DNA of 64,000 nt from an uncultured Flavobacteriales bacterium. GTDB taxonomy: Bacteria > Bacteroidota > Bacteroidia > AKYH767-A > 2013-40CM-41-45. The notes below the pieces were generated by a model, which made no database searches, was not told the DNA's origin, and was given only the letters and a program-made list of their open reading frames with translations. Below, one piece after another: positions 1-64,000 of this stretch. Where the stretch lies: contig CAYHHK010000001.1 of NCBI GenBank assembly GCA_964356415.1, positions 38,057-102,056 on the forward strand, written 5' to 3'. A program made the translations under genes and the position numbers. Numbering within the stretch: the first letter of the stretch is position 1; each line of letters begins with the position of its first letter.

Positions 1-277
1 TCTGCAAGCCGGCATATTGCTTTCCGATTCCGTCAGGTGCACCGGGCAGATCCAGTGCTATAATTGGAATATCGAAAGGCAGCAACCTCGAGGCAAACTG
101 CATTACCTTACCGGCACCAACAATTCCGCTGGCACCTGAGATTACCATTGCTCCGCGTTCGCCTGGTTTTCCAAAAATTTTGGTAACCAGTGTTTCTGTA
201 TCAACGGGGAGTTTCCCGTTCTTAAATATTTCAAGCACTGTTCCCAAGCCAAGTGTTTCCAGTGTTGATTGTCTCAT
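1..277 (-). CDS. partial N-terminal fragment of an NAD(P)-binding Rossmann (SDR/NmrA-like) protein; the gene continues beyond the window start
   Basis: Reverse-strand ATG at 277 gives MRQSTLETLGLGTVLEIFKNGKLPVDTETLVTKIFGKPGERGAMVISGASGIVGAGK..., a glycine-rich dinucleotide-binding loop. The frame stays open to position 1. Confidence 0.4.
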   Translation of the reverse strand, partial: MRQSTLETLGLGTVLEIFKNGKLPVDTETLVTKIFGKPGERGAMVISGASGIVGAGKVMQFASRLLPFDIPIIALDLPGAPDGIGKQYAGLQ

Positions 278-298
278 TGAATTCATATCGTGTATTTA

Positions 299-1498
299 TT
301 ATTGTACATGAAAAATTGCTGCAATTCCCACATCACCGGCCGCGCATCCGAAAATAAGCACATACCCTCCTCCAAGTTCTACTGCCTCTTCCAGTGCCTC
401 CATTAACACTCTTGTTAAAGTTGGACCCTGCGGATGCCCGAATACAAGCGGGCTTCCGGTATTGTTCATTTTATGCCAGTCGTAATTGAGAACTTTTGTA
501 AAAATTGCATCATTCACTGCGAATGGATTGTGGTTTTTCACAACTTTCATATCATGCATCCTAAGTCCTGTTTTCTGAAGCAATTTTTGAACAGCTAATG
601 CCGGAGCTTCTGGCATCAATGATGGGTTGGTTCGCACTTCAGTTTTTGCCACAAATGAAATTTCCACTTCCGGTTTTTTACTGAGTTGTTTTGCTTTTTC
701 TCTCGTGGTTACCAGAAGTGTCGCCATTCCATCGGCAGCATGTGTTTGTGTCCCGCTTGTAACGCATGAATCAAGTTCCCTCATGGCACGCAAGCTCTCA
801 ATGGAAATTTTTTTCACACCTGAATCTTCATCGATCCATCCGGCAGATTTGCCCTGAACATTCAGAATCTCAATGGGAACAGCAACCCGGTCAGTAAATC
901 CGGAATCTTTGGCATTAAAATATTGCTCATACCTGAAACAGGTTAGTTCATCCACTTCTTTCTTTTCAATCTTATACTTTCTTGCAGCCAGTCCTGCAGC
1001 ACTCAACATGGCTTGTCCGGTGGAAGGATCGAAACCGAAGTTGTCCCATACATCGGCAATCACTTCGGTACGTTTGTAACTTCTCCTTTCCGGGAAAACG
1101 CCCACAGGTGAATCACTCGTTCGGTCAAATGTGAGTACACCAACAGTATCGCTAGCTCCACTCTGAACCTGAGCACCTGCAAGGATCACTGCCTGCAAGC
1201 CGGTAGCACACGCCTGCTCAACTTGAAATCCCGGTAATCTTTTTCCCATACAGCTTGCTACAACGGTTGCAGTCCAGAATTTAAAATGCCATGGTACCGT
1301 GGAGCCGATTACCATATAATCAAGGTGGCTTACCGGGACATTTCTTTTGTTCATAATGAGCGCCATGGCTTCGCCGGCGAACTGCCCGATATTGACTTCA
1401 GCCAGTGGGGAAGCCTGCCATGCCGGGAAATAGCTGCATCCCCAAGTACCATAGGGAATATATGCATCAGGGAACATTTTATGGATTTTATTTTTCAT
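299..1498 (-). CDS. thiolase-like protein (SCP-x/nonspecific-lipid-transfer type acetyl-CoA acetyltransferase family)
   Basis: 399 aa with a QACATGLQAV active-site Cys region and the C-terminal GHPQGPTL...GCAAGDVGIAAI thiolase motifs. ATG confirmed at 1498. Confidence 0.7.
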   Translation of the reverse strand: MKNKIHKMFPDAYIPYGTWGCSYFPAWQASPLAEVNIGQFAGEAMALIMNKRNVPVSHLDYMVIGSTVPWHFKFWTATVVASCMGKRLPGFQVEQACATGLQAVILAGAQVQSGASDTVGVLTFDRTSDSPVGVFPERRSYKRTEVIADVWDNFGFDPSTGQAMLSAAGLAARKYKIEKKEVDELTCFRYEQYFNAKDSGFTDRVAVPIEILNVQGKSAGWIDEDSGVKKISIESLRAMRELDSCVTSGTQTHAADGMATLLVTTREKAKQLSKKPEVEISFVAKTEVRTNPSLMPEAPALAVQKLLQKTGLRMHDMKVVKNHNPFAVNDAIFTKVLNYDWHKMNNTGSPLVFGHPQGPTLTRVLMEALEEAVELGGGYVLIFGCAAGDVGIAAIFHVQ

Positions 1499-1513
1499 GC
1501 TTGGTAAAAAGAT

Positions 1514-2644
1514 TTATAGACCGATTTCTTTTGCAATATTTATTTTCAAAATTTCTGATGTTCCTCCGCCAATGAGTGTGAACCGGGAATCGCGCAGGTA
1601 TCTTTCAATATTATATTCTGTCGCATATCCATAGGATGCCAATACCCGTGAGGCCTCATCGCAAATATTCACCGCACATTCTGATGCATATAGTTTTGCG
1701 ATCATCGCTTCTTTTTGCCGGGGAAGATTTTTATCACTCAAGGTAGCTGCATAGAATACATACTGTTTAGCAGTTTCAAGTTGTACAGCCATCGATGCAA
1801 ACTTCATTTGAATTGCCTGAAATTTGCCAATTGGTTTACCGAATTGCGTTCGATTATTGGCATATATTAGTGCATCTTCATAAGCTGCAACAGCAACGCC
1901 AATGGCAAGAGATGCAGTCATAATTCTAATTTCAGCGAGAATTTCTTTGAGACACTTAGTTCCCCCGCCAATCTCACCCAGCAAATATTTTTTTGGAAGT
2001 TCTACATCAATGAATCCTACTTCTGCTGTAAGTGAAGCACGCACTCCCATTTTTTCGATGCTTTTACCAACCACCACGCCTTTCAGATTTGATGGGACAA
2101 AGAATATGGAAAGTTGTTCGCTGTTGTTTGTTTTTGCAAGCACTGTGAAGAAATCCGCAACAGGCGCAGAAGTCACCCATGTTTTTTGTCCGTTTAAAAT
2201 GAATCCTTCATTGCTAATTTTTGCTATTGTTTTTATGGACATTAAATCACTTCCGGCATTCGGCTCGGTCATACAGATGCCGCCGATTTTATTGCCTTTC
2301 AATGCTTCAATGAAATAGTTCTCTGTTATTTCCTTATCTCCGAACCGGTATATGAAGTATGTCCCCATCAGCGATTGCATGGTACACGCCACTGCCAGAG
2401 AAAGAGAACCTCTTGCAAGTTCTATCACAGCCAGCGAGTAAGAAAGTATATCCAATCCACTTCCGCCGGCTTCTGTTGGATATCGCATTCCAAAAAAACC
2501 CATCTCACCGACTTTTTTGAAAAGGGCTTTTGGAAACTGTTTTTCTTCGTCCAGTTTTGCGGCTTCAGGTTTAACCTTCTTATCCGAAAACTCCCGGAAA
2601 GTTTGCTGAATCTGCTTTTGTATTTCGTTTAATTCAAAATCCAT
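1514..2644 (-). CDS. acyl-CoA dehydrogenase (possibly glutaryl-CoA dehydrogenase-type)
   Basis: 376 aa with ACAD fold motifs (GGSGLDILSYSLAVIELAR, C-terminal ...ERYLRDSR...IGGGTSEI). ATG at 2644. Confidence 0.85.
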   Translation of the reverse strand: MDFELNEIQKQIQQTFREFSDKKVKPEAAKLDEEKQFPKALFKKVGEMGFFGMRYPTEAGGSGLDILSYSLAVIELARGSLSLAVACTMQSLMGTYFIYRFGDKEITENYFIEALKGNKIGGICMTEPNAGSDLMSIKTIAKISNEGFILNGQKTWVTSAPVADFFTVLAKTNNSEQLSIFFVPSNLKGVVVGKSIEKMGVRASLTAEVGFIDVELPKKYLLGEIGGGTKCLKEILAEIRIMTASLAIGVAVAAYEDALIYANNRTQFGKPIGKFQAIQMKFASMAVQLETAKQYVFYAATLSDKNLPRQKEAMIAKLYASECAVNICDEASRVLASYGYATEYNIERYLRDSRFTLIGGGTSEILKINIAKEIGL

Positions 2645-2704
2645 TTACTTTTCAGAGGCATTTTTAATATTCAATCTTTATATTATGTATTGTATAATTC
2701 AATA

Positions 2705-3103
2705 CTAAGGAATAATTGCAATTGCTTCAATTTCAATAACTGCGGGGTGATCCAATAAATCACTCACGAAAATCATACTCATGCATGGAAAGTTTTTTCC
2801 TATGATTTTTTTCCAGATTATACCCAATTCCTTTCTTGATTCTAAATATTGATTTCTGTCTGTGCAGAAACAGGTCATTTTACAAATATCTTCTGGTTTT
2901 CCGCCCGCCTTTTCCACGACAGTTAAAATGTTTTTCAATGCCTGTTCGAATTGTGGAATTAATTTTTCACTTGTGAATATTTCATTTTCATTCCATCCAA
3001 CCTGACCGGCCATAAATAGAATTCTGCCATTTGCGGCTAGAATTCCGTTGGAATATCCTCTTGGCTGAGGCCAACCATCAGGCAGGATAATTTCATGCTT
3101 CAT
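2705..3103 (-). CDS. ridA: RidA/YjgF family reactive enamine-imine deaminase
   Basis: 132 aa with the characteristic RidA/YjgF/chorismate-mutase-like fold sequence. ATG at 3103. Confidence 0.75.
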   Translation of the reverse strand: MKHEIILPDGWPQPRGYSNGILAANGRILFMAGQVGWNENEIFTSEKLIPQFEQALKNILTVVEKAGGKPEDICKMTCFCTDRNQYLESRKELGIIWKKIIGKNFPCMSMIFVSDLLDHPAVIEIEAIAIIP

Positions 3104-3106
3104 TTC

Positions 3107-4780
3107 TCAGATATTTACATTGTATATTTTCTGTGCCGCTCCCTTACTTACCAATTCATTCTTTACATCCCTTATCACTTTTTTTCTCACCCGTTTTTTC
3201 GGACTTCCATATCCGCCGCCGCCGCCTGCAATCTGCCGATAAACAGTTCCATCAGGTATGCCATAAATTATATCCTTACTCAAGGGGACAATTTTTTTTC
3301 CGTTTTTGTATTTCAGCTCGATTTTATTCAGCACACTTCCCTTACCCCCGAAGAGCCCATAGTTCTGTTCCACATCACCATCTCCAAAGACAACCATTGT
3401 TGTATCACTCCCACGCAATAAAATTTTTGTTTCGGTTCCAAGGCCTCCCCTCCATTCTCCTGCTCCTCCGGAGTCGCATAAATATTCGTGATGCAGAATC
3501 AAATGAGGAGTTTGCTGTTCGTACATTTCATAATCCTGGTCCAGTACGCCGCCTGAAGCGTCAATCATTCCAATATGGTCATAGCCATCGTCTCCTTTTA
3601 GGGCGCCGCTTCCGCCTTTCATCCCAAAGAAACAGATGTCAACATATTTTTTTCCTGAGGTGCTATGAATTCCGGTAAAGAGAGAACACAGGAGATGGTT
3701 CCATCCTGCAGTGATTCTGTCAGGGATAGCCGGGCCCAATGCTTTAAAAATTGAGTCAGCTATTTGAGGGCAAAGATGATTTCCAAAAGTGGTTGCCGCC
3801 GGGTAGGAAGCATTCAAGATGGTTCCCTCAGGTACTATGTATTTCAATGGCTTCAGCATTCCTTCGTTATGGGGAATGTGTGGATTTACCATTTGTAGCA
3901 GGGTGAGCGTGATAGAAGAGCAAGTGGAAGTGTATGTTCCATTTACGAAACCTTTGGTTTGAGGAGACGATTTTGAAAAATCAAAAATGATTTCTTCATT
4001 TTTAACTGTAATATTTGCGCGTATAGGAAATTTGCTCCCCTTGTGTTTTCCATCGAAATAGACCATGCTTTTTCCTGCGTAGCTTCCATTTGGAATATTC
4101 CTGATTTCAGCACGCATCATTTTCTCTGTAGAGTCAAACAATGCCTGTTTGTGCATTTCAAATTTTTCTAACCCGTATTTTATGACAAGTGCCTGTAGCC
4201 GCCGTTCACCGAGTGTACAGGCACCAATCTGTGCTTTAATATCTTCCTGTACCATCTGCAGGCGGATGTTGGCGAAAATCAGATTCCAAACATCTTTGCG
4301 GAGGATACCTTTTTCAAACAGTTTGACTGCCGGTATGCGTAAAGCCTCCTGCCATACTTCTGTTGCATTCGGGTTATAACCGCCTTGTACTGCACCACCG
4401 ATATCAGCCTGATGACCTTTTGCTGCAGCCCATCCCACGAGGGTATTTTTAATAAATATCGGCTTGAAAATAGCCACATCATTATTCTGGTTACCCATGG
4501 AAAAAACATCGTTGTGAATAATTACATCACCCTCGTGAATGTCATTCCCGTACTGATCGAGTATTACTTTGCATACCGGTCCGAGTGAGAAAGAAAGGAT
4601 TGGAAGGTTTTCAGTTTGTTCCAGCATTTGTCCCTGAGCATCATACAGCCCGGTTACAAAGTCCTTTGCCTCACATAAAATGGGTGAGCGGGTTGTTTTA
4701 GTAAGCGAAATGCTCATCTCGTCCGTGATTGATTTGAAGGCACGCTGGAAAATAGAGACAAGTATTTTATCAATTTGCAT
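3107..4780 (-). CDS. hyuB: hydantoinase B / oxoprolinase family protein (HyuB-like)
   Basis: ~557 aa hydantoinase_B family protein. The ORF track's first codon at 4789 is TTG, and the first ATG is at 4780 (MQIDKIL...). Confidence 0.85.
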   Translation of the reverse strand: MQIDKILVSIFQRAFKSITDEMSISLTKTTRSPILCEAKDFVTGLYDAQGQMLEQTENLPILSFSLGPVCKVILDQYGNDIHEGDVIIHNDVFSMGNQNNDVAIFKPIFIKNTLVGWAAAKGHQADIGGAVQGGYNPNATEVWQEALRIPAVKLFEKGILRKDVWNLIFANIRLQMVQEDIKAQIGACTLGERRLQALVIKYGLEKFEMHKQALFDSTEKMMRAEIRNIPNGSYAGKSMVYFDGKHKGSKFPIRANITVKNEEIIFDFSKSSPQTKGFVNGTYTSTCSSITLTLLQMVNPHIPHNEGMLKPLKYIVPEGTILNASYPAATTFGNHLCPQIADSIFKALGPAIPDRITAGWNHLLCSLFTGIHSTSGKKYVDICFFGMKGGSGALKGDDGYDHIGMIDASGGVLDQDYEMYEQQTPHLILHHEYLCDSGGAGEWRGGLGTETKILLRGSDTTMVVFGDGDVEQNYGLFGGKGSVLNKIELKYKNGKKIVPLSKDIIYGIPDGTVYRQIAGGGGGYGSPKKRVRKKVIRDVKNELVSKGAAQKIYNVNI

Positions 4781-6902
4781 TTGTTTCAATATTTATTTTT
4801 CTAAATGGAAATCCATCTTGAAATTTTTCCCTTTCATAGACTATGAAAGAGCCAAAATCATCAACCACGCAATCATAGTTTGCACTTACAAAGATTGAAG
4901 TAGTTATTTTCTCAATTACACACGGGCCTTTCAAATGGCAACCATAAATGGGTTTATCCCCATCATACACAAGGATGTTTTGCAGTGTATCTAATTCAGG
5001 AATATATACTTCTCTATACCCTTTAATTGCAGATTCAATCGGTATAGATTTTGTATTTACAGAGAGAAATTCAGGTTTTTTTGTTTTGCCAATAACCCGC
5101 AAGCGAAGGTTGATCAGTTCCATTTCAGTTTTCTCTTCTCTGAGTGAGTAGCCAAATTGTCTGTTGTGTTCAGTGTGAAAAAGTTCAAAAATTTTAACAA
5201 GATTATAATTCAATACATCGTTCCAGGTGCATTCCAGCTGAACCTCGTGATACTGGCCAACATAACGCATGTCCAATGTGGGATGAAAAGAAATCCGTTC
5301 GTGCGGAATCCCTTCCTCTATATGCAGTGAATTGATTCCCTCTTCTTTCATTTCATTGAACAGGGAGAGAAATATTTTACGGTTTAGGTTCCCAAATAGG
5401 GAGTAGCAGGACCTGATATAATCATGTTTTAAATCCCCTAAAAGCATTCCTGCAGCACAGAAGATGGAAGAAACATTCGGAACGAGGAACATGGGTATTT
5501 CCAGTTCTTTACATATTTCAGCTGCGTGGATGGGACCTGCACCGCCGGCCACTATGAACAGGAATTCTCTTGGGTCATAACCCCGTTCAACAGAAATTTC
5601 ACGAACTCCCTGAGCCATGTTGCTGTTGATGATGCGATACATTCCAGCTGCGGTTTCCAGCATTGATAATTCAGTTTTTTTGGCAAGTTTCTCGCTGATT
5701 GCTTTCTCTGCTTTTGATTTATTCAGTTTCAATTCACCACCTGCAAAAAAATCCGGATTCAGATATCCAAGGACCAGGTCGGCATCAGTGCAGGCAGGCA
5801 GGTCTCCTCCGCGATCATAACAAACCGGGCCTGGCATTGCTCCGGCACTTTGCGGGCCCATCTGCAACAATCCTCCTTCGTTCATCCAGCCGATGCTTCC
5901 GCCTCCTGCGCCAATGGTAATAATGTCAAGTGAAGGCAGTGCAATACGGTAGCGGTTTATACTTCCATCGGTACTGGTAATACACTGATTATTGATCACG
6001 ATCGATGCATCAAAACTAGTTCCTCCCATGTCAACGGTGATGCAATTTTGGTGTCCCATCAATTGTGAATAAAACGCGCCTGCTGTAGGGGCAGCAGCGG
6101 GTCCTGATAACACTGTAACTGCCGGATTTTTTTTCACTTGTTCTGGAGCAACCACTCCTCCATTCGACTGCATAATGAGTAGTTTCCCTGAAAATTTTGT
6201 TTCTTTTAGTTTGTAGGTGAGATTGTCGAGGTATTTGGCAACAATCGGCCCTACAAATGCACTCACCACAGTTGTACTCACTCTTTCATAAAAGCGAATG
6301 GAAGGCAAGACTTCAAATGATGCCGTAATAAAAACACCGTGAAGTTTGTCTCTGAGAAACTTGACAGCCTGCATTTCATGTGACGGATTTTTGAAAGAAT
6401 TAATAAAGCAAATCGCAATGGATTCCACTTGTTCATCTTTGATTTTCTTAACAATGAGCAACAACTCTTTTTCCGAAATTTTTTTTAGTACTACTCCATT
6501 TGAGTCGATGCGTTCATCAACAGTAAATCTCAAATATCGTTCAACCAGCGGAGTGACATTTTTAAAGTGGTTGTTGTATTGTTCTTCCCGAATTCCTCTA
6601 CGCATTTCAAGGGCATCGCGAAACCCCTTGGTGGTTATTAGAGCGGTCTTCGCGCCTTTTAATGTTAGCAATGCATTGGTAGCAACAGTAGTTCCATGAA
6701 CAATAGTGTCAATTGAAGAAAGGAATTTTTCAAATTCCGTATAGCGCATTTGTGCTATTTCACGTAATCCGTTGATAAAGCCAATTGAGGGATCATGGGG
6801 AGTTGATAAGGTTTTATGTACAGTTGTACCGCCACTATCAGAAATAGCTATGAGGTCGGTAAATGTTCCACCGATGTCTATTCCTATATTCAGTTTTTCC
6901 AT
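4770..6902 (-). CDS. hyuA: hydantoinase A / oxoprolinase family protein (HyuA-like, ATP-binding)
   Basis: N-terminal MEKLNIGIDIGGTFTDL ASKHA-fold ATPase motif. ATG confirmed at 6902, and the longer ORF-track extension is unlikely. Confidence 0.85.
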   Translation of the reverse strand: MEKLNIGIDIGGTFTDLIAISDSGGTTVHKTLSTPHDPSIGFINGLREIAQMRYTEFEKFLSSIDTIVHGTTVATNALLTLKGAKTALITTKGFRDALEMRRGIREEQYNNHFKNVTPLVERYLRFTVDERIDSNGVVLKKISEKELLLIVKKIKDEQVESIAICFINSFKNPSHEMQAVKFLRDKLHGVFITASFEVLPSIRFYERVSTTVVSAFVGPIVAKYLDNLTYKLKETKFSGKLLIMQSNGGVVAPEQVKKNPAVTVLSGPAAAPTAGAFYSQLMGHQNCITVDMGGTSFDASIVINNQCITSTDGSINRYRIALPSLDIITIGAGGGSIGWMNEGGLLQMGPQSAGAMPGPVCYDRGGDLPACTDADLVLGYLNPDFFAGGELKLNKSKAEKAISEKLAKKTELSMLETAAGMYRIINSNMAQGVREISVERGYDPREFLFIVAGGAGPIHAAEICKELEIPMFLVPNVSSIFCAAGMLLGDLKHDYIRSCYSLFGNLNRKIFLSLFNEMKEEGINSLHIEEGIPHERISFHPTLDMRYVGQYHEVQLECTWNDVLNYNLVKIFELFHTEHNRQFGYSLREEKTEMELINLRLRVIGKTKKPEFLSVNTKSIPIESAIKGYREVYIPELDTLQNILVYDGDKPIYGCHLKGPCVIEKITTSIFVSANYDCVVDDFGSFIVYEREKFQDGFPFRKINIETNAN

Positions 6903-7049
6903 TTTAGGTCCTCTCGTTAATACAAATCTTTTTCCCGGTGGAATAATGTAATGCAAAAAGTTTTATAATGATGAGTGATGTTTTATTCATTCGTAGTTGC
7001 CCCTATCTATGTTCATATTTACTCAATGCGCTTTCTTGATAGTGAAATA

Positions 7050-7090
7050 TTCCCCACTTCTGACTTTAAACTTTTGTCAGAAGTGGGGAA
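7050..7090 (-). terminator. probable intrinsic (possibly bidirectional) terminator hairpin downstream of trpB2
   Basis: Perfect 15-bp inverted repeat ttccccacttctgac / gtcagaagtggggaa (7050-7064 and 7076-7090) with an 11-nt loop tttaaactttt. It lies 7 nt downstream of the trpB2 stop and is flanked by A/T-rich sequence. Confidence 0.6.
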
Positions 7091-7096
7091 TAATGA

Positions 7097-8464
7097 TTAC
7101 GGAATGACGGGCGTATTGAGTTCTCTCAGGTTTGTATAAAGTTGTTCATCAGTAAGTTCATGATCAACAAGCTTCCCTGTAAAATAATCCTGGTAAGCGC
7201 TCATGTCAAAATATCCATGGCCGCACAGGTTGAAGAGAATTGTTTTTGACTTCCCTTCAAGCTTTGCCTGATTTGCCTCCCTGATAGCTGCTGCGATACC
7301 ATGCGTTGCTTCAGGTGCGGGAAGTATCCCTTCGGTACGTGCAAACTTTATTCCTGCATCAAAGCATTCGAGCTGCTGCAGTGATTGTGCCTCTATCAAT
7401 TTATCATGTAATAATTTGCTCACAATTGCACCAGCTCCATGATAGCGCAAACCACCGGCGTGAATAGGAGCAGGAACAAAATTATGTCCAAGTGTGTACA
7501 TAGGAATTAACGGAGTCATTCCAATGGTATCGCCAAAATCATAGCGGTATTGGCCTTTGGTAAGCTTCGGACAAGAAGCCGGCTCTGCTGCAATGCAACG
7601 AACTTTTTTTCCGTTAACGAAATTGTGACGAAGAAATGGAAAAGCGATACCTGCGAAATTTGATCCGCCGCCAAATGGTGCAATTACTACGTCCGGGAAA
7701 TCACCTGCTATTTCAAATTGTTTTTCTGCTTCCAGCCCGATGATGGTTTGATGCATAAGCACATGATTTAAAACACTGCCGAGTGCATATTTTGTTGTTT
7801 CACTTTTAGCAGCCACTTCAACTGCTTCAGAGATAGCAATGCCTAAACTACCCGGTGAGTTCGGATCCATAGCAAGTATTTTTCTACCTGATTCTGTTGT
7901 ATTGCTTGGAGAAGAAATTACAGTAGCATTCCAGGTGTTCATTAAAAGTTTGCGATATGGTTTTTGATCATAACTGATTTTTACCATGTAAACTTCACAT
8001 TGTATGCCGAACAGATTGCATGCAAAACTAAGTGCACTGCCCCATTGGCCAGCGCCGGTTTCGGTGCTTATTTTTTTTACACCTTCCTTTTTGTTATAAT
8101 ACGCCTGTGGCACGGCCGTATTGGGCTTGTGTGAGCCTGCCGGGCTGTTGCCTTCATATTTGTAATAAATTTTTGCAGGTGTATCAAGTAATTTTTCCAA
8201 CCCGTAAGCGCGGTAAAGTGGTGATGGCCGCCAGATTTTATAGATTTCACGAACTTCGTCAGGGATATCAATCCATCGTTCCTGAGATACCTCCTGTTTG
8301 ATAAGTTCCATTGGAAACAAGGGAGCCAGGTCTTGCGGTCCAATGGGTTGCAATGTTCCGGGGTGAAGCGGAGGCGGACATGGATTCGGCATATCTGCCT
8401 GGATGTTGTACCATTGTTTCGGAATTTCTTTTTCCGTCAGGTAGATTTTTTTGATTTTTTCCAT
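7097..8464 (-). CDS. tryptophan synthase beta-chain-like PLP enzyme, TrpB2 (long/stand-alone) type
   Basis: 455 aa with the PLP lysine context (...SHKPNTA...), a long N-terminal extension typical of TrpB2, and a GGGSNFAG glycine loop. ATG at 8464. No trpA is adjacent. Confidence 0.8.
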
Positions 8465-8522
8465 TTTTTTGTTTTTTTTGGTTTGATGAATAAATAAATT
8501 TAAATCAACTTGTTTATGATGC

Positions 8523-9473
8523 TCATTTGTGGGTATCAGATTTTAGTAGCTTTTCAAAACTTCTTTTCATAAAAACACCAATCATTTCTTTGCGGTATGT
8601 GCGCGAATAAATATCGTTATCAATAATTCGCGGCATTTTTATCGCCCTAAGAATTAATTTATCTTTTTCTTCCAAGTTTCCTGATATTACAACAGGCTTT
8701 GGATCAACTCCACCGATTACAATATTTATTTTTCCGGATGCACTGATGGATACAGCGGTTGTTAATGAGGTGAAATCAATACTTTCTCTCAGACGCAATT
8801 TCATAAACACACATTTGTTTTCTTCGATTTGCGGGAGGAGAATACTTTTAATGATGGAGGTTGCAGAAAGATTTCTTGGCGTTAACCCGTCACCGGTATA
8901 AATATCTTCCAACTTTATTTTCTCTTCACCTTTTTCACTTTCAATGAGGAGTTCGGCATTGTAAGCAATCAGTACAGGAGCAGTGTCAGAAACAAATCTG
9001 GAAAAGCACTTTTTTTTTCCGCCCGTTGCGATGCAGATATCACCGTCACATTTCAAACAATAACCAACAGCTTGGCGCCACCATTCACTCTGATTGTAAA
9101 AACTGCACCTGTTCTCGCATAATATATTTCCACCGATGGTGGCTGTTTTTCTCAGCATTGGTGAAGCGGCAGCATGAGCCGCTTCACCTAACGAAGAAAA
9201 ATTAGCTGTGATAAATGAATTATTCTCTATCTCATTAAGTGTAACCAGGGAACCAATTCTGAAGTAATTGTCCTTTGATGTCGTGGTTTTTAATTCATTA
9301 ATTTCTGAAATATCAAGGATGCATACTGCGGTATCATTCCCTTGGAATTTATTTACCAGTATATCAGTGCCACCTGCAAGAAACCTGAAATTATTTGGGT
9401 ATTCTTTTGCAATACTAATTGCCTCAACGACTGATTTGGGCTTAAAATAAAGTGTTTCAGTTGTTACATCCAT
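8523..9473 (-). CDS. FAD-binding subunit of a xanthine-dehydrogenase-family molybdoenzyme (CoxM/XdhB/HcrB-like) with a Cys-rich insertion
   Basis: 316 aa. It has the FAD-binding FLAGGTDIL motif plus the unusual insert [44 protein letters not shown] (Cys at 119, 123, 139, 142, 147 and 156). Confidence 0.85.
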
Positions 9474-9505
9474 GCTGTATTAAATTTCATTGAATATCCA
9501 TTTTA

Positions 9506-12298
9506 TCATTTTTCATTCCTTTCATATTGACCTTTAAGCTGTGTAAGTATATCCTCCGGCAGGATAGGCAATTTGGTAATCCGAACGCCAACGGCATCAT
9601 AAACTGCATTTGCAATTGCAGGTATTACAGGATGTAAGGCACCTTCACCGCATTCTTTTGCACCAAATGGTCCTTCGGGGTCATTTGTTTCTATAATATT
9701 GGTAACGATATCAGGTGTATCGAGTGAAGTCGGAATTTTATAGTCGAGAAAATTGTTATTTACGATGAGGCCTTTGTAATATTTCATTTGTTCACTCATT
9801 GCCTGTCCAATTCCCATGTGCCACGAACCCTCCAGTTGCCCTTCAACCGCAAGGGGATTAATTGCCTTGCCACAATCATGTGCGCCCCATACTTTAAGTA
9901 TTTTAACATGGCCGGTTTCCGTATCCACTTTCACTTCTGCTACGCAGGCACCAAAGGAGTAGGAGGGACTCAAACCTGCTCCGGCTCCTTTGAAATCACC
10001 ACCCAGTTTTGGAGAGATATATTTTCCGCTGATAGTGACTGCTCCTCGTTTTGAAGTGAGTATATCAATTGCTTCCAGCCAGCTTAAATTAAGTTTTTTA
10101 TCGTTGCTAAAAATCCTTTCATTGGCCAGATTTAATTCACTAACAGCAATGCCATTTTGCAATGAAACAGATTCAAGGATTTCTTTTCTCAGATTTTCTG
10201 CAGCATTTTTTGCAGCATTTCCTGCCATGAATGTGACCCTGCTTGAGTAGCTTCCCAAATCAACCGGAGTTAAAAGTGTATCACCGGCCAGAACAAATAT
10301 TTTATCCATGGAAAGACTCAAAACTTCTGATACAATCATTGCAAGCATTGTATCGCTTCCTTGGCCGATATCACTTGCACCGCTGGTGATCAATACCCTT
10401 CCATCAAAATCAACTTTCAAGTGAACTGTTGATTGGGGTAATTCATTCCAGATGATTGGCAATGCACTTCCGCTGATAAAAAAACCACATGCTACACCAA
10501 GACCGTGGCCATGCTCTAGTTTGCCATGACGATTTTTCCAGTCACTTTGTTCGGCAACTTTCATCAGAGATTCGCGACTGCCATTTGAAGTTATTCTGTA
10601 TTCGCCAACTGTAAGTGTGTGGGGAGTTAAAAAATTTTTGATTCTTATTTCTACCGGATCAATTTTCAGTTTATGTGCGACATCATCAATAAGACTTTCT
10701 GTCGCAAACCGGGAATTCACAGCACCATGTCCGCGCATGGCACCGCATTGCGGCTTGTTGGTATAAACACGAAAAGTTTTAAATCCGAAATTGTCCAATT
10801 TGTAAGGTGCCTGCAGCAACACTCCGTTATAATAAGAAGTAACGACACCAAAACTTCCATATGCACCTCCATCAATGGCGATGTCAGCGTCCAAAACATT
10901 AAATGTTCCGTCATTTTTTACGCCTAATTGCAACGTCATTCGTGACGGGTGACGACCGTGATTACTAATGAACACTTCTTCGCGTGTGAATCGGATCTTA
11001 ACCGGTTTTCCGGTTTTGCGGGCAAGATGGGAAATGATCATTTCATGTGGAAAAGGATCACTCTTCCCGCCGAACCCGCCACCAACATAGGGTTTGATAA
11101 CGCGCACCCTGCTCAGTGGAACTTCCATCACTTTCGCCAGGGCCCTGTGAAGGTAATGTGGAACCTGGGTAGCGGTTATGATAGTCAATCCGTTCTCATC
11201 CCAGTAGGCAGTGGCTGCATGGGGTTCAGTGAATGCATGCGTCACCCCTTCAAATTCGAATGACATTTTTGAAACAATGTCTGATTCTTCCAGCCCTTTT
11301 TGCTGATCACCAAAACGCAACTCAGCTTTCTTGTGGACGTTGTTATTGAACTTTACGTGCCCATGTATTTTTTCATGGACTCCGACATCATTAAGCGATT
11401 CATCAATGGAGAGGAATTCTTTGATTGGTTTATAGGTTACCTTAATGCATTTCAGGGCTTCTATGGCAATGTCTTCGGTATCGGCTGCAACAGCAGCAAC
11501 TACTTCACCGATGTACCGTACTTTGTCAATTGCCATTGCGGTTTCATCATTCGAAATCGGAAGTACGCCGAATTTTACGGGTAGTTCTTTCCCTGTAATT
11601 ATTGCGCGTACACCGGGTATTTTTTCAGCCTCACTTGTATTAATGCTCTCTATTTTTGCATGAGGCAGGATACTGCGGAGAAATTTTGCATGCAGTGAAT
11701 TATTAATTCTAATGTCATCAGCATACGCTGCTGAACCACTTACTTTTTTGTTGGCTTCGATATAAGGCCTCCCGACACCGACTGTTTTGAATGTTGAATT
11801 ACTGATGCTGGCGGTTTCGGTTTTTGGATTTTGTCTATCATTAGCATATTCAGAAACCGCTTCGATGATTTTTTTGTATCCTGTGCATCGGCAAACATTT
11901 CCCGATAGCGACTCCTTTATTTCATCGATTGAAGGATTCGGGTTTTTATTTACAAAGTCAAGGGCCGTAATAACCATCCCGGGTGTGCAGAAACCACATT
12001 GAACTGCACCCTTCTCCACAAACTTATCCTGAAGTTTATGCAATGTGGCATGGGTTGAAATACCTTCAATGGTGGTTATGCTTGCTCCTTCAAAGCGCAA
12101 AGCCGGTGTAATGCAGCTTAATACGGGCTTATTATTTACCAATACAGTACAGGCACCGCAACTTCCCTGTTCGCAGCCGATTTTTGTACCTGTCAAGCCA
12201 GCTTTTTCACGAATGACCGTTGAAAGCATTTCATGAGCATTAACAACAAGATCGAAATGCTTTCCATTGATAATATAAGAAACAAGCTTATTGTTCAT
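9506..12298 (-). CDS. fused [2Fe-2S] ferredoxin-type small subunit and molybdopterin-binding large subunit of a xanthine dehydrogenase/aldehyde oxidase-family molybdenum hydroxylase
   Basis: 930 aa. The N-terminus carries CEQGSCGAC...C and CGFCTPGM...CRCTGY, the two [2Fe-2S] motifs, followed by the Mo-binding aldehyde-oxidase/XDH domains. The ATG at 12298 overlaps the ferredoxin stop (ATGA). Confidence 0.9.
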   Translation of the reverse strand: MNNKLVSYIINGKHFDLVVNAHEMLSTVIREKAGLTGTKIGCEQGSCGACTVLVNNKPVLSCITPALRFEGASITTIEGISTHATLHKLQDKFVEKGAVQCGFCTPGMVITALDFVNKNPNPSIDEIKESLSGNVCRCTGYKKIIEAVSEYANDRQNPKTETASISNSTFKTVGVGRPYIEANKKVSGSAAYADDIRINNSLHAKFLRSILPHAKIESINTSEAEKIPGVRAIITGKELPVKFGVLPISNDETAMAIDKVRYIGEVVAAVAADTEDIAIEALKCIKVTYKPIKEFLSIDESLNDVGVHEKIHGHVKFNNNVHKKAELRFGDQQKGLEESDIVSKMSFEFEGVTHAFTEPHAATAYWDENGLTIITATQVPHYLHRALAKVMEVPLSRVRVIKPYVGGGFGGKSDPFPHEMIISHLARKTGKPVKIRFTREEVFISNHGRHPSRMTLQLGVKNDGTFNVLDADIAIDGGAYGSFGVVTSYYNGVLLQAPYKLDNFGFKTFRVYTNKPQCGAMRGHGAVNSRFATESLIDDVAHKLKIDPVEIRIKNFLTPHTLTVGEYRITSNGSRESLMKVAEQSDWKNRHGKLEHGHGLGVACGFFISGSALPIIWNELPQSTVHLKVDFDGRVLITSGASDIGQGSDTMLAMIVSEVLSLSMDKIFVLAGDTLLTPVDLGSYSSRVTFMAGNAAKNAAENLRKEILESVSLQNGIAVSELNLANERIFSNDKKLNLSWLEAIDILTSKRGAVTISGKYISPKLGGDFKGAGAGLSPSYSFGACVAEVKVDTETGHVKILKVWGAHDCGKAINPLAVEGQLEGSWHMGIGQAMSEQMKYYKGLIVNNNFLDYKIPTSLDTPDIVTNIIETNDPEGPFGAKECGEGALHPVIPAIANAVYDAVGVRITKLPILPEDILTQLKGQYERNEK

Positions 12299-12528
12299 CT
12301 TGAGGTTCTTTCAACTTTAATAATTTTTGCAGGACAAATTATTGCTGCTTTTAAATTCAATTTGTATTCATCTTCATCGACATCCATTCTATATACTCCC
12401 CCTTTTTCTTTGCTCCCGATTAAGTTGCATTTTCCGTCTTTTCTTGATATTCGCCACCTGCTTTTGTTTGCTTCTGCGCATGCATTGCAGCCAATACACT
12501 TGCTGCGATGAAAGTATATCCTAACCAT
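12295..12528 (-). CDS. small [4Fe-4S] (single-cluster-type) ferredoxin
   Basis: 77 aa with CIGCNAC ... CP motifs. Its start overlaps the U32 stop by 1 nt (TAATG) and its stop overlaps the downstream start (ATGA). Confidence 0.75.
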   Translation of the reverse strand: MVRIYFHRSKCIGCNACAEANKSRWRISRKDGKCNLIGSKEKGGVYRMDVDEDEYKLNLKAAIICPAKIIKVERTSR

Positions 12529-13769
12529 TATGCATCAATGATTTTATACAATTTATCTGAAGGACGAATTTTGGCTTTTACCGGAAATGTAACAACATCA
12601 CCCTTTGAACATCTTTGGATGCTGTTGTCATTAACCCGAAATTCGTGCACATTTTCATTTATGACTCCTGTAGTAGGGCCACTGATTAGTATTTCATCTC
12701 CCACGTCAAGTGTTTGAGATTCAATTTTAAATTCTCCGATTCCGATTTTGTCAAAATACTTCACGACTTTTCCAATGTATATTTTTTTTTGGGTTGCCTT
12801 TGAGCCGTATTCATTATTCCATTCGCCAATTTTCTTTCCAAGATAATATCCGTCCCAGAAACCACGATTGAATACTGTAGATAATTTTATTTTCCATTGA
12901 TCTGCCTTCTCTTTTGAATAGGATTTTTCGTAAAATGAATCAATGGCTTCACGATAACATTTGGTAGTGGTGTAAACATAGTCTTCGCTCCTTCCTCTGC
13001 CTTCAATTTTTAAAACACAAACACCTGTATCAAGTATTTTGTCTATGAAATCAATGGTGCATAGGTCTTTAGCTGACATAATATATTCATTGTCAATTTC
13101 CAGTTCGGTTCCGGATTCTTTATCTATTACAACATAATTGCGTCTGCAATTCTGTATGCAGGCCCCGCGATTGGCAGACGAAAAATTGGTATGGAGACTC
13201 AGGTAACATTTGCCTGAAACGGCCATACACAATGCGCCATGTGCGAAAATTTCTATACGCACAGGTTTTCCGGAGGGCCCAACAATATTTTTCCGTTTGA
13301 TTTCACGCACAATGGATTTCACCTGATCAAGCGTGAGCTCCCGTGCCAGTACCATCACATCTGCAAACTGAGCGTAGAATTCTACAGTCTCAATATTTGT
13401 GATGTTGGCTTGTGTTGAAACATGAACGGGCATACCTGATTTTTTTGCAAAACTCATTGCGGCATGATCTGATGCAATAATCGCATTTATACCACAAGAT
13501 TTAGCCTTGTCAATTATGGTACGCATCAATACTAAATCGTGGTCGTACAGAATTGTGTTAAGTGTGATATATGTTTTGATTTTATTTTCCTTCGCGATTG
13601 AAGAAATATTTTCTAAATCTTCTAAAGTAAAATTGATGCTTGAACGCGCGCGCATATTCAGTTGCTCAACACCAAAATAAATAGCATTGCAGCCTGCTTG
13701 AATTGCGGCCATGAAGGATTCCCACGAACCGCAAGGAGACAAAAGTTCTATTTTGTGGTTCTTAACCAT
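12528..13769 (-). CDS. peptidase U32 family protein (TrhP/RlhA/UbiU-like, probable O2-independent Fe-S hydroxylase family)
   Basis: 413 aa with a conserved U32 core (MVKNHKIELLSPCGSWE...AGCNAIYFG...) and a C-terminal beta-barrel domain. ATG at 13769. Confidence 0.8.
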   Translation of the reverse strand: MVKNHKIELLSPCGSWESFMAAIQAGCNAIYFGVEQLNMRARSSINFTLEDLENISSIAKENKIKTYITLNTILYDHDLVLMRTIIDKAKSCGINAIIASDHAAMSFAKKSGMPVHVSTQANITNIETVEFYAQFADVMVLARELTLDQVKSIVREIKRKNIVGPSGKPVRIEIFAHGALCMAVSGKCYLSLHTNFSSANRGACIQNCRRNYVVIDKESGTELEIDNEYIMSAKDLCTIDFIDKILDTGVCVLKIEGRGRSEDYVYTTTKCYREAIDSFYEKSYSKEKADQWKIKLSTVFNRGFWDGYYLGKKIGEWNNEYGSKATQKKIYIGKVVKYFDKIGIGEFKIESQTLDVGDEILISGPTTGVINENVHEFRVNDNSIQRCSKGDVVTFPVKAKIRPSDKLYKIIDA

Positions 13770-13881
13770 TGTTCAGTGAGTTGACATCAATTTGAAATTC
13801 GAAAATATTATATGGAGGTATGACCTCCTATATCATTTTCAATAAATATTTTCAAAGATGATGAAACTACACAACTCAAAA

Positions 13882-13897
13882 TATGACTTAGGTCATA
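13882..13897. promoter_or_regulatory. candidate operator palindrome TATGAC-N4-GTCATA in the promoter region of the U32-fdx-Mo-enzyme operon
   Basis: Perfect 6-bp inverted arms with a 4-bp spacer inside a 343-bp AT-rich intergenic region. A related half-site (tatgacc) sits in the nearby GGAGGT-cat-ACCTCC hairpin at 13815-13829. Confidence 0.25.
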
Positions 13898-14112
13898 AAT
13901 AGGCGTATGGAATCCCACTATTTTAGATTACAATACCGAGGATGTGAGTTTTAAAGAAAATATTGTTTGGATGAGGGTGTTATATCAGTCATTGTTTTTT
14001 GAAAAGCTCAATGTTGAAATTTATTGTCCTTAAATGGCTTTCAACCACAAGATAATTTTAAAAAACAATCTTAATAACATTCGACAATCAGCGATTTAGC
14101 TGTTGTATTTAT

Positions 14113-15024
14113 TTAATCATGAGGAATATGTAGCATTACCTTAAAAATATGAAGTAGGTAAGGGAACAAGGCGTCCATACTTTCTGAAGCACCACGGGTA
14201 GAGCCCGGCAGCGCGAGAATGAGTGTATTTCCCTTCAGTCCTGCAATACTTCTGGAGAGCATGGCGTACGGCATTTGTTCCTGTCCGTAATTTCTGACGG
14301 CTTCAGCAATGCCCGGAATTTCTCTGTCGAGGAGTGGCCGGATGGCTTCCGGGGTAACATCACGAGGCGACAGCCCGGTTCCTCCTGTTAAGATTATCAG
14401 GTCAATTTGGTTTTTGCAAAACATCAAAACATTCTCCTGGATAATTTTGATTTCATCAGGGATGATAATGTATTCGCCAACCGGTATTTGTAATTTCTCT
14501 AGTTTTCCAATGATGGCTTTGCCTGCAGCGTCCTGTTTCTTTCCTGCTGAAACGCTGTCAGAACAAACAATCACTGCTGCTTTGATGTTGCTGTTTAGTT
14601 TATCCATGTATTGCGATTTGCCGCCTTTCTTCTTAATAAGTTTAAGATTTGTAATTTCTATTTCCTTATCAATCGGTTTGAGCATATCATATATAGTGAG
14701 TGCTACAACGGATGCTCCATGCATGGCTTCCACTTCAACTCCTGTCCGGTAAATGGAGTGTACTTCTGTTTCAATGATAATATTCAGGCCATCTATATGA
14801 TGACTTACTGAGGCAAATTCAATCGGCAATGGATGACAATCCGGAATCATATCACTTGTTCTTTTTATTCCGAATAAACCAGCAACCCGGCTTGCTTCCA
14901 GCACATCTCCTTTCGGAACAGTCTTGTTCCTTATTGCGTCAATGGTTTCCTGCCTGCTGACTTTTACGGTCGCCTGAGCTATTGCAAGGCGGTGTGTTTT
15001 TATTTTGTTTGTGATGTCAACCAT
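14113..15024 (-). CDS. moaC: bifunctional MoaC (cyclic pyranopterin monophosphate synthase) :: MogA/MoaB (molybdopterin adenylyltransferase) fusion
   Basis: The N-terminal ~150 aa form a MoaC fold and the C-terminal part is MogA-like with GGTG. The ORF-track first codon at 15054 is TTG, and the first ATG is at 15024 (MVDITNK...). Confidence 0.85.
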   Translation of the reverse strand: MVDITNKIKTHRLAIAQATVKVSRQETIDAIRNKTVPKGDVLEASRVAGLFGIKRTSDMIPDCHPLPIEFASVSHHIDGLNIIIETEVHSIYRTGVEVEAMHGASVVALTIYDMLKPIDKEIEITNLKLIKKKGGKSQYMDKLNSNIKAAVIVCSDSVSAGKKQDAAGKAIIGKLEKLQIPVGEYIIIPDEIKIIQENVLMFCKNQIDLIILTGGTGLSPRDVTPEAIRPLLDREIPGIAEAVRNYGQEQMPYAMLSRSIAGLKGNTLILALPGSTRGASESMDALFPYLLHIFKVMLHIPHD

Positions 15025-15149
15025 ATTATATTTTATTTTTATTTCCTTTTGCAATGTGACAATATTAGTCTTCTATTTTAATCGAAAGAATTCCTCGACT
15101 AGTCTTGCCTTAGGCGAGAACAGGCGGGGTGAATGATTTTTTTTCCAAT

Positions 15150-15593
15150 CTAGTGGTTCATTTTCCATGCATAGTTTTCATCATTGAATATTTCTTTACC
15201 CCATACAGGAACTTCTTTTTTAATTCTCTCAACAATTGCTGCACAGGCATCAATGGCATCTTTTCTATGCGCTGAAGAAGTAAATACAAAAAGACTGATC
15301 TCTCCGGCTTTCACTTTACCAAGACTGTGATAGATGTGAAGGCAGGTAAGAGAATATTTGATGATTTCTGATTCCCGTATTTCATGAAATTTCTCCATAG
15401 CCATTTCGTCATATGTTGAATAGTCAATTGCAACTACTTCTTTCCCATTGATCAAATCATTACGGACCTGGCCCAGGAAAATACTGTGTGCGCCGATTGT
15501 TTTTTTGGTGCTGTGTTTTGCAATGGAATCAGCAATGAAGGAAGGTTGTATTGATCCCTCAATAAATACTTTTTTAATTTTCTTTTCGTTCAT
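15150..15593 (-). CDS. moaE: molybdopterin synthase catalytic subunit MoaE
   Basis: ~147 aa MoaE. The ATG at 15593 lies immediately after the moeB stop (15595). The longer track ORF begins with GTG and would overlap moeB by 46 nt. Confidence 0.8.
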   Translation of the reverse strand: MNEKKIKKVFIEGSIQPSFIADSIAKHSTKKTIGAHSIFLGQVRNDLINGKEVVAIDYSTYDEMAMEKFHEIRESEIIKYSLTCLHIYHSLGKVKAGEISLFVFTSSAHRKDAIDACAAIVERIKKEVPVWGKEIFNDENYAWKMNH

Positions 15594-15594
15594 C

Positions 15595-16713
15595 TTAAAT
15601 TGAAATATTTTGATGATATTTTTTCCAGGCTTTGATTCCACCGGACAGGCTGTACACTGTGCAACCGGGGAAATTAGCTCTCAGCAGATTTGCAGCTTTC
15701 AGACTTCGAAGTCCGGTTTGACAAAATATTACAAGCTTGTTTTTATTTGCCATTGACTGCAGATTATTTTTAAAAATGCTCATTGGAATTCTCATATTTG
15801 TAAATTCATTAACTTCAGGGAATTCATCCATTTCACGTACATCAATAATTGTAATTATTTCATTTTTTAAAAGAGTATCAAAGTCCTCTAATGATATCTC
15901 TTCAATATTTTCTCCGGCTTTGCAGCCATATGAGTAGTTAAAATTTAAGAAATCGGCTTCGGTTTCAGGAAATGTTCCGGTTGACCTTTCTAAAGGTGAA
16001 ACGGCGACTTCATAAAATGAATTGTGCAGTGCATTATAGGTAAGGATCTTATTGCACAAAGGGCTTCCAAGTCCGGTAATAATTTTAATTGCCTCCGTAG
16101 CCTGCAGAATTCCAATTATACCCGGTAAGACACCGATAACTCCGGCTTCATTGCATGAAATTGCTGATGCATCATCAGGCGGAGTCGGAAATAAATCCCT
16201 GTAATTTGTTTTACGGTTGGATTTCTCTTCTGCAAGATTAAAGACAGCAACCTGTCCTTCAAAACGAAAAACAGCACCATATATCATTGGTTTGTCCAAC
16301 AGCACACATGCATCATTGATAAGGTACCGTGTGGAAAAATTGTCGGACCCGTCAATTACCAAATCATATCCGGAAATTATTCTAAGCGCATTTGAATTCT
16401 GAATTGAGAAGTTGAAGGGCTGAATGCTACAATCAGGATTTAATTTGTTGAGTCTTGATGCGGCTATATCAGCTTTTGATTTTCCAACATCTTCAGTTGT
16501 ATAAAGGATTTGTCTTTGTAAGTTGGAAATTTCAACGGTATCAAAATCTGCTATTCCAATGTTTCCGATGCCTGCTGCGGTAAGATATTGAAGCGCAGGA
16601 CAGCCTAAACCGCCCGCACCCACAACAAGAACCCTTGCATCCAACAATTTCTGCTGTGAAGCAATGCCAAATTCCTTCAATATGATTTGTTTTATGTATC
16701 TCTCAGTATTCAT
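15595..16713 (-). CDS. moeB: molybdopterin-synthase adenylyltransferase/sulfurtransferase MoeB (ThiF family) with a C-terminal rhodanese domain
   Basis: VLVVGAGGLGCPALQYL E1-like nucleotide-binding motif. The C-terminal rhodanese active-site loop is CQTGLRS. Confidence 0.9.
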   Translation of the reverse strand: MNTERYIKQIILKEFGIASQQKLLDARVLVVGAGGLGCPALQYLTAAGIGNIGIADFDTVEISNLQRQILYTTEDVGKSKADIAASRLNKLNPDCSIQPFNFSIQNSNALRIISGYDLVIDGSDNFSTRYLINDACVLLDKPMIYGAVFRFEGQVAVFNLAEEKSNRKTNYRDLFPTPPDDASAISCNEAGVIGVLPGIIGILQATEAIKIITGLGSPLCNKILTYNALHNSFYEVAVSPLERSTGTFPETEADFLNFNYSYGCKAGENIEEISLEDFDTLLKNEIITIIDVREMDEFPEVNEFTNMRIPMSIFKNNLQSMANKNKLVIFCQTGLRSLKAANLLRANFPGCTVYSLSGGIKAWKKYHQNISI

Positions 16714-16751
16714 TTAATGAATGCTTTCTTACTTTTAAAGTCAGAAAACTT

Positions 16752-16985
16752 TTATCCGCCTGAAAAGGGTGGAAGCAAGGCAACGGTATCACCATTATTC
16801 AACAACGTATTTTTCTGAACCAGGGTCTTATTAACCGCCATGGAATAGTCTATTGCTGCAATTCCATGATAAATTTCAGCCAGTTTTATTTGTAGTTCAT
16901 CCGTGTTGTTTATTCCTGAAAATATTATCTCAGGTTGGCCAACTATATCACCAATTTGTCCGAAAGCAAGTAGTCTGATTTCCAT
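16752..16985 (-). CDS. moaD: molybdopterin synthase sulfur-carrier subunit MoaD
   Basis: 77 aa ubiquitin-like protein ending in the ...FSGG di-glycine terminus. Confidence 0.85.
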   Translation of the reverse strand: MEIRLLAFGQIGDIVGQPEIIFSGINNTDELQIKLAEIYHGIAAIDYSMAVNKTLVQKNTLLNNGDTVALLPPFSGG

Positions 16986-16987
16986 TC

Positions 16988-17569
16988 TTATTTATTTTGG
17001 GTTGCATTTTCAAAGTCTTTCATGGTATTGATGTTTGAGAAGAAATAATTCTCAAATGATTTAATGTCGTTTACATTTATCTTAGTTAGCTTGAAATTTG
17101 AAATCATGTTGTGAAGTTTAATTTCGCCGCTCAGAATTAAGCTTTCCCATTTTGCAAGACACTCTTTTGAATAAACTCCAAACAGCGGCTCAATGGTTTT
17201 TTCATGTTCCGGCAATGTTATTTGGCTTTGCCCTGATGATTCTATAATATACCTGACTCCATTTGTAGTGATGAATGGCATGTCGCAGCTCACTATAAAG
17301 TTATGGTTTTTATCTGTATGGCTCAGTGCAGAGTGAATTCCTCCTGCAGGACCAATGCTCAATTTCAAATCTCCAATAACCTCCAAACCAAATTGCTGAT
17401 AGGAGGCATTGCCGGAAACAATTACCAGGTTCGCTACTGCCGGTTGAATTTGTTCAATCATTTGTTGAACAACGGCTTTCCCGTTTAATAGCATCAAACC
17501 TTTATCCATTCCCATGCGTGAGCTTTTGCCGCCTGCAAGAATATATCCGTTTACTTCAGATTTCTTCAT
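16988..17569 (-). CDS. mobA: molybdenum cofactor guanylyltransferase MobA
   Basis: LAGGKSSRMG nucleotidyltransferase motif. The track ORF's first codon is TTG at 17584, and the first ATG is at 17569. Confidence 0.85.
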   Translation of the reverse strand: MKKSEVNGYILAGGKSSRMGMDKGLMLLNGKAVVQQMIEQIQPAVANLVIVSGNASYQQFGLEVIGDLKLSIGPAGGIHSALSHTDKNHNFIVSCDMPFITTNGVRYIIESSGQSQITLPEHEKTIEPLFGVYSKECLAKWESLILSGEIKLHNMISNFKLTKINVNDIKSFENYFFSNINTMKDFENATQNK

Positions 17570-17580
17570 ACCGGATCTTT

Positions 17581-18312
17581 TCAAGTAGTAAATAGTTTTA
17601 CAGATGCAATCACCAGTACAGCGGCAAGCATTCTTTTAAGTAATTTATTTTCAATTATTTTCGCGCCAAAGTACGATCCTGCGACCCCTCCAACCAATGC
17701 AATCGCTATCATAGCACCCATTTGATTGTTAAAATGAAAGTCCTTCGTAAAGCACCCGGCAAGCCCCGCGATCGAATTCACGAAAATAAAAAGTGCGGAA
17801 ACTGCAGCTGATTGTTTCATGTTAGCCCAATGCAACAGTAAAATCACCGGGCTTAGAATAATGCCGCCGCCAATTCCGATCATGCCTGAAAAAAAACCTA
17901 TTACTGCTCCAATGACTAATGCTACATATACATTTATTGATTTTATAGGTTGTTCAGTGCTGACCTTCAATCCGGCGAGTTTTATTACAGGGAAAATTAA
18001 TAATAATGCCAAAATCTTCTTGTATATTCCTGCATCAACAGTGAACAGACCGCCAAAAAATGCCGCTGGAATAGAGGCAATGGCAAAGGGAATAAACAGG
18101 CTCCATTTAAAAAAACCACTTCGGTAATATTGAGAGAATGCTATCAGGGAAACAAAAATATTCAGCAGCAGCGCCGTTATACGCATGGTGTCCGTTGGAA
18201 AGGAAAAAAACGCCATCAATGCCAGGTAACCGCTGGCTCCACCATGCCCGACGGATGAATAAAGAAATGCTACGGCAAGAAGAAGAAAATAGAACAAATA
18301 CGATGAATGCAT
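17581..18312 (-). CDS. TSUP (TauE/SafE) family anion transporter embedded in the Moco operon
   Basis: 243 aa with 7-8 TM helices and the repeated GxGGG motifs of the TauE/SafE family. It is tightly packed between the modE-like gene and mobA. Confidence 0.8.
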   Translation of the reverse strand: MHSSYLFYFLLLAVAFLYSSVGHGGASGYLALMAFFSFPTDTMRITALLLNIFVSLIAFSQYYRSGFFKWSLFIPFAIASIPAAFFGGLFTVDAGIYKKILALLLIFPVIKLAGLKVSTEQPIKSINVYVALVIGAVIGFFSGMIGIGGGIILSPVILLLHWANMKQSAAVSALFIFVNSIAGLAGCFTKDFHFNNQMGAMIAIALVGGVAGSYFGAKIIENKLLKRMLAAVLVIASVKLFTT

Positions 18313-18318
18313 CAGTGT

Positions 18319-18651
18319 TTATATTGTTTTGTTGAGCTCATTCTTAAATTTTTCGAATTCTTTAAAAAGAATTTCATACATAGTAATTAATTTTTGTCCT
18401 TCTGTTGTTAGCCTTGTTCCGCCACCATTTACTCCACCGGCTGTTTTTTTAAAAAGTGGTTTCGCATAACATTTGCTCATGTTATTTGCCATTTCCCATG
18501 CATGACGGTACGACATTTTCATTTTCTTAGCCGCGGATTTTATTGATCCTGTTGACTGAATAGCTTCCAGAAGTTTTTTCCTCCCGGGCCCGATCAGCTG
18601 GCCTCGTTCATTCTCTACCCAAAGCGTTCCTTTAAGTTTTAATGATGACAT
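18319..18651 (-). CDS. ModE N-terminal-domain-like winged-helix regulator (molybdenum-pterin-binding regulator family, no TOBE domains)
   Basis: 110 aa. LLEAIQSTGSIKSAAKKMKMSYRHAWEM matches the ModE/LysR-type HTH. Confidence 0.65.
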   Translation of the reverse strand: MSSLKLKGTLWVENERGQLIGPGRKKLLEAIQSTGSIKSAAKKMKMSYRHAWEMANNMSKCYAKPLFKKTAGGVNGGGTRLTTEGQKLITMYEILFKEFEKFKNELNKTI

Positions 18652-18657
18652 GGCAAA

Positions 18658-19833
18658 TTAAATGATCATACTTAATTTAACAAGGTCGCCTTTTTCAAAA
18701 AAATCTTTTTCTTCGCTTAATTCAATGATGCAATCTGCCATGGCAAAGGAATTAAGCAGGTAACTTTCCTGGCTGTCCAAAATGCTTACGCCGGCCGGGT
18801 TTGTTTTTCCTTTAAGGAAAAAAGTAAGGCCGGTTTTTTTTCTGAATTCTCCTGTCAATGGCAGTTTTAACTTTCTGAAATATTCCTTCCTGGTAAAGCT
18901 GCTTATAGCGGGAATCACATATTCATAAAAGCAGGAGAGTACAGCCGCCGGATTTCCGGGCAATGCAAAAATCAGTGTTTGGTTGTATTTGCCGAAATAG
19001 AAAGGCTTTCCCGGCTTCTGCTTCACTTTGTGAAATATTTTTGTTACTCCGCATGCGGCCAGGGCGCCTGCTACAAAATCATAATCTCCGACTGATATCC
19101 CGCCTGTAACGATAATGATATCATTTGAAAGCTGATCCTGAATGGCATTTTTGATTTTACTTTCATCATCATCAACAATTGTTAGCGAAGCAGGAGAAAT
19201 ATTCAGCTGACTCAACGCGGCAACAAGTCCGTATGAATTTGACTCATATATTTTTCCATCCCCCATTGGAGTTCCGGGTTGCAACAATTCTTTTCCGGTA
19301 ACAATAATGCTGACTGATGGTTTTGAATACACATTCACTTTTTCAATTCCGGCCCCGGCAAGAAATGAAATTGCGGCGGGCGTTAACAGCGTATTCGGGT
19401 GCAGGATAATTTCATCTTTTTTCGTCTGGGACGCCTTAGGGCGAACATTGCTTCCGTGAAGAATTTCTGCATCACTGATTGAAATGCTGTTTTCCAAGGC
19501 AATTACCTTTTCCTGCATCACAACCGTGTCGGCACTATCGGGCAATGCAGCACCGGTAAAAATTCTTACCGCTTCCATTGGGTTCAGCCGCGTCCCAAAA
19601 ATATTTCCTGCCTGTATTTCACCCTTGAGCATTAAATTACTTTTTTTGTCCCAACCGGCATATGAAAATGCATAGCCATCCATTGCAGATTGATTGAAAG
19701 GTGGTGTGTCAATGAGGGAATAAGCCGGTTCCGCCAATACATAACCCTGTGCCTCTCTCAAAAAAAGATGTTCAACTTTAGTTGATGTGCAGTTTTCTTT
19801 GATGAGTGATTTTGCTTCAGTTACTTTAATCAT
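18658..19833 (-). CDS. moeA: molybdopterin molybdotransferase MoeA
   Basis: 391 aa with the MoeA fold and the SAMDGYAF motif. ATG at 19833. Confidence 0.9.
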   Translation of the reverse strand: MIKVTEAKSLIKENCTSTKVEHLFLREAQGYVLAEPAYSLIDTPPFNQSAMDGYAFSYAGWDKKSNLMLKGEIQAGNIFGTRLNPMEAVRIFTGAALPDSADTVVMQEKVIALENSISISDAEILHGSNVRPKASQTKKDEIILHPNTLLTPAAISFLAGAGIEKVNVYSKPSVSIIVTGKELLQPGTPMGDGKIYESNSYGLVAALSQLNISPASLTIVDDDESKIKNAIQDQLSNDIIIVTGGISVGDYDFVAGALAACGVTKIFHKVKQKPGKPFYFGKYNQTLIFALPGNPAAVLSCFYEYVIPAISSFTRKEYFRKLKLPLTGEFRKKTGLTFFLKGKTNPAGVSILDSQESYLLNSFAMADCIIELSEEKDFFEKGDLVKLSMII

Positions 19834-19916
19834 TTCCGATATGCCGTTTAAGGAATAACGATATTTATAAAAATACTACGTACTACTTTTTCCGGACAAC
19901 ACATTGTATTTTATAG

Positions 19917-19930
19917 TTGACATTTTTCAA
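19917..19930. promoter_or_regulatory. candidate CRP/FNR-family binding site TTGAC-N4-TTCAA upstream of moeA
   Basis: TTGACATTTTTCAA matches 9 of 10 positions of the TTGAT-N4-ATCAA FNR consensus. It lies ~85-95 bp upstream of the moeA start in the 159-bp moaA-moeA intergenic region. Confidence 0.3.
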
Positions 19931-19992
19931 CGTTTTTTATGAATGTATTTGATGTAATATTTTCCAATAATGAATTACGTGATACTTTACTA

Positions 19993-20976
19993 TTATCCTC
20001 CGATATTAATCATGCTCCGGTTCTTAATTGAGATTGCTTCAGAATTTTTTAACGATGATGTAAATTGTCCTCCCAATGCTTTTTCTTTGTCAGCTATACA
20101 TTGTTTAATCAATGGCAAGATATCTTCATTTCTCCTTAGCGCTCCAAGTATGTCAACTTCGCTTTTTGAGAAAAGGCAATTCTTCATTTTGCCGTCAGTT
20201 GTAAGCCGCATTCTGTTACATCCGCTACAGAATGGTTCACTCATGGTGCTGATAATTGCAAAGGTCCCTTTGTGACCCGGTATAAAATATTTTTTTGCGG
20301 TATCGTTTATTTTATTTGGTAATTTAATGAAGTTGTATTTAGAAGAAATTAATTCAAGAATTTCGCGGTGTGAAATGACTTTTTCTTTGTTCCATTGGTT
20401 GCCTTCAAATGGCATGAACTCGATGAACCTTACGTGTACGGGCTCATTTTGTGTCCATTCAACGAAGTCGGTGATCTCGTTGTCGTTCACACCTTTCATA
20501 ACAACCACATTTACTTTCAGGTGAAAATTATTTTCCAGCAGAACTTTAATATTTTTCCTGACCCTGTCGAATTCATTACGCTGTGTGATGGTGAAATTCT
20601 TATCCCGGTTTAGGGAATCAAGACTCACATTCACGGATTTTATTCCTGCAAAATTAAATGTTTCAATAAACTCGTCAACAAAAACGCCATTGGTTGTAAT
20701 TGAAAGTTCAATCGGATATTTTGAAAGACGCTGAATGATATCCCTTGCGTCTTTCCTGACCAGTGGTTCTCCCCCTGTAAGTCGGATTTTCTGTACACCT
20801 TCCTTTACAAATACAGAAGTGATGAAATCAATTTCATCTGCTGTCATTTGTGTTGCTCCTGAAAAATAGCCTCTCGGTAAATCTAGCGGACAACAATATG
20901 TACAGCGCAAATTGCACTTGTCGGTAAGTGAAATCCGAAGGTAATCATGAATACGGTTGAATTTATCCTTTAACAT
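19993..20976 (-). CDS. moaA: GTP 3',8-cyclase MoaA (radical SAM)
   Basis: CNLRCTYCCP radical-SAM motif and C-terminal second-cluster Cys residues. ATG at 20976. Confidence 0.92.
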   Translation of the reverse strand: MLKDKFNRIHDYLRISLTDKCNLRCTYCCPLDLPRGYFSGATQMTADEIDFITSVFVKEGVQKIRLTGGEPLVRKDARDIIQRLSKYPIELSITTNGVFVDEFIETFNFAGIKSVNVSLDSLNRDKNFTITQRNEFDRVRKNIKVLLENNFHLKVNVVVMKGVNDNEITDFVEWTQNEPVHVRFIEFMPFEGNQWNKEKVISHREILELISSKYNFIKLPNKINDTAKKYFIPGHKGTFAIISTMSEPFCSGCNRMRLTTDGKMKNCLFSKSEVDILGALRRNEDILPLIKQCIADKEKALGGQFTSSLKNSEAISIKNRSMINIGG

Positions 20977-21026
20977 CCGGTGTCAAAGTTTATGTAATAT
21001 AGTCAATTATCAAAGCTTTTGGAAAT

Positions 21027-22313
21027 TTAGTTTTTAAGTAATTGCGGTTTAAAGGTTAGCATCAGGTACATCCAATTATTGGTTTCCCCTTCACTTCCTC
21101 CTTTGATTGCTTTCATAGTTTCTGTTGCTATCATTTGGGAATACCCGTATTGAATTGAAACACCTTTTGCCGGGTTATAACCTAAGGTCAGATCTAACTC
21201 CGTTCCTAATGTTGCATTCATGGCTTCATATTTTCCCTGTTCAGTCAGTATTTTTATGTTTAGAATATCTGAGTTTGAACTAAACTGATGCAAATCCAAG
21301 CCAAGCCACCATTTTTCAACTTTGTACTTTATTTTGAAATAGAAATCATTCAAGCCGACGGTGTTGATATGATTTCCAACATAAAAGTAGTCCATGTATC
21401 CATTGAATTTATGCGCTGTACCATATAGCGGATTAAATGAATGATTAACATCAGTATAAGTTTTGGAGGTATCGGTTTGACTTTGGCCGGAAAGTATTTC
21501 TCCGCCAATACCAATGGTGAGCTTAGAATGAAAGGTAAATGAAATGTCCGCACCTGCAAAATATGCGGCAATATCCTTTTTGGTAGCACCATCAGTACCC
21601 ATTTGATAATACCCGCGCAGTGAAGCGAAGATTTTTTCCTTCTTGTATTCTAAATGTGGCCCCAACGTCTGGCTGAAACGCGTACTGGTGGCTGAGACTG
21701 GCGATTGAACTCCATTGTTGACAACAAGTAAGCTGATGCCAACTGAATTGATTTTTTTATTCAGCCAGAGATAGTGCATTTCCTTGTAATTGTTTGCGAC
21801 AGTATAGGCAGTTCCAATGGTTGTTTCTGCATTTTGATTATAGGCAATTCCCACATTAGCTGAAAAGGTACTGTCAGCGTATTTAAGCAATAGTAGGTCA
21901 TGACTGCGTCCCTGCTGCGTCCAGCTTACACCACCCAATATCCGTTCATCGTCATAAACGAGTTCCTGTCTTCCGAATTTTGCTGAAAATCCTTTTGTGA
22001 AAAAATATTCCCCCCATGCTTCGTGAATTGACGAGAGGCCATCGGTCTTATTTAACTGTGACTGACTTCCCCATATTCGCACATCCTGTAGTGAGATTCC
22101 GACTTTGTATTTTTCTGCATTGTAATTAAAATTCAGACGCGTCCGTTGCTCAGTGAAAACAGTTCCTGCTTGTCCGGTGTCTATTAGGGATTTATAACCG
22201 TGACGGAATTCAGTGCGTGGGCGAATCTCTCCTCCCAGTGTCATCTGAGCCAAAACTGAATCAACAGGTGAGCATAAAATAATAAATAAAAAACAGGGCC
22301 ATATGTTTTTCAT
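21027..22313 (-). CDS. outer-membrane beta-barrel porin (alginate-export/anion-porin-like)
   Basis: 428 aa with a signal peptide, alternating amphipathic beta-strand pattern and a C-terminal aromatic residue typical of OM barrels. Confidence 0.5.
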   Translation of the reverse strand: MKNIWPCFLFIILCSPVDSVLAQMTLGGEIRPRTEFRHGYKSLIDTGQAGTVFTEQRTRLNFNYNAEKYKVGISLQDVRIWGSQSQLNKTDGLSSIHEAWGEYFFTKGFSAKFGRQELVYDDERILGGVSWTQQGRSHDLLLLKYADSTFSANVGIAYNQNAETTIGTAYTVANNYKEMHYLWLNKKINSVGISLLVVNNGVQSPVSATSTRFSQTLGPHLEYKKEKIFASLRGYYQMGTDGATKKDIAAYFAGADISFTFHSKLTIGIGGEILSGQSQTDTSKTYTDVNHSFNPLYGTAHKFNGYMDYFYVGNHINTVGLNDFYFKIKYKVEKWWLGLDLHQFSSNSDILNIKILTEQGKYEAMNATLGTELDLTLGYNPAKGVSIQYGYSQMIATETMKAIKGGSEGETNNWMYLMLTFKPQLLKN

Positions 22314-22334
22314 AGTTATGGTTTTAAAATTGAA

Positions 22335-23012
22335 TTAGGATAATGTAATTGAAAAATATTTTTTCATTTGATTTTCCATTTCAGTAAATTCAACATCAGT
22401 AAGATGTTTCTGGGCGAGTGCAAATACTACATTATCTTCCCTGAAAATATGAAGGCGGATTAGCTCGACCAGAGATTTTCCTTGTTCTACTGCGGTATCA
22501 ATAAGTACAGCGCGAGAGGGGATATCAGTCAGTCTGGAGGCCATTCCCATCAAGCTAAACGAAAGAGTTGTTAGCTGCATTATTTTTATATGGTCATTTT
22601 CGAGCATGTCTACTGCAGTTTCAGGAATTGGCGCAGTGCTTTTCTCACCTTTGTCTAACAACCGATCGTGCAGGATAGGAAATAAAATTCGCTCTTCTTT
22701 CAGATTGTGCATCACGATTGTCTCATCCAGAAACTGAAAGAAGTTGCCTAATCTTATATTTCGTTCTTTGGTAATTCCTTCTTTCCTTACTTCAATAAGT
22801 GCCGCTTCAAATTTCTCCAATTCTTCTAAAATAATTTTATGCTCATCAGTAAGGTGACGGAGAAATAATGAAAGTTGCTCATAAGGCACCGGCTGTATGC
22901 TTGGTGGTTTATACGCATCAGGTGGATCCATCGGAGAAAATTCCTGTTGCCCGTTAGTATCCTTTTCCACATTTCTTTTTATGTAATCGGTTTCGGTAAA
23001 AATATTATTCAT
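22335..23012 (-). CDS. hemerythrin HHE cation-binding domain protein
   Basis: Repeated H..E / HHE-like motifs (DEHKII..ELE, MHNLKEERILFP, ENDHIKI, HIFREDNVVF). The track start at 23045 is TTG, and the first ATG is at 23012. Confidence 0.6.
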   Translation of the reverse strand: MNNIFTETDYIKRNVEKDTNGQQEFSPMDPPDAYKPPSIQPVPYEQLSLFLRHLTDEHKIILEELEKFEAALIEVRKEGITKERNIRLGNFFQFLDETIVMHNLKEERILFPILHDRLLDKGEKSTAPIPETAVDMLENDHIKIMQLTTLSFSLMGMASRLTDIPSRAVLIDTAVEQGKSLVELIRLHIFREDNVVFALAQKHLTDVEFTEMENQMKKYFSITLS

Positions 23013-23330
23013 GATAATTTTAATTTGGTTTTGTGTAAAAATCAATCCTTTGATTGAATCCCGCTATGACATTAGTCACCTTTAGAAACGTTATTTTGGG
23101 ATAAACCCGAATTCCCGGTTTGACTTATCGCTTCAACATAAAGCATTGCATATCAACGGAATATAGAAAGACCATAGCCAATGGTATTTGATGATTTCCC
23201 CTGGATTGAGGTAAAAGATGAGGCATTGTCAATTCGAACGAAAAATCGAAAGACAGGCGGCAGAGATTCCGGAGTAAATTGTGATTTAAATGCTGTTAAA
23301 AAGAAACATCTTAGAATTTCGAAAAGATGG

Positions 23331-25307
23331 TTAATGAAGAGGTTGTACGACAAGCCGTCCTGTTATCAAATCCGTTTCAGATCGTAATTCATAGATATAG
23401 GCTCCGGGGCTGATTATTGCATCAACCGAAATAATATTTCTGCCATTGATAATTTTATGCCTGGATGATAGAACTTGTTCGCCGGGAATATTTCTGATGG
23501 TTATTTCGATGTCTGAATTCCGGTTGGCATATATTTCGAAATAAAATTGCCCGTCTGTAGGGTTTGGAAAAACTGTTGCTGGTAGAAATTTCAGATTCAT
23601 TGATATCGAAAGAAGTGACGGTGCCAGGTAAACCGGTTTTATAGATTCAATGCTATCACCAAAGTTGTTTTTCACCAGCAGGCGAAGCAAATAATTGCCC
23701 GGTGTTAATCCGTTTGTATTCCATATTCCAATGCTTGCATTACGAACTTCATTCAGTGAATCCAGGACAATAGGTGTCCATTGGGCTGTGCCAACTTTTT
23801 GATAAAACAAACTGTAGGTTCCAAAATCCATCCAGCTTCCTGCCGGACCATTGTCGATCCAGACTGAACCGGTAACGACAACGCTCGAATCAACGATACC
23901 TGTATCAGGCAGTGCAATGTTTTGCATCCATGCGATGGCCTGATCGTAAGCAACCGGATCCAGTACCAGTTTATTCTGAGCACAAATCATTACACTGCTT
24001 CCAATTGCAGAAGGTGCAGCAAATGGTAGCCAACTATATGCCAATAGAAAAATCCCATTCCTTTCGCTCCGCGTTGTAGAATAAACAGTAGCGCCGGTAG
24101 ATACAATAAAACTTGTATCTGTGGCCCAAAAATAGCCACCACTTCCATCCAGGAGAAAGTCATTGGCATTACATGTGGAGTGTTGTTGTGTTCCGACTTC
24201 GCCCAACTCGCAGTTGGATATTGCAATCATTGATGAATCAAAAACATATAAACTCCATGTTTGGACAGAAGTATTGATGAGGTGTAAATTCCTGTCAGGC
24301 AAGGGTGCGATGAAATTCGAATAATAAGAATTATCAAACAAGCCTGTAACGTTTACCGTATCGCCATATTGAAACCATGCGCCGATTGTACGCATTACGG
24401 AATTTGAAATGGTTACATCAGAGCCATTGACAGGCATCATTCCCCACCAAACTGTATGGCAGGAGTCAGCGAAAACTGTATAGCCGATTCCTGAGATACC
24501 GGGTGTATTATTGTTTAATGAATAATTAGTTACAGTGTCACCATCTGGAAAATCGAAATTGATAATAGCGCTGTCAGGGAAGTGGTGCCATAGTAATAGC
24601 GTATCGCAATTAGTAAAATTTGTGGTACAGGATGATGTTAGGATGTATTCTCCTGTCAGGTTGCAATTATTAATTGACAAAGTAGGTGCACCAAATAAGC
24701 CGCAGGTAGTAAAATCATTTTGATGAATATTGTCGAATATAACAATTGAGGAATCGGCGAGTAGCAAGTTGTGCGAATAGCCACTGTAATTAAAGCTCGA
24801 GTTTGAAATTAAGGCATAACCATTTTGAAGAACAAAAAATGAGCGTTGATAAAAATATTCCTGAGGGAAAAAGAAGGAGGTGGAGTCTGCCAGTAATTGT
24901 CCATTCCCAAATACATAGATATCCCCGGTATCAATGACTGTTGCATTGTCAAATATTAAAACCCCGTCATTCAATACCCATATTGGTCCTGTATGTGTCC
25001 AAAGACCTGTAATGATGACCGTATCGCTAGGAACATCTCCAACAACTAAAGTATCATTATTAAGGACAGCATCTTGAGAATGGAGTTTTAACCCTTGAGT
25101 CTGATATTGAAGTACATGATTCAACATCTGATAAGGGCTGCTCAGCACTTGAGGCACTGAATTATTTATGGGAAGAGTTTTTACGAAAGGAATTTGTTTA
25201 GTTGAATTATTTAGCGCGGCATTTATTTTCTGTTGAGGAAAAATAGTCTGTGCTGATGATATCATTATAGTAAAAACTACAAATGAGAGAAGAATTAGGT
25301 TTTTCAT
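23331..25307 (-). CDS. secreted T9SS cargo protein with a C-terminal Por sorting domain (function unknown, beta-rich)
   Basis: ATG at 25307 gives the signal peptide MKNLILLSFVVFTIMISSAQT. The C-terminus VFPNPTDGQFYFEI...GAYIYEL...GRLVV is a type-A T9SS CTD. Confidence 0.75.
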   Translation of the reverse strand: MKNLILLSFVVFTIMISSAQTIFPQQKINAALNNSTKQIPFVKTLPINNSVPQVLSSPYQMLNHVLQYQTQGLKLHSQDAVLNNDTLVVGDVPSDTVIITGLWTHTGPIWVLNDGVLIFDNATVIDTGDIYVFGNGQLLADSTSFFFPQEYFYQRSFFVLQNGYALISNSSFNYSGYSHNLLLADSSIVIFDNIHQNDFTTCGLFGAPTLSINNCNLTGEYILTSSCTTNFTNCDTLLLWHHFPDSAIINFDFPDGDTVTNYSLNNNTPGISGIGYTVFADSCHTVWWGMMPVNGSDVTISNSVMRTIGAWFQYGDTVNVTGLFDNSYYSNFIAPLPDRNLHLINTSVQTWSLYVFDSSMIAISNCELGEVGTQQHSTCNANDFLLDGSGGYFWATDTSFIVSTGATVYSTTRSERNGIFLLAYSWLPFAAPSAIGSSVMICAQNKLVLDPVAYDQAIAWMQNIALPDTGIVDSSVVVTGSVWIDNGPAGSWMDFGTYSLFYQKVGTAQWTPIVLDSLNEVRNASIGIWNTNGLTPGNYLLRLLVKNNFGDSIESIKPVYLAPSLLSISMNLKFLPATVFPNPTDGQFYFEIYANRNSDIEITIRNIPGEQVLSSRHKIINGRNIISVDAIISPGAYIYELRSETDLITGRLVVQPLH

Positions 25308-25450
25308 GGGTCGAGGAATAAAGTTACAGAATGAACTAATCAATATTACCGGTGTAATAATAGTTTTCAACCCGCAATTAAGAAATAGGTCTAGTGCTTT
25401 TCAGTAAGCGCGATCTGGCACTTAATAAGTACAAATCTATTGATTGATAC

Positions 25451-26797
25451 TCAACTAGGTCTCTCGCACCCTTTGCATTGATAAAATTTCCAATTAATCC
25501 ATGTTGCAATAATTGCGAAAGCAATCAAGCCATAAAAAAAATTTGTGGCATTGCCGGTTGCTCCAATCACCGCACCTATTATTATTGAGAAAATAAACGG
25601 GCCGTATGCAGCAACAGCAGCAGTCCATCCGATAACTCCTGCTGCCTGCCTTGGGTTGTGCTGGAAGATAATAGGATACTGACGAAAAGTTGCAGCGTTT
25701 CCGATTCCGGTGAAGAAGAATAATCCGAGCATCACTGCAACAAACATTGGAAATTGTTCCATGCTTGTTGGAGCAACCAATCCCATCGTGATCAGCATTG
25801 TGCAACCTATTATCAATCCTATTCCTGTTATGGTTGTAAGTATAGCACCACCAGTTTTATCAGATATAAAACCAAACAGCACACGGCTGGCAGAGCCAAT
25901 AAGTGGTCCGTAAAAAGCATATTTCAATGGGTCGGGTGCGCCTTCAAAATTTCCGTAAAGTGTTTTCATCAGCATTGGAAATGCAGCTGATAAGCCGGCA
26001 AAGGAACCGAATGTCATCACATATGTAATTGTACAGAACCAGGTATGTTTCTCTTTAAAAATATCCAACTGTTCTTTAAAGGATGCCTTGAGCGGAACAC
26101 TCCGTAAAAACCACCAGCATAAAATTGTCATGATGATGATAAGCGGAACATACCACAGTGCAGCATTCTGTAAATAAATTTGTGATGTGCCAAGGACGTC
26201 TTTTGTTTTAGGATCTACTTTTGTAAAAGTTTCAGAAGCACCACAGATGGCTATCCCAAGCAAAGCCGGAGTCATGAATTGGGCGAGACTTACCCCGAAA
26301 TTTCCAATGCCTGCCTGTATGCCAAGCGCAGTTCCTTTTAACCGTTTTGGAAAAAATAAATTTGTGCTTGGCATATAAGATGAAAAATCTCCTCCGCCAA
26401 ATCCACAGGTGAAAGCAAGAACCATAAAAACCCAGAACGGAGTTTCAGGATCCATCACTGCCAAACCAATACCGATACATGGAATTAATTTTATCAGTGT
26501 TGCAAATGTGATTACATGTCGTGTTCCATAAACCGGCAAAAGAAAAGTGTGAATGATGCGCAATGTTCCCCCTGCCAAGCCGGGCATTGCAGCAAGCCAG
26601 AACAACTGATTCGTCGTAAACTTAAAACCGATCCCCGGAAGTTTCACCACAATTGCACTCATCATAAACCAGGTTGCGAAAGACAATGTAAGGCTTATGG
26701 TTGTTACCGTAAGGGTACGCCATGCGGTTTTTCTGCCTTCCGATTCCCAAAAATAATTATCTTCAGGTTCCCATTTTTTCAGCCATGTTGTTTTCAT
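25451..26797 (-). CDS. narK: MFS nitrate/nitrite transporter NarK
   Basis: 12-TM MFS protein with NarK/NNP-family glycine-rich signature segments. ATG at 26797 (MKTTWLKKW...) starts 16 nt after the narK2 stop. Confidence 0.85.
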   Translation of the reverse strand: MKTTWLKKWEPEDNYFWESEGRKTAWRTLTVTTISLTLSFATWFMMSAIVVKLPGIGFKFTTNQLFWLAAMPGLAGGTLRIIHTFLLPVYGTRHVITFATLIKLIPCIGIGLAVMDPETPFWVFMVLAFTCGFGGGDFSSYMPSTNLFFPKRLKGTALGIQAGIGNFGVSLAQFMTPALLGIAICGASETFTKVDPKTKDVLGTSQIYLQNAALWYVPLIIIMTILCWWFLRSVPLKASFKEQLDIFKEKHTWFCTITYVMTFGSFAGLSAAFPMLMKTLYGNFEGAPDPLKYAFYGPLIGSASRVLFGFISDKTGGAILTTITGIGLIIGCTMLITMGLVAPTSMEQFPMFVAVMLGLFFFTGIGNAATFRQYPIIFQHNPRQAAGVIGWTAAVAAYGPFIFSIIIGAVIGATGNATNFFYGLIAFAIIATWINWKFYQCKGCERPS

Positions 26798-26813
26798 AAT
26801 TTTTGTTTGAATT

Positions 26814-28313
26814 TTAATGCACGTCGGTTGCCTCAATTTTGCCTTTTGTATGCGGGGCTGCTTCATCCCTCATGTGTGTAATAATATGGTGCATCCACCA
26901 CAAGCATAATATGGAAATTCCCCAGAGGAAAACCCACATGCTTGTCCACAATCCTGTTCCTTTAAGCATATAGCCAAAGATGATTGGAGAGAAAAATCCA
27001 CCCAATCCTCCGAGCACACCTACCATTCCTCCAACAGCTCCAACGTCATTGGGGAAGTAATTTGGAATGTGTTTGTAAACTGCAGCTTTTCCTATTCCCC
27101 AAACAATGCCAACTAAAAAAATAAGTATGGTTGCAATCCAGATGTTCGCCTGAAAATAGATATGTGTTGTTCCCTTTGCAATTAGCTGTTTCTTTTTTAC
27201 GATGTCGCCTGATACTACTGTGGCTACCTGCCAGTTTTTTTTCATGGGGAATAATGAAAACTCATCCTCTGAATGATAACGTTCTGGCTTCATGATGAGC
27301 GGGTAATTCATTCCATCAATACTTATCAGGCTGTCGGTAACTAGTGTAACCTTACCGGCTCTTTTGGCAAGAACACCTTCTCCCGGAGATTCAATTTCCA
27401 TTTGGGGTACAATAAGCAGGAAACACATAATGCAAGACGCAATGAAGATCCAATACATCACTTTTCTGGCTCCAAGTTTATCCGACATCCATCCGCCCAA
27501 GGCGCGAATTAACCCTGACGGCATGCTGAAGAGTGAGGCAAGCAATCCGGCAGTGACCAATGAAACAGAGTACATGTTGAGATAATATGGTACGAGCCAT
27601 TGCGAGAGCGCAACAAAACAACCAAACACGAGATAATAATATAATCCGAAACGCCACACACGTACTTGTTTCAGCGGTGCCAGCATCTTAATAAAACTTT
27701 TCCCCCTTGCGGTTTCCGAAATTTTATTTTTTGTGAAAAGCAGAAAAATAATTCCCATTATGATGAGTGCGACAGAATAAATTTGCGGGAGTTGCCTCCA
27801 GCCTTCAAGATTTGTTCCGTTGCCTGTAAGATTTTTTAATAGTGTTGGGGCAATAAGCGTTGTAATTCCGGCACCGAAATTTCCCATGCCGAATATACCG
27901 AGTGCGCGCCCCTGCCATTCTTTGGGGTACCACAGTGATGTGTATGCAATGCCAATTGAAAATCCAACCCCTGCAATTCCAAACCCGAAACTACACAAAG
28001 CGAACGCGGCAAAGCTGTTGGCGTAACTCACAAAGTACATGGGTATTGCGCAGAGAAAAAGTAATCCACCCATCATCCATTTGCCCCCATATTTATCCGT
28101 CCATATTCCTCCATGCAAACGGAAGATAGAACCACTCAAAACAGGAATGGCAAGCAGCCAGCCGATTTCTACCGGACTCCATTTGAAAATCTGATTGTCG
28201 ACAAGAAATGCAACGAGCACTCCATTGAACATCCACACTGCAAAGCAAACAGTGAACGCTAGCGTGTTTAGAAATAAAATACGGTGTGAAGTAGATGTTG
28301 CTTTTTGTTCCAT
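26814..28313 (-). CDS. narK: MFS nitrate/nitrite transporter NarK-type (second copy) with an ~85-aa hydrophilic insertion between TM9 and TM10
   Basis: 499 aa with an NNP-family topology. The insertion ...PQMEIESPGEGVLAKRAGKVTLVTDSLISIDGMNYPLIMKPERYHSEDEFSLFPMKKNWQVATVVSGDIVKKKQLIAKGTTHIYFQAN... is visible in the sequence. Confidence 0.8.
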   Translation of the reverse strand: MEQKATSTSHRILFLNTLAFTVCFAVWMFNGVLVAFLVDNQIFKWSPVEIGWLLAIPVLSGSIFRLHGGIWTDKYGGKWMMGGLLFLCAIPMYFVSYANSFAAFALCSFGFGIAGVGFSIGIAYTSLWYPKEWQGRALGIFGMGNFGAGITTLIAPTLLKNLTGNGTNLEGWRQLPQIYSVALIIMGIIFLLFTKNKISETARGKSFIKMLAPLKQVRVWRFGLYYYLVFGCFVALSQWLVPYYLNMYSVSLVTAGLLASLFSMPSGLIRALGGWMSDKLGARKVMYWIFIASCIMCFLLIVPQMEIESPGEGVLAKRAGKVTLVTDSLISIDGMNYPLIMKPERYHSEDEFSLFPMKKNWQVATVVSGDIVKKKQLIAKGTTHIYFQANIWIATILIFLVGIVWGIGKAAVYKHIPNYFPNDVGAVGGMVGVLGGLGGFFSPIIFGYMLKGTGLWTSMWVFLWGISILCLWWMHHIITHMRDEAAPHTKGKIEATDVH

Positions 28314-28319
28314 GATGAT

Positions 28320-28904
28320 TTATTTTCCATTAGCAATACGATCAAGAGTTTTATAAGATGATTTATAGTTCATCCAGATATAAACGGCCCAAACAATACC
28401 AAGTATTTGAATACCTGAATAGGCAAGGGCATTTGAAATATTTTCAAAAGAGTAGGTGCCGTTTATGACATTATAGTAAATAAAGAAAAAGGGAATACAG
28501 ATTGTTGCCGACAAAATACGAACCCAAGCCGTAAAGAATCTCCCGATACTTATAAGGAATAATGCGGGCAATAATGGCAAAATAATGGTCGCCATTTTAT
28601 CTTCATTGATGGCATTGAAGGCACTGGAAGCAAAAGAAACACCGTAGGCAATTCCTAAAAGAACGAAACCCGAAGGTACGATGTGTAATCCTTTTGTGCC
28701 GATGTATCTGCTTGCCAGAATGCTTGCCATTATTGCAGATGCATCGCCTATCTGCCAGCAAGACATTTGCCAAAAGCTTTCGGGCGGAAAAAAAGAACCT
28801 GTTAAACCCATTGCCAGGTTCAAAGCAAAACCGATGCTCATTAAAATTAACAGCAAGCACATTTCAGGATGGCTTTTCACTGCCGGATTATTTTTTTCTT
28901 TCAT
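28320..28904 (-). CDS. hypothetical integral membrane protein (5-6 TM)
   Basis: 194 aa, hydrophobic, with no recognisable motif. It is tightly packed downstream of narK2. Confidence 0.5.
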   Translation of the reverse strand: MKEKNNPAVKSHPEMCLLLILMSIGFALNLAMGLTGSFFPPESFWQMSCWQIGDASAIMASILASRYIGTKGLHIVPSGFVLLGIAYGVSFASSAFNAINEDKMATIILPLLPALFLISIGRFFTAWVRILSATICIPFFFIYYNVINGTYSFENISNALAYSGIQILGIVWAVYIWMNYKSSYKTLDRIANGK

Positions 28905-28986
28905 TCAGAAACATTTAAAGCAGCACTATCTTAATTGCAAACTGATACCTTATATCTTTCAGCACATTCTTACTTTATATTTTCCA

Positions 28987-30723
28987 TTATTTATTATCGA
29001 TTTTCAATACCTTAAGTAATCTCCGGCTGTTTTTATGGTTAAATACGATGAAATACATCCCATTGTCAAGTCCGGGTATTTCAATTTTATGCTTTCCGGC
29101 TGTATTGAATTCGAGCGCACCGGTAAAAATTAGTTTTCCGGTTACATCGGAGAGTTCGCAGCTTATTTTTCCGGCCATCGGAGCAGAAACAGCGAATTCA
29201 AGAAAGTGATTGAAAGGATTGGTAAGTATGGAAATAGTATTCAGCAGACTGTTCATTTCGTTCACACCCACATTCAATATAAAGACGTCTGATAAATACG
29301 TGCAGCCCAAATCATCGGTAAGCTCAACGGTATAGGAGCCATTTAATAAAGGCACATAGGTGCTTGCTGTTGCTCCGGAAATGGCAGTGTCATTCAGAAA
29401 CCACTGATAAGTTCCCGTTCCGGTGGTTTGCAGCAGCGATGCATTGCCCGTTATGTGCGGAACATTTGATTGGGTGATGTAACGTTTCATATTGTTATCA
29501 ATATCGCCTCCGCCAAAAAGCAATCTGTTATTTGGCAATTCAATTGCATCACCCACATAGTCGGAGCCGCCGGGATAAAGATCAATGCTAAGATATCCGT
29601 TGGTTGCAAATGCCGAATCAATGGCTCCGCTTGCCAGCAGTTGGGCAACGCTACCCACAACATTATTTGTTTTACCCATTACCATTATCTTTCCGCTGCT
29701 TAATACTTTTATTCCCCTGCATTCCATTGCTGTAAAAGTCAGGTTTACATGTCCGTTAATTCCGAAAGTAGTATCCAAAATTCCCGATGAAGTGAAGCGG
29801 ATAACTTCAATTCCTTCTGTATCCGGTTCGCGCGTGCAAGCCATTACAATTTTCTCATCGGATTGCATATCCATATATGCATCAGCATAAATATACTTGA
29901 GATTTACCGTATCGGTAAAAACACCTGCAACCGCAAACGTTGTGTCTAAGACGCCGGTCGAGTCAAAGCATACAGCCACAAAATGGGCATTGCTTCCTGC
30001 ATCAAGATAGCGCCCGGCAACAATAATATTTCCGTTCTGAAGCAGCCGCGCCCTTGCAGGGCAGTAAGAAGTATTGATAGCATAGCGCGTTTTTCCATCG
30101 GTGTCGAAGGTGGTGTCTAACGAACCATCACTCATAAAACGCATAGCTCCCATCCCGTGTACACCTCCATTTGCGTTGGCTGAACTCGTTCCCCCGCAGA
30201 GAATTCTGCCGTTCGCCATCGGGATAACGGTGTAAAAAGTTCCGGATGACACCAGGTCAAAGCGCAGCGCATGGGTTCCCGCGTTTGCAAAATTTGTATC
30301 CACGCTTCCGTCAGGATTGTAGCGTGCCACAAACGGTATCTGCTGCGAACCGGCATTACCCGGTGCCTGAATTCCTGCGCACAGGAATTTTCCATCAGCC
30401 TGGAGCGCATAATTACGTCCCATATTGCGCTGGTCAAAACGGTGACCTACAATGCCATTCATTCCGAATGCTGAGTCAATAAGCCCACATTGGTCGAAGC
30501 GTATCATGATGTTATGATAATAATAACTCGAATCGCTGTCGTATCCTCCGGCTACGATTTTTCCATCGGACTGCCGAAGAAAATTGGAGAAATCTTCTGA
30601 ACCGCCTGCATTTACTATCAGCGATGAATTGTGGCCGAACAACGAATCGGGAATCCAGGTTTGTGCAATGGTATTGCTAAACAGACATATTGATGCAATT
30701 AGTATAAGGCACAATGTTTTCAT
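28987..30723 (-). CDS. secreted repeat (delta-60/beta-propeller-like) protein with a T9SS C-terminal sorting domain
   Basis: Signal peptide MKTLCLILIASICLFSNTIAQ, repeated G-x-I/V-xxxG / DxxFG units, and a C-terminal CTD (...GMYFIVF...KVLKI). Confidence 0.7.
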   Translation of the reverse strand: MKTLCLILIASICLFSNTIAQTWIPDSLFGHNSSLIVNAGGSEDFSNFLRQSDGKIVAGGYDSDSSYYYHNIMIRFDQCGLIDSAFGMNGIVGHRFDQRNMGRNYALQADGKFLCAGIQAPGNAGSQQIPFVARYNPDGSVDTNFANAGTHALRFDLVSSGTFYTVIPMANGRILCGGTSSANANGGVHGMGAMRFMSDGSLDTTFDTDGKTRYAINTSYCPARARLLQNGNIIVAGRYLDAGSNAHFVAVCFDSTGVLDTTFAVAGVFTDTVNLKYIYADAYMDMQSDEKIVMACTREPDTEGIEVIRFTSSGILDTTFGINGHVNLTFTAMECRGIKVLSSGKIMVMGKTNNVVGSVAQLLASGAIDSAFATNGYLSIDLYPGGSDYVGDAIELPNNRLLFGGGDIDNNMKRYITQSNVPHITGNASLLQTTGTGTYQWFLNDTAISGATASTYVPLLNGSYTVELTDDLGCTYLSDVFILNVGVNEMNSLLNTISILTNPFNHFLEFAVSAPMAGKISCELSDVTGKLIFTGALEFNTAGKHKIEIPGLDNGMYFIVFNHKNSRRLLKVLKIDNK

Positions 30724-30732
30724 AATGTTAAA

Positions 30733-31689
30733 TTATTTATCCTTTTTCACCATCTCATCTAAGTAGTCGAGCATTAATCTTGAAAGACGGGAAATAAAAA
30801 TTTCATATCCACCATAATTCTTGCTCACAAATTCTTCTTTTTTCCCCAATACAATAAATGGTGTGTTGGTGTAATAGGACTGCCCGTCATAAAGCAGTCC
30901 CGTGCAATATGCCCTGCCCGGATAAATGCCACCTTCAACTTTTGGAACCGGATTTTGTCCGTAGAGATTAAGATGAAGCTCCGTAAAATCGTATCCTTTT
31001 TTTCCTACCACTTGTGATTTATTTGTAACCAGCAAAACTGCATCCACACCCAATCCTTTGGTAAGTTCTCCCATGCTTTGCATAAATTTATACTCCATTG
31101 GAAGTTCTGCAGGAATAAATCGAAATCCACCTGCAACTGCCGATAAGTTTTCCGACTTATTCAATATGCCTTTGAATATCCCTGAAACCTCAGGTTCAAA
31201 ATCGTTGTAGAATTTTTGTTTCTCGGGGGTATCTAAAAACTGGTCGGGCAACAATAGCTGAACACCCCTGTCGGAAAATGTTTTTACCAAGGAGTCTTTA
31301 CACTGAACAAAAAAATCAGTTGCCACTTTGCTAGCACCATCCTTTGTGAGATTTTTTGTGTAAGTAGTTGCATGTTCCACTTCGTAAAGACCAACACCGC
31401 TCGAACCAACAGCATATTCCTGAGTGGTATATCGTTTTACTTCGGTGAATGGTTTGTCGTAAACATAAAAAGTTACGAGCGCAATCCGCTTGGGAATTTG
31501 TCCGTTGAACGCCGGCCAATACGGGCCTGTTTGCCCTTTCTTGTCTCCCTTTGGAGGATGATTTTGAACGGCTGCTTTGCCAAATGACTTGTCGCTTGAT
31601 TTGGCAATTTCATCAAATGCACCTTGAGCATTTACCTTAATCACAAAGGCAAATGATATTGAAAATAACAATAAAAACCTGTGCAGCAT
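30733..31689 (-). CDS. hypothetical secreted/periplasmic protein
   Basis: 318 aa with signal peptide MLHRFLLLFSISFAFVIKVNAQ and no recognisable domain. Confidence 0.5.
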   Translation of the reverse strand: MLHRFLLLFSISFAFVIKVNAQGAFDEIAKSSDKSFGKAAVQNHPPKGDKKGQTGPYWPAFNGQIPKRIALVTFYVYDKPFTEVKRYTTQEYAVGSSGVGLYEVEHATTYTKNLTKDGASKVATDFFVQCKDSLVKTFSDRGVQLLLPDQFLDTPEKQKFYNDFEPEVSGIFKGILNKSENLSAVAGGFRFIPAELPMEYKFMQSMGELTKGLGVDAVLLVTNKSQVVGKKGYDFTELHLNLYGQNPVPKVEGGIYPGRAYCTGLLYDGQSYYTNTPFIVLGKKEEFVSKNYGGYEIFISRLSRLMLDYLDEMVKKDK

Positions 31690-31787
31690 TTTGAAGTATT
31701 TTTTAATTCTTATCGTTTAATTCTTATCGATTGATTTTATTTTCATGCTGTTACACAATGAATGATATTGACCTTTCGTTTTAGCAT

Positions 31788-32420
31788 CTACAAGTCATAT
31801 CGAAATATCGGATCAATGTCGTCAGCTGAGTTTAGTCTGTAGTCAAGGTCTTTGATCAGGCCGGTGGTGCAGTCAAAAACCCAGGAATGAATCTGAAGGG
31901 AGCTGTTTTTCCATGCCCGCTGCACAATCCGCGTTTTCGCAAGGTTGTTAGTCTGTTCTATTACGTTCAACTCGACCAGTCGATTTTCCCTTTTTTTAAT
32001 ATCCTTTATTTTCTCAAGCAATTTTCGATGTTTCGCATATACCTCTTTAATGCTTCTGAGCCAGTTATTCACAAAACCAAAATCTTTATTTTGCATGGCT
32101 GCATTTACTCCGCCACAAGCATAATGGCCACAAACAATCACATGCTTTATATGCAGGATATCCACTGCGAAATATAGTACACTGAGCAAATTCATATCCG
32201 TTTGTATTACCACGTTGGCAATGTTACGATGAACAAAAATTTCTCCCGGACGGGTTTTTGTAACTTCATTCGCTGGCACCCGGCTATCAGAACAACCAAT
32301 CCAAAGGTATTCCGGTGATTGTCCTTTTGAGAGTTTGTTGAAGAAGTCAGCATCCTCTTTTCGCTTTAGGGCAGACCACTCACGATTGTTTCTTAATAGT
32401 TTTTGTGAACTGTCATTCAT
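31788..32420 (-). CDS. beta-class carbonic anhydrase
   Basis: Zinc-ligand motifs CSDSR and HxxCGG (HYACGG) at the expected spacing. Confidence 0.85.
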   Translation of the reverse strand: MNDSSQKLLRNNREWSALKRKEDADFFNKLSKGQSPEYLWIGCSDSRVPANEVTKTRPGEIFVHRNIANVVIQTDMNLLSVLYFAVDILHIKHVIVCGHYACGGVNAAMQNKDFGFVNNWLRSIKEVYAKHRKLLEKIKDIKKRENRLVELNVIEQTNNLAKTRIVQRAWKNSSLQIHSWVFDCTTGLIKDLDYRLNSADDIDPIFRYDL

Positions 32421-32445
32421 CTATTGTAATATTGAAGTTGCCTGC

Positions 32446-32895
32446 TCATGGGGCAGGTCTTTTAAAATCAATCCTGCCTTTATCCGGATGTTGTTTTGAA
32501 TAGCGCACAAAATATTTTCCTCCGGGAACAACAATACTATCCTTTGAGATGGGATGAAAAGTATTGCAATTGCTATAGCTGACACCGTCTGCTTCATATT
32601 GAAATTCAACGCCTTCACCTCGAGCAAATGCATCGCAATAGCCTGATGTAATTCCGGTGGTGTATTGAGGATTTTTCAGCAGTGATGCTTCCTCACGGTA
32701 TTCATTGAAAACAAGAATTAATGCAGAAGAAAGGAGCAGGAGAAGGGAAGAGTTGATTGCGAGCCTTATTTTTGACTCACTGCGGAAAATTCTGAATGCA
32801 TTGTAAATAATTCCTGCGCTTAAGACAACGAGAAGAATTGTTTTTACGATTTGACTTGTGAGCAATTCTTCATCGGTAACAATCTTCAGCAACAT
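32446..32895 (-). CDS. hypothetical membrane-anchored protein tightly coupled to narI
   Basis: 149 aa with two N-terminal TM helices and a soluble C-terminal domain. Its start is 3 nt after the narI stop. Confidence 0.5.
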   Translation of the reverse strand: MLLKIVTDEELLTSQIVKTILLVVLSAGIIYNAFRIFRSESKIRLAINSSLLLLLSSALILVFNEYREEASLLKNPQYTTGITSGYCDAFARGEGVEFQYEADGVSYSNCNTFHPISKDSIVVPGGKYFVRYSKQHPDKGRIDFKRPAP

Positions 32896-32898
32896 GGA

Positions 32899-33627
32899 TT
32901 AGTTATTTTTTGGACGATGTAAAGACCATGGAGTGCGGGGACTGCGTACTTTTCTTCTGTCCCAATACCAACGAACCTGCTGAAATGGACGCCAGATGTA
33001 ATTGAATGGCGGTACCAGAAAGTGAACCATTCGGGAGAAAGGAATGAGACCAATAATTGCAAATGCGCCAATGATGTGCAGTTTTACTGTCCATGGTAAT
33101 GGCACAATGGCTGCAATTTCAGGCTGAAGGGTAAAAATGGAGTAGAGGTAAGGAGTAAGCAGTGATGAAAACCATGATGAACCCCAGCGGAAATTATACG
33201 CAATCCACAAGCCAATCACGGTTTGAAAAATCAACAGCAGGTACACTACCAAGTCCATCCTGTTGGTAACGAATTTCAAGCGGGGAGTGGTATAGCGTCT
33301 GATTAAAAGGTTGACCAAACCAGTCAGCATGCTGATTCCGAAAATGAATGCCGTAATTTCCAGAATCATTAAACGGATTGGCTGACTGTTCCAGGCAAGC
33401 ACTCCATGCGGAAACATGAATGCAATAAGATGGCCGCAGAATAGCACAATCACTCCCCAGTGGAAAGGTACTGAACCGTAAAATAGTTTTCTTCCTTCAA
33501 GAAACTGTGAAGAGAGTGATGAGAACTGAAATCCTTTGTAAGTGTAGCGGTAGATTGAACCAACTAAAAAAACAGCGAGCGCCATGTATGGCAGCGCAAT
33601 AAGGAAGAAGTTGTCAAGTGCATTCAT
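32899..33627 (-). CDS. narI: respiratory nitrate reductase gamma subunit NarI (di-heme cytochrome b)
   Basis: 242 aa with 5 TM helices and conserved heme-ligand His residues (HWGVIVLFCGH; HIIGAF..HFLVPPF). Confidence 0.9.
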   Translation of the reverse strand: MNALDNFFLIALPYMALAVFLVGSIYRYTYKGFQFSSLSSQFLEGRKLFYGSVPFHWGVIVLFCGHLIAFMFPHGVLAWNSQPIRLMILEITAFIFGISMLTGLVNLLIRRYTTPRLKFVTNRMDLVVYLLLIFQTVIGLWIAYNFRWGSSWFSSLLTPYLYSIFTLQPEIAAIVPLPWTVKLHIIGAFAIIGLIPFSRMVHFLVPPFNYIWRPFQQVRWYWDRRKVRSPRTPWSLHRPKNN

Positions 33628-33652
33628 AGCTCAATTTTTATTTTGGTTTAAT

Positions 33653-34450
33653 TTATTTTTCCTTTTCAATGATTAATTCTATTTCAATATTTTGTTTAAA
33701 ATCTTTATCGGAAGTTATTCCGGAAGGTGCCTGATCAGTCTGGCAAGAGCATGGATCTTGAGAATCCTCGCAGCCGGTTACATGAACGTTGTCAGTAACA
33801 ACTGTATCGTAACCAAAGTCCTCTTTCATTACAATTAGTAAGGCCTGCAGCAAGGTGAAATATACAGCCCTGTATTGTTGTGAGAATTCCAATAGCACTT
33901 TATGATGCTTTTTGTAGATCTCATCTTTCTTTTTAATCTTTTCCTCTGCGAACTCACTTGTCATCTTAATAATGGCCGACATTACCAAACGGGTGGCAAT
34001 TTCATTGCGCATTGCTTCATCTTTCATTTTCGGAAGGAGCCGGAGCACATTGGGTAAATGATCCGATAATTCAGTGTGGCAAATATTTCCTGCTTCACGG
34101 TGCTCGCGGTTGAGATTTACAAGTAGTTGTCCGCGCTTGTAATCTTCTCCAAAAAGAATAAAGCCAATGTCAAGGGTAGTGATAGCCTGCACATCAAATG
34201 AACGAAGATAAAGCTCCTGCATATCAGTCAATGTTGCCGCATCAAGGAACTCCATAAATAAGTTCATGGCATCCGATGCCTTGGGCGAGTGAACTGATAG
34301 ATATTGATGAATTGCCTTGATTTTTTCTTTGTGAGAGTCTGCTTCAGGATAAATAAAAAGATCAGCAAGCAATTCATAATTGCTAATGGCAACAGGATGG
34401 GGTTCTGTATGCGTTGATTTATTATCCTCTTTGTCCAATACTGATTCCAT
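33653..34450 (-). CDS. narJ: nitrate reductase Moco-assembly chaperone NarJ (TorD family)
   Basis: 265 aa acidic helical TorD/NarJ-like protein in the narH-narI interval. Confidence 0.7.
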   Translation of the reverse strand: MESVLDKEDNKSTHTEPHPVAISNYELLADLFIYPEADSHKEKIKAIHQYLSVHSPKASDAMNLFMEFLDAATLTDMQELYLRSFDVQAITTLDIGFILFGEDYKRGQLLVNLNREHREAGNICHTELSDHLPNVLRLLPKMKDEAMRNEIATRLVMSAIIKMTSEFAEEKIKKKDEIYKKHHKVLLEFSQQYRAVYFTLLQALLIVMKEDFGYDTVVTDNVHVTGCEDSQDPCSCQTDQAPSGITSDKDFKQNIEIELIIEKEK

Positions 34451-34461
34451 ATTTATTATTT

Positions 34462-35184
34462 TTAATTGTTCATTGCCAATTCCATCTCAATTGCTTTCGG
34501 AAACAGGATATTGTTTTCCAGGTGTATATGCTGGTGTAAATCATTTTCAAACTCCTGCAATTTTGCATACGAATATCTGAAGCTATTACATGCATCTTCA
34601 GGAACAGTATAGTTGTTGGTTATTTTTCTTATTTCATTCATTAGAAGCCCAACCATCTCATGCTCATCTTCCATCATGCTTACCGGATTGGCCACTGTGC
34701 CGAATGGCGATTGTATTACCTGACCTGTTTTTTTTGATTCAGCTAGTTTTTTAATGTACGGAAAAAGAACCTGCTCCTCTTTCATCATGTGTTGATTTAA
34801 TTCATCCATTACCTTCACAAACAGACTTGCAGCTTCAATAACTTCAGGATGCTGATGTCCATGAACTCGGGCAACTTTTTGTGTGTATTCAAAAATTGGA
34901 GCCATTGCCTGCACCACATATTTGTGATGAGTCTGGATTATGTAATCTGCTAAAAAATTTAAATCCCATGTATTAAAATCTTGTGACGGAAGTTTGGTGG
35001 AAATTTCTGCCTGATGTAATTCTTTCTCTAATTGTTCCTGGCTGATTCCTTTTTCACGGCAGACTTTGGACAACGATTTCTTTCCTCCGCAACAGAAATC
35101 AATTCCATACTTTTTAAATACTTCTACTTTACGGTAATCCTTGGCTGCTATTTCTCCTACCGAAATTTCTTTTATCATGTTCAT
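34462..35184 (-). CDS. ytfE: iron-sulfur cluster repair di-iron protein RIC (YtfE/ScdA family)
   Basis: N-terminal ScdA_N motif (YGIDFCCGG) followed by a hemerythrin-like di-iron domain with H..E/HxxxE motifs. Confidence 0.85.
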   Translation of the reverse strand: MNMIKEISVGEIAAKDYRKVEVFKKYGIDFCCGGKKSLSKVCREKGISQEQLEKELHQAEISTKLPSQDFNTWDLNFLADYIIQTHHKYVVQAMAPIFEYTQKVARVHGHQHPEVIEAASLFVKVMDELNQHMMKEEQVLFPYIKKLAESKKTGQVIQSPFGTVANPVSMMEDEHEMVGLLMNEIRKITNNYTVPEDACNSFRYSYAKLQEFENDLHQHIHLENNILFPKAIEMELAMNN

Positions 35185-35204
35185 TATTTCAATTTTTAAA
35201 ATGA

Positions 35205-36755
35205 TTATATACCTCTTCTTACTTTACTTTTAATTCCAAATCCGATTTCACCTTTGGCATCACCTGTGAAGTCCATCATTTCAATGGCTTGCTCGCGGTG
35301 CGCGGGCGGGATTACAAAACGGTCTTCAAACTTAGCCAGTGCAGTAAGATAGAATATGCCATCGGCCATTTCAGCAGTAATGCCAGCTTCCCGCAATGCT
35401 TCATCAGCTTTCTCATCGCTTACATCTCCGACAGTTACTCTTCTTCTGTGAATGCGGACAGCCATCAGTTTTTTCCATTTGTCTTTGATTTTTTCTTCAT
35501 CGCCTGCGCTTAATAAGTTTGCGAGGTATTTCAATGGAAAGCGAACCTGGTCGAGTGTTCCCCATAAATCCTTTGTACTTGTATCATAGAGCCAGTTATC
35601 GTCCCAGTATTTTGCGATCGGGTTCATCTTTCCGGCTTGTGCAGAGTTGTCAACTTGTTTAACTGTAGCCATCACAGGTAACAGAGGTGGTACATAAAAA
35701 AGCATTGGCAGCGTACGGAATTCGGCATGTAGTGGTAGTGCAAGTTTCCATTGTTTGACGTACTTGTATACCGGTGAGAATTGAGCCGCATGAATTGTTG
35801 AATCTGCAACGCCATTCATTTTTGCGGCGCGAATAACTTTTTCATCAAACGGATCAAGAATAATATCAAGATGGCGGTCAATCAGATTTTTCTCATCATC
35901 ATTAATTGCAGATTCAATTTTTGATGCATCATAGAGGAGTACACCAAGGTAGCGGATACGACCAACGCACGAGTGCATGCATGCCGGTGCCAGCCCTGCT
36001 TCAAGGCGCGGAAAGCAAAGGATACATTTCTCGGATTTTCCTGTATGCCAATTGTAATAAGATTTTTTATAAGGGCATGCAGTCACACACATTCTCCATG
36101 CACGGCAAACTTCCTGATTGATAAGCACAACACCATCTTCACCGCGTTTATAGAGCGCACCTGATGGACAAGAAGCAACACAGGCCGGATTCAGGCAATG
36201 ATTGCAGATTCTTGGTAAATAGAAGAATGCCATTCTTTCCAGCTGAAACATTACCTCCTGTTCAGCAGCAGAAAGATTTTTTAGATTTGGGTCGTTGCGG
36301 CCAAAATCCGGTGTTCCGCTCAAGTCATCATCCCAGTTTGGTCCCATTTTAATATCAATAGGTTCCCCGGTGATAAGAGATACAGGCCGTGCCGTCGGCT
36401 GATCATTGCCTTCAGGCGCTTCAATAAGATCAAGATACTTGTAAGTAAACGGCTCGTAATAGTCGTCAATTACCGGCATACTCGGATTGTAAAAGATATT
36501 TGTAAGTCCTCGTCTCTTGCCGGCTCCTTTTAGGGATACTTTCCCATTCTCCTTTTGCCATCCGCCCCTATAAATGCTTTGGTCTTCCCATTTTGTAGGG
36601 TAGCCGGTACCGGGCTTTGTTTCGACATTGTTCCACCACATATATTCTGCGCCTTTCCTGTCAGTCCAGATATTCTTACATGCTACTGAGCAAGTGTGAC
36701 AGCCAATACATTTATCGAGGTGAAATACCATTGATATTTGTGAACGAACATCCAT
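35205..36755 (-). CDS. narH: respiratory nitrate reductase beta subunit NarH
   Basis: 516 aa with four Cys clusters (CIGCHTCSVAC; CNHCLNPACVASC; CRAWRMCVTACPY; CILCFPR...) that are diagnostic of NarH. Confidence 0.95.
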   Translation of the reverse strand: MDVRSQISMVFHLDKCIGCHTCSVACKNIWTDRKGAEYMWWNNVETKPGTGYPTKWEDQSIYRGGWQKENGKVSLKGAGKRRGLTNIFYNPSMPVIDDYYEPFTYKYLDLIEAPEGNDQPTARPVSLITGEPIDIKMGPNWDDDLSGTPDFGRNDPNLKNLSAAEQEVMFQLERMAFFYLPRICNHCLNPACVASCPSGALYKRGEDGVVLINQEVCRAWRMCVTACPYKKSYYNWHTGKSEKCILCFPRLEAGLAPACMHSCVGRIRYLGVLLYDASKIESAINDDEKNLIDRHLDIILDPFDEKVIRAAKMNGVADSTIHAAQFSPVYKYVKQWKLALPLHAEFRTLPMLFYVPPLLPVMATVKQVDNSAQAGKMNPIAKYWDDNWLYDTSTKDLWGTLDQVRFPLKYLANLLSAGDEEKIKDKWKKLMAVRIHRRRVTVGDVSDEKADEALREAGITAEMADGIFYLTALAKFEDRFVIPPAHREQAIEMMDFTGDAKGEIGFGIKSKVRRGI

Positions 36756-36794
36756 ATCGTATTGATTTAGTTTAGTTTTTAGTTTGAACGATTT

Positions 36795-39700
36795 CTACCA
36801 AACAAGTTTTTCCATTTTCTTGACAATTACGTGGGTATCACGCTGTGGTGCAATTGGTCCCCAATAATTGAAATGGTAGGAGAACTGACCATAGCCGCCA
36901 CTCAGGTAATTTGGTTTTAGATGTGTACGGGTTACACTGTTATGACCACCACCGCGACGGTTTCCTCTTAACTGAGATTTTGGAATTCCAACCGTTCTCT
37001 CCGGCACGTGATAAACGATGCAACTTCCGGGTGCAATCCTTGAACTTACACATGCACGTGTAACATACACACCGTGGTCATTGTGAACTTCTACCCAGTC
37101 ATTATCCTTAATGCCAAGAATTTCGGCATCTTTCTCACTAAGCCAGCAAGGTTCGCAGCCGCGTGATAGTGTCAACATACGAATATTTTCCATATAGGTA
37201 GAGTGGATGTGCCATTTACCGTGCGGAGTCAGGTAATTAAGTGCAAGGGCTTTTCCGTTCTTCCAGGTTTCACGTAAATCGCCATAAACTTCAGGCCGCG
37301 GTGCCGGTTTGTATGTTGGCAGATGCTCGCCATGAGCAATATATAATTCATGGTCAAGGTAAAAATGCTGCCTGCCGGTAAGTGTTCTCCATGGAACCAA
37401 TCTTTCCACATTGTAAGTATATGCTGAATATGCTCTGCCATCATTCATGAGCCCTGACCACAGAGGAGAAGTGTTATACCTGCGTGGCTGAGCTGCCAAA
37501 TCCTGATATCGAAGTTTCACATCTTTGCTTCCTTCACCGAGGTCGGCAAGCTGAAGACCTGTTTTCTTCTCCATGTTTTTATACGCCTGAACATTCAGTT
37601 TTCCATTAGTAAGTGTGGAAAGGTGCAGCACTGCATTTGCGGCCCATTCATCTTCCTGAATAGAAGGAAGTGTTTTACCATTGTATTTTCTCTGATGGAA
37701 ATGATTGGAAGAACACATTTCATCATATTCCTCCTTGCAGAAGTAGTGATTGCCATGAGCACCTAACCCTTTTTCACGTATGCCTTCTCCGAGTGTAATG
37801 AACTTCTCGTAGATTTGGGTATAATCCCTTTCAATAACTGTGAATTTTGGCATTGTTTTTCCAGGAATCGCTTCACATTCACCTTTATACCAGTCCTTAA
37901 TTGAAGGCTGCGAAATTTCGTCTGCTGAGTCATGAGAGAGTGGAGTCATAACGACATCTTTATGCACTCCCGGAAAATACTTTTTAGCCATTTCGCTTGT
38001 GGCTTTTGCAAGGTGCTTAAAAATATCCCAATCTGTTTTTGATTCCCAAACCGGAGCAACTGCCTGACCAAGCGGATGAATAAAGGAATGCATATCCGTG
38101 CTGTTCAGATCAGTTTTTTCATACCATGATGCAGCCGGAAGCACGATATCTGAATAAAGCGCCGATGAGTCCATGCGGAAATTTAAATCCACAACCAAAT
38201 CCATTTTCCCTTCAGGTGCAATTTCATGCCACACAACTTCCTCTGTATGCTCATCAGAATCCTTTCCTATTGAATTGTGGTGGGTGCCTAGATAATGCTT
38301 GAATGCATACTCATGTCCTTTCATACTTCCTGTAATGGCATTACCACGCCATATATACCAAACGCGCGGGAAATTTTCTTCGGCATCAGGGTCATTGATT
38401 GCAAATTTTAATTTTCGTGACTTGAGGTCATCAACAATTCGCTTGATTACATCGGCGTCGGTTTGGGCACCGTCTGCTTCAGCCTCTTTTACAACATCAA
38501 GCGGGTTTTTGTTGAACTGTGGGTAATATGGCATCCATCCATTTCTGACAGAGGTGAAAATACTGTCTGCCGTATGTTTACGGGTAAGTTCATTATCAGG
38601 AACAGCATTGTAATGTGAATGGCGGCCATCATAACGATATTGGCAGGTATTGATATAATGCCAGAGCGGAGCCTGCTGCAGTCTGGCTTGCGGAACCCAA
38701 TCCTTTGCAAAGGTGATTCCACCCCAGGAATCAACCGGTGCAAGTTTTTCTTGTCCAACGTAGTGATTGAGACCCCCGCCATTTTTTCCAAAGCAACCTG
38801 TTAGTGCAATGGTCATGGCTGCTGAACGATAAATTAAATTTGCATGGTACCAGTGGTTGATACCGGCACCAACAATCACCATGCATTTGCCTTTGGTTGT
38901 CTCGGCCGTGTTTCCCCATTCATGAGCAAACTGGATAACTGTTTTTGAATCAATCCCTGTAAAAACTTCCTGCCAGGCAGGAGTATAGGAAGAGTCTTTG
39001 TCTGTATAATCTTTTGGATAATTTCCAACTAGTCCACGGTCAACTCCATATTGACCCATTAACAAATCATAAATGGTTGCTACAGGAACTTTTCCATTTA
39101 CAGTATCAAGGTATTTTACCGGAACACCTCGCAAAAACTTATTATCCAAACCATATTCGATAAATTCTGTCTGCAAAACACCATCATTCTTTTTCAGGTT
39201 GGTGAGAACAGGGTCGTAATTCTTTTCAGTCTCCCCACATTCATATTTCATATTCCATTTTCCACCTGCTTTGTCCCAACGGTATCCCATGGTACCTTTT
39301 GGCACAATGAGTTCTCCTGTTTTTTCATCGATATTCAGGAATTTCCAGTCCCCATTTTCAATATCTTTCCATTTTGAAATTTCATTGGCTCGAACCAATC
39401 TTCCGGGCTTGAAATGATCTCCGTCTTTTTCAAGATGTACGAGGAACGGACTATCAGTATACTGTTTTGTATATTCAATGAAATATGGAACCTGTTTTTC
39501 GTGATGGAACTCTTTTAAAATGATGTGTGTGACTGCCATCCAGAAAGCATTGTCAGTGCCGGGATGTACTGGCACCCACTGGTCAGCATATTTACAAACC
39601 TGGCTGAAGTCAGGAGAGAACACAACTGCTTTTGTTCCATTATGGCGCGACTCTGCAAAGAAGTGACAATCGGGTGTGCGGGTCATATTGAGGCACGCAC

Positions 39701-40412
39701 CCATGTCTGCAATCAGTTTTGAATTATACCAATCGGCGCTCTCACATACATCAGTTTGTTCTCCCCACATTTCAGGGAAATGGGTTGGTAAATCGCAATA
39801 CCAATCATAGAAACTTAGATTAAATCCACCGAATAATTGCAGGAATCGGGCACCGGCTGCATAACTCAGCATTGACATTGCGGGGATAGGGGAGAATCCG
39901 GCAACGCGATCCGGTCCATGTTTTTTTGCAGTATAAATATTTGCTGCTGCCATTATTTCCAGTACTTCATCCCACGAAGTCCTTCTGAAGCCGCCTTTGC
40001 CTCTCGATTTTTGATAGCGCTTGCGTTTCTCTTTATTGTTCTGAAGATTTTCCCAAGCCTTCACCGGGTCGCCGCCGGTTTTTTCTTTTTCCTCTCTGAA
40101 TAAATCCAGAAGCGTACCGCGAATGAGCGGATATTTAATGCGTAGTGGGCTGTACAAATACCAGGAATATGAAATTCCGCGTTGACACCCACGGGGTTCA
40201 TAAGGTGGGAGAGATTCCTCCAGTAAAGGATAATCAAGTTGTTGTGTCTCCCAAACAACGATTCCATCCTTCACATGAATTTGCCAAGAGCAACCACCAG
40301 TGCAGTTTACACCGTGTGTACTCCTGACAATGCGGTCGTGCTGGAAACGGTTGCGATAAAACTCCTCCCACTGGCGTGTTTTTGGCGAAATAATGTCTTC
40401 AATCCAACTCAT
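36795..40412 (-). CDS. narG: respiratory nitrate reductase alpha subunit NarG (cytoplasm-facing, no Tat signal)
   Basis: 1205 aa with the FS0 ligand motif [18 protein letters not shown] (H-x3-C-x3-C). The N-terminus [11 protein letters not shown] has no RR motif. Confidence 0.95.
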
Positions 40413-40433
40413 ATATTAGATGTTTTTAAGGGT

Positions 40434-41300
40434 TTAGTACATTGATTTAGTTTGTCTTTCATAGATGGCATGATTCACAGTTCGCTGTTTTCTTTTTATC
40501 CAGAAGAATGAGAACAAAGTCAGAAGCACGGCAACTCCACCGATTCCGCCCATCAGCATTTTATTTCCAACAGTACTTGTTGCTTGTGTTGCTGCAACTT
40601 CATCAGCATGCTTCAAAAAAGCGGTAACATCTGCAATCTCTGTTTCTGTCAGAGGCCTTGCTTCATATGATTGCCGCATCTGAGGAAATGGCAATCCTGC
40701 GATCACTCCTTTCACACCATCAACAGTTAGTCTTGAAACCGACTGGCTGAGGTCTTTTGCCAGCGCACCACCACTCATGAAGCCTTCCAGATTAACATTA
40801 TGACATGCATTGCAGGTAGGACCGTTATTGGCAAAGCGAATTTTTCCGACAAATAAATCTTGTCCGCGTTGCACATTGCCTGTAGCGGAAGTCATTGTTT
40901 TTAAACTATCAGTGGCAGACTGTGTAACAGACGCTATGGAAGAAGCAGCCGGACTGTTGGTTTTGATATACCTAATTACCTCCCTGATCTGGGCGTCACT
41001 CAAAGCCGGCTGATCCGGCATAGGTACCTGATTGTAGGCTTTGAAAAGTGAATCGGCATATTTATCTCCGCTCTTTATTACTGATTGGGAGGATTTCACA
41101 AACTTAATTATCCAATCCTCTGACTGGCGCAGGTCAATATTTGCCAGATCAGGTCCAACGAGGCGTCCACTGCCAATACTATGACAGGCTGCACAAGTTT
41201 GCTTAAAAGTTGATTCACCTCCATTTTGAGAAGAAGCGGTAAATGTTGCAGTGCAGCATATTAATAAAAATGAAATAGATTTGAGCGTGTGTAATTTCAT
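40434..41300 (-). CDS. di-heme c-type cytochrome, periplasmic, with a C-terminal TM anchor (NarC-like)
   Basis: Signal peptide, two CxxCH motifs (CAACH and CNACH) and a C-terminal hydrophobic helix GGIGGVAVLLTLFSFFWI. It sits 21 bp upstream of narG. Confidence 0.85.
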   Translation of the reverse strand: MKLHTLKSISFLLICCTATFTASSQNGGESTFKQTCAACHSIGSGRLVGPDLANIDLRQSEDWIIKFVKSSQSVIKSGDKYADSLFKAYNQVPMPDQPALSDAQIREVIRYIKTNSPAASSIASVTQSATDSLKTMTSATGNVQRGQDLFVGKIRFANNGPTCNACHNVNLEGFMSGGALAKDLSQSVSRLTVDGVKGVIAGLPFPQMRQSYEARPLTETEIADVTAFLKHADEVAATQATSTVGNKMLMGGIGGVAVLLTLFSFFWIKRKQRTVNHAIYERQTKSMY

Positions 41301-41361
41301 TTGATTACTATTTTGTAATTAATGGTTGAGGATAATTATTCTAGGCCGAACTAATTGATTT

Positions 41362-41934
41362 TTATTTTTTATAAAATGCTCTTTCATTTTCATACATATC
41401 CCCAATTTCATCAGCCCACCTTGCAATCCTTCTGGAAATTGCATAAACAGCAATCAACAATATGGCGGCAATACTGAAAAAGAAATAATCGAATACAGAA
41501 AACTTAAAAGCAACTTTCTTGATTGCCGGCGCATCCGCGGCTGCTGCAGGCGTTGTTACTGAAGCGGATGCTGTCTTGCCTTCAGTATCAATATAACTGA
41601 GAATTGACTTGATCTCATCATCTTTAAGGAATGCGAAATCAGTCATTACTATTTTATTGTAGTCATTAAATAATGCAATGGCGTCTTTGTCACCTGATTT
41701 TACCATGGATTGTGATGACTTAATCCAATTTATCAGCCATTTTTCGTCACGCCTTTGCTGAATGCCAGCTAAGTCAGGTCCAACCAGCTTACCGCTGCCA
41801 ATGCTATGGCAGGCTGCACAGTTGCTTTTATACAGCTGCTTGCCTGATGAAGCATCCGGTATTTGGGCAAATGATTCAGATGAGTAAACGGTAAGAAATA
41901 GTAATACTGTGACAATGAAGGATATCTTATGCAT
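41362..41934 (-). CDS. mono-heme c-type cytochrome, periplasmic, with a C-terminal TM anchor (paralog of the first domain of the downstream di-heme protein)
   Basis: Signal peptide, a CAACH motif and a C-terminal TM helix. The N-terminal ~90 aa are highly similar to 40434..41300 (GKQLYKSNCAACHSIGSGKLVGPDLAGI...WIKSSQSMVKSGDK). Confidence 0.85.
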   Translation of the reverse strand: MHKISFIVTVLLFLTVYSSESFAQIPDASSGKQLYKSNCAACHSIGSGKLVGPDLAGIQQRRDEKWLINWIKSSQSMVKSGDKDAIALFNDYNKIVMTDFAFLKDDEIKSILSYIDTEGKTASASVTTPAAAADAPAIKKVAFKFSVFDYFFFSIAAILLIAVYAISRRIARWADEIGDMYENERAFYKK

Positions 41935-42135
41935 CCAGGTTGTTTTTTATTACGGGTAATAATACATTAGACTTTTCGGAAAATAATATGACAAAAGTCA
42001 ATTCATTTTCAGGTTTGTGTCAGAATAATTATTACGAAATAATATTTTTTAGTACCCAAACACCCATTCAGTGATATTTTTTTCAATCAGGCAGATTATC
42101 CGTATTTTTAGAAATTATATCAATTACAAAAAAAT

Positions 42136-43587
42136 ATGCGGATTTTACTCACCGGAGCGAATGGCTATATCGGAATGCGTCTTTTACCGGTTTTGGTTGA
42201 AGCAGGACATGATGTTACCTGTATCGTAAGAGACAGTAGCCGCTTTAGGCATAATCCTGATGTGCACAGGAAAATTTCTATTATTGATTTTGATTTTTTG
42301 AGCAATGGAAAATTGAATGAATATTTTTCAGGTATGCAATTTGACGTTGCATACTACCTTATCCATTCTCTCAAGGACACTTTCGTTGCGCTTGAGGAAC
42401 ATGAAAAAAAATCTGCGTTATGTTTTGTTGAAGTAGCCCGCATCACCGGAGTAAAGCAAATCATTTACCTTGGAGGTATCAGCAATGCAAGTGCCCTTTC
42501 GACTCACCTCAATGCGCGAAAAATTGTTAAGGATATTTTACAGAACTCCGGCATTGCGTATACAATTTATGAGGCAGGAATAATCGTTGGATCAGGCAGT
42601 GCTTCGTTTGAAATCATTCGTGATCTGGTAGAAAAAATGCCGGTAATGATAGCTCCAAGATTAATCAATTCTAAATGTCAGCCGATTGCAATCCGAAACG
42701 TTATTCGGTATCTTCTTGATTCAGTCATGAATGATAGATTATTTAATAAAACTTTTGAAATAGGAGGACCTGATGTATTAACCTATAAAGAAATGATGCT
42801 GCAATTTGCAGAAGTTCGTGGTTACAGGCGCTATATTTTTACCATCCCTTTTCTTACGCCCCGGATTTCCTCCTACTGGTTATTCATTGCAACTTCAACT
42901 AATTTTACCATTGCCCGGCAGCTGATGGAGAGTTTGAAAAATGATGTCGTTTGTAAGGATAATTCTATTCGGGAAATTATATCACAGGAATTGATACCAT
43001 ACCGGGAAGCTATTCAAATGGCATTTCAGATGATAAACCAAAATATGGTTTTGTCTTCATGGAAAGATGCTTCATCCAGTACATTGCATCATCTTGAGAT
43101 AAATAATTATGTGCAGGTTCCTGTTAATGGTTGTTTCAGGGATCGTAAGTGGAAGGAGATTCCGGAAGATAGTGTTGAAGAAGTTGCAGACCGATTTTTT
43201 GGAATTGGCGGTATTCATGGATGGTATTACGCCGATATTTTATGGAGGATGCGCGGCATCATTGATAGAATGTTCGGAGGTGTAGGCTTAAGAAGAGGCA
43301 GAAGAAATGAAAACGACTTGCAGCCCGGAGATGCGCTTGATTTCTGGCGGGTAATCCTTGCTGACCGTAAGAATCGCCGCCTGCTTTTATTCGCAGAAAT
43401 GAAAATACCGGGTGAGGCCTGGTTGGAATTTTCAATTGTAAAATTTCATGACCATTATATTTTGAAGCAAACAGCAACCTTCCGGCCGCATGGTATTGCA
43501 GGTCGGAACTACTGGTATGCAATGCTGCCGTTTCATTTTTTTATCTTTAGGAATATGCTTAAGAAAATTGCAAAAAGATCAAACTAA
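42136..43587 (+). CDS. NAD(P)-binding (NmrA/SDR-type) domain protein with a C-terminal DUF2867-like domain
   Basis: It is the only confidently plus-strand gene. The N-terminus is MRILLTGANGYIGMRL, a Rossmann motif. 483 aa. Confidence 0.7.
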   Translation: MRILLTGANGYIGMRLLPVLVEAGHDVTCIVRDSSRFRHNPDVHRKISIIDFDFLSNGKLNEYFSGMQFDVAYYLIHSLKDTFVALEEHEKKSALCFVEVARITGVKQIIYLGGISNASALSTHLNARKIVKDILQNSGIAYTIYEAGIIVGSGSASFEIIRDLVEKMPVMIAPRLINSKCQPIAIRNVIRYLLDSVMNDRLFNKTFEIGGPDVLTYKEMMLQFAEVRGYRRYIFTIPFLTPRISSYWLFIATSTNFTIARQLMESLKNDVVCKDNSIREIISQELIPYREAIQMAFQMINQNMVLSSWKDASSSTLHHLEINNYVQVPVNGCFRDRKWKEIPEDSVEEVADRFFGIGGIHGWYYADILWRMRGIIDRMFGGVGLRRGRRNENDLQPGDALDFWRVILADRKNRRLLLFAEMKIPGEAWLEFSIVKFHDHYILKQTATFRPHGIAGRNYWYAMLPFHFFIFRNMLKKIAKRSN

Positions 43588-44321
43588 ATTCCGGCTCCGA
43601 TACTTTTCCCGCCGTCAACATAAATTGTCTGCCCTGTAATAAACTGATTTTGCACCGAGACAAGAAAGGAAACCAGGTTTGCAATATCTTCAGGCTTACC
43701 CATTGTTTTGGTCGGTTGTGCCTCTATCAGTTTACCAAGAACAGCAGGATTCAATTTTTGTGTCAGGGGTGTATCAATCAATCCCGGTGCAATTGCATTG
43801 ACCAGCACATTGTGTCTTCCGAGTTCCAAAGCAAGTACTCTTGTAAGGGCAACAATCCCGGCTTTTGATGCTGAGTAGTTTGATTGGCCGGCATTTCCCA
43901 GCCATGCACGTGAAGAAATATTTACGATTCGCCCGCTCTTTTGTTCTTTCATGATCCGTGAGGCTTCACGGCACATCAACCAAGTTCCTTTCAGGTTTAC
44001 GTTCAGTACCGAATCAAAATCTTCCATGCTCATGTTCCAGATCATTTTATCTCTGATAATTCCCGCATTGTTAATGAGTACGTCAAGTCTTTTATACTCT
44101 ATCATTATTTTTTCAAAGAGAGATTTCACAATTAGTTCTTTGGTGATATCGGCTTTTGCAAAACTGAGTTTGCTTTTACCGAATTTTGTAAGCAATTTTT
44201 TTCCGTTTGCGGCATCCATATCTACAGCAATTACAAAGTAATCTTCGTCAATCAGTTTTTTCGTAATTGCCTTGCCAATTCCATTGGCCGCTCCGGTGAC
44301 GATGGCTATTTTAGGCTCCAT
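43584..44321 (-). CDS. SDR family oxidoreductase (FabG-like 3-oxoacyl reductase family)
   Basis: TGAANGIGKA cofactor motif, NNAG and catalytic YxxxK (YSASKAG). Confidence 0.85.
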   Translation of the reverse strand: MEPKIAIVTGAANGIGKAITKKLIDEDYFVIAVDMDAANGKKLLTKFGKSKLSFAKADITKELIVKSLFEKIMIEYKRLDVLINNAGIIRDKMIWNMSMEDFDSVLNVNLKGTWLMCREASRIMKEQKSGRIVNISSRAWLGNAGQSNYSASKAGIVALTRVLALELGRHNVLVNAIAPGLIDTPLTQKLNPAVLGKLIEAQPTKTMGKPEDIANLVSFLVSVQNQFITGQTIYVDGGKSIGAGI

Positions 44322-45162
44322 GTAATAGTGGTAGAGTTAAGCATGTTTCCATTTTTATATCCGCTTCATGTGTGTGATTGCTATCTGATCCTGCTTGACC
44401 CGGGTATTTGTCATTTGAACGCGCGACAATTTTCGCAACAATGCCCAAAGCAATTTCGGCCGGTGAATGCTGCCCGATGTCATATCCCATTGGCATGTCA
44501 ACTTCATTTAGTTGGCCCTGCGTTGTGATATTTTGTTGAAGAAATAATTTTCGTGTGACTAAAACTTTTCTCAAGCTTCCAATCATTCCAAGATATGCAT
44601 GCGGCTGATTTATGCTCAGGGCGAGGATTTCCCTGTCGTAGTCATGGGAATGGGTACAGATAACAATGTATGTATTGCTATCAAATGTAATTTTTGAAAA
44701 TGCCTGTTGATGGGGCAGATTGAATTTTGTCACCTCAGAGAGCTGGATTTTCCTGATATATTCCTTCCTTTCATCAACAATAACTATTTCGAAGTCTAAT
44801 TTATCTGCGAAATAGGAAATGTTGCTTCCTATGTGTCCTGCACCGAAAATAATTAGCTGCTTCCTCGGCTTCATGGGTTCAATAAATATTTTCATGCTTC
44901 CGCCGCAACACATCTTCTCTTTAAGAAGTGCATATTCTTCTAGCTTTGGACGGCCCGATTGATATGTTGCAATTGCAATTTCAATCACTTTCTTTTCGAT
45001 ATTTCCTCCTCCGATGGTTCCTGCGCATCTGCCATTTTCCCAAACAAGCATTTTGGCACCTGCCTTCAAAGGTGTGCTGCCACTGGTTTCAACAACTGTG
45101 CAGAGGGTTATGTGCTCTCTTTGTGCCGATGCATTATTGAGTATTTCAGTGAATCGGATCAT
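44311..45162 (-). CDS. xdhC: XdhC/CoxI family molybdoenzyme maturation factor
   Basis: 283 aa with an XdhC N-terminal domain and a Rossmann-like C-terminal domain (LIIFGAGHIG). Confidence 0.8.
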   Translation of the reverse strand: MIRFTEILNNASAQREHITLCTVVETSGSTPLKAGAKMLVWENGRCAGTIGGGNIEKKVIEIAIATYQSGRPKLEEYALLKEKMCCGGSMKIFIEPMKPRKQLIIFGAGHIGSNISYFADKLDFEIVIVDERKEYIRKIQLSEVTKFNLPHQQAFSKITFDSNTYIVICTHSHDYDREILALSINQPHAYLGMIGSLRKVLVTRKLFLQQNITTQGQLNEVDMPMGYDIGQHSPAEIALGIVAKIVARSNDKYPGQAGSDSNHTHEADIKMETCLTLPLLHGA

Positions 45163-45769
45163 GGGTAAAATATTTCCTGTATTCCTCTTTTGTATTGATG
45201 TTTGCGTGTATGTTGCTGTCGTTTGTTTTCAACTGCTCAAAAGGATATTTCTCTAGGATAGCCCTTAGATTGGTTTCCGGCTGTGTTGCTTTTTTGATGT
45301 CCTGTAAAATTTCAGCTGACACCAATACAGGGTGCCCATGTTTGTTATTGTTTTCCGGAACTACATATTTCCCTACCAAAAGTCTCTTCATCATTTGTTC
45401 AAGGAGTGCAGTGGTTGTAAAAGGATTGTCAATGTTCTGAATAAAGGCACTGTTTTTTGTATTGATTGCATTTACTCCAAGTTTTACACTAAAAAATCTG
45501 CCGTCTTCAGGATGTTCATTGATTATAGTGGTAATATTCGTTTTATTCTTAAGCGGTTTGATCAATTCTTTTGCCTTCTTCGCGGTTTCAGTATTTAAGA
45601 CGATCACAATGTCCGGAATATTTGCATCAATATAAACCATTGTCAGTCTTTCAAGAAACGAAATGGATGAATTAAATTTCAGGAAACATTTTGGACTACC
45701 GAAGCGTTCCGATTTGCCTGCTGAGAGTATGATTGCAGAAACAAAGCCGCTGCCGGGTTGTTTATTCAT
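45146..45769 (-). CDS. mocA: MobA-like NTP transferase, MocA-type molybdenum cofactor cytidylyltransferase candidate
   Basis: AIILSAGKSERFGSPK nucleotidyltransferase motif. Adjacency to xdhC suggests MCD-cofactor synthesis for the XDH-family enzyme. Confidence 0.65.
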   Translation of the reverse strand: MNKQPGSGFVSAIILSAGKSERFGSPKCFLKFNSSISFLERLTMVYIDANIPDIVIVLNTETAKKAKELIKPLKNKTNITTIINEHPEDGRFFSVKLGVNAINTKNSAFIQNIDNPFTTTALLEQMMKRLLVGKYVVPENNNKHGHPVLVSAEILQDIKKATQPETNLRAILEKYPFEQLKTNDSNIHANINTKEEYRKYFTHDPIH

Positions 45770-47772
45770 GTTCCTTTATATTCAACATTTCTGCCAAGAG
45801 AACTAAGCCCAATCAAGGCATCTTTGGAAATAAAGATGTTTTTTAAATCATCCAATTCTGAAATATTAAGATCACAACCATTAATCAGTTTTTCAGAAAC
45901 ATATAGGGCAAGAGGAGCATTCCCTTTGACCTTATTGATAATTCTTTCTGCATCTTCTTTGTCGAGATGATCAAGGCTGTATTCCAGGTGGAGCAGGTGG
46001 TCAAGTGAATTGGCCTCGAAAAATGTTTTTATAGCAAGACATCGCTCTTCAATATTCTTAACGCCCAACGGTATGGAATCAATGGCCATCTCTCCCGATA
46101 AAATTTTAGGAATATCTTCTTTCTGAATGATGCTGTCGATAAGACCGATTTCAGAAGCATGGGTTGCAGTTACTTTTTTTCCTGTATATATCAGATACTT
46201 CGCGAGCCCTTTGCCGACTCTTCTTGCTGTGCGTTTGGCACCACCCAGTCCTGGATAGATTCCGATGCCTGTTTCCGGAAATGCCAGTTTGGCGCCCTGA
46301 ACGGAGAGTATGAGATCGGCACACAATGCAAGTTCTAATCCACCGCCAAGCGCCATTCCATTTAATATTACCACAACTTTCTTTTTTGATTTGTCAATTT
46401 TTTCAAAAAGTTGCTGCCCGAAACTTGTGAAGTCAACAATTCTGTCAACTGAATGATTCTTTATGTTGTTTACGAAGAAATTGATATCTGCTCCTGCTAC
46501 AAAAGCTTTTCCTGTACCTGTGATAAAAATGGTTTTGACGGAGGAATAATTTTCTGCCTGCGAGAATTTCTCATTCAATTGATTTATTACTTCTTCATTC
46601 AAGGCATTCAGTTCTTCAGGTCGGTTTATTGTTATGATGGCTATGTCATCTTTATTTTCCAGAAGGACATAATCCATATGCCAGGAAGAAGAGGATACGA
46701 TGGGGATAGCTTCATTGTAGTGTCTTGCATAATTATTCACCAGACGCTTTACTTCTTCTTCTCCGGTTCTTTTCATTAAATCTACGGGACCATATTTCCA
46801 ACGAAGGCCGATTTTGGCACCCTTGTTTAAATCTACTGCAGAGCATACTCCGTCGTTAAGAATCTGAGTGCAGATAAAAAATACACAACCAAGCAGCCGT
46901 TCATTGATTACTTTGTTTGAGACTGGATTCAGTTCTGCTGAATTTAGCTCCGCAATTTTCCAGTTTTCTTTTTTTGCTGCAAGCTGTTCGAGCATGGGTG
47001 CAATTTTGTAGGATGGTCCAAAAAACTCAAGTGTTCGCTGGGCATGCATTGCAATGGAAACTCCGGTAGCATTCATCAATGCGAAAGGCCCCATTCCGAT
47101 TTTGAAAATTTTCATGCAGGCAGAATCAATACTTTCAATTGTTCCAATGTTTTCAGACAATAGCTTTACGGATTCATTCAGCCATGGAACAAAAAAACGA
47201 TTCACCGCAAATCCATAAACGTCTTTGCAGATAATTGCATCCTTACCCGATAGCATACAGAATGTTTTTGCATTCTCTATTGTTGTTGCTGAAGTTTGGG
47301 TTCCGGGAATAATTTCAACGAGGCGGTTTTTTGCTGCGTGATAAAAATAATGCAGGCCGATAAACCGTTCAGGATGTTTCACTGTGGCAGAAAGTTCAGA
47401 TACCGAAAACGAAGAAGTGTTTGTTGCAATGATCGTTTCTTCAGGTACAATTTCTGAAAGCGCTTTAAACAGATCGCTTTTTGCCTTGAAATCTTCGAAT
47501 ATAGCTTCAATGATAATATTGCAGATTTTTAATTCCTGCAGGTCAGCTGTTCCTTTAAGATTGGATAAGGAGTTAATAACTTCCTCCTCTTTAAAAATAT
47601 TTTTTGCCACCCCTTCGTTCAGCATCGTTTTGATACCGCCCAGGCCTTTCTCTACAAACTTCATTTCCTTGTCGGCAAGAATAACTGTAAAGCCTTCCTG
47701 AACAAATTTTTGAGCCAGGGCAGAGCCCATTGTTCCTGCCCCAATTACGCCGACAGTTTTGATATTTTTCAT
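45766..47772 (-). CDS. bifunctional 3-hydroxyacyl-CoA dehydrogenase (N-terminal) / enoyl-CoA hydratase (C-terminal)
   Basis: 668 aa. The N-terminus carries VGVIGAGTMGSALAQ (HADH NAD site) and the C-terminus has a crotonase fold. Its stop overlaps the mocA start (ATGA). Confidence 0.85.
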   Translation of the reverse strand: MKNIKTVGVIGAGTMGSALAQKFVQEGFTVILADKEMKFVEKGLGGIKTMLNEGVAKNIFKEEEVINSLSNLKGTADLQELKICNIIIEAIFEDFKAKSDLFKALSEIVPEETIIATNTSSFSVSELSATVKHPERFIGLHYFYHAAKNRLVEIIPGTQTSATTIENAKTFCMLSGKDAIICKDVYGFAVNRFFVPWLNESVKLLSENIGTIESIDSACMKIFKIGMGPFALMNATGVSIAMHAQRTLEFFGPSYKIAPMLEQLAAKKENWKIAELNSAELNPVSNKVINERLLGCVFFICTQILNDGVCSAVDLNKGAKIGLRWKYGPVDLMKRTGEEEVKRLVNNYARHYNEAIPIVSSSSWHMDYVLLENKDDIAIITINRPEELNALNEEVINQLNEKFSQAENYSSVKTIFITGTGKAFVAGADINFFVNNIKNHSVDRIVDFTSFGQQLFEKIDKSKKKVVVILNGMALGGGLELALCADLILSVQGAKLAFPETGIGIYPGLGGAKRTARRVGKGLAKYLIYTGKKVTATHASEIGLIDSIIQKEDIPKILSGEMAIDSIPLGVKNIEERCLAIKTFFEANSLDHLLHLEYSLDHLDKEDAERIINKVKGNAPLALYVSEKLINGCDLNISELDDLKNIFISKDALIGLSSLGRNVEYKGT

Positions 47773-48557
47773 TTTGAAAGTGCTTTATTATTTTCCCAGA
47801 CGGGTTTTCTTTTCTCTAAAAATGAATTGATGCCTTCATTCGCGTCATGGGTTTCCATCAGTTGCCTTACATACATGCTTTCAAGTTGCTGAAGAAAATT
47901 GGTTAAGACATGATTGAATTTAGCCCGTGATGCTCTTACTGCAAAGCGGAGTGAGGTGGCGCTTTTTGGAATAATTTGATCTGCAATCCATTTTTCAATA
48001 CCTGTATCCATTGTGGCCTTGTCATCAAACAGTTCATTCACCAATCCTATTTGTCTGGCTTCTTCTGCATGAAAGGTCCTTCCGGTAAGAAGTATTTCTT
48101 CTGCCCTTGCCAAGCCGATTTTTTCAGGAAGGATAACTGAAGCAGGAGGGGGGAAGACCCCAAGTACAATTTCGGGCTGCCCGAATCTGGCTGTTTTGTC
48201 GGCAAAAATAAAATTGCACATAATCGCAAGTTCCATTCCGCCACCAAGACATTGTCCTGAAACTTTTGCCAGAGTTGGGATGGACAGATCTCTTAGCGTA
48301 TAAAACAATGCATGAAAATTCTGAAGCATGGTTGAAGCAAATTCTTTTTTATGTTCTTCTACACTTGCCCCAAAGGAAAAATGCTTCCCTGCGCCTTCAA
48401 GAATAATCAGCTTAACCTGGGAATTAGCACGAAATGTATTTAATACAGACTGCAATTCTTCAATCATCACGTGGTCAAGTACATTTCCTTTGCCGTCATC
48501 AAGAATCACATTGATAACAGTATCATTATGGCTGTAAATAATTTTAACTTTTTCCAT
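47769..48557 (-). CDS. enoyl-CoA hydratase/isomerase (crotonase) family; dienoyl-CoA hydratase (Dch)-like candidate
   Basis: 262 aa with crotonase oxyanion-hole segments (LEGAGKHFSFGAS; CLGGGMELA). Function inferred from size and context with had/oah-like genes. Confidence 0.8.
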   Translation of the reverse strand: MEKVKIIYSHNDTVINVILDDGKGNVLDHVMIEELQSVLNTFRANSQVKLIILEGAGKHFSFGASVEEHKKEFASTMLQNFHALFYTLRDLSIPTLAKVSGQCLGGGMELAIMCNFIFADKTARFGQPEIVLGVFPPPASVILPEKIGLARAEEILLTGRTFHAEEARQIGLVNELFDDKATMDTGIEKWIADQIIPKSATSLRFAVRASRAKFNHVLTNFLQQLESMYVRQLMETHDANEGINSFLEKRKPVWENNKALSK

Positions 48558-48559
48558 TG

Positions 48560-49660
48560 TCAGGTATTAACTTTTTGGTATTGTGGCGAGATCGTTCTGT
48601 GCATTTCATCATTCCATTCATTTCCCTGCGCCAGGAGTTGACGCAGTTTGATGAAATCTACTTCACGGTCCTCTTTTGGTCCGTCATTAAAGGCTTTGAA
48701 TCCAGCCTTCGCTTCTGTCATCATATTTAGTGCAAGCCACTCGCGGCTGCCTTCCTTGTTTTTATCCCAGTGTTCGAGTTTGAATTTGCGAACTTCACTG
48801 ATGGTTTTTGTCATGCAGTTGGGGAATGTGTAAAGTAGTTTGGTGATCAGGTTATTTACCGCCTTGTCCAGCATCGATAAATCTGTTTCGGCAGTTGCTA
48901 AAATCTCTTTTGCTTTTTTCAATTCATCGCCTGATTTGGAAGTTCCGAAAATGACACGTCCGAATTCATTAGTGATTTTATCTGTTACCACCATTGGATT
49001 TGGAGTAAACTGACCATTCACTTTTAGCACAGGAACTATTTCTGTAATAACCCCAAAATAATATGCCTGATGTGCGGTCCACGGTTCACAAAGCGTGAGA
49101 GACATCATTGCCCGCTCAACGCCTACAAAAAGCGGAAGGAAATCAGTGGCGCCTCCAATGGGTGCACTCCCGTGTTTTGGACCTGCCTGGCCGAATCTTG
49201 CCATGTCACTGGCTATGCTGAAGTCGCAGGCCATTCCTATTTCCTGGCCACCGCCAATACGCATTCCGTTAACACGATTGATTACAGGTTTTTCGCATTT
49301 CAATATTGCACTTACCATGTCATTGAACAACCGCATATATTGTGAGTACTCCTGCGGGTTTCCGGCATAATACTCGGCATACTCTTTTGTGTTTCCGCCT
49401 GTACAAAATGCTTTGTCACCAACTGCAGTAAAAACAACTGCAACTACACTCCTGTCGTTTGATGCTTCTCCAAATGCCAGAATGATTTCTTTTACTGCCG
49501 AAGTCGTGTATGAATTATATTGTTTTGGATTATTAAGATAAATCCAGGCATTGTATAACCCATCTATGGGATTGCCATTTTTGTCAAGGCAGTTCTTTTT
49601 CTCAAAAATGATTTCTTTATATACTGCTGTGACGATGTTGTGATTTTTTAGGTTGCTCAT
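48560..49660 (-). CDS. crotonase-superfamily protein with a C-terminal extension; 6-oxocyclohex-1-ene-1-carbonyl-CoA hydrolase (Oah/BamA)-like candidate
   Basis: ~366 aa from the ATG at 49660 (MSNLKNH...). Crotonase core (AFCTGGNTKEY; GMRIGGGQEIGMACDF) plus a ~100 aa C-terminal extension. The longer track ORF would overlap the upstream T9SS gene. Confidence 0.7.
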   Translation of the reverse strand: MSNLKNHNIVTAVYKEIIFEKKNCLDKNGNPIDGLYNAWIYLNNPKQYNSYTTSAVKEIILAFGEASNDRSVVAVVFTAVGDKAFCTGGNTKEYAEYYAGNPQEYSQYMRLFNDMVSAILKCEKPVINRVNGMRIGGGQEIGMACDFSIASDMARFGQAGPKHGSAPIGGATDFLPLFVGVERAMMSLTLCEPWTAHQAYYFGVITEIVPVLKVNGQFTPNPMVVTDKITNEFGRVIFGTSKSGDELKKAKEILATAETDLSMLDKAVNNLITKLLYTFPNCMTKTISEVRKFKLEHWDKNKEGSREWLALNMMTEAKAGFKAFNDGPKEDREVDFIKLRQLLAQGNEWNDEMHRTISPQYQKVNT

Positions 49661-49664
49661 TGTT

Positions 49665-50852
49665 CTAGTTTGTAATTTGTAATTTAAATAAATATTGTTT
49701 TTGGCCTCTCGTTGCTGAAAGTAAATACAACCCCGGTGATAATTCAGAAACATCAATTTGCTTGGAATTCTTTGCTGTCACAACAGGGATTCCTCCAAAT
49801 GAATAAATTTTAATATCTGAGATGCAGTTGTCGGGAGAGTTGATAAATACACAGTTTGTGGATGGGTTCGGATAAATACTTAATTGTTCATTCTGATTTT
49901 CATTTATTGCATCAAGTATGCACCAGGTGATTCCGGAAGATATTGTTCCAAAATTGAAGTCAATGAATGGTGTGGATATTGGCGGGGTTGAGTCGCAAAA
50001 ATCAAAATCTCCCTTCATCCAGCCCCAATTGACCGAGCTGTCGGACACTTGAAAGCTTCCTGTTGCTGTTCCTTTAACGGTATCTGCATTATACCAGCTG
50101 TCGTTCACAATTATTCTTCCGTTGTTATCAAGCGTTGCATTGTGTTGAACTGAATCAGCATTCAGCAGGCTTTTATATAGGATGAAATACCCTGAAGAAA
50201 GGTTCTTAAATATTTCAGTATTCCAGGAACTGTGCAAACAAGTAATGCTATCTGAATTGGTAAAGGTTCCAAGATTTGTAAGATCGGTAAATGTGAGGGT
50301 ATTATTATTTGTGTATTCCCCGGTATTTGTAAATTGATTGTATGTGCAAATCCCATTATTTGTAAAAGTTCCGCCGGTAGTGATACTGTCAATATCCAGG
50401 AAACTGCCGTCGTTGATTATAGCGCCTGTGCTGTATAGACTGTCAATGTTTTGAATGGTTCCTGTATTGGTGAAGTTCACATAGCTCATCAGCGAACGGG
50501 CTGTAAGTGTCCCACTATTCGAAAATGAGCCTGCCTGTACAAACAAGTAGCGTATATCAAGTGTACCATGATTTGTCAGTGTTCCTCCATTTACCAGTAT
50601 GTCCCGTGAAGAATTGTTTTCTATTAGTGATCCTCCTGCATTAATGGTGATTCCTCCGGAAGGGAGATACCAGCCGGTGTCAAGTGCGACAGCGTGGTTG
50701 ATGGTAACTGTAAAGCCGGGCAATGGTATGCAGGTACAACTCCATGTCAACGGGTTCATCCAATTTCCATTTTGAACAGAAGTTGCATTCTGCGAAACAC
50801 CGGAAAAACAAATGGAGAATAAAGCCAGAAGGGTGCTAAGAAATTTGCGCAT
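49665..50852 (-). CDS. secreted beta-helix-like repeat protein with a T9SS C-terminal sorting domain, embedded in the catabolic operon
   Basis: Signal peptide MRKFLSTLLALFSICFSGVSQ, many FTNxGT-type repeats, and C-terminal SIYPNPSTNCVFIN...GLYLLS...LFKLQI. Confidence 0.75.
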   Translation of the reverse strand: MRKFLSTLLALFSICFSGVSQNATSVQNGNWMNPLTWSCTCIPLPGFTVTINHAVALDTGWYLPSGGITINAGGSLIENNSSRDILVNGGTLTNHGTLDIRYLFVQAGSFSNSGTLTARSLMSYVNFTNTGTIQNIDSLYSTGAIINDGSFLDIDSITTGGTFTNNGICTYNQFTNTGEYTNNNTLTFTDLTNLGTFTNSDSITCLHSSWNTEIFKNLSSGYFILYKSLLNADSVQHNATLDNNGRIIVNDSWYNADTVKGTATGSFQVSDSSVNWGWMKGDFDFCDSTPPISTPFIDFNFGTISSGITWCILDAINENQNEQLSIYPNPSTNCVFINSPDNCISDIKIYSFGGIPVVTAKNSKQIDVSELSPGLYLLSATRGQKQYLFKLQITN

Positions 50853-50858
50853 GAAGGT

Positions 50859-51968
50859 TTATTTGAAATCGGGAATAAGAACTGATCGTTTTGAATATTT
50901 ATGCTCAAGAGTATTTCTAAATACTTCATTTATTTTCGACATAGGAAAAGTTTGCACAAACTGTGATATGTTCAGTTTGCCATTGGATATCAGGTCTAAA
51001 ACCTCGGGATATAGTTCTGCCCTGCATCCCCATGTGCCGATGAGTTTGGCGTCATATGCCATCAGGTTGCTTAGCCGGACTTCTGTTTTATCCATTGTGA
51101 AGCCAACAATTGAAAGCGTTGAAGCGTACGTGATAAGGTTAAAAGCCAGATCCTGACCTGCTTTTGTTCCGCTGAATTCAAATATTTTCCATCTGAATTT
51201 TGGCGCATTGATTTCCTTAGCAAGCGCTTTTACTTTTTCTTTGATTGTTTTCTGATCAAGGCTTTTGATATTCAAAACCGCATCTATGCCATTTTCTTTT
51301 GCAGTGGTCAGCTTCGCATCATTGATATCCAGCGCAATTACTTTAGCTCCGAATATTTTTGCGATCAGTGCTCCATAAACTCCTACGCCTCCAACACCGA
51401 TAACAATGGCAAGATCACCCGGTTCCAGTTCTGATTTTTTAATGACCTGATAAGGTGTTGAAATTGCATCAGCAATAACCGCGAGATGTTCGAGTGGATA
51501 TTTATTCAAAACACTTTTTGGAACTTCACATAGAAATTTAGAGGGTACTATTATATGTGAGGAAAATCCTCCCTGGAAATCGTTTCCGGGCATTAATTGA
51601 TTTCTGCAAATATTGCTTCTCCCATTTTTACAGAACTCGCAATCACCACAAGGCAACACGGCAGGAATGATTACTGCTTTATCAAGCCATTTATTATCAC
51701 CGGTAATTACTGTCCCGCTGATCTCATGACCTAACGTCAGAGGAAGTGCATGCTTCGTCTGTACTCCTGCATGCCAAAAGCTGATGTCTGTATGACACAC
51801 ACCGCATCCTGCAATTTTCACAATGACCTCTCCGTCTTTTAATACCGGTAGTGGGTTTTCAATAAGTTGAAATTCCTTGTTGAGTTCAACCATTTGCCAT
51901 TGATGCATTTTTTCGGTTGAAGTAACTTTTGCAGAAGCAAGCTTGATTTTATCAAATGTTTCAGGCAT
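50859..51968 (-). CDS. zinc-dependent medium-chain alcohol dehydrogenase family; 6-hydroxycyclohex-1-ene-1-carbonyl-CoA dehydrogenase (Had/BamQ)-like candidate
   Basis: 369 aa with a catalytic Zn motif (GCGVCHTD), a structural Zn Cys4 (CGDCEFCKNGRSNIC) and a GxGxxG Rossmann motif (IGVGGVGVYG). Confidence 0.8.
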   Translation of the reverse strand: MPETFDKIKLASAKVTSTEKMHQWQMVELNKEFQLIENPLPVLKDGEVIVKIAGCGVCHTDISFWHAGVQTKHALPLTLGHEISGTVITGDNKWLDKAVIIPAVLPCGDCEFCKNGRSNICRNQLMPGNDFQGGFSSHIIVPSKFLCEVPKSVLNKYPLEHLAVIADAISTPYQVIKKSELEPGDLAIVIGVGGVGVYGALIAKIFGAKVIALDINDAKLTTAKENGIDAVLNIKSLDQKTIKEKVKALAKEINAPKFRWKIFEFSGTKAGQDLAFNLITYASTLSIVGFTMDKTEVRLSNLMAYDAKLIGTWGCRAELYPEVLDLISNGKLNISQFVQTFPMSKINEVFRNTLEHKYSKRSVLIPDFK

Positions 51969-51970
51969 AA

Positions 51971-53233
51971 CTATAGGTTTTTGTTTTCAAAAAGGATAGC
52001 TGTTCCCTGTCCGCCGCCAATGCATGCAGATGCGATCCCATATTTTACTTTTCTGCGTATCATTTCTTTAGAGATGGTGAGAGACAACCGCAATCCTGTG
52101 GCGGCAAGCGGATGCCCTATTGCAATGGCTCCTCCGTTTACATTCAGTTTGGTTCTGTCAATTCCCAGTTCCTTTTCGCAACCGATTACCTGCGCCGAGA
52201 ATGCTTCGTTAATTTCAAGCAGACCAATATCGGAGATATTCAATCCAGTCATTTCAAGCAAAAGTCTGATTGCCGGAACCGGGCCCAATCCCATGTATTT
52301 CGGATCGATGCCACAACTTGCGCCTCCGATTATTTTTGATATTGGTTTTAAATTCTTTTGTGAAACAGTTTGCAAATTTGCAATAACTGCAGCGGCTGCG
52401 CCATCAACAATTCCACTGCAATTTCCTGCCGTAAGAACTCCCACTTTGTCAAACACTGTAGGCAGTTTACCCAGCGCATCCAGCGTTGTGGCACGGATAT
52501 GTTCATCAATTGAAAAGGAGCTTGTTCCTTTTGGGAGAAAAGCTTTTCTTGATTTAAGGCCTTCAATATTAAACGTGGCGGACTGCAACGATGCGATTTC
52601 CTCAGAGAAGATTTTATTTGTTGTGGCATCAATTGCTCTTTGAAAAGAGGTCATTGCATATTCATCGCAGTCATTTCTTGAGATATCATATTTCTTTGCA
52701 ACATTTTCGGCTGTATATCCCATCGGATATCCGGCGGCAGTATCGTCCAGAGCTTCCCAAAGCATATCCTTAAATACAGGCCTGCCTAAGGGATATCCCA
52801 TTCTGTTTCCAAAACTCACAGTAGGGGAGAGTGACATATTTTCTGTGCCAACACAGAGAACTGTGTCTGCTTTTCCCAGAGTGATTTGTTCTGCACCTGT
52901 AATAATTGTTTCAAAGCCTGATCCGCAAATCCTTTGCACCATTAATGCCGGAACTTCAGCCGGGATTCCGCTAAAGAGAGATATGTGGCGTGGAAGAAAA
53001 TAGGAGTCTGTTGAACTTTGTCCGATATTGGCTGCAATCACCTGATCAATTTCATTAGGTTTCACTCCTGATTTTTGCAGCGTGGATATTGCGGCAAAAA
53101 TCCCTAAATCGGTAGGAGAGATTTGGGAAAGCGAACCACAGTATTTTCCAAAAGGTGTCCTTGTTCCGTCGACGAGATAAATGTCGTCGAATATTATTCC
53201 TATTCCTTTATTTATATGATGGTAGGCTTTCAC
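51971..53233 (-). CDS. acetyl-CoA C-acyltransferase (degradative thiolase)
   Basis: RTPFGKY, catalytic Cys (VQRICGSGFE), NVNGGAIAIGHPLAATG and C-terminal CIGGGQG. Apparent GTG start at 53233 overlaps the upstream stop (GTGA). Confidence 0.85.
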   Translation of the reverse strand: MKAYHHINKGIGIIFDDIYLVDGTRTPFGKYCGSLSQISPTDLGIFAAISTLQKSGVKPNEIDQVIAANIGQSSTDSYFLPRHISLFSGIPAEVPALMVQRICGSGFETIITGAEQITLGKADTVLCVGTENMSLSPTVSFGNRMGYPLGRPVFKDMLWEALDDTAAGYPMGYTAENVAKKYDISRNDCDEYAMTSFQRAIDATTNKIFSEEIASLQSATFNIEGLKSRKAFLPKGTSSFSIDEHIRATTLDALGKLPTVFDKVGVLTAGNCSGIVDGAAAAVIANLQTVSQKNLKPISKIIGGASCGIDPKYMGLGPVPAIRLLLEMTGLNISDIGLLEINEAFSAQVIGCEKELGIDRTKLNVNGGAIAIGHPLAATGLRLSLTISKEMIRRKVKYGIASACIGGGQGTAILFENKNL

Positions 53234-55131
53234 TGAATTTCAGTTTTATTTGAAACGGAAGTTTCCGTTTTTAGAAAATGCTGTTTGGCAATGAGCGCTG
53301 CTCCCAATGATGCCATGAATTGTGGATTTTCAACCGATTCAACTTCTTGCTTAAGTTTTAATCCAAGAATATCTCTCAGGTATGGATGGTAGGCGATCAC
53401 TCCTCCAATGAGATAAATGGGGATTCCGGACATGATGCGCAGTTTGGCAACCCGGTTAACAATGGAGAGATAGACGCCTTTTGAAATATCTTCAACACTC
53501 ATGCCTTCTATGAGCCATTTCATGATTTCTGTCTTGGCGAATACGGTACAAAAACTGTTCAGCTCAGTTTTATTGTTGCTGCGGGCAGCAAGAAGGCTCA
53601 TTTCACTGATGTTGAGGTCGGCCCGTTCTGCAATTTCAGTAATGAATGACCCTGTTCCTGCAGCACATTTGTCATTGAGAAAGAAATTCTCTACCTCACT
53701 GTTGATGCCGCAATGGATCACCTTGATGTCTTCTCCTCCTATGTCTATAATGTTCTTTGCACCGGGATAAGAAAAGGAGACCCCTTCTGCCGCACAATTA
53801 ATTTCTGTTTTTACAATATCTGCGTCAGGAAAATTTTTGCGTCCATAACCGGTGGCGCAGCTGGCCTTAATATTAAACTCACTACGGATTGCACTCATTA
53901 CATGCCGCACTCCAATCTTATCGCGGTTGAGTGTTTTAAGTGCTAATTTGAATGCCACTTTCGAATTGCTGTCGAGGACGATAAATTTTGTGTAAGATGA
54001 GCCGAGGTCAACACCCAAAAAATATTCTCCTGAACCTGATTTCTCTCCTTTAATGACTAATCCATTCCTAGCTTTTTGGCCACCGGCACCGCTAAATGAC
54101 TTGCCGATCAATGATGGATCAAGTGATTTCATAAATGCACTGTTGCTGCGAGAGGTCATTGCCTTTACCATATTTGTAACAGCAAGATTGATGGGAGTGC
54201 GGATATAGTGCTTGCGGCCGTACTCAACTATTTTTCCATTCATGAAATCAATTTCAGTTTGCCTGTTGTTTATCAGGTCAACTGCAAGTGAAGGGAAATG
54301 GTCCCCTGCTTTTTTAAGGTAACGCAAACATTTGCGAATGAATTCATCTTCAAATATTATTTTTTCCGCTTTTGCTACTTCCAGTGCCTCTTCAATTACC
54401 AGTTCGATAAGTTCTACGGTATCGGGTATCTCCATTGCTTCCTTTATGGTGAGCTTACCGATTCCGCACAGTGCTGACAAGGAGGAATTCAGGATTGTTT
54501 TTTCCCAGATCTGTTTCAGTAATTCAAAGGATGAGATGAATTTGGTATTCAGATTGACTTTGTTCAGCAAGTCACTTATTTGCTGAGCAGCGCCGGCTTT
54601 TGAATCATCGAGGGAAGCGATGTAATTGGGCGGATTAAAAAATGTGACTTTTACAATATTCGGGGCATTCAGGTTGCCGGCAAAGTTGATCACAAGGCGT
54701 AATGTTTTACTTTCACCAATTCCTGAGGCAAGAATCTGCTCGACATCAATGCCGTTTTGTGCACTTACAAAAATGGTTTTATCAAAATTAAGATTCATCA
54801 CCTGTTCGACGAATGCTGATGTTTGATATCCTTTTATACTCGCTATAATGATGTCAGGGTTGAAATTTCGTAATTCGGTGAGGCTGCTGTAGATGTTATC
54901 AACGAAAATATGTTTCTGTATTGCTCCGTCCAGTTTTATTCCTTCTTTCCTGATTAAATTAATTTTAATTTTATCAAAATCGCATACCGCCACATTACAT
55001 CCGGCTTCTTTCAGATGAGCAGAAAGAATGAGCCCGACAGGTCCCAGGCCTACCACAGCTACTTTTTGTTCTGCCTTTTCATTTCCTGAAGGATCTGGAG
55101 TTTGTGATCTGATATTATTTTCTTCACTCAT
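53230..55131 (-). CDS. fusion protein: N-terminal 2-dehydropantoate-2-reductase (ApbA/PanE)-like NAD(P)H oxidoreductase domain :: C-terminal BadF/BadG/BcrA/BcrD (HgdC-type) ATPase/activase domain
   Basis: 633 aa. The N-terminus carries VAVVGLGPVGLILSAHL plus KPR-like motifs (~aa 20-330). The C-terminus has YFLGVDLGSSYTKFIVLD and CAAGTGSFITEIAE, the acetate/sugar-kinase-fold activase signatures. Confidence 0.75.
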   Translation of the reverse strand: MSEENNIRSQTPDPSGNEKAEQKVAVVGLGPVGLILSAHLKEAGCNVAVCDFDKIKINLIRKEGIKLDGAIQKHIFVDNIYSSLTELRNFNPDIIIASIKGYQTSAFVEQVMNLNFDKTIFVSAQNGIDVEQILASGIGESKTLRLVINFAGNLNAPNIVKVTFFNPPNYIASLDDSKAGAAQQISDLLNKVNLNTKFISSFELLKQIWEKTILNSSLSALCGIGKLTIKEAMEIPDTVELIELVIEEALEVAKAEKIIFEDEFIRKCLRYLKKAGDHFPSLAVDLINNRQTEIDFMNGKIVEYGRKHYIRTPINLAVTNMVKAMTSRSNSAFMKSLDPSLIGKSFSGAGGQKARNGLVIKGEKSGSGEYFLGVDLGSSYTKFIVLDSNSKVAFKLALKTLNRDKIGVRHVMSAIRSEFNIKASCATGYGRKNFPDADIVKTEINCAAEGVSFSYPGAKNIIDIGGEDIKVIHCGINSEVENFFLNDKCAAGTGSFITEIAERADLNISEMSLLAARSNNKTELNSFCTVFAKTEIMKWLIEGMSVEDISKGVYLSIVNRVAKLRIMSGIPIYLIGGVIAYHPYLRDILGLKLKQEVESVENPQFMASLGAALIAKQHFLKTETSVSNKTEIQ

Positions 55132-55148
55132 TTTATTTTCTTCAAAGG

Positions 55149-56399
55149 CTATTTAACATTGATCTGTGCTCGCTGCGCTTGTGGATTTCGATGCGAAGCG
55201 TGTTGAATTTGTTCAATAAAGGCTTCAATCTTTGTAATGCTTTGTCCTTCCGAGAAAAATCTCAGGTCACACAAGTCACCTTCAATTACAAGATACGGAA
55301 TCCCTGTTTCGTCTTTTAACCTTTTTGGCAAGCCGAACTTCGCATTTGAATTGTTGAAGCAGGTTTTTGAATCATGAAATATGATGCCATCACAAGAGAA
55401 TTCCTTCAGCCATTTTGCCAACATTTTCATTTTAGCTTTTTCACTCCTGTTGATGAAAATATTTGTATAGGCAAGCGCCGATGATTTAAATGGATCTTTT
55501 TCATCAAACTCATCAAATATCCAGCTGTTGCAATACGTAGATGCAACTACACCGGTGTTGTTCTGAATGAATAAATCAGAAAGCATTCTGTTCTTTCCCC
55601 AGATGGGCATACCATCCCAGAAGATGCGTGATTGTTCTTTTTCAACAACTCCGGTTTTCTTCAAAATATTTTCCTGTAGCTCTTTTAAAAGTGTCTGGTA
55701 ATATTGTTTTGCTGTTTCTGTACCCCGCAACACCACAATGGGCCCCATATGTATGGTTGCATCAAAAAAACTGAGTGGTGCAGGTGATGCTTTAGACGTC
55801 CTTAAAACCTGTTGCCAAAGGAGGGTGGCCTCTTTGCTGAGCAATAAGGTTTCCCTGAAGGAATCAATGTCAAATTGTTTCCCACTGGCTTTTTCACATG
55901 CAGGAATAATATTTTTATGCTGCTGAACACCTGTGGTAATTATTTCCTCTGAAACATCATCCACGTATCTTGGCGGGGTTATACCTGTAATAGGGCAGTT
56001 AAATTCTTTGGCATAAAAGTTAAACCAATCCTGAACTTCCCTGCATTGATTGGTATTGTAAACTATCAGGTCGGGTTTAGGAACGCCTTTCATTCCATAG
56101 TGAGATTGTAAAGGCGTTTTGCCGCTGAGGTAAGAACCGATGTCACTCGTCGTGTATGAGCATATGTGGTTTGAGAAGCCAAGTTTACCCGCTTCAGGAA
56201 TGAAATCGGTAGCGGTACGTGTGGCACCAAGGAGTGCACCGTGATTTTCAGGAAAATATACATTGAACCCAAAAGATCTTAGCAGTTCGGCTGGCCCAAC
56301 GCTTGTACACCATGCGATTTTTCGTTCACCGGTTTCCAATGATCGAAAATATTCGCTCATCACTGCTTTTAATAACTGTGTTGATTTGATTTCGTACAT
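55149..56399 (-). CDS. 2-hydroxyacyl-CoA dehydratase / benzoyl-CoA reductase B/C family subunit (HgdB/BcrC-like), stand-alone
   Basis: HGD-D family features (conserved Cys and C-terminal ...CDLRFF...). The track start at 56471 is TTG. ATGs lie at 56441 and 56399; the latter abuts the ligase stop (TGAtATG) without overlap. Confidence 0.7.
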   Translation of the reverse strand: MYEIKSTQLLKAVMSEYFRSLETGERKIAWCTSVGPAELLRSFGFNVYFPENHGALLGATRTATDFIPEAGKLGFSNHICSYTTSDIGSYLSGKTPLQSHYGMKGVPKPDLIVYNTNQCREVQDWFNFYAKEFNCPITGITPPRYVDDVSEEIITTGVQQHKNIIPACEKASGKQFDIDSFRETLLLSKEATLLWQQVLRTSKASPAPLSFFDATIHMGPIVVLRGTETAKQYYQTLLKELQENILKKTGVVEKEQSRIFWDGMPIWGKNRMLSDLFIQNNTGVVASTYCNSWIFDEFDEKDPFKSSALAYTNIFINRSEKAKMKMLAKWLKEFSCDGIIFHDSKTCFNNSNAKFGLPKRLKDETGIPYLVIEGDLCDLRFFSEGQSITKIEAFIEQIQHASHRNPQAQRAQINVK

Positions 56400-56400
56400 A

Positions 56401-58149
56401 TCAGGTTGCAAATATTCTTCCAACAGTATTTTGAAGTTCATCCAGACGGATGATATAAATTTCTTCTTCAACAGGGTTTTCGTCTCCGTATAAATTTTCC
56501 AGATGCGCTTTGTATGCGCTCACCACATTTCGCGGAGCTACTTTCATGGATGGAGTCAATGTTCCTTTCTCCAGAGAAAGCTCATCATCGATAATCATAG
56601 CAGCTCTTATTTGTGCAAACTTTTGTCCGATGCCACAATTTGCATCATGTAAGCAACCGTGTAAGCATTTGCTGAGTTCATTCAGGTCGCGGGGACAGAA
56701 GCAACCTTCCTCAGGAGAAATGTTGTAGTCAGGATGATTTAAAAGTTTTTTATTTGGGAATAATATGGCAACAGGATAGTCTTGTCCGCTGCCTACTACC
56801 ATGGCGAATGAGATGTAGTGGCATTTCATCTCGATGAGTTTTTCAAGGTCTGACGGAACAACTTTTTCTCCGTTTGACAATTTAAAGATGCGGTCTTTGC
56901 GGGTGATAAGTTTCAGACCATTTTCTGTAATTTCTCCAATATCACCGGTGCAAAACCAGCCATCATCAGTAAATATTCCTGAATTCGCTTCGTCATTTTT
57001 ATAATACCCTTTCATTACGTTGGGACCTTTCACCTGAATTTCTCCGTCATCTGCGAGTCTGATGCTTACTCCGGGCAAAGGACTTCCTACAATACCATGA
57101 TGGCGTTTCTTATTTGGATTTGTGAGCGTACAGCATGGGGAAGTCTCAGTGAGACCCCATCCTTCTATGACTGGTACATGTCTTTTTTCAAATTCGTCGG
57201 AGAGATTTTTAGGAAGCGAAGCCGCTGCAGTGAAAATGAATTTCAATTGGGGATGAAAAAAGAGTTCTTCTGCTTCCTGATCATTTCTTGTAAGATCAAT
57301 AAGTGACTGGTAAACTTTTGGAACGCTGAAAAAGACTGTTGGCTGAATAATTTTCCAGTTTTCCATGAGCACTTTAGGATCTTTTCCATAGCCGGATTCA
57401 AGAGAGATGGTAGCGCCATTGTAAAGTGCCGTGAATAATTCAAAAATACCTCCGAAACTGTGATGCCACGGGAGATAGGAAAGGAAGCGATCAGTGGATG
57501 TTATTTTCAAGACCTTGGATAGCCCTGCTTGTTGTGATAAAATATTTTCATGTGTAAGTTGAACACATTTGGGAATACCCATCGTTCCTGATGTATACAT
57601 GTTCAGACAAATTTCATCAGGTGAAGCATTAGGATCAATTGAAAAACTTGTATCAGAATTAGTTTTTAGCAACTCATCAAAATGGTGCTGATTGTCAAAA
57701 TATTTTTTTTCAATGTTGTCAAAAACAAAAAGATGCCTGACATGAATGTTATTACTGAGTCTGCCTAATTGCAGTTCTCCGGCTACGCTAAGGAATTTTG
57801 CATCAGAATGATTGATGAGTAGTTCTGCCGTTTCCTGATGAAAATAGGCGAAGATGGGAACACTGATTCCACCTGAAACCATCACAGCAAGTTCAAGTTC
57901 AAGCATTTCAAGGCGATTCGGAGAATAAATTACCATCTTATCCCCGGCGATAAAGCCGAATCGCTTGAGGTTAAAAGCAATCTTTAAAATGTCATTGTAG
58001 AAATTGTGCCAGGTGATGCCTTCGAAAATTCCGTTTCTCTTCTCTTGAAAAACAATATTATCCCGAAACGCCCTTACATTGTGATGCAATAACATAGAAA
58101 TGTTAGGAATCATTTTATCCGGCTTAAATTCAGATTCAAGAGTTTTCAT
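56401..58149 (-). CDS. AMP-forming acyl-CoA synthetase/ligase
   Basis: 582 aa with the AMP-binding motif YTSGTMGIPKCV and C-terminal ligase motifs. ATG at 58149. Confidence 0.85.
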   Translation of the reverse strand: MKTLESEFKPDKMIPNISMLLHHNVRAFRDNIVFQEKRNGIFEGITWHNFYNDILKIAFNLKRFGFIAGDKMVIYSPNRLEMLELELAVMVSGGISVPIFAYFHQETAELLINHSDAKFLSVAGELQLGRLSNNIHVRHLFVFDNIEKKYFDNQHHFDELLKTNSDTSFSIDPNASPDEICLNMYTSGTMGIPKCVQLTHENILSQQAGLSKVLKITSTDRFLSYLPWHHSFGGIFELFTALYNGATISLESGYGKDPKVLMENWKIIQPTVFFSVPKVYQSLIDLTRNDQEAEELFFHPQLKFIFTAAASLPKNLSDEFEKRHVPVIEGWGLTETSPCCTLTNPNKKRHHGIVGSPLPGVSIRLADDGEIQVKGPNVMKGYYKNDEANSGIFTDDGWFCTGDIGEITENGLKLITRKDRIFKLSNGEKVVPSDLEKLIEMKCHYISFAMVVGSGQDYPVAILFPNKKLLNHPDYNISPEEGCFCPRDLNELSKCLHGCLHDANCGIGQKFAQIRAAMIIDDELSLEKGTLTPSMKVAPRNVVSAYKAHLENLYGDENPVEEEIYIIRLDELQNTVGRIFAT

Positions 58150-58160
58150 TTTGATTATTA

Positions 58161-59021
58161 TTAAACAGCCAGTGCCTGTTTTTCCAATAACTTTTTATGG
58201 CGATAGCCTCCCCACAAGGCTGCTCCAAGGGCGCCGGCATAAATGGCATCGGGATGCGTTTTTATTTCAAATTTTTTTCCTGTTTCTATTAATTGCTCTT
58301 CAATTGCCTGAATCATTCCTGTGTTTAGTGCCATGCCACCTGTAAGAAAAATAGGGGATGCTGCCTTTAATGAACTCATAAGTTTGATAATTCGGGAGGC
58401 GATGGAAAGATGAATTCCTTTGATGATGTCCGGTGTAGAAATCCCCCTTGATACCATGTTGATTACATCCGTTTCTGCCAATACAGCACATATCCCTGAG
58501 GAAATTTCGGGTTGGTTTGCCTTCATTGACACCTCTCCCACTTCCTCAATGGACAATCCTAAATAGCGCGAAATATTTTCAAGAAACTGGCCTGAACCGG
58601 AAGCGCATTGTCCTGTCATTTTGTAATCTTCCACACGCGCATTCTCACTGATGCGGATTGCCCGCACGTATAAAGCACCAAGATCAACAACGGTTCTTGC
58701 TTCAGGAAAAAAATAATTGGCTCCTCTCGCATGGGTAGTCATTCCATAAAAGTGGCCCCGCTTTTTTTTAACTAAATCGCCTTCTCCTGTGGAGGCAAGG
58801 TATGCAATGTCTTCATATTGAAGATTGTGTTTTGTAAGCATTGCCTGCACCATCTCATCAGCGACTTGTGTAGGGTTGCGTTTCCTTATTTTTTCTGTGT
58901 GCTTGTCATTGATGATGGGATGGTCAGAATAGTCCATTAGTACTAACTTTATGAAGTTGCTTCCGACGTCTATTCCCATTGTGAAATAGGATTTTGACAT
59001 ATTTGAATTATTTTTTATCAT
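58161..59021 (-). CDS. BadF/BadG/BcrA/BcrD-family ATPase, short form (BcrD/BadG-like subunit)
   Basis: 286 aa with the MGIDVGSNFIKLVL ATPase phosphate-1 motif and CASGSGQFLE. It is the last gene of the four-gene reductase cluster. Confidence 0.8.
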   Translation of the reverse strand: MIKNNSNMSKSYFTMGIDVGSNFIKLVLMDYSDHPIINDKHTEKIRKRNPTQVADEMVQAMLTKHNLQYEDIAYLASTGEGDLVKKKRGHFYGMTTHARGANYFFPEARTVVDLGALYVRAIRISENARVEDYKMTGQCASGSGQFLENISRYLGLSIEEVGEVSMKANQPEISSGICAVLAETDVINMVSRGISTPDIIKGIHLSIASRIIKLMSSLKAASPIFLTGGMALNTGMIQAIEEQLIETGKKFEIKTHPDAIYAGALGAALWGGYRHKKLLEKQALAV

Positions 59022-59106
59022 TATTGTTCGCTTATCTTCTGTTAGAAAATCATTAGGTGGCTTTTTTGGGAAAGTACAATATTGTGATTAAATTAATATA
59101 TGATAT

Positions 59107-59910
59107 TTATGATGATTGCTGTGTGCTGAAGACGAACTTCTTATTTTTAATTTTATTTTCTTTTGTTTCAATTTTCTCAAGTGGGGCATTTATAATGGAG
59201 TAAACACGGTTTTTTAATTCGTCAACACGGTCTTTGGTATAACCCTTTGTATCAATGGGTGCATGGATAATAATCTCTGACATTCCGGGGCCTGATTTCC
59301 CGGTTAATATTCCTTTGCGCTGAATTCTTTTCCAATTGGTTAAAAAAGTAATTGGTAAAATGGGAACTTGCTTCTGAATTGCCAGAGCAAATGCACCGGC
59401 TTTGAATTCACCCATGAGAGGAGCATTTTTCGATACTGTTCCCTCAGGAAAAATTGCCAAAGGATTTCCATTGGCTAATTCTCTTGACATTCTTTTTAGT
59501 GCTTTTATTGATCCACTGGCGTTTTGCCTGTCAACAAGTATATTCATACCTGAGGTGTAAAATATTTTAAACAGTGGCCATTTTTCAATTTCTTTCTTTC
59601 CGGTAAAAACAAAATACCTGTTAAAAGTAGTGTATAGGCAGGGAATGTCAATGAAAGAGGAATGGTTGGGACAAATAATATATCCTCCCTTTTTTGGTAT
59701 GTTATTTCGGCCTTTTACGTATGGAATAATGCCTCCGAGCAGTAAAAGAATCCATCCGAATATGCGCATTAATTTAAATGCATAAGGGTAGCGATCAGGA
59801 CTGTGCAGGAAGTACGAGAATGCAGGATATAAGATAATTAAAGTTACGGTGAACAGTAAAAAATAGTAAATCCTGTATGCTACTTTGAAGGGAAGCAGAA
59901 TGTACCCCAT
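59107..59910 (-). CDS. lysophospholipid (PlsC-type) acyl-CoA-dependent acyltransferase family membrane protein
   Basis: 267 aa with two N-terminal TM helices, an HxxxxD motif (NHSSFID) and FPEGT. Its start lies 3 nt after the stop of the BcrA-like gene. Confidence 0.75.
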   Translation of the reverse strand: MGYILLPFKVAYRIYYFLLFTVTLIILYPAFSYFLHSPDRYPYAFKLMRIFGWILLLLGGIIPYVKGRNNIPKKGGYIICPNHSSFIDIPCLYTTFNRYFVFTGKKEIEKWPLFKIFYTSGMNILVDRQNASGSIKALKRMSRELANGNPLAIFPEGTVSKNAPLMGEFKAGAFALAIQKQVPILPITFLTNWKRIQRKGILTGKSGPGMSEIIIHAPIDTKGYTKDRVDELKNRVYSIINAPLEKIETKENKIKNKKFVFSTQQSS

Positions 59911-59913
59911 TGG

Positions 59914-61323
59914 TTAGTTCTTTGCGGAAACCGGCAATTCCATGTCAACATTTCTTCTTGCAAACATGGCACCCCCAAGCGCTCCCATAAATATTGAATC
60001 GGTATGAATGTTTATTTTGATGTTATCGCCATAGTTTTCTTTTACCAGTTGCGTGAGATATTTAATTACTGCCTGGTTGCGTGCAACACCTCCTGTGAAA
60101 GTGAATTCATTGTAAACGCCTCCTGAACGCGCGATGAGAGACATGGCCCGCATAATTATGGCTTTGTGCAAGCCGCCAAGAATGTCAGCTCGCTTTTCAC
60201 CAAGATTGGTCAGTTCGCGCAATTCAGCTCCAGCAAATACTGTACATGTGGAGCAAATAGTTACTTCTTTCTCTGCCTCTAATGCCAGGGGACCTAATTC
60301 ATTTAATGAAATGCTCATTTCATCAGCAATATAACCGAGGTAGCGTCCACATCCGGCTGCACATCGATCATTCATTTGAAAACTGGTTACAAGACCGTAT
60401 TTATCCACTTGTATCGCTTTGGTGTCTTGTCCGCCGATGTCAAGTACTGTTCTTGTATCAGGAAAAACAGCATGGGCTCCAAATGCATGACATAAAATCT
60501 CTGAGCGAATGCATTCTTGCGGAAACGGAAGCAAGGCGCGACCATATCCTGTCCCTGTCATATTTTCTATTTCAAATTCAATATCTGCAATTTCGTCAAT
60601 GTGTTCACGTAGAGATTCGGATACGTGGTCAAAATTTCCTTTAAGTAAATTCAGTTCAGCATCAAAATTCACACTTGTATTTTCCGCGGATGTGTCAGGA
60701 AGGTTTTTGTATTTTTCTTTAAGCTCATCCATTGCTTTGTGCACAAGCTCTTTGAAGTCAAATTGAACTCGTTGGTTTTCTGATGGACTTATGCTCTTGT
60801 CCCAGACTGTCATCAATGGCTCAAAAAGTGAAATGTCGAGTTTGTTTACTTCCTCGTTGTAACGTTCAGAAACGGTATCGCGAAAGAATTGATTTTTTGC
60901 TCCAAGGTTATTATACAAATATTCATGTTTGATTTTTGGCTTAAAGGCCCTGCGTATATTCCTCAGGTGATTCAATATTTCTTCCCTCTTTTTTTCATCA
61001 GTAAAGAAGACATGACAGGTTTTTACAAGTTCATCTCCAAGTTTATCTAAACGAATTCTGAATTGCTCGTACTGAAATACACTTTCAAGGTCAGTAATAT
61101 ATTTGTTGTATTCAGGCTTTGCTTTTAGTTCTGCTTCCAGTTTTTTCTTGAGTACAGAAAATCGTGCATTGTAAATTGCTTCATCCTTCGCAATGTCAGC
61201 TGCCACTGAATAGTTTGCACGGGTATTTGTGATACCACGGCCTATGATTTCATCTTGTTCATTAATGATGACTGCTTTTGATGTTGTTGAGCCAAGGTCA
61301 ACGCCGAGATAATACTTGTTCAT
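59914..61323 (-). CDS. BadF/BadG/BcrA/BcrD-family ATPase, long form with an internal insertion (BcrA/BadF-like subunit)
   Basis: 469 aa. The N-terminal YYLGVDLGSTTSKAVII and C-terminal CAAGCGRYLGYIADE are separated by a ~200-aa helical insert, as in the larger ATP-binding BCR subunit. Confidence 0.8.
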   Translation of the reverse strand: MNKYYLGVDLGSTTSKAVIINEQDEIIGRGITNTRANYSVAADIAKDEAIYNARFSVLKKKLEAELKAKPEYNKYITDLESVFQYEQFRIRLDKLGDELVKTCHVFFTDEKKREEILNHLRNIRRAFKPKIKHEYLYNNLGAKNQFFRDTVSERYNEEVNKLDISLFEPLMTVWDKSISPSENQRVQFDFKELVHKAMDELKEKYKNLPDTSAENTSVNFDAELNLLKGNFDHVSESLREHIDEIADIEFEIENMTGTGYGRALLPFPQECIRSEILCHAFGAHAVFPDTRTVLDIGGQDTKAIQVDKYGLVTSFQMNDRCAAGCGRYLGYIADEMSISLNELGPLALEAEKEVTICSTCTVFAGAELRELTNLGEKRADILGGLHKAIIMRAMSLIARSGGVYNEFTFTGGVARNQAVIKYLTQLVKENYGDNIKINIHTDSIFMGALGGAMFARRNVDMELPVSAKN

Positions 61324-61347
61324 TTATTGTTTCCTTTTTAAAAGTGT

Positions 61348-62649
61348 TTAAGCCGAAACTACTCCCTGTGACATAATTATTTTTCGTTGCTCCAGCATCT
61401 GAAAATATGATTCAAGCCGGTTCTTAATATTTGCATATGAAAAATAGCGGGGATCAACCAAATCACTTTCGATGAAACCAACAGGAACACCACATCTTTG
61501 TTCGATTTCCCGCATCATTAATAATTGTCCTGCTGAAAATGAATTGCAGCTTTTGATTGAGTTGATTAAAAATCCGTCCGCTTTATACTCTTTAATATAG
61601 TGTTCAATTAAATCTACCCGTTGTGGCAAATTCAGGTTGGTGTAGCAGCCCATACAATATTTTGCAAGGCTCTCAAGGGGATTTTCAGGATCATGACGGA
61701 AACCTCGGTCATAAACACCACCGACTTTTGTATAAGTCGATGCGACAATCACAGCACCCATGTCATAAAATATTTTCCAAAACTCACGGAAGTTTGTCCA
61801 GTTTGGGGGACCTTCAACTACAAGTCGATATTTTTCTTCTTTTAATTCTCCTTCCGGGTTAATCGGAAGTAATCCCTTTTTAAGACGGTCATCCACTTCG
61901 TTGTATAATTCCTGATAGTATTCAAGTGCAATATCAGTTCCCCTGAACGCTGTGTTTAGAGGGCCCATATAGTACACGCCGGCGAAATATGAATCTATTG
62001 GCGAGGGTTTGTTTTTTGCGGATTCAAGAACCTTTACCCACAAATCTTCTGACTTGGCTGAGTTCTCAAGCATTTTTGAAAGGCGGTCGTAATCCAGTTT
62101 CTTTCCAGCAACTTTTTCCATCTTCGGAATCACTTCTTCTTTCAGCTGCTTCACCATATAGGTGACTTGATCGTCTGTTATTTTTCCATCTTCCTGATAT
62201 GGCGTATGCAGCATTGCAATCTCAACTCCGGGATATAATTTTTCGAGATTTTCAAACCACTTCATGAATGTGAAGCAACCAGTGTAGCTTAATAATAATA
62301 AGTCTGGCTCAGGAAGTTTTTCACCGGTAGGGCCAATATTGCCGTTGAGCATCATGCCAATGTCACACTTAACATAGGTGCATACGTCTTCGCTGAATCC
62401 GATTTTTTCAGCATCTTTAATGTATGAACCGGATTTTTTTCTCATGCCGGACTGAAGTGCATTTATTTCAGGGTAAACAGGCAGCATATCCAGTGCGAGA
62501 ATCAGTTCTGTTATGTTTCCCGGCACAAATGTGTACACGACCTTTTTACCATTCTCTTTTGCAGTACTAAGTTCAGTAAAAAGATTGCCAAGCATCTCTT
62601 TCTGAATGACCATGCTTTTTTCCTTTATTGCTTCCTTTGGATTGCTCAT
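61348..62649 (-). CDS. benzoyl-CoA reductase B / 2-hydroxyacyl-CoA dehydratase alpha-type subunit (BcrB/BadE/HgdA-like)
   Basis: 433 aa with HGD-D family features (GKKVVYTFVPGNITELILALDMLPVYPE) and conserved Cys. Confidence 0.8.
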   Translation of the reverse strand: MSNPKEAIKEKSMVIQKEMLGNLFTELSTAKENGKKVVYTFVPGNITELILALDMLPVYPEINALQSGMRKKSGSYIKDAEKIGFSEDVCTYVKCDIGMMLNGNIGPTGEKLPEPDLLLLSYTGCFTFMKWFENLEKLYPGVEIAMLHTPYQEDGKITDDQVTYMVKQLKEEVIPKMEKVAGKKLDYDRLSKMLENSAKSEDLWVKVLESAKNKPSPIDSYFAGVYYMGPLNTAFRGTDIALEYYQELYNEVDDRLKKGLLPINPEGELKEEKYRLVVEGPPNWTNFREFWKIFYDMGAVIVASTYTKVGGVYDRGFRHDPENPLESLAKYCMGCYTNLNLPQRVDLIEHYIKEYKADGFLINSIKSCNSFSAGQLLMMREIEQRCGVPVGFIESDLVDPRYFSYANIKNRLESYFQMLEQRKIIMSQGVVSA

Positions 62650-62704
62650 TTTGTAGTTTTTTCTGTGACTTAATATTTGTGAGATATCATCTTGATATTA
62701 TTAT

Positions 62705-63868
62705 TTATGCCCATAATTTTATTGAATCCGAAAACGTACCGGCCTGTTCTTTTATTACCTTGAATTGTCCCGTGTTTTCATGAAACTGGAAGTTGATATG
62801 ATTAAGACCTGCTTTATCACATGCCTTTTGTAGTTCCGGGCGATCAAGCAATGCCGGGTCACAAAAACTTGCTGCACAGAAAATGACTCCGTCTGCTTTT
62901 CTACTTATTGCTAAATCAACCAGGCGTTTCCCTTTGGGATTGCCAACGTCATATATTGCAGACGAGAAAACACTTTTTTGAAGAAAGGCATTGACTATTT
63001 CATTGACCGGATTTTCGGTAGTCGAATCAATATCACCCTGAATCCACCTTGATCCGAGCATAAAATCATCATCAATGATGTAGCATCCTGACATTTCAAT
63101 GGATTTAATTAATCCGATTGGTGGTTGTTCACAGAATGAACCTGAAATGATTACTCTTATATTATCCATTGGCTCACCTGATTCATGACGAATCAGGTTA
63201 AGCACTTCTTCAAGAACTTCATTGTGTCTTTCAACCGGAATTACCATTCCTGCACGAACGATATGGTAAACGTCAACAGCAGATAAACGCCATGGATATT
63301 CCTGGCGGATATCATAGATTGCTTCAATCAGTTTCCGGTTTCTGTTGTAGAGAGAAATGGAATGATTGAGTTTTTCGGGAGTAACTTTCACTCCATTTAG
63401 TTGGAACATATCATCCATTACTGTTTCAATCAGCTCGCGATAAAAAACCCCGCCGATGAGTGCATCAAAATTCTGCGGGTAATCAAAGTAGCGTGTAAAT
63501 TTCCCCTTCTTCACAATTTTAAACATTCCGGAAAGATTTCGTACGCAATCGCAGATTGCAGGAAAAAGAAAGCCATCAAAGTCATCAAGATTATGATCGA
63601 GCGCCATTTCTATGATGCCGCGGGGCAAATGACATATGTAGGATTGGTAATAGGCATCTCCTTTAATGATTTGTTTGCGGTCTCCAACTCCCATAATTCC
63701 TACCGGTAATGCATTTGCTGCATGAATGATTTCGCGCGGAACATAAATAGGAAGGTAACCAACAAGCAAGCGGTTAGGAGATTCCTTCTTCCATTCCTTT
63801 GCTGATGAAAAATTCAGGTCGAAAGCCAGTTCGCGACACATTTTCGTTATTTCTTCAATTGACCCCAT
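62705..63868 (-). CDS. benzoyl-CoA reductase C / 2-hydroxyacyl-CoA dehydratase beta-type subunit (BcrC/BadD/HgdB-like)
   Basis: 387 aa with HGD-D family features and conserved Cys (AICDCVRNL; GVIFCAASFCDP). It is the first gene of the cluster. Confidence 0.8.
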   Translation of the reverse strand: MGSIEEITKMCRELAFDLNFSSAKEWKKESPNRLLVGYLPIYVPREIIHAANALPVGIMGVGDRKQIIKGDAYYQSYICHLPRGIIEMALDHNLDDFDGFLFPAICDCVRNLSGMFKIVKKGKFTRYFDYPQNFDALIGGVFYRELIETVMDDMFQLNGVKVTPEKLNHSISLYNRNRKLIEAIYDIRQEYPWRLSAVDVYHIVRAGMVIPVERHNEVLEEVLNLIRHESGEPMDNIRVIISGSFCEQPPIGLIKSIEMSGCYIIDDDFMLGSRWIQGDIDSTTENPVNEIVNAFLQKSVFSSAIYDVGNPKGKRLVDLAISRKADGVIFCAASFCDPALLDRPELQKACDKAGLNHINFQFHENTGQFKVIKEQAGTFSDSIKLWA

Positions 63869-64000
63869 ATGGCATTATATTTTTACGAAGAAAGTTATTA
63901 ATCATAAGATTGAATATGATGCCGGTCAAATAAAAAAATACGAAAAAATACTTTCTGTGATATTCTGAATTTATGGAGCAATCTTGAATTAAATTGAAGT

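What the first reader, a model, noticed from the sequence alone, without database searches (positions are those of the whole stretch)
12295..13769. U32-family (anaerobic hydroxylase-type) protein and a ferredoxin translationally coupled to the HBCR-like molybdoenzyme genes
U32 proteins (UbiU/UbiV, RlhA, TrhP) are now known as O2-independent Fe-S hydroxylases. E. coli TrhP needs a small ferredoxin (YfhL). Here a 413-aa U32 gene overlaps a 77-aa ferredoxin gene by 1 nt (TAATG), and that gene overlaps the Mo-enzyme gene by ATGA, so all are co-translated. Three interpretations: the ferredoxin donates electrons to the reductase (as in Thauera), and the U32 protein hydroxylates an aromatic or quinone substrate anaerobically; or it is simply the tRNA ho5U system. 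A hydroxylase-like gene in one operon with a dehydroxylase-like gene has not been described.
Basis: partly seen in the sequence, partly recalled or inferred. Interest (0 to 1): 0.7.

Follow-up and report, generated by a model that had tools for sequence, protein, structure and literature searches.

The report
Phylum-wide U32–ferredoxin pair beside reductase genes
The U32 gene and its small ferredoxin gene form a conserved two-gene unit found across Bacteroidota, usually with no molybdenum enzyme nearby, so it is probably an RNA-hydroxylase-type housekeeping pair onto which one clade of anaerobic aromatic degraders has attached 4-hydroxybenzoyl-CoA-reductase-like genes, not a new hydroxylase/dehydroxylase pathway.

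Summary
A 413-aa U32 gene (12528-13769, minus strand) overlaps a 77-aa single-cluster ferredoxin gene (12295-12528) by 1 nt. That gene overlaps a 930-aa HBCR-like Mo-enzyme gene by ATGA.

The U32-ferredoxin pair is not specific to this operon. In 160 loci from genome and metagenome scans (55-75% identical U32), none has an XDH-family gene within 10 kb. In 68 of 79 species genomes the same ~75-aa ferredoxin gene follows directly, mostly with the same 1- or 4-nt overlap.

The U32 is about equally distant (28-30%) from E. coli TrhP, RlhA and UbiU, so it is its own subfamily. Its four Cys ligands are conserved.

The tRNA hydroxylase gene trhO is adjacent in 15 of 80 genomes, all Flavobacteriaceae. 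An FNR-type box precedes the pair in 26 of 164 loci.

Linkage to the Mo enzyme is nevertheless real within one clade. It holds in 9 of 10 relatives with at least 71% U32 identity, window included, despite shuffled flanks. The linked U32s show no sign of a changed function.

Best reading: an ancestral O2-independent hydroxylase module, probably acting on tRNA U34. Reductase genes were added downstream, probably sharing the ferredoxin and anaerobic control. Moderate interest.

The parts
12528..13769 (-). U32-family Fe-S protein, 413 aa. It has a TIM-barrel U32 domain and a C-terminal beta-barrel. The CX6CX15CX3C motif is C181/C188/C204/C208. It belongs to a Bacteroidota-wide subfamily distinct from TrhP, RlhA and UbiU/V.
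   Evidence: Pfam PF01136 E=7.9e-68. All NCBIfam equivalogs are below cutoff. It is 28-30% identical to E. coli RlhA, UbiU and TrhP. Relatives at 57-83% identity occur in at least 597 species genomes. The model (pLDDT 71) has a C-terminal domain that matches the U32 C-terminal domain 4HE6 (TM 0.83, rmsd 1.0).
12295..12528 (-). Single-[4Fe-4S] ferredoxin, 77 aa (CIGCNAC...CP), translationally coupled to U32 through TAATG. It is the conserved partner gene of this U32 subfamily.
   Evidence: Fer4_15 31.7 bits, above cutoff 22.4. A homolog lies directly downstream of U32 in 68 of 79 species genomes: 35 with a 1-nt overlap and 13 with a 4-nt overlap. It is not a YfhL homolog; only the CxxCxxC motif matches (E=0.034), and YfhL has two cluster motifs. 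It is the only small ferredoxin ORF in the 64-kb window.
9506..12298 (-). HBCR-like molybdenum enzyme. The 2x[2Fe-2S] gamma part is fused to the Mo-binding alpha part. Its start overlaps the ferredoxin stop (ATGA).
   Evidence: Pfam domains. TIGR03194 scores 828 bits, the best family but below the 994.55 cutoff. 1RM6_A scores 597 bits against 351 for the next structure.
8523..9473 (-). HBCR-like FAD subunit carrying the HcrB-type Cys-rich [4Fe-4S] loop, which in HBCR is the entry point for ferredoxin electrons.
   Evidence: PF00941. The best structure is 1RM6_B, E=3.7e-35, with all loop Cys aligned.
13884..13895 (.). FNR/CRP-type palindrome (TGACCTAAGTCA on the minus strand), 115-126 nt upstream of the U32 start, in the 343-nt gap after moaCB. 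It is a candidate operator for anaerobic control of the operon.
   Evidence: Read. The box TGA[TC]N4[GA]TCA is found upstream of U32 in 26 of 164 loci, mostly between -46 and -97, against about 4 expected from the background density. It occurs in both stand-alone and Mo-linked loci. Crp/Fnr-family regulator genes lie nearby in L168, L170 and the P0025 contig.
43584..45769 (-). SDR, XdhC and MocA-like genes. SDR and MocA-like genes sit directly upstream of U32 in L001, L002, L171 and L172, with XdhC between them in L001 and L002. In the window they are separated from U32 by about 30 kb of nar and moa genes.
   Evidence: Pfam. Homologs lie upstream of U32 in L001, L002, L171 and L172.

Best explanation
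The U32 gene and the 77-aa ferredoxin gene are one ancestral, self-contained, translationally coupled module that is present throughout Bacteroidota and neighbouring phyla.

By family membership, the U32 protein is an O2-independent [4Fe-4S] hydroxylase of the prephenate-dependent U32 type. The single-cluster ferredoxin is its dedicated redox partner, carrying away the two electrons of the substrate oxidation, as YfhL does for E. coli TrhP. Its most likely substrate is RNA, with tRNA U34 (ho5U) as the best guess. It belongs to a U32 subfamily of its own and is not a TrhP ortholog.

In one clade of nitrate-respiring Bacteroidota that carry a Thauera-type benzoyl-CoA pathway, genes for an HBCR-like Mo/FAD/Fe-S reductase have been placed immediately downstream of the ferredoxin gene. 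They are read from the same upstream region, which carries an FNR/CRP-type box.

The U32 protein keeps its ancestral job and is not a catalytic partner of the Mo enzyme. Any functional link most likely runs through the shared ferredoxin, as electron donor to the [4Fe-4S] loop of the reductase's FAD subunit, and through shared anaerobic regulation.

Shown: the anatomy, the phylum-wide conservation of the pair, its independence from Mo genes, the clade-restricted linkage, and the absence of sequence change in the linked U32s. Inferred: hydroxylase chemistry, the RNA substrate, ferredoxin sharing, and FNR-type control.
For: The pair is independent of the Mo enzyme. In 80 species genomes and 80 metagenome contigs with 55-75% identical U32, none has an XDH-family gene within 10 kb.

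The pair is ancestral. The ferredoxin gene is directly downstream in 68 of 79 genomes, 35 of them with the same 1-nt overlap.

The linked copies are orthologs, not a recruited paralog. The window, L001 and L002 nest inside the stand-alone U32s with normal branch lengths. None of the 108 highly conserved columns is changed in the 9 Mo-linked U32s. Mean identity between linked and other U32s is 61.4%, against 61.1% among the others.

Hydroxylase family features are present: PF01136, an invariant CX6CX15CX3C motif (motif defined in PMC6747719), and a TIM barrel plus U32 C-terminal barrel. Prephenate-dependent O2-independent hydroxylation by U32 proteins is described in PMC5727448, PMC6599085 and PMC10990095.

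Several leads point to RNA. trhO passes its NCBIfam equivalog cutoff (263 bits against 170). It lies next to the pair in 15 of 80 genomes, upstream in 13, downstream on the same strand in L074 and on the opposite strand in L077, and in 6 of 80 metagenome loci. The FNR-type box upstream of U32 is about 6-fold enriched and clustered in position.

The clade linkage is real. U32-Fd-(DUF302, S74 or nothing)-Mo-FAD is present in the window, L001, L168, L169, L170, the P0025 contig, L002, L171 and L172, although the flanks differ.

Ferredoxin sharing is supported by context. The HcrB-type [4Fe-4S] loop is present. A PFOR gene (TIGR02176, 1715 bits) directly follows the reductase in L171 and lies next to U32 in the P0025 contig. 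The ferredoxin is the only small ferredoxin ORF in a window that also encodes a ferredoxin-dependent class I benzoyl-CoA reductase.
Against: No experiment links this U32 subfamily to any substrate.

The protein is not a TrhP equivalog (188 against 534 bits). It is equally distant from RlhA and UbiU, so an RNA substrate is an analogy.

The trhO adjacency is confined to one family, Flavobacteriaceae, where other neighbours (RecA, PBP1A, a PSP1-like gene) are also syntenic. Part of that signal may therefore be inherited gene order.

The ferredoxin is of a different type from YfhL.

The U32-Fd-Mo linkage survives several local rearrangements in 9 of 10 close relatives, counting the window. In L170 a different HBCR-alpha-like paralog occupies the same place. 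This argues for some selected link that I cannot specify.

I could not check whether the linked genomes hold a second, stand-alone U32-Fd copy.

Bacteroidales and Marinimicrobia relatives lack the adjacent ferredoxin gene.
Confidence: 0.55

Rival explanations
1. Functional hydroxylase/dehydroxylase unit. In this clade the U32 protein acts on an aromatic, phenolic or quinone intermediate of the pathway served by the HBCR-like enzyme, and the ferredoxin shuttles electrons between the oxidative U32 step and the reductive Mo step.
For: U32-Fd-Mo-FAD is kept together in 9 of 10 relatives with at least 71% U32 identity, counting the window, despite different flanks, inserted genes and even a different Mo paralog in L170. 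The genes overlap or are tightly spaced. In the proposed U32 mechanism the hydroxylase needs an electron acceptor (PMC10990095), and HBCR needs a donor.
Against: The U32 sequence is indistinguishable from that of 159 stand-alone orthologs at all 108 conserved columns. The stand-alone pair occurs in 160 of 160 scanned loci without any Mo enzyme, including aerobic Flavobacteriaceae. L173 (71%), L006 (70%) and L003 (69%) have no Mo gene.
Confidence: 0.07
2. No functional link at all. The adjacency to the Mo genes is inherited gene order within one family-level clade. The ATGA overlap is incidental operon compaction, and the reductase uses another ferredoxin encoded elsewhere.
For: The linkage is restricted to one clade that appears monophyletic. 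The junction between the ferredoxin gene and the Mo gene is variable: ATGA in the window and L171, an 8-nt gap in L169, a DUF302 gene in L002, L168 and the P0025 contig, an S74 peptidase gene in L001, and a gap of about 90 nt in L172.
Against: The flanks on both sides of the block have been reshuffled while the block stayed together. A different paralog sits at the same site in L170. PFOR is adjacent in two loci. No other small ferredoxin ORF is present in the 64-kb aromatic, nar and moa region.
Confidence: 0.25
3. The module hydroxylates a housekeeping substrate other than tRNA U34. Examples are another RNA position (like the ho5C2501 made by RlhA) or a small-molecule cofactor common to Bacteroidota.
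For: It is equidistant from RlhA, UbiU and TrhP. Most U32 subfamilies are uncharacterised (PMC5727448, PMC10990095). A YhbP-family flavoprotein-like gene follows the pair in 5 stand-alone loci, and E. coli yhbP lies near ubiTUV.
Against: It has no DUF3656 domain, which defines RlhA (PMC5727448). There is no UbiT or UbiV partner, and Bacteroidota use menaquinone, which needs no such hydroxylation (own knowledge). The only recurrent functionally informative neighbour is trhO.
Confidence: 0.2
4. It is a genuine PrtC-type collagenase or peptidase, as the family name says.
For: [quoted passage not shown] Sources name the relatives 'U32 family peptidase' or 'putative protease'.
Against: No signal peptide or secretion domain was noted. 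The 4-Cys Fe-S motif is invariant. A ferredoxin partner gene is obligatory. All experimentally dissected U32 proteins act in O2-independent hydroxylation (PMC5727448, PMC6599085, PMC6747719).
Confidence: 0.03

Closest known systems
E. coli TrhP (YegQ) with ferredoxin YfhL: prephenate-dependent tRNA U34 hydroxylation
   Same: Both have a U32 domain with the CX6CX15CX3C Fe-S motif and a C-terminal beta-barrel. Both depend on, or are associated with, a small ferredoxin; the YfhL requirement is from Lauhon 2019, J Bacteriol 201:e00433-19, which is my own knowledge because the paper was not readable here. Both coexist with the O2-dependent TrhO, and here trhO is even adjacent in Flavobacteriaceae.
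   Different: Identity is only 28%. NF011996 scores 188 against a cutoff of 534. The ferredoxin has one cluster, where YfhL has two. It is also encoded in an overlapping gene, whereas yfhL is unlinked to trhP in E. coli. The substrate is untested.
PrtC / PepU32#4 subfamily of Kimura et al. 2017 (P. gingivalis 'collagenase')
   Same: It is a Bacteroidota U32 protein that lacks the DUF3656 domain defining RlhA. PrtC is the published Bacteroidetes representative of a subfamily separate from RlhA (PMC5727448).
   Different: Orthology to PrtC was not tested, because no PrtC sequence was obtainable with the tools. Bacteroidales relatives (L076, L083, L084) lack the adjacent ferredoxin gene.
Thauera aromatica 4-hydroxybenzoyl-CoA reductase HcrCAB with its ferredoxin donor
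   Same: The neighbouring Mo enzyme is closest to HBCR alpha (1RM6_A, 597 bits). Its FAD subunit has the HBCR-specific [4Fe-4S] loop. It sits in a genome region with a Thauera-type benzoyl-CoA reductase, Had and Oah. A ferredoxin gene is adjacent.
   Different: The gamma and alpha subunits are fused. The scores are below the NCBIfam equivalog cutoffs (828 against 994.55, 200 against 404.55). The adjacent ferredoxin is a single-cluster type that primarily belongs to the U32 gene. No U32 gene is described in Thauera hcr clusters, as far as I know (own knowledge; 0 papers).
UbiU/UbiV/UbiT anaerobic ubiquinone hydroxylases and RlhA (23S rRNA ho5C2501)
   Same: They belong to the same superfamily and share the Fe-S motif. 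Identity is 30% to UbiU and 29% to RlhA, and the RlhA alignment covers residues 2-412.
   Different: There is no UbiV or UbiT partner and no DUF3656 domain. The NCBIfam cutoffs are not reached: UbiU 159 against 440, UbiV 52 against 275.

Membership tests
U32 Fe-S 'oxidase'/peptidase U32 superfamily | PF01136 domain | tested here: met
   E=7.9e-68, residues 82-313, 228.7 bits against a cutoff of 22.4.
U32 Fe-S 'oxidase'/peptidase U32 superfamily | Four conserved Cys in a CX6CX15CX3/4C pattern (PMC6747719) | tested here: met
   C181-x6-C188-x15-C204-x3-C208 in the translation. All four are invariant in A1.
U32 Fe-S 'oxidase'/peptidase U32 superfamily | TIM-barrel fold with a U32 C-terminal beta-barrel | tested here: met
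   AlphaFold model with pLDDT 71; the Fe-S loop 177-233 has low confidence. Foldseek hits 5D88 (U32 Mk0906) and 4HE6 (U32 C-terminal domain, TM 0.83, rmsd 1.0).
U32 Fe-S 'oxidase'/peptidase U32 superfamily | Prephenate-dependent, O2-independent hydroxylation activity | not testable with these tools
   This needs genetics or biochemistry.
TrhP (tRNA U34 hydroxylase, yegQ type) | Reaches the NCBIfam equivalog NF011996 cutoff | tested here: not met
   188 bits against a cutoff of 534.
TrhP (tRNA U34 hydroxylase, yegQ type) | Clusters with E. coli TrhP to the exclusion of the other paralogs | tested here: not met
   Identity is 28% to TrhP, 29% to RlhA and 30% to UbiU. In the NJ tree all E. coli paralogs fall outside the Bacteroidota clade. 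B. subtilis TrhP1/TrhP2 were not available.
TrhP (tRNA U34 hydroxylase, yegQ type) | Required for ho5U34 in tRNA | not testable with these tools
   There is only contextual support: trhO is adjacent in 15 of 80 and 6 of 80 loci.
RlhA (23S rRNA ho5C2501 synthase) | U32 domain together with DUF3656 (unique to RlhA, PMC5727448) | tested here: not met
   Pfam finds only PF01136, and the protein is 413 aa against 653 aa for RlhA.
UbiU/UbiV | NCBIfam equivalog cutoffs, and a paired UbiU-UbiV(-UbiT) gene set | tested here: not met
   UbiU scores 158.6 against 440 and UbiV 52.5 against 275. No second U32 gene or SCP2 gene lies next to it.
PrtC / PepU32#4 | Orthology to P. gingivalis PrtC | not tested
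   No PrtC sequence was obtainable. The assignment rests on the published classification (PMC5727448) and on taxonomy.
Single-cluster [4Fe-4S] ferredoxin (Fer4_15/Fer4_13) | Pfam match above the gathering score, and CxxCxxC...CP ligands | tested here: met
   Fer4_15 scores 31.7 against 22.4 and Fer4_13 26.7 against 24.5. C11, C14, C17 and C65-P are conserved in about 70 orthologs.
YfhL-type ferredoxin | Two [4Fe-4S] motifs and sequence homology to E. coli YfhL | tested here: not met
   BLASTP aligns only an 8-residue motif, E=0.034. YfhL has two Cys motifs and the window protein has one.
4-hydroxybenzoyl-CoA reductase (neighbouring genes) | Alpha, beta and gamma subunits reach the TIGR03194/03195/03193 cutoffs | tested here: not met
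   Scores are 828 against 994.55, 200 against 404.55 and 167 against 257.8. Each is the best family but below its cutoff.
4-hydroxybenzoyl-CoA reductase (neighbouring genes) | Extra [4Fe-4S]-binding Cys loop in the FAD subunit | tested here: met
   The alignment to 1RM6_B shows the loop '[39 protein letters not shown]' with all HcrB Cys positions matched.

The most novel reading that the evidence does not exclude
In this clade of anaerobic aromatic-degrading Bacteroidota, the U32-ferredoxin-HBCR-like block works as one redox unit. The single-cluster ferredoxin takes the two electrons released by a prephenate-dependent U32 hydroxylation and passes them to the [4Fe-4S] loop of the Mo reductase. 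Alternatively, the U32 protein has a second, aromatic substrate. Either way, an O2-independent hydroxylase and a reductive dehydroxylase would be mechanistically coupled. The conserved linkage (9 of 10 close relatives counting the window, even with a different Mo paralog in L170) is not excluded as evidence for this.
Probability: 0.07. Interest if true: 0.8.

Novelty: new member of a known kind. Interest (0 to 1): 0.38.

Why it matters
Three points would matter if they hold.

1. **An uncharacterised phylum-wide module.** A very widespread Bacteroidota U32 subfamily has an obligatory, translationally coupled ferredoxin partner. It is often preceded by an FNR-type box, and in Flavobacteriaceae it is often next to trhO. 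That gives a concrete, testable candidate for the O2-independent tRNA/RNA hydroxylase of a phylum where TrhP orthologs were not reported (PMC6599085). It also gives a natural two-protein system for reconstituting U32 chemistry, whose electron acceptor is still unknown (PMC10990095).

2. **A caution for annotators.** A U32 gene inside a catabolic operon need not belong to that pathway.

3. **A candidate electron donor.** The clade-specific attachment of HBCR-like genes to a ferredoxin gene suggests which ferredoxin feeds reductive dehydroxylation, and perhaps benzoyl-CoA reduction, in nitrate-respiring Bacteroidota. That group is little studied for anaerobic aromatic degradation.

Tried and rejected
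- **Literature.** No paper holds both 'U32' and '4-hydroxybenzoyl-CoA reductase', the three terms TrhP, U32 and ferredoxin together, or both yfhL and 5-hydroxyuridine. Lauhon 2019 could not be read by DOI or by a guessed PMC id, so the YfhL statement rests on my own knowledge. The supplement of Kimura 2017 with the subfamily lists is not held, so PepU32#4/PrtC membership could not be tested.
- **Solved structures by sequence.** There is no PDB match for U32 as a single sequence or as a profile, and none of use for the ferredoxin.
- **AFDB fold search.** It was unavailable. The PDB Foldseek search gave mostly generic TIM barrels, plus the two partial U32 structures.
- **Prephenate link.** A DAHP synthase-chorismate mutase gene lies next to the pair only in L173 (and 9 kb away in L163). 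I rejected this as a recurrent signal.
- **Promoter and terminator scan.** The sigma-70 scan around the U32 start gave no more hits than shuffled sequence. The inverted-repeat tool found nothing in the upstream gap. The FNR-type box was found by eye and by a pattern count instead.
- **Metagenome scan.** It was meant to enlarge the Mo-linked clade but returned mainly distant relatives. The clade was delimited with exact-protein look-ups instead.
- **Recruited-paralog idea.** I considered and rejected that the linked U32 is a neofunctionalised paralog. A whole-genome check for a second copy was not possible.

Full report
**1. Observation**

On the minus strand the window carries three ORFs: 12528..13769 (413 aa), 12295..12528 (77 aa) and 9506..12298 (930 aa). 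Reading the sequence directly confirms both overlaps.
- The U32 stop and the ferredoxin start form TAATG, sharing 1 nt.
- The ferredoxin stop and the Mo-enzyme start form ATGA, sharing 4 nt.

Family searches support all three genes.
- The 413-aa protein matches Peptidase_U32 (PF01136) with E=7.9e-68.
- The 77-aa protein matches the single-cluster ferredoxin families Fer4_15 and Fer4_13 above their gathering scores.
- The 930-aa protein is a fusion of a 2x[2Fe-2S] part with the hammerhead and Mo-cofactor-binding domains of the xanthine dehydrogenase family.
- The next gene (8523..9473) is the FAD subunit.

The same MoaCB-U32-Fd-Mo order occurs in three independent assemblies.

**2. Is the neighbour HBCR-like?**

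Yes.
- The alpha part's best NCBIfam family is 4-hydroxybenzoyl-CoA reductase alpha (828 bits, below the 994.55 cutoff).
- Its best solved structure is Thauera HBCR 1RM6_A (597 bits, against 351 for the next).
- The FAD subunit best matches 1RM6_B. It carries the extra Cys-rich loop that binds the additional [4Fe-4S] cluster in HBCR, with every Cys aligned.

The rest of the window supports a benzoyl-CoA pathway setting.
- BcrB, BcrC and BcrD pass their equivalog cutoffs, and a BcrA-like gene is present.
- Had and Oah pass their cutoffs, and a Dch-like hydratase, MocA and XdhC are present.
- There is a NarGHI-type nitrate reductase with NarK transporters, and a full moa/moe set.

T9SS sorting domains mark the organism as Bacteroidota. 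It looks like a nitrate-respiring anaerobic aromatic degrader.

**3. What kind of U32 is it?**

It has the four Cys ligands in the canonical spacing, C181-x6-C188-x15-C204-x3-C208. They are invariant among 14 relatives. This is the motif described for U32 Fe-S proteins in PMC6747719.

It does not reach any NCBIfam equivalog cutoff: TrhP 188 against 534, UbiU 159 against 440, UbiV 52 against 275.

Against the four E. coli K-12 paralogs (fetched) it is 29% identical to RlhA, 30% to UbiU, 28% to TrhP and 20% to UbiV. In a neighbour-joining tree all E. coli paralogs fall outside a tight Bacteroidota clade.

It lacks DUF3656, which defines RlhA (PMC5727448).

An AlphaFold model (mean pLDDT 71, low in the cluster-binding loop) is a TIM barrel plus a C-terminal beta-barrel. 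The barrel superposes on the U32 C-terminal domain 4HE6 (TM 0.83), and the U32 structure 5D88 is also hit.

So it is a bona fide U32 Fe-S protein of its own subfamily. The published classification places the Bacteroidetes protein PrtC in subfamily PepU32#4 (PMC5727448). I could not test whether this protein is the PrtC ortholog.

**4. The decisive comparison: the pair elsewhere**

The protein has very many close relatives. The 120 best are 67-100% identical, 394-441 aa long and from Bacteroidota.

A scan of one genome per species found at least 597 species with a relative. The best 80 (57-70% identity) span Sphingobacteriales, Chitinophagales, Cytophagales, Flavobacteriales, Bacteroidales, Ignavibacteria, Balneolia and Marinimicrobia. 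A metagenome scan gave 80 more loci.

I searched all 160 loci (up to +/-10 kb where the contig allowed) with the window's proteins.
- None holds an XDH-family Mo enzyme.
- The small ferredoxin gene follows U32 directly in 68 of the 79 genome loci with enough downstream sequence.
- Of those 68, 35 have the same 1-nt overlap, 13 have a 4-nt overlap and 10 have a gap of 20 nt or less.
- In the metagenome loci the figure is 37 of 70.
- The CIGCNxC...CP ligands are conserved.

It has nothing specifically to do with the Mo enzyme. Bacteroidales and Marinimicrobia relatives lack the adjacent ferredoxin gene.

**5. The linkage to the Mo enzyme is real but clade-restricted**

Exact-protein look-ups of the closest relatives show U32-Fd followed by HBCR-like genes in these loci:

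| Locus | U32 identity |
|---|---|
| L001 | 83% |
| L168 | 79% |
| L169 | 78% |
| L170 | 76% |
| P0025 contig | 74% |
| L002 | 73% |
| L171 | 72% |
| L172 | 71% (ferredoxin gene uncalled but present) |

The linkage is absent in L173 (71%), L006 (70%) and L003 (69%).

Around this block everything varies.
- Upstream lies SDR with a MocA-like gene (and XdhC in L001 and L002), or a divergent gene of about 600 aa, or PFOR.
- Between the ferredoxin and Mo genes there is nothing (ATGA in the window and L171, 8 nt in L169), or a DUF302 gene, or an S74 peptidase gene.
- Downstream come hemerythrin, a YhbP-like gene and tryptophanase, or PFOR, or in the window TrpB2 and hydantoinase-like genes.
- In L170 a different HBCR-alpha-like paralog occupies the site. 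It is 44% identical to the window's, its FAD subunit lacks the Fe-S loop, and the gene order is reversed.

In the window, the SDR, XdhC and MocA genes lie 30 kb away, behind the nar and moa block.

**6. Has the linked U32 changed?**

No.
- Of 108 alignment columns that are at least 95% conserved in 159 stand-alone U32s, none is altered in the majority of the nine linked ones.
- Only seven clade-specific positions exist, and most are conservative changes.
- Mean identity of linked to stand-alone proteins (61.4%) equals that among stand-alone proteins (61.1%).
- The linked clade nests among stand-alone sequences with ordinary branch lengths.

This argues for an unchanged, ancestral function. It argues against a U32 recruited to hydroxylate a pathway intermediate.

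**7. Clues to the ancestral function**

Clustering all neighbours of the pair showed one recurrent, functionally informative gene: trhO, the O2-dependent tRNA uridine-34 hydroxylase. It scores 263 bits on NF001133 against a cutoff of 170.
- It is adjacent in 15 of the 80 genome loci.
- It is upstream on the same strand in 13 of them. Gaps are 6-33 nt or overlapping in nine, and about 340 nt in four Flavobacterium loci.
- It is downstream on the same strand in L074 and downstream on the opposite strand in L077.
- It is also adjacent in 6 of the 80 metagenome loci.

All named cases are Flavobacteriaceae, where other neighbours are also syntenic, so part of this may be inherited order.

A palindrome of the FNR/CRP type, TGA[TC]-N4-[GA]TCA, lies upstream of U32 in 26 of 164 loci. 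Most copies sit between -46 and -97. About four would be expected from the background density. It occurs in stand-alone and linked loci alike, and in the window it is at 13884-13895. Crp/Fnr-family regulators are encoded nearby in three linked loci.

In E. coli, TrhP and TrhO are the O2-independent and O2-dependent routes to ho5U34 (PMC6599085), and TrhP is an Fe-S protein (bioRxiv 10.1101/2021.04.01.438105). It needs the ferredoxin YfhL (Lauhon 2019; my own knowledge). The window's ferredoxin is a different, single-cluster type.

TrhP orthologs were reported mainly from Proteobacteria, and TrhP1/2 mainly from Firmicutes, some Tenericutes and some Cyanobacteria (PMC6599085). The Bacteroidota module is therefore a reasonable candidate for the analogous enzyme. 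This is inference, not demonstration. The published mechanism proposal has the U32 enzyme oxidise its substrate by two electrons, with prephenate as the O donor and an unknown acceptor (PMC10990095). A dedicated ferredoxin fits the acceptor role.

**8. Why are reductase genes attached in one clade?**

The most economical link is the ferredoxin.
- HBCR receives electrons from reduced ferredoxin through the extra [4Fe-4S] cluster of its FAD subunit (established for the Thauera enzyme; own knowledge). That loop is present here.
- A PFOR gene directly follows the reductase genes in L171 and is next to U32 in the P0025 contig.
- The 77-aa protein is the only small ferredoxin ORF in the 64-kb window, which also encodes a ferredoxin-dependent class I benzoyl-CoA reductase.
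- Shared control by an O2-responsive regulator is a second plausible reason.

Pure inheritance of gene order cannot be excluded (rival, 0.25). A true hydroxylase/dehydroxylase couple is not excluded by the conserved linkage, but it is disfavoured by sections 4 and 6 (0.07).

**9. Verdict**

The ferredoxin-to-reductase idea remains open. The novel pathway reading is unlikely.

I file the pair as a new, uncharacterised member of the known U32-hydroxylase-plus-ferredoxin kind. Its attachment to HBCR-like genes is clade-specific and appears to be undescribed. Interest is moderate.

Noticed in passing
window 43584-63868 (- strand): A complete Thauera-type benzoyl-CoA pathway in a Bacteroidota genome. 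BcrC, BcrB and BcrD pass their NCBIfam cutoffs, and a BcrA-like gene is present. There is an AMP-forming CoA ligase, an extra HGD-D subunit, an unusual ApbA(ketopantoate reductase)-activase fusion (53230-55131), a thiolase, Had, Oah, a Dch-like hydratase, 3HCDH-ECH, MocA, XdhC and SDR.
   Followed up: partly
window 14113-41934 (- strand): About 30 kb of Moco biosynthesis genes (moaCB, moaE, moeB-rhodanese, moaD, mobA, moeA, moaA, a ModE-like gene, TauE), a porin, a hemerythrin-like gene, two NarK transporters, NarGHI-type nitrate reductase, ScdA/RIC, a carbonic anhydrase and two cytochromes c. This block separates SDR/XdhC/MocA from U32. In L001, L002, L171 and L172 the SDR gene abuts U32 directly, so the block looks like an insertion or rearrangement in the window's lineage.
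   Followed up: partly
window 7097-8464 (- strand); L168 15662-17038; L169 15420-16796: The genes after the HBCR-like enzyme point to indole or tryptophan. The window has a TrpB2-type PLP enzyme (NF009057, 737 bits against cutoff 366). L168 has a tryptophanase (NF009709, 670 against 285), and L169 has a Beta_elim_lyase gene of the same 458 aa at the same position (Pfam only; NCBIfam was not run on it). The true substrate of this 'HBCR-like' enzyme may not be 4-hydroxybenzoyl-CoA.
   Followed up: no
window 299-6956 (- strand): Hydantoinase/oxoprolinase A and B subunits follow in the same direction. Their best family is caprolactamase CapA/CapB (660 and 397 bits), both below the cutoff of 1000. 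RidA, an acyl-CoA dehydrogenase and a thiolase-like protein come next. This is an uncharacterised ATP-dependent ring-opening or carboxylase-type step.
   Followed up: no
L007 11466-11915; also L018, L026, L033, L166; L168 15170-15616, L169, L170, L001: A YhbP-family (PNPOx-like) gene of about 148 aa lies directly after U32-Fd in five stand-alone loci, and a little further downstream in four Mo-linked loci. It scores 122 bits on NF002900, below the 176 cutoff. In E. coli, yhbP lies about 1.5 kb from ubiT-ubiU-ubiV. It may be a third component of U32 systems.
   Followed up: partly
window 13884-13895; 26 of 164 related loci, mostly between -46 and -97 from the U32 start: An FNR/CRP-type palindrome, TGA[TC]N4[GA]TCA, is enriched about 6-fold upstream of the U32-ferredoxin pair in both stand-alone and Mo-linked loci. 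This suggests O2- or redox-responsive control of the module across the phylum.
   Followed up: partly
L170 10481-14212: In one close relative a different XDH-family paralog sits right after U32-Fd. Its alpha subunit is 44% identical to the window's, yet it scores 953 bits on the HBCR-alpha model. Its FAD subunit is XdhB-like and lacks the Fe-S loop, and the gene order is FAD then Mo.
   Followed up: partly
L173 10514-11587: A DAHP synthase-chorismate mutase fusion, which makes prephenate, is convergent with the stand-alone U32-Fd pair. It is seen in only one locus (another is 9 kb away in L163), so it is anecdotal.
   Followed up: yes
L002 9474-9860, L168 10484-10873, P0025 contig: A DUF302 gene of about 128 aa is inserted between the ferredoxin and Mo-enzyme genes in three linked loci. 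Its function is unknown and it has no NCBIfam match.
   Followed up: no
window 13810-13833: A small hairpin (GGAGGT-ATG-ACCTCC within an AT-rich imperfect palindrome) lies 41-64 nt upstream of the U32 start. It was flagged as terminator-like on the + strand only, and its significance is unknown.
   Followed up: no

Follow-up and report, generated by a model that had tools for sequence, protein, structure and literature searches.

Of the three genes that follow narI in this nitrate reductase locus, only the first, which encodes an unannotated membrane protein of 149 amino acids (ORF149), is a constant and tightly coupled companion of narI across its clade. We propose that ORF149 is a dedicated accessory membrane protein, or NarI partner, in the NarC-type (cytochrome c-containing) nitrate reductase, that the β-class carbonic anhydrase behind it is an ordinary enzyme and only an occasional occupant of its position, and that the 318-aa protein encoded next (ORF318) belongs to a lineage-specific insertion. 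Taken jointly, we regard these three propositions as evenly poised between right and wrong.

Locus layout and linkage of ORF149 to narI

The window, a stretch of 64,000 nucleotides from an uncultured Flavobacteriales bacterium, carries on its minus strand the order narI, ORF149, carbonic anhydrase, ORF318 and a T9SS cargo gene, with spacers of 3, 25, 98 and 9 nt between successive genes. The gene order, shared orientation, 3-nt gap and other features given in an earlier note on this DNA were confirmed at all coordinates. That note had also put forward all three genes behind narI as candidate Nar-associated components, a proposal that is supported for ORF149, given its constant synteny with narI, but not for the carbonic anhydrase or ORF318. 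The genes of the locus, in the direction of the minus strand, are as follows:

40434 to 41934, minus strand: two c-type cytochromes upstream of narG (Pfam Cytochrom_C), with signal peptides and C-terminal TM anchors
36795 to 40412, minus strand: narG (profile matches)
35205 to 36755, minus strand: narH (profile matches)
34462 to 35184, minus strand: RIC/YtfE di-iron repair protein (profile matches)
33653 to 34450, minus strand: narJ-like gene (profile matches)
32899 to 33627, minus strand: narI, for the membrane subunit (dihaem b) of the respiratory nitrate reductase (PF02665, Nitrate_red_gam, 7e-59; TIGR00351, 120 bits vs a cutoff of 105.6)
32446 to 32895, minus strand: ORF149, 149-aa membrane protein of an unannotated family, starting 3 nt past the TAA stop of narI
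31788 to 32420, minus strand: β-class (Can-type) carbonic anhydrase, 210 aa (Pro_CA, 4e-54)
30733 to 31689, minus strand: ORF318, 318 aa, flanked by the carbonic anhydrase gene and the T9SS gene, with an N-terminus that by eye resembles a signal peptide
28987 to 30723, minus strand: delta-60-repeat (DUF5122) protein, 578 aa, with a T9SS C-terminal sorting domain (TIGR02608, 1.5e-50; TIGR04183, 25.9 bits vs a cutoff of 23)
28320 to 28904, minus strand: o194, multi-pass membrane protein, ending 6 nt before narK
26814 to 28313, minus strand: MFS transporter, narK-like (MFS_1, 7e-41; synteny)

In one of the two upstream cytochromes (288 aa), a signal-like N-terminus is combined with two CxxCH motifs and a TM segment at the C-terminus; the other (190 aa) has a single CxxCH motif, as in a mono-haem protein, and a C-terminal TM anchor. 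All genome loci that extend far enough have these cytochrome genes ahead of narG. Judged by motifs and arrangement, the window operon thus appears to be of the Thermus NarC type, which is marked by an anchored periplasmic dihaem cytochrome c encoded at the 5' end. A promoter and terminator scan of positions 28000 to 33700, made with a sigma-70 consensus that is unsuited to Bacteroidota, gave no more sites than shuffled sequence, and the spacer of 98 nt that separates ORF318 from the carbonic anhydrase gene folded no better than its shuffles.

ORF149 is a real coding sequence under purifying selection at the protein level rather than a chance ORF, because its homologues fall into 91 clusters and variation in its most conserved stretch is confined to third codon positions, with the first and second positions fixed. 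It shares its reading frame with narI. We compared 125 related nar loci, comprising 45 species-level genome loci and 80 metagenome NarI loci. ORF149 lies directly downstream of narI in all 45 genome loci, at a distance of 1–6 nt in 33 of them, and it directly follows narI on 36 metagenome contigs as well, with one further truncated copy; it also stands behind narI in the three additional operons L131, L133 and L134. Where NarI in a metagenome locus is at least 65% identical to that of the window, ORF149 is present in 29 of 30 cases, and the thirtieth retains its first 13 codons before a chimeric break. A further search for NarI homologues turned up no operon lacking ORF149 among the matches listed (the best 120, all at least 64% identical).

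In a neighbor-joining tree of NarI, the 74 ORF149-positive operons form one pure clade, with a parsimony score of a single change, which implies that ORF149 was gained once and never lost across these operons. The sister operons, represented by 37 distinct NarI sequences, run straight from narI into narK with no ORF149 between them, so this type of enzyme can work without ORF149. In most of the related operons narK directly follows ORF149, at variable spacing, but ORF149 is linked to narI rather than to narK. L131 has the order narI, ORF149, MoeA, MobA and MoaC, and a hemerythrin gene follows ORF149 in L016 and L018, as does a small hemerythrin gene in L134.

The earlier note had proposed phyletic co-occurrence with nar as a check, and ORF149 passed it very strongly. 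A near-invariant acidic N-terminal tail, IVTD[DE][EQ]LL.SQ.VK, separates the nar-linked members from distant relatives elsewhere: every member that bears the motif and has readable context lies directly downstream of narI, whereas relatives that lack it adjoin FabH or an acetyltransferase, or sit in a helicase/patatin/KAP island. Taking synteny with narGHJI across lineages as the operational mark of a conserved component of this nar operon type, ORF149 is such a component.

The carbonic anhydrase, ORF318 and the variable slot

The carbonic anhydrase, by its sequence, looks to be an ordinary Can-type enzyme without special features. Its match to Pro_CA (PF00484) scores 183.5 bits vs a cutoff of 25.7 and runs from residue 38 to 188, spanning profile positions 1–155 of 156; the zinc-site motifs C43-S-D45-S-R47 and H99-Y-A-C102, the latter followed by G-G, align with the same motifs in 1ddz; and solved β-carbonic anhydrases match it at 1e-121 to 1e-65. 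Against the Can equivalog model (NF007756/PRK10437) it scores 243 bits, just under the cutoff of 251, so that by this measure it is close to Can and is formally no equivalog. Its confident homology is thus to housekeeping enzymes, an outcome that the earlier note had named as counting against a Nar role.

Co-occurrence with nar mostly fails for this gene. A carbonic anhydrase follows ORF149 in only 2 of the 45 genome loci (L029 and L037), in none of the 80 metagenome loci, and in L133. With the window counted, this makes four operons in all, from about 85 ORF149-positive operons with readable downstream sequence, and the gene is absent from the near relatives L001, L012 and L134. The suggestion that it supplies bicarbonate to hydantoinase-type carboxylases finds no positional support, as those genes lie 25 kb away (3107–6956). 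The carbonic anhydrase is therefore a sporadic passenger or optional accessory, a minority occupant of the variable slot between ORF149 and narK, and not a core component, although it may be of modest local benefit by balancing protons or bicarbonate while nitrate is reduced.

A stronger version of that benefit would make the enzyme, where present, a selected functional accessory of nitrate respiration that delivers or takes away protons and bicarbonate while nitrate reduction uses up protons in the cytoplasm. The four operons lie on different branches of the NarI tree, and in each the gene occupies the identical slot, directly after ORF149 and 24–50 nt from its neighbors. In addition, the pairwise divergence among the three more distant copies (68–73%) tracks that of NarI, about what vertical inheritance together with the operon would give, and the gene could therefore be an old accessory that has been lost many times; such a history may mean more functional relevance than the word passenger conveys. 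However, we consider selection for this role rather unlikely, given how few operons carry the gene, its absence from close relatives and the standard character of the enzyme itself, and given that the same slot gathers clearly unrelated genes such as the T9SS cargo gene, ORF318 and o194.

The remaining genes of the slot are more restricted still. ORF318 has no match in Pfam, NCBIfam, PDB or PHROG, and only three homologues besides itself were found among 5.8 billion proteins. One of these (P0094) adjoins CorA, SpoIIE and T9SS genes on a 7-kb contig that carries no nar gene. None of the 125 related nar loci contains ORF318, and neither do the closest relatives, L133 and L134; L133, the closest related nar operon, has both the carbonic anhydrase and the T9SS gene. 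Of the checks that the earlier note had suggested for ORF318, co-occurrence with nar failed, remote homology searches gave no match, and structure prediction from a four-sequence alignment gave an AF2 model whose pLDDT of 41.9 makes it unusable for fold search. Profile search also found no T9SS sorting domain in ORF318, which by that criterion is not T9SS cargo; the 578-aa delta-60 protein does carry a Por_Secre_tail domain, and L133 (65%) and L134 (85% over 225 aa) have homologues of it in their nar operons. Similarly, o194 has no match in Pfam, NCBIfam or PHROG and no tblastn match in any of the 125 related loci. ORF318 and o194 are thus a recent lineage-specific insertion into the variable slot, with no demonstrable tie to nitrate respiration.

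Predicted architecture and possible roles of ORF149

Profile searches with ORF149 gave no match in Pfam, NCBIfam, PDB or PHROG, and its current annotation is "hypothetical" only. A literature search found no description of the gene, which is weak evidence of novelty because its coverage was incomplete. The protein has two hydrophobic segments, and the structure prediction suggested by the earlier note gave a confident AF2 model (pLDDT 84.9) with helices at residues 4–38 and 42–74 and five strands within 77–147. ORF149 is accordingly predicted to be a two-helix TM hairpin followed by a five-stranded OB-like β domain; Foldseek matches of the model to OB folds were weak, with the DUF2500 chain 3q6c and the chain 3rd4 among them. 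Across the family, the mean net charge is −2.5 for the N-terminal tail, +4.2 for the loop between the helices and about 0 for the segment after the second helix. Because of this distribution, we infer from the positive-inside rule that the basic loop is cytoplasmic and that the N-terminal tail and β domain are periplasmic. Six residues are invariant among 68 distinct members (L11, G81, C87, F98, C110 and P115); the two cysteines among them, 22 residues apart, belong to no CxxC or CxxCH motif.

These features are compatible with a model in which ORF149 works alongside NarI. ORF149 would be translated in step with NarI, because its start lies 1–6 nt past the narI stop, and would be inserted as a helical hairpin with its basic connecting loop on the cytoplasmic side. 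The hairpin and N-terminal tail could then lie against NarI, making ORF149 an additional subunit, with the β domain beside NarI at its periplasmic face, the site of the membrane-anchored cytochromes c. ORF149 would thus bind NarI physically and may act in cytochrome docking or in stability. In its most specific form, which we offer tentatively and think doubtful though possible, ORF149 would be a stoichiometric new subunit of the Bacteroidota/Ignavibacteria Nar, comprising two anchored cytochromes c, NarG, NarH, NarI and ORF149, with its periplasmic OB-like domain and invariant cysteine pair linking NarI to the cytochromes c as a docking or ligand-binding site. If this is true, such a Nar complex would represent a new structural class, in which electron transfer has a periplasmic branch. 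A search for NarI residues that split ORF149-positive from ORF149-negative operons (present in at least 90% of one group and at most 10% of the other) found none, and there is therefore no sign of a NarI surface co-adapted to ORF149.

The same synteny and coupling to narI would also fit a biogenesis factor that acts transiently on NarI or the anchored cytochromes c, in membrane insertion, haem loading or thiol chemistry through its two cysteines, and is absent from the mature enzyme. The invariant cysteine pair, which we place on the periplasmic side, could serve in redox or ligand chemistry, and nar operons already encode a dedicated chaperone in NarJ. Assembly of such enzymes also seems demanding, since loss of NarC or NarI in Thermus blocks maturation and membrane attachment (PMC7694296). 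Nonetheless, a start codon 1–6 nt from the narI stop suggests synthesis equimolar with NarI, which is more typical of subunits; the spacing of the cysteines lacks the CxxC or CxxCH arrangement; and in the sister operons the enzyme is assembled without ORF149. We therefore consider a purely transient role unlikely.

Still less is to be said for a role in transport or sensing, in which ORF149 would modulate the adjacent NarK-type MFS transporter or sense periplasmic nitrate or nitrite through its β domain. Its position between narI and narK in most operons and the probable periplasmic location of the β domain are what such a role would predict, but ORF149 stays with narI where narK is not next to it (MoeA takes that place in L131, and hemerythrin genes in L016, L018 and L134), its spacing from narK is variable, and it has no cytoplasmic output domain, with a cytoplasmic loop of only about 10 residues. 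These observations make the idea improbable. Finally, ORF149 could be a hitch-hiker with no role in nitrate respiration, fixed once beside narI and kept because disruption of the operon is costly; the distant relatives in unrelated contexts and the sister nar operons that lack the gene would be in keeping with this. Such an origin seems highly improbable, however, for a gene that was lost in none of 74 operon lineages even though the adjoining slot turns over often, and that is under strong purifying selection, including on the N-terminal motif specific to its subfamily.

Our preferred reading remains that ORF149 is an accessory protein of the nitrate reductase. The organisms that carry ORF149 very likely need it for a working enzyme, because the gene has never been lost in 74 operon lineages and is translationally coupled to narI. 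Nitrate reducers of the Bacteroidota (Chitinophagaceae, Saprospiraceae and Sphingobacteriales) and Ignavibacteria abound in wastewater, soils and sediments, and their Nar is modelled on E. coli NarGHI. Naming ORF149 would provide a cleaner metagenome marker for this operon clade and a concrete target for deletion and co-purification work, and it gives a reason to examine the architecture of cytochrome c-containing Nar complexes. The negative results have their own use, in that they keep the carbonic anhydrase and ORF318 from spreading through the literature as Nar components.

Comparison with known systems

The window carbonic anhydrase aligns end to end with E. coli Can (YadF) and Haemophilus influenzae HICA (1i6o, 2.4e-65; 2a8c, in the 1e-63 class) and shares their Cys-Asp-Arg and His-x-x-Cys zinc-site motifs. 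It differs from them in lying inside a nar operon, an unusual context for can.

The closest architectural likeness to ORF149 is with DUF3592 (PF12158) and DUF2500 (PF10694), two families of uncharacterised small membrane-anchored proteins with an OB-like β domain. Like ORF149, they consist of one or more TM segments followed by a small β-barrel, with the pattern G.T....F.Y..dG..Y ... VPgGkY.VrY....P..gr. The ORF149 of the window itself has no DUF3592 match at E ≤ 10; 1 of 31 members matches at E = 0.019, and the distant relative P0320 does so with 18.1 bits (E = 0.0045), all below the gathering score of 25.3 bits. Unlike these families, the nar-linked ORF149 proteins add the near-invariant acidic N-terminal tail and the invariant cysteine pair.

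Thermus also has small proteins, DrpA and DrpB, that are tied to a NarC-type nar operon, encoded downstream and implicated in nitrate respiration (PMC6282519). Identity of ORF149 with either is ruled out by architecture: DrpA is described as soluble, with DUF2249 and no TM segment, and DrpB as a peripheral membrane protein of 273 aa (PMC6282519), whereas ORF149 carries two TM helices and does not match DUF2249. Separately, the window contains a conserved hemerythrin-domain gene at 22335–23045, which may be a counterpart of the hemerythrin-linked Drp-type proteins.

The nearest parallel at the level of the operon is narCGHJIKT of Thermus thermophilus, whose product, the heterotetramer NarCGHI, combines a cytoplasm-facing NarGHI with an extra operon-encoded, membrane-associated subunit (PMC7694296). 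As in the window, narG is preceded by one or more genes for anchored periplasmic c-type cytochromes, and MFS nitrate/nitrite transporters are encoded downstream of narI (PMC7694296), although in the description of the Thermus operon narK follows narI with no gene between them. ORF149 also differs from NarC in not being a cytochrome, because it has no CxxCH motif. NarC serves as a fourth subunit in Thermus: it is a periplasmic, membrane-bound cytochrome c with two haems, and it interacts with NarI (PMC7694296). It thereby sets a precedent for an extra Nar subunit, as proposed here for ORF149.

The nar cluster and the gene behind narI

Every gene in the nar part of the window is carried on the minus strand. 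In order of transcription, these are:

41362-41934, minus strand: mono-haem c-type cytochrome (190 aa), signal-like N-terminus, C-terminal membrane anchor
40434-41300, minus strand: di-haem c-type cytochrome (288 aa), signal-like N-terminus, C-terminal membrane anchor
36795-40412, minus strand: narG
35205-36755, minus strand: narH
34462-35184, minus strand: RIC/YtfE di-iron repair protein (TIGR03652, 251 bits)
33653-34450, minus strand: narJ-like chaperone (265 aa; NCBIfam narJ 51.8, below the cutoff of 59.35)
32899-33627, minus strand: narI (PF02665, 7e-59; TIGR00351, above cutoff)
32446-32895, minus strand: ORF149, no family
31788-32420, minus strand: beta-carbonic anhydrase (Pro_CA, 4e-54)
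30733-31689, minus strand: ORF318, no family
28987-30723, minus strand: delta-60-repeat T9SS cargo protein (TIGR02608, TIGR04183)
28320-28904, minus strand: multi-pass membrane protein o194, no family, ending 6 nt before narK
26814-28313 and 25451-26866, minus strand: two MFS (narK-like) transporters
23331-25370, minus strand: second T9SS protein
22335-23045, minus strand: hemerythrin-domain (hemerythrin-HHE) protein

The gene coordinates, the 3-nt narI/ORF149 gap and the CSDSR and HxxCGG motifs in the earlier note were all right on checking the sequence. Of the three new Nar-associated genes that it proposed, ORF149 is supported, and the carbonic anhydrase and ORF318 are not.

ORF149 has no match in Pfam, NCBIfam, PHROGs or PDB sequences, and its homologues (91 clusters, 49–77% identity, nearly all exactly 149 aa) are called "hypothetical" wherever a source names them. 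Scanning GTDB with a single genome for each species gave 45 loci with an ORF149 homologue, which lies directly 3′ of narI in 45/45 and starts 1–6 nt after the narI stop in 33/45; wider gaps, of 12–314 nt, occur mainly in Saprospiraceae. The common operon reads cytochrome(s) c, narG, narH, narJ, narI, ORF149 and usually narK-like MFS gene(s) and a hemerythrin gene. The reverse test, a NarI profile against metagenome contigs, returned 80 loci. Among those whose NarI shares 65% identity or more with the window's, 29 of 30 have ORF149 behind narI; the figure is 5 of 8 at 62–65%, 2 of 14 at 60–62% and none of 24 at 55–60%. Where it is absent, narK starts 10–80 nt after narI. The lone high-identity exception (L057, 700–1300) has narI and the first 13 ORF149 codons and then breaks abruptly into unrelated GC-rich sequence, so it is probably an assembly chimera.

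In a neighbour-joining NarI tree (111 distinct sequences), all 74 ORF149-positive operons fall in one pure clade, with all 37 negatives outside. Parsimony requires a single change on this tree, and thus one gain of ORF149 and zero losses. Phyletic co-occurrence with nar, in the genome loci as on the tree, therefore bears out the association proposed for ORF149. In codons 5–22, the most conserved stretch, first and second positions are nearly fixed and third positions have 0.5–2 bits of entropy, which indicates that the protein, rather than an RNA or DNA element, is under selection. Behind ORF149, most loci have narK; L016 and L018 have the hemerythrin gene, L134 a small hemerythrin gene and L008 an outer-membrane-channel-like gene; in L131, MoeA, MobA and MoaC follow an ORF149 (35% identical) that is itself behind narI (57% identical). 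Whatever gene comes downstream, narI is the constant upstream partner, and the linkage is to narI, not narK.

The ORF149-bearing operon was also found in MAGs labelled Bifidobacteriaceae (L029), Thermoanaerobaculia (L036) and Ignavibacteria (L019). L029 looks like a mis-binned contig, and the other two could reflect horizontal transfer of the operon.

Predicted architecture and wider relatives of ORF149

An AlphaFold2 model of ORF149 built on a 31-sequence alignment (pLDDT 84.9) has helices 4–38 and 42–74 as a hairpin, followed by five beta strands (77–147). Residues L11, G81, C87, F98, C110 and P115 are invariant over 68 distinct members, and C87 and C110 are the sole cysteines in half of the family. 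Conservation peaks at the N-terminus, whose motif reads M-L-L-N-I-V-T-D-[DE]-[EQ]-L-L-T-S-Q-I-V-K. Mean net charge across the family is −2.5 in the N-tail, +4.2 in the loop joining the helices and close to 0 beyond TM2. Because basic loops are cytoplasmic under the positive-inside rule, this pattern would place the loop in the cytoplasm and the N-tail and beta domain in the periplasm.

An exhaustive profile search with ORF149 over 1.84 billion representatives recovered no more than 120 proteins with an E-value of 1e-3 or better, 23 of them with 1e-30 or better. The weaker matches comprise proteins of 100–155 aa with the same TM-plus-beta-domain plan, some retaining the Cys pair, and large repeat proteins aligned only over a short beta-hairpin stretch. 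Nar genes were not found near the three small relatives whose contexts were read, which lie beside FabH, in a helicase/patatin/KAP-NTPase/RadC island and beside an acetyltransferase. The Pfam family DUF3592 stayed below threshold and was touched only by 1 of 31 ORF149 family members and one distant relative. The nar-linked proteins are thus one specialised offshoot of a loosely related set of small membrane proteins that has no annotation. The small relatives elsewhere lack the N-terminal motif, which marks out the nar-specific branch.

The variable slot and neighbouring genes

The carbonic anhydrase lies in a variable gene space, or slot, after ORF149 and, in most operons, before narK. With both zinc-site motifs (CSDSR, HxxCGG), 183 bits against Pro_CA, 243 bits against the Can equivalog model (under the cutoff of 251) and matches to E. 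coli Can (2.4e-65) and the Porphyridium tandem enzyme (1e-121), it is by sequence a standard type II (Can-like) beta-CA. It occupies the same slot in the window, in the closest relative L133 (84% identical), in L029 (73%) and in L037 (68%). It is missing there from the other 43 genome loci, from 80/80 metagenome loci and from the near relatives L001, L012 and L134. Phyletic co-occurrence thus speaks against the proposal for this gene, which is not a conserved Nar component. On the NarI tree, which excludes L133, the window, L029 and L037 sit on separate sub-branches whose nearest neighbours have no carbonic anhydrase. Their carbonic anhydrases are about equidistant (68–73%), as are their NarI proteins (79–83%), so the enzyme may have been present early and then lost many times, or it may have been gained repeatedly. 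Recurrence at one and the same slot is compatible with the enzyme helping, as an optional extra, to balance protons or bicarbonate, which we regard as on the unlikely side. The suggestion that the enzyme serves the hydantoinase genes finds no support in position: these lie at 3107-6956, about 25 kb off, with molybdenum-cofactor and xanthine-dehydrogenase-family genes between.

ORF318 is a recent insertion into this slot. L133 keeps narI (95%), ORF149, the carbonic anhydrase, the T9SS delta-60 gene (65%) and narK (89%), with only 30 nt between carbonic anhydrase and T9SS gene, so ORF318 and o194 are absent; in L001 (NarG 95%), ORF149 runs to narK within 146 nt. Only three other relatives of ORF318 were found among 5.8 billion proteins (60–81% identity). 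The 61%-identical homologue has CorA on one side and a convergent T9SS/DUF5122 gene on the other; it lies beside SpoIIE, on a 7-kb contig with no nar genes. The 2.3-kb contig of the 76%-identical homologue has no similarity to the window beyond ORF318. The proposed co-occurrence with nar accordingly fails for ORF318. Its only recurring neighbour, in two contexts, is a delta-60/DUF5122 T9SS protein, a weak hint of a link with this secreted protein rather than with Nar. ORF318 matched nothing in profile searches against PDB, Pfam, NCBIfam or PHROGs, and its AF2 model has a pLDDT of 41.9. o194 is absent from all 125 related loci as well as L133, and has no match in Pfam, NCBIfam or PHROGs. In the 98-nt spacer between carbonic anhydrase and ORF318, a 14-nt unit (TTTAATTCTTATCG, plus strand) is repeated 2.9 times at 31702-31740 and could be a regulatory site or an insertion scar.

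Other genes of the cluster vary in how widely they are kept. The two upstream c-type cytochromes are retained in every related genome locus reaching that far. The RIC/YtfE iron-sulfur repair gene, between narH and narJ in the window and between narG and narH in four Saprospiraceae loci (L031, L038, L043, L044), is missing from most related loci; it looks like another optional insert and plausibly guards against NO damage. The narJ-like protein has a C-terminal extension of roughly 100 residues with a Cys-rich patch (TGCEDSQDPCSCQ). In L134, a 366-aa beta-propeller-like gene (2632-3732) with faint YNCE, lactonase and cytochrome-d1 matches separates narJ from narI. T9SS cargo genes are dotted in and around the cluster (28987-30723, 23331-25370 and 49665-50852, minus strand), and L133 and L134, the closest two relatives, likewise have the delta-60-repeat gene within their nar operons; retention of secreted repeat proteins within a respiratory operon is odd.

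Further minus-strand genes flank the cluster. Those at 53230-58149 and 45766-53233 encode a BcrAD/BadFG ATPase fused to a ketopantoate-reductase-like domain, an HGD-D dehydratase/reductase component, an AMP-dependent ligase, thiolase, enoyl-CoA hydratases and 3-hydroxyacyl-CoA dehydrogenase, and have the look of a gene set for the anaerobic breakdown of aromatic or alicyclic acids. Those at 3107-15054 and 44311-45769 encode hydantoinase A/B, a xanthine-dehydrogenase-family molybdoenzyme with FAD subunit, a MoaC-MoaB fusion and XdhC-like and MobA-like proteins; because they surround the nar cluster, molybdenum-cofactor genes are concentrated here.

A possible role for ORF149

What supports ORF149 is its strict synteny and start-stop coupling with narI, a single gain never followed by loss, purifying selection and the architecture predicted above. 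We propose a model in which ORF149 would be synthesised in step with NarI, insert its hairpin beside NarI and remain as an accessory subunit. Its N-tail and small beta domain would face the periplasm, the side of the NarI quinol site and the cytochromes c. We give this reading, including the physical association that we infer, an even chance. It is weakened because sister operons function without ORF149, and a search for NarI residues diagnostic of ORF149-positive operons found none, which also counts against it. That ORF149 is a stoichiometric periplasm-facing subunit, and hence a new structural class of Nar complex, is possible rather than probable. The main rival, a transient assembly factor, seems rather unlikely. 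A role in transport or sensing with NarK is improbable, since ORF149 keeps to narI while the next gene varies (MoeA in L131; hemerythrin in L016, L018 and L134). A functionless hitch-hiker, which is hard to reconcile with zero losses beside a slot with frequent turnover, is very improbable.

No description of ORF149 was found in the searchable literature, of which coverage is incomplete. What is new is a clade of nar operons whose defining feature is one more membrane protein, coupled to narI and lacking annotation. The result is solid, can be tested and should help in annotating nitrate reducers from the environment; it is no great surprise, and its mechanism is the part we infer. The carbonic anhydrase is an already known enzyme, and the whole operon is of an already known kind, a NarC-type respiratory nitrate reductase operon. 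Most related operons keep a hemerythrin-HHE gene 3′ of their narK genes, and the window's protein (22335-23045) may correspond to the hemerythrin-linked Drp-type regulators described in Thermus (PMC6282519). The Thermus nar operon also encodes an additional subunit, NarC (PMC7694296), a membrane-bound periplasmic dihaem cytochrome c; in the window, anchored cytochromes of this kind likewise precede narG, and the arrangement resembles that of NarC.

Follow-up and report, generated by a model that had tools for sequence, protein, structure and literature searches.

A RIC/YtfE-family di-iron protein gene embedded between narH and narJ in the nitrate reductase operon of an uncultured Flavobacteriales bacterium

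In this work, we analysed a 64,000-nt stretch of DNA from an uncultured Flavobacteriales bacterium (hereafter the window) and found that a full-length gene of the RIC/YtfE family of di-iron proteins interrupts the narGHJI operon, between the gene for the iron-sulfur subunit of the nitrate reductase and that for its chaperone. This is an arrangement that we met in none of the best 80 of at least 595 related loci. A previous sequence-only reading of the window had placed such a gene at 34462-35184 within an otherwise canonical operon, and both statements were confirmed: the gene occupies exactly these positions on the minus strand, and narG, narH, RIC, a narJ-like gene and narI follow one another on that strand. 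The protein adds one more member to a family already well known, and the operon is built of standard parts; it is the gene order that is unusual. Loose neighbourhoods of RIC and nar genes, as for dnrN of Bacillus licheniformis (PMC4719734), and the coupling of a RIC to an NO reductase, as for NorA, were known already. A non-exhaustive literature search returned such looser neighbourhoods only, and no description of a RIC inside narGHJI.

The genome is that of a low-GC (0.40) member of the Bacteroidota, a placement given by the names that the nearest homologues carry. All long ORFs from 31.8 to 41.9 kb of the window are on the minus strand and, in the direction of transcription, encode two cytochromes c, NarG, NarH, RIC, the NarJ-like protein, NarI, the product of orf149 and a beta-carbonic anhydrase (Table 1). 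NarG, NarH and NarI, whose genes are thus co-oriented, all pass their equivalog cutoffs. We sought a twin-arginine motif in the N-terminus of the narG product and saw none, and the protein scores as the membrane-bound, cytoplasm-facing type. In the case of the chaperone, the Pfam search was without a match and the NCBIfam score stays below the cutoff; the product has a long C-terminal tail containing Cys, and it matches the solved NarJ structure 8jzd at E 2.6e-5. Its gene is the positional orthologue of the one that lies after narH and before narI in each of the 80 related loci retained (the best 80 of at least 595), and it is, judging from sequence and position, very probably a NarJ of a divergent subfamily. 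At least one cytochrome c gene precedes narG in every one of these best 80 (of at least 595) loci that reaches upstream of narG, and homologues of orf149 lie directly 3' of narI in 22 of the same 80 (again the best of at least 595), nearly all of them labelled Bacteroidota.

Table 1. Features of the nitrate reductase operon and its surroundings in the window
Feature	Position	Strand	Match or basis
Two NarK-family nitrate/nitrite transporter genes	25451..28313 (26814-28313; 25451-26866)	-	TIGR00886 E 4.7e-55, 2.1e-87; MFS_1
orf149, uncharacterised predicted membrane protein after narI	32446..32895	-	Without Pfam or NCBIfam match
narI, nitrate reductase gamma (membrane cytochrome b) subunit	32899..33627	-	PF02665 E 7.2e-59; TIGR00351 120.2 bits, cutoff 105.55
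narJ-like chaperone gene, 265 aa	33653..34450	-	TIGR00684 E 8.7e-14, 51.8 bits (cutoff 59.35)
RIC-narJ spacer, 11 nt, AAATAATAAAT on coding strand	34451..34461	-	Read from sequence
RIC/YtfE-family di-iron protein gene, 240 aa	34462..35184	-	TIGR03652; ScdA_N and Hemerythrin domains
narH-RIC spacer, 20 nt, TCATTTTAAAAATTGAAATA on coding strand	35185..35204	-	Read from sequence
narH, nitrate reductase beta (Fe-S) subunit, 516 aa	35205..36755	-	TIGR01660, 644.7 bits, cutoff 524
narG, nitrate reductase alpha subunit, 1205 aa	36795..40412	-	TIGR01580, 1435.8 bits, cutoff 1084
Cytochrome c gene, 288 aa, directly 5' of narG	40434..41300	-	PF00034, E 6.9e-17
Cytochrome c gene, 190 aa, first gene of the cluster	41362..41934	-	PF00034, E 1.9e-10
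Candidate operon control site, FNR/Crp-type palindrome TGACTTTTGTCAT	41988..42000	-	Centred 60 nt 5' of the operon's first ATG

Further downstream on the same strand are two NarK-type transporters, a hemerythrin-domain protein and a porin. Both transporters score under the TIGR00886 trusted cutoff, and the pair would fit a model of nitrate import and nitrite export serving a cytoplasm-facing Nar. The same strand also carries a full molybdenum-cofactor set (moaA, moeA, mobA, moeB, moaE, moaC/B) and, taken together with the transporters and the nar genes, this makes the region a nitrate-respiration island. When hem236, the second protein with a hemerythrin domain, was compared by sequence with the PDB, no significant match appeared.

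The RIC ORF is intact from ATG to TAA. Its product reaches 251.6 bits against TIGR03652 ('iron-sulfur cluster repair di-iron protein', cutoff 204.7), covering model positions 1-216 of 216, and consists of an N-terminal ScdA_N domain (PF04405, 77.6 bits, cutoff 32.5) and a C-terminal Hemerythrin domain (PF01814, 73.5 bits). Its residues 8-233 can be aligned with the E. coli YtfE structure 5FNN (E 5.8e-34), and the protein aligns with S. aureus ScdA as well. When the di-iron ligands and the electron-relay role of Cys30/Cys31 are taken from the study of YtfE (PMC9052748), the Cys pair C31-C32 of the window protein (motif 'DFCCGGK') is aligned to Cys30/Cys31, and H87, H132, H175, H219, E136 and E223 correspond to the ligands His84, His129, His160, His204, Glu133 and Glu208; in the same alignment H108 matches His105 and C199 matches Cys184. 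By these sequence criteria, the gene is a bona fide member of the RIC/YtfE family. However, it falls under the cutoff of the YtfE equivalog (NF008221, 176.1 versus 254 bits) and under those of the ScdA (NF009777, 135.1 versus 259 bits) and DnrN (NF041614, 98.3 versus 300 bits) subgroups, and is therefore best described as a generic RIC of a Bacteroidota clade rather than as a YtfE orthologue. The words 'cluster repair' should be read, for this protein, as a family name only. The protein is predicted to be without a signal peptide and located in the cytoplasm.

A pseudogene, a possibility raised by the sequence-only reading, is ruled out, since the gene is full length and above the family cutoff, keeps all its catalytic residues and ligands, and has a dN/dS of ~0.04. 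This last value comes from a comparison with the orthologue in L085, a close metagenomic relative (dN = 0.088, dS ~2.0, the latter near saturation); the narI genes of the same two loci gave similar figures (dN 0.055, dS 1.6). The codon comparison thus shows RIC to be under strong purifying selection. A chimeric assembly is likewise ruled out, because the exact narH-RIC-narJ DNA recurs base for base in four independent assemblies, ENA ERZ4201064 and the Logan runs SRR24858484, ERR3856788 and SRR24858483, the three Logan runs coming from two studies.

We then considered how the embedded gene is likely to be transcribed. The spacers on either side of it, described earlier as 17-20 bp, turned out to be 20 nt on the narH side and 11 nt on the narJ side. 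No terminator-like hairpin was predicted at either RIC junction on the minus strand, and the 20-nt spacer is itself too short for a terminator. A scan for sigma-70-like promoters gave 16 matches against 26.7 expected from shuffled sequence, including one hexamer pair at 35233-35204 that is within chance expectation. The Bacteroidetes -7 motif TAnnTTTG is under-represented in the window (37 matches versus 68.8 expected); one such motif, TAAGTTTG at 35327-35334, lies inside narH, 143 nt 5' of RIC, and is also within chance expectation. These scans neither favour nor exclude an internal RIC promoter in the 3' end of narH. By pattern matching, we found no FNR/Crp-like box upstream of RIC, the sole box in the operon being the one at 41988-42000. 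Altogether, the single strand, the short spacers, the lack of a predicted flanking terminator and the lack of a box of its own suggest that RIC is most likely co-transcribed with Nar, which in part supports the co-expression proposed in the sequence-only reading.

The box ahead of the operon has the TGAy-N4-rTCA pattern that is common to the upstream regions of six stand-alone RIC genes. Such boxes are not significantly enriched in the window (7 matches versus 4.0 +/- 2.5 in shuffles), so that a function for this one is deduced from its position alone, and it is a lead only. A similar box precedes the nar cluster in just 13 of 62 related loci and is mostly not conserved; we therefore make no claim of conserved regulation. 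The promoter-proximal placement of four of the seven boxes in the window is suggestive.

The rarity of the arrangement was assessed by synteny. One genome per GTDB species was scanned with NarH, the best 80 of at least 595 related loci were kept, and all window proteins were compared with these by tblastn. The 80 loci, with 71-95% NarH identity, belong to Bacteroidota, Ignavibacteriota, Calditrichota, Gemmatimonadota and some Proteobacteria and Myxococcota. Throughout these best 80 of at least 595 the order is cyt c - narG - narH - narJ - narI, and RIC stands between narH and narJ in 0 of the 80 species-representative loci. The possibility that narH-RIC-narJ is a lineage norm, for which the sequence-only reading had recommended comparative synteny, is therefore rejected within this sample. 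The gap between narH and narJ, whose median is 6 nt, is below 100 nt in 78 of the best 80 (of at least 595) loci, and in the seven nearest operons (L001-L007, NarH 91-95% identical) narH passes straight to narJ. The two exceptions hold unrelated ORFs, one of 193 aa that is lipoprotein-like (L019) and one of 259 aa that is possibly an outer-membrane protein (L032). In a collection of 5.8 billion proteins, RIC clusters at least 85% identical to ours numbered two, that of the window itself and that of L085, while a metagenome scan with the RIC protein gave two distant short loci, at 46% and 36% identity. The arrangement is thus rare and confined to a narrow lineage. L085 is the sole close relative that keeps RIC next to narJ (RIC 85% identical in amino acids, NarI 91% identical). 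Its order is narH, a gene for a T9SS-sorted protein, RIC, narJ (12 nt after RIC), a beta-propeller gene and narI, so that a T9SS-tail protein interrupts the narH-RIC adjacency and the beta-propeller gene splits narJ from narI. The presence of unrelated genes at the narH-narJ junction in L019, L032 and L085 makes position alone weaker evidence of function; the site could be permissive rather than selected.

Where the embedded gene comes from can be read, with some caution, from its nearest relatives. Nine RIC homologues with 66-75% identity all lie apart from nar, their contigs carrying none of the nar genes. The commonest neighbourhood of these stand-alone genes is (porin) - Thioredoxin_9 - RIC - (small ORF or cytochrome c) - Crp/Fnr regulator - PTPS - radical SAM. 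Most of them are beside the Crp/Fnr regulator, shorter contigs showing a partial neighbourhood; the gene directly 5' of RIC in L094 and L097 encodes a beta-eliminating lyase instead of Thioredoxin_9, and NO-reductase-like genes are nearby in two cases. Six stand-alone upstream regions were aligned, and they contain two TGAy-N4-rTCA palindromes, ~60 and ~115-160 nt before the ATG. In a quick neighbour-joining tree without support values, the RICs of the window and of L085 nest within the stand-alone clade. This nesting, together with the lack of a box upstream of the embedded gene, makes it parsimonious to suppose that RIC was recently relocated from a stand-alone locus into the nar operon, losing its own control region.

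Linkage of RIC to nar has arisen more than once. A RIC is found at most 8 kb from nar in 12 of the best 80 (of at least 595) loci, in about eight configurations, and none is within 8 kb in the other 68. In two Saprospiraceae (L033 and L044), the gene lies between narG and narH; these RICs form a separate clade in the neighbour-joining tree, which points to an independent intra-operon capture. Elsewhere RIC is co-oriented and directly upstream of the nar operon (L029), divergent and upstream (L009 and L011), or downstream (L023, L024, L028, L032, L035, L060 and L065). As a rough estimate for a single-copy gene in a ~4-Mb genome, with no phylogenetic correction and with one of the two Saprospiraceae-type cases counted as an event, chance would give such proximity in ~0.3 of 80 loci.

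What could be the benefit of such wiring? What RIC proteins do in vivo is a matter of dispute (PMC9268430 versus PMC9052748), the proposals being Fe-S repair, iron donation, release of NO and reduction of nitrite. The older view holds that RIC repairs or protects nitrosylated Fe-S clusters (PMC9268430), and R. solanacearum NorA mutants do suffer Fe-S stress during denitrification (PMC9045102). More recently, E. coli YtfE was described as a high-affinity (Km ~90 uM), low-capacity nitrite-to-NO reductase in which the Cys pair relays electrons, and its role was proposed to be the optimization of nitrate respiratory growth (PMC9052748); S. aureus ScdA has nitrite-to-NO reductase activity too (PMC12412097). 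NarG itself releases nitrite into the cytoplasm and reduces part of it to NO (PMC9052748). Given these activities of YtfE and ScdA, the coupling to Nar may serve nitrite removal rather than, or besides, repair.

We think it probable that the window gene encodes a Nar-coupled RIC that manages cytoplasmic nitrite and NO and is made in step with NarGHI. According to this proposal, RIC would have moved, in a narrow Bacteroidota lineage, from a stand-alone locus with Crp/Fnr boxes to its place between narH and narJ. Since we recognised no promoter or terminator belonging to RIC, its transcription would most likely start at an operon promoter that precedes both cytochrome c genes and carries the FNR-type box, and the protein would accompany NarGHI every time, in proportionate amounts. 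With NarG facing the cytoplasm and RIC apparently lacking a signal peptide, RIC would act on the nitrite and NO that Nar produces there, an anticipatory management of both compounds. The di-iron centre, fed via Cys31-Cys32, might bind nitrite or reduce it to NO, which would then be disposed of by NO-consuming enzymes encoded elsewhere; nitrite competition at NarG would be relieved, and nitrosylation of the many Fe-S clusters in NarGH and in other proteins would be limited. Within this explanation, we favour nitrite/NO turnover over Fe-S repair proper as the step that RIC would perform. When every explanation is taken into account, the chance that nitrite reduction or NO handling is the actual role comes close to even, and Fe-S repair or protection proper appears rather unlikely.

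Further observations count against this proposal. The closest nar operons, L001-L007, work without an embedded RIC. Moreover, Nor, Hcp, Hmp, NirK and NirS were sought by annotation across the 64-kb window, and none is present.

The first alternative is that RIC is no stress protein but a dedicated maturation factor for Nar, which together with NarJ would supply iron to apo-NarGH or help to insert its five Fe-S clusters. NarG depends on NarJ for its FS0 cluster to be inserted, and in the two lineages with a RIC at this junction the gene is directly 5' of narJ, even though the narH-RIC adjacency is broken in L085. A link to cluster assembly would also agree with the interaction of RIC proteins with the ISC and SUF machinery, as described in two reports (bioRxiv 10.1101/2021.02.18.431928; PMC12720416). 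However, the Saprospiraceae RICs sit between narG and narH, away from narJ. No RIC separates narH from narJ in 78 of the best 80 (of at least 595) operons, those with 91-95% identical NarH included, the remaining two being the operons with unrelated ORFs, and most of the sample (68 of the best 80 of at least 595, as seen above) does without a RIC anywhere within 8 kb. Furthermore, in the work of Crack et al. YtfE gave up iron solely under conditions harmful to its own centre (PMC9052748), and the biochemistry of YtfE and ScdA casts doubt on iron donation as a physiological function (PMC9052748, PMC12412097). We consequently hold a maturation role to be unlikely.

One could also imagine that RIC is a neutral hitch-hiker, brought by local rearrangement to a permissive narH-narJ junction while keeping a housekeeping or stress role independent of Nar. 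The unrelated genes at this junction in L019, L032 and L085, and the beta-propeller gene that L085 carries between narJ and narI as well, are what such permissiveness would produce, and the GC content of RIC, the lowest in the operon (0.368, the others being 0.39-0.44), is consistent with a different origin. What makes us regard neutrality as quite improbable is that nar linkage recurs far above the chance estimate, with two independent intra-operon captures among its configurations, and that RIC is under strong purifying selection, the RIC-narJ pair being kept across two diverged lineages.

A bolder reading, to which we give little credence, is that the embedded RIC, far from being a stress accessory, is a working part of the respiratory module, either catalysing the nitrite-to-NO step, so that a cytoplasmic Nar-RIC(-Nor) chain would replace NirK/NirS, or assisting NarJ in the insertion or maintenance of NarGH Fe-S clusters. 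If this were true, the fact that cyt c-narGHJI operons have repeatedly and independently captured RIC and other genes of the hemerythrin fold would mark an unrecognised dependence of Nar on di-iron proteins. Finally, an artefact is almost inconceivable: the source MAG could in principle be chimeric, but we found no evidence of this, and neither a false join nor a decaying gene agrees with the four assemblies and the intact, selected ORF described above.

Returning to the proposal that RIC manages the nitrite and NO made by Nar, the present data bear on a suggestion of Crack et al., namely that YtfE keeps NarG-dependent nitrate respiration running as nitrite builds up (PMC9052748). A RIC wired into narGHJI, captures at another junction of the operon, and a RIC in the neighbourhood of nar in 12 of the best 80 (of at least 595) loci provide independent comparative-genomic support for a Nar-RIC link. 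The likely change is regulatory, from sensing damage, as expected of the stand-alone genes with their Crp/Fnr neighbour, to anticipating it, expression being bound to that of the very enzyme responsible for the hazard. The locus discloses neither a new protein family nor a new mechanism, and would come as no great surprise to a specialist. Its practical use is modest and concerns the annotation of Bacteroidota denitrifiers of wastewater and sediment, together with a clean genetic system in which RIC function could be addressed.

Known systems resemble the window locus only in part. As in E. coli YtfE (5FNN / 7BHA), an ScdA_N domain with a vicinal Cys pair is joined to a hemerythrin-like four-helix bundle, and the full-length alignment conserves the six di-iron ligands, His105 and the Cys pair; unlike the window gene, which is within narGHJI, ytfE is a separate gene of the NsrR/NarP nitrosative-stress regulon (PMC1274295). 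As a rule, RIC genes belong to regulons that respond to NO or nitrite (PMC1274295), and a review of the family describes them as 'not usually clustered' with genes of nitrosative defence. A typical RIC is under its own NO or nitrite control, through an NsrR, HcpR, NorR or Dnr site, although this trait is not strictly defining; the window RIC is without an FNR/Crp-like box.

NorA of Cupriavidus necator and Ralstonia solanacearum is also a RIC-family di-iron, NO-binding protein coupled genetically to a denitrification enzyme. Its partner, however, is an NO reductase and not a nitrate reductase, and in C. necator norA and norB form one operon. There norA is regulated by NorR together with the NO reductase gene norB (PMC9045102). 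The gene is upstream of that of the enzyme, whereas the window RIC stands between a subunit gene and a chaperone gene; and, being under NO-sensing NorR control, its expression is reactive and not tied to the nitrate step. The nar1 cluster of B. licheniformis likewise unites the RIC homologue dnrN with narGHJI, fnr, narK and qnorB (PMC4719734), but there dnrN is outside narGHJI, after fnr, narK and qnorB, and does not interrupt the structural operon.

Compared with the canonical narGHJI of E. coli and narCGHJIK of Thermus thermophilus, the window operon has the same NarG, NarH and NarI equivalogs and a NarJ-like chaperone gene before narI. It differs in that the contiguity of narH and narJ is broken by a 723-bp extra gene, and in having two cytochrome c genes, orf149 after narI and a hemerythrin-domain protein further downstream; a cytochrome c gene ahead of narG recalls the Thermus narC. 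The stand-alone Bacteroidota RIC loci (L086-L091 and L094-L097) contain the nearest relatives of the embedded gene, identical in length and domains and forming its parent clade, and differ from it in lying outside nar, in carrying two FNR-like boxes (in the six examined) and, mostly, in having a Crp/Fnr regulator as neighbour. In two of them, L089 and L090, a homologue of the 190-aa cytochrome c of the window (48% identical) is directly 3' of RIC.

The cytochrome c genes ahead of narG recall the narC that heads the narCGHJIK operon of Thermus. One or two such genes were found 5' of narG in every related locus that extends far enough upstream, and the loci arranged in this way span Bacteroidota, Ignavibacteriota, Gemmatimonadota and some Proteobacteria. 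The pattern suggests that cytochrome c genes upstream of narG mark a distinct 'cyt c-Nar' subtype. Downstream of narI, the window encodes a hemerythrin-domain protein that the RIC model matched only weakly, in the C-terminal half of the model, and for which a PDB sequence search returned no significant match. Homologues of this protein occur in 49 of the 80 closest NarH-related loci (L001-L080, the best 80 of at least 595) and frequently lie directly after narI. In 48 of the 80 they are co-oriented, 3' of narI and 36-73% identical to the window's protein, and in L052 the homologue is on the opposite strand. Given this recurrence downstream of narI, a di-iron/hemerythrin-fold accessory gene looks like a near-standard part of the cyt c-narGHJI cluster type.

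Other genes of this kind are found inside the operons themselves. The bacteriohemerythrin-like gene shared by L002 (a Chitinophaga MAG, with 93% NarH identity to the window) and the metagenomic relative L085 is a further hemerythrin-fold gene that shifts place within these operons. In addition, two Saprospiraceae species (L033 and L044) carry intact genes for RIC, the YtfE-family di-iron protein, of 236 and 245 aa and 45-49% identity to the window's RIC. Since these two fall in a RIC clade other than that of the window in a neighbour-joining tree without support values, their location between narG and narH represents an independent intra-operon capture. Domain make-up also varies among RIC homologues: among the matches listed (P0021-P0120), those from Bacteroidota at 57-69% identity are mostly fusions of about 316 aa with an extra PF10006 (DUF2249) domain, and this domain is absent from the window's RIC as well as from its nearest relatives. 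The narH-narJ and narJ-narI junctions are hot spots of gene gain, with unrelated genes inserted at nar junctions in the other lineages L019, L032 and L085.

Features of the nar loci and of the surrounding window (FNR-like box, TGAy-N4-rTCA palindrome)
Feature	Location	Strand	Remark
Xanthine-dehydrogenase-family molybdoenzyme	window 8523-12298	-	
Hemerythrin-domain protein, 236 aa	window 22335-23045	-	PF01814 only
FNR-like box TGACTAATGTCAT	window 23066-23078		pattern match; precedes 236-aa hemerythrin-domain gene
orf149, hydrophobic, 149 aa	window 32446-32895	-	directly 3' of narI
NarJ-like protein, C-terminal ~90 residues	window, within 33653-34450	-	outside region matching NarJ models
Two cytochrome c genes	window 40434-41934	-	upstream of narG
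2-Hydroxyacyl-CoA dehydratase/benzoyl-CoA-reductase-like genes (HGD-D x4, BcrAD_BadFG x3) and beta-oxidation genes	window 53230-63868	-	
FNR-like box	window 63916-63928		upstream of gene 62705-63868
Bacteriohemerythrin-like gene, 137 aa	L002 7508-7918		between narG and narH
Homologue of the L002 gene, 66% identical	L085 5133-5546		3' of narI/orf149
Intact RIC genes	L033 7268-7972; L044 7175-7879		between narG and narH
Lipoprotein-like ORF	L019 9869-10450		between narH and narJ
259-aa ORF, may be an outer-membrane protein	L032 9636-10415		between narH and narJ
T9SS-tail protein; beta-propeller gene	L085 138-1010; 2632-3732		narH-narJ; narJ-narI junction

Two further products of the cluster deserve mention. 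Pfam and NCBIfam searches gave no match for orf149; its position after narI is kept in 22 of the 80 loci (best 80 of at least 595), essentially the Bacteroidota-labelled ones, and it is a possible Nar accessory subunit. At 265 aa the NarJ-like protein is long, and its C-terminal tail holds a Cys-rich stretch (…GCEDSQDPCSCQTDQ…).

The NarH proteins of L001-L007 are 91-95% identical to that of the window (35205-36755), and their MAGs are labelled Chitinophaga, Pedobacter, Daejeonella, Lutibacter and Saprospiraceae; the NarH cluster at 90% identity has 221 members. According to these identities among differently labelled MAGs and the size of the cluster, the nar island looks laterally mobile within Bacteroidota, or else some bins carry wrong labels, such as L008, assigned to Bifidobacteriaceae, and L037, assigned to Enterobacterales. 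In the window, the nitrate island is flanked by the HGD-D/BcrAD_BadFG cluster. Both this cluster and the xanthine-dehydrogenase-family molybdoenzyme point to anaerobic degradation as part of the organism's metabolism.
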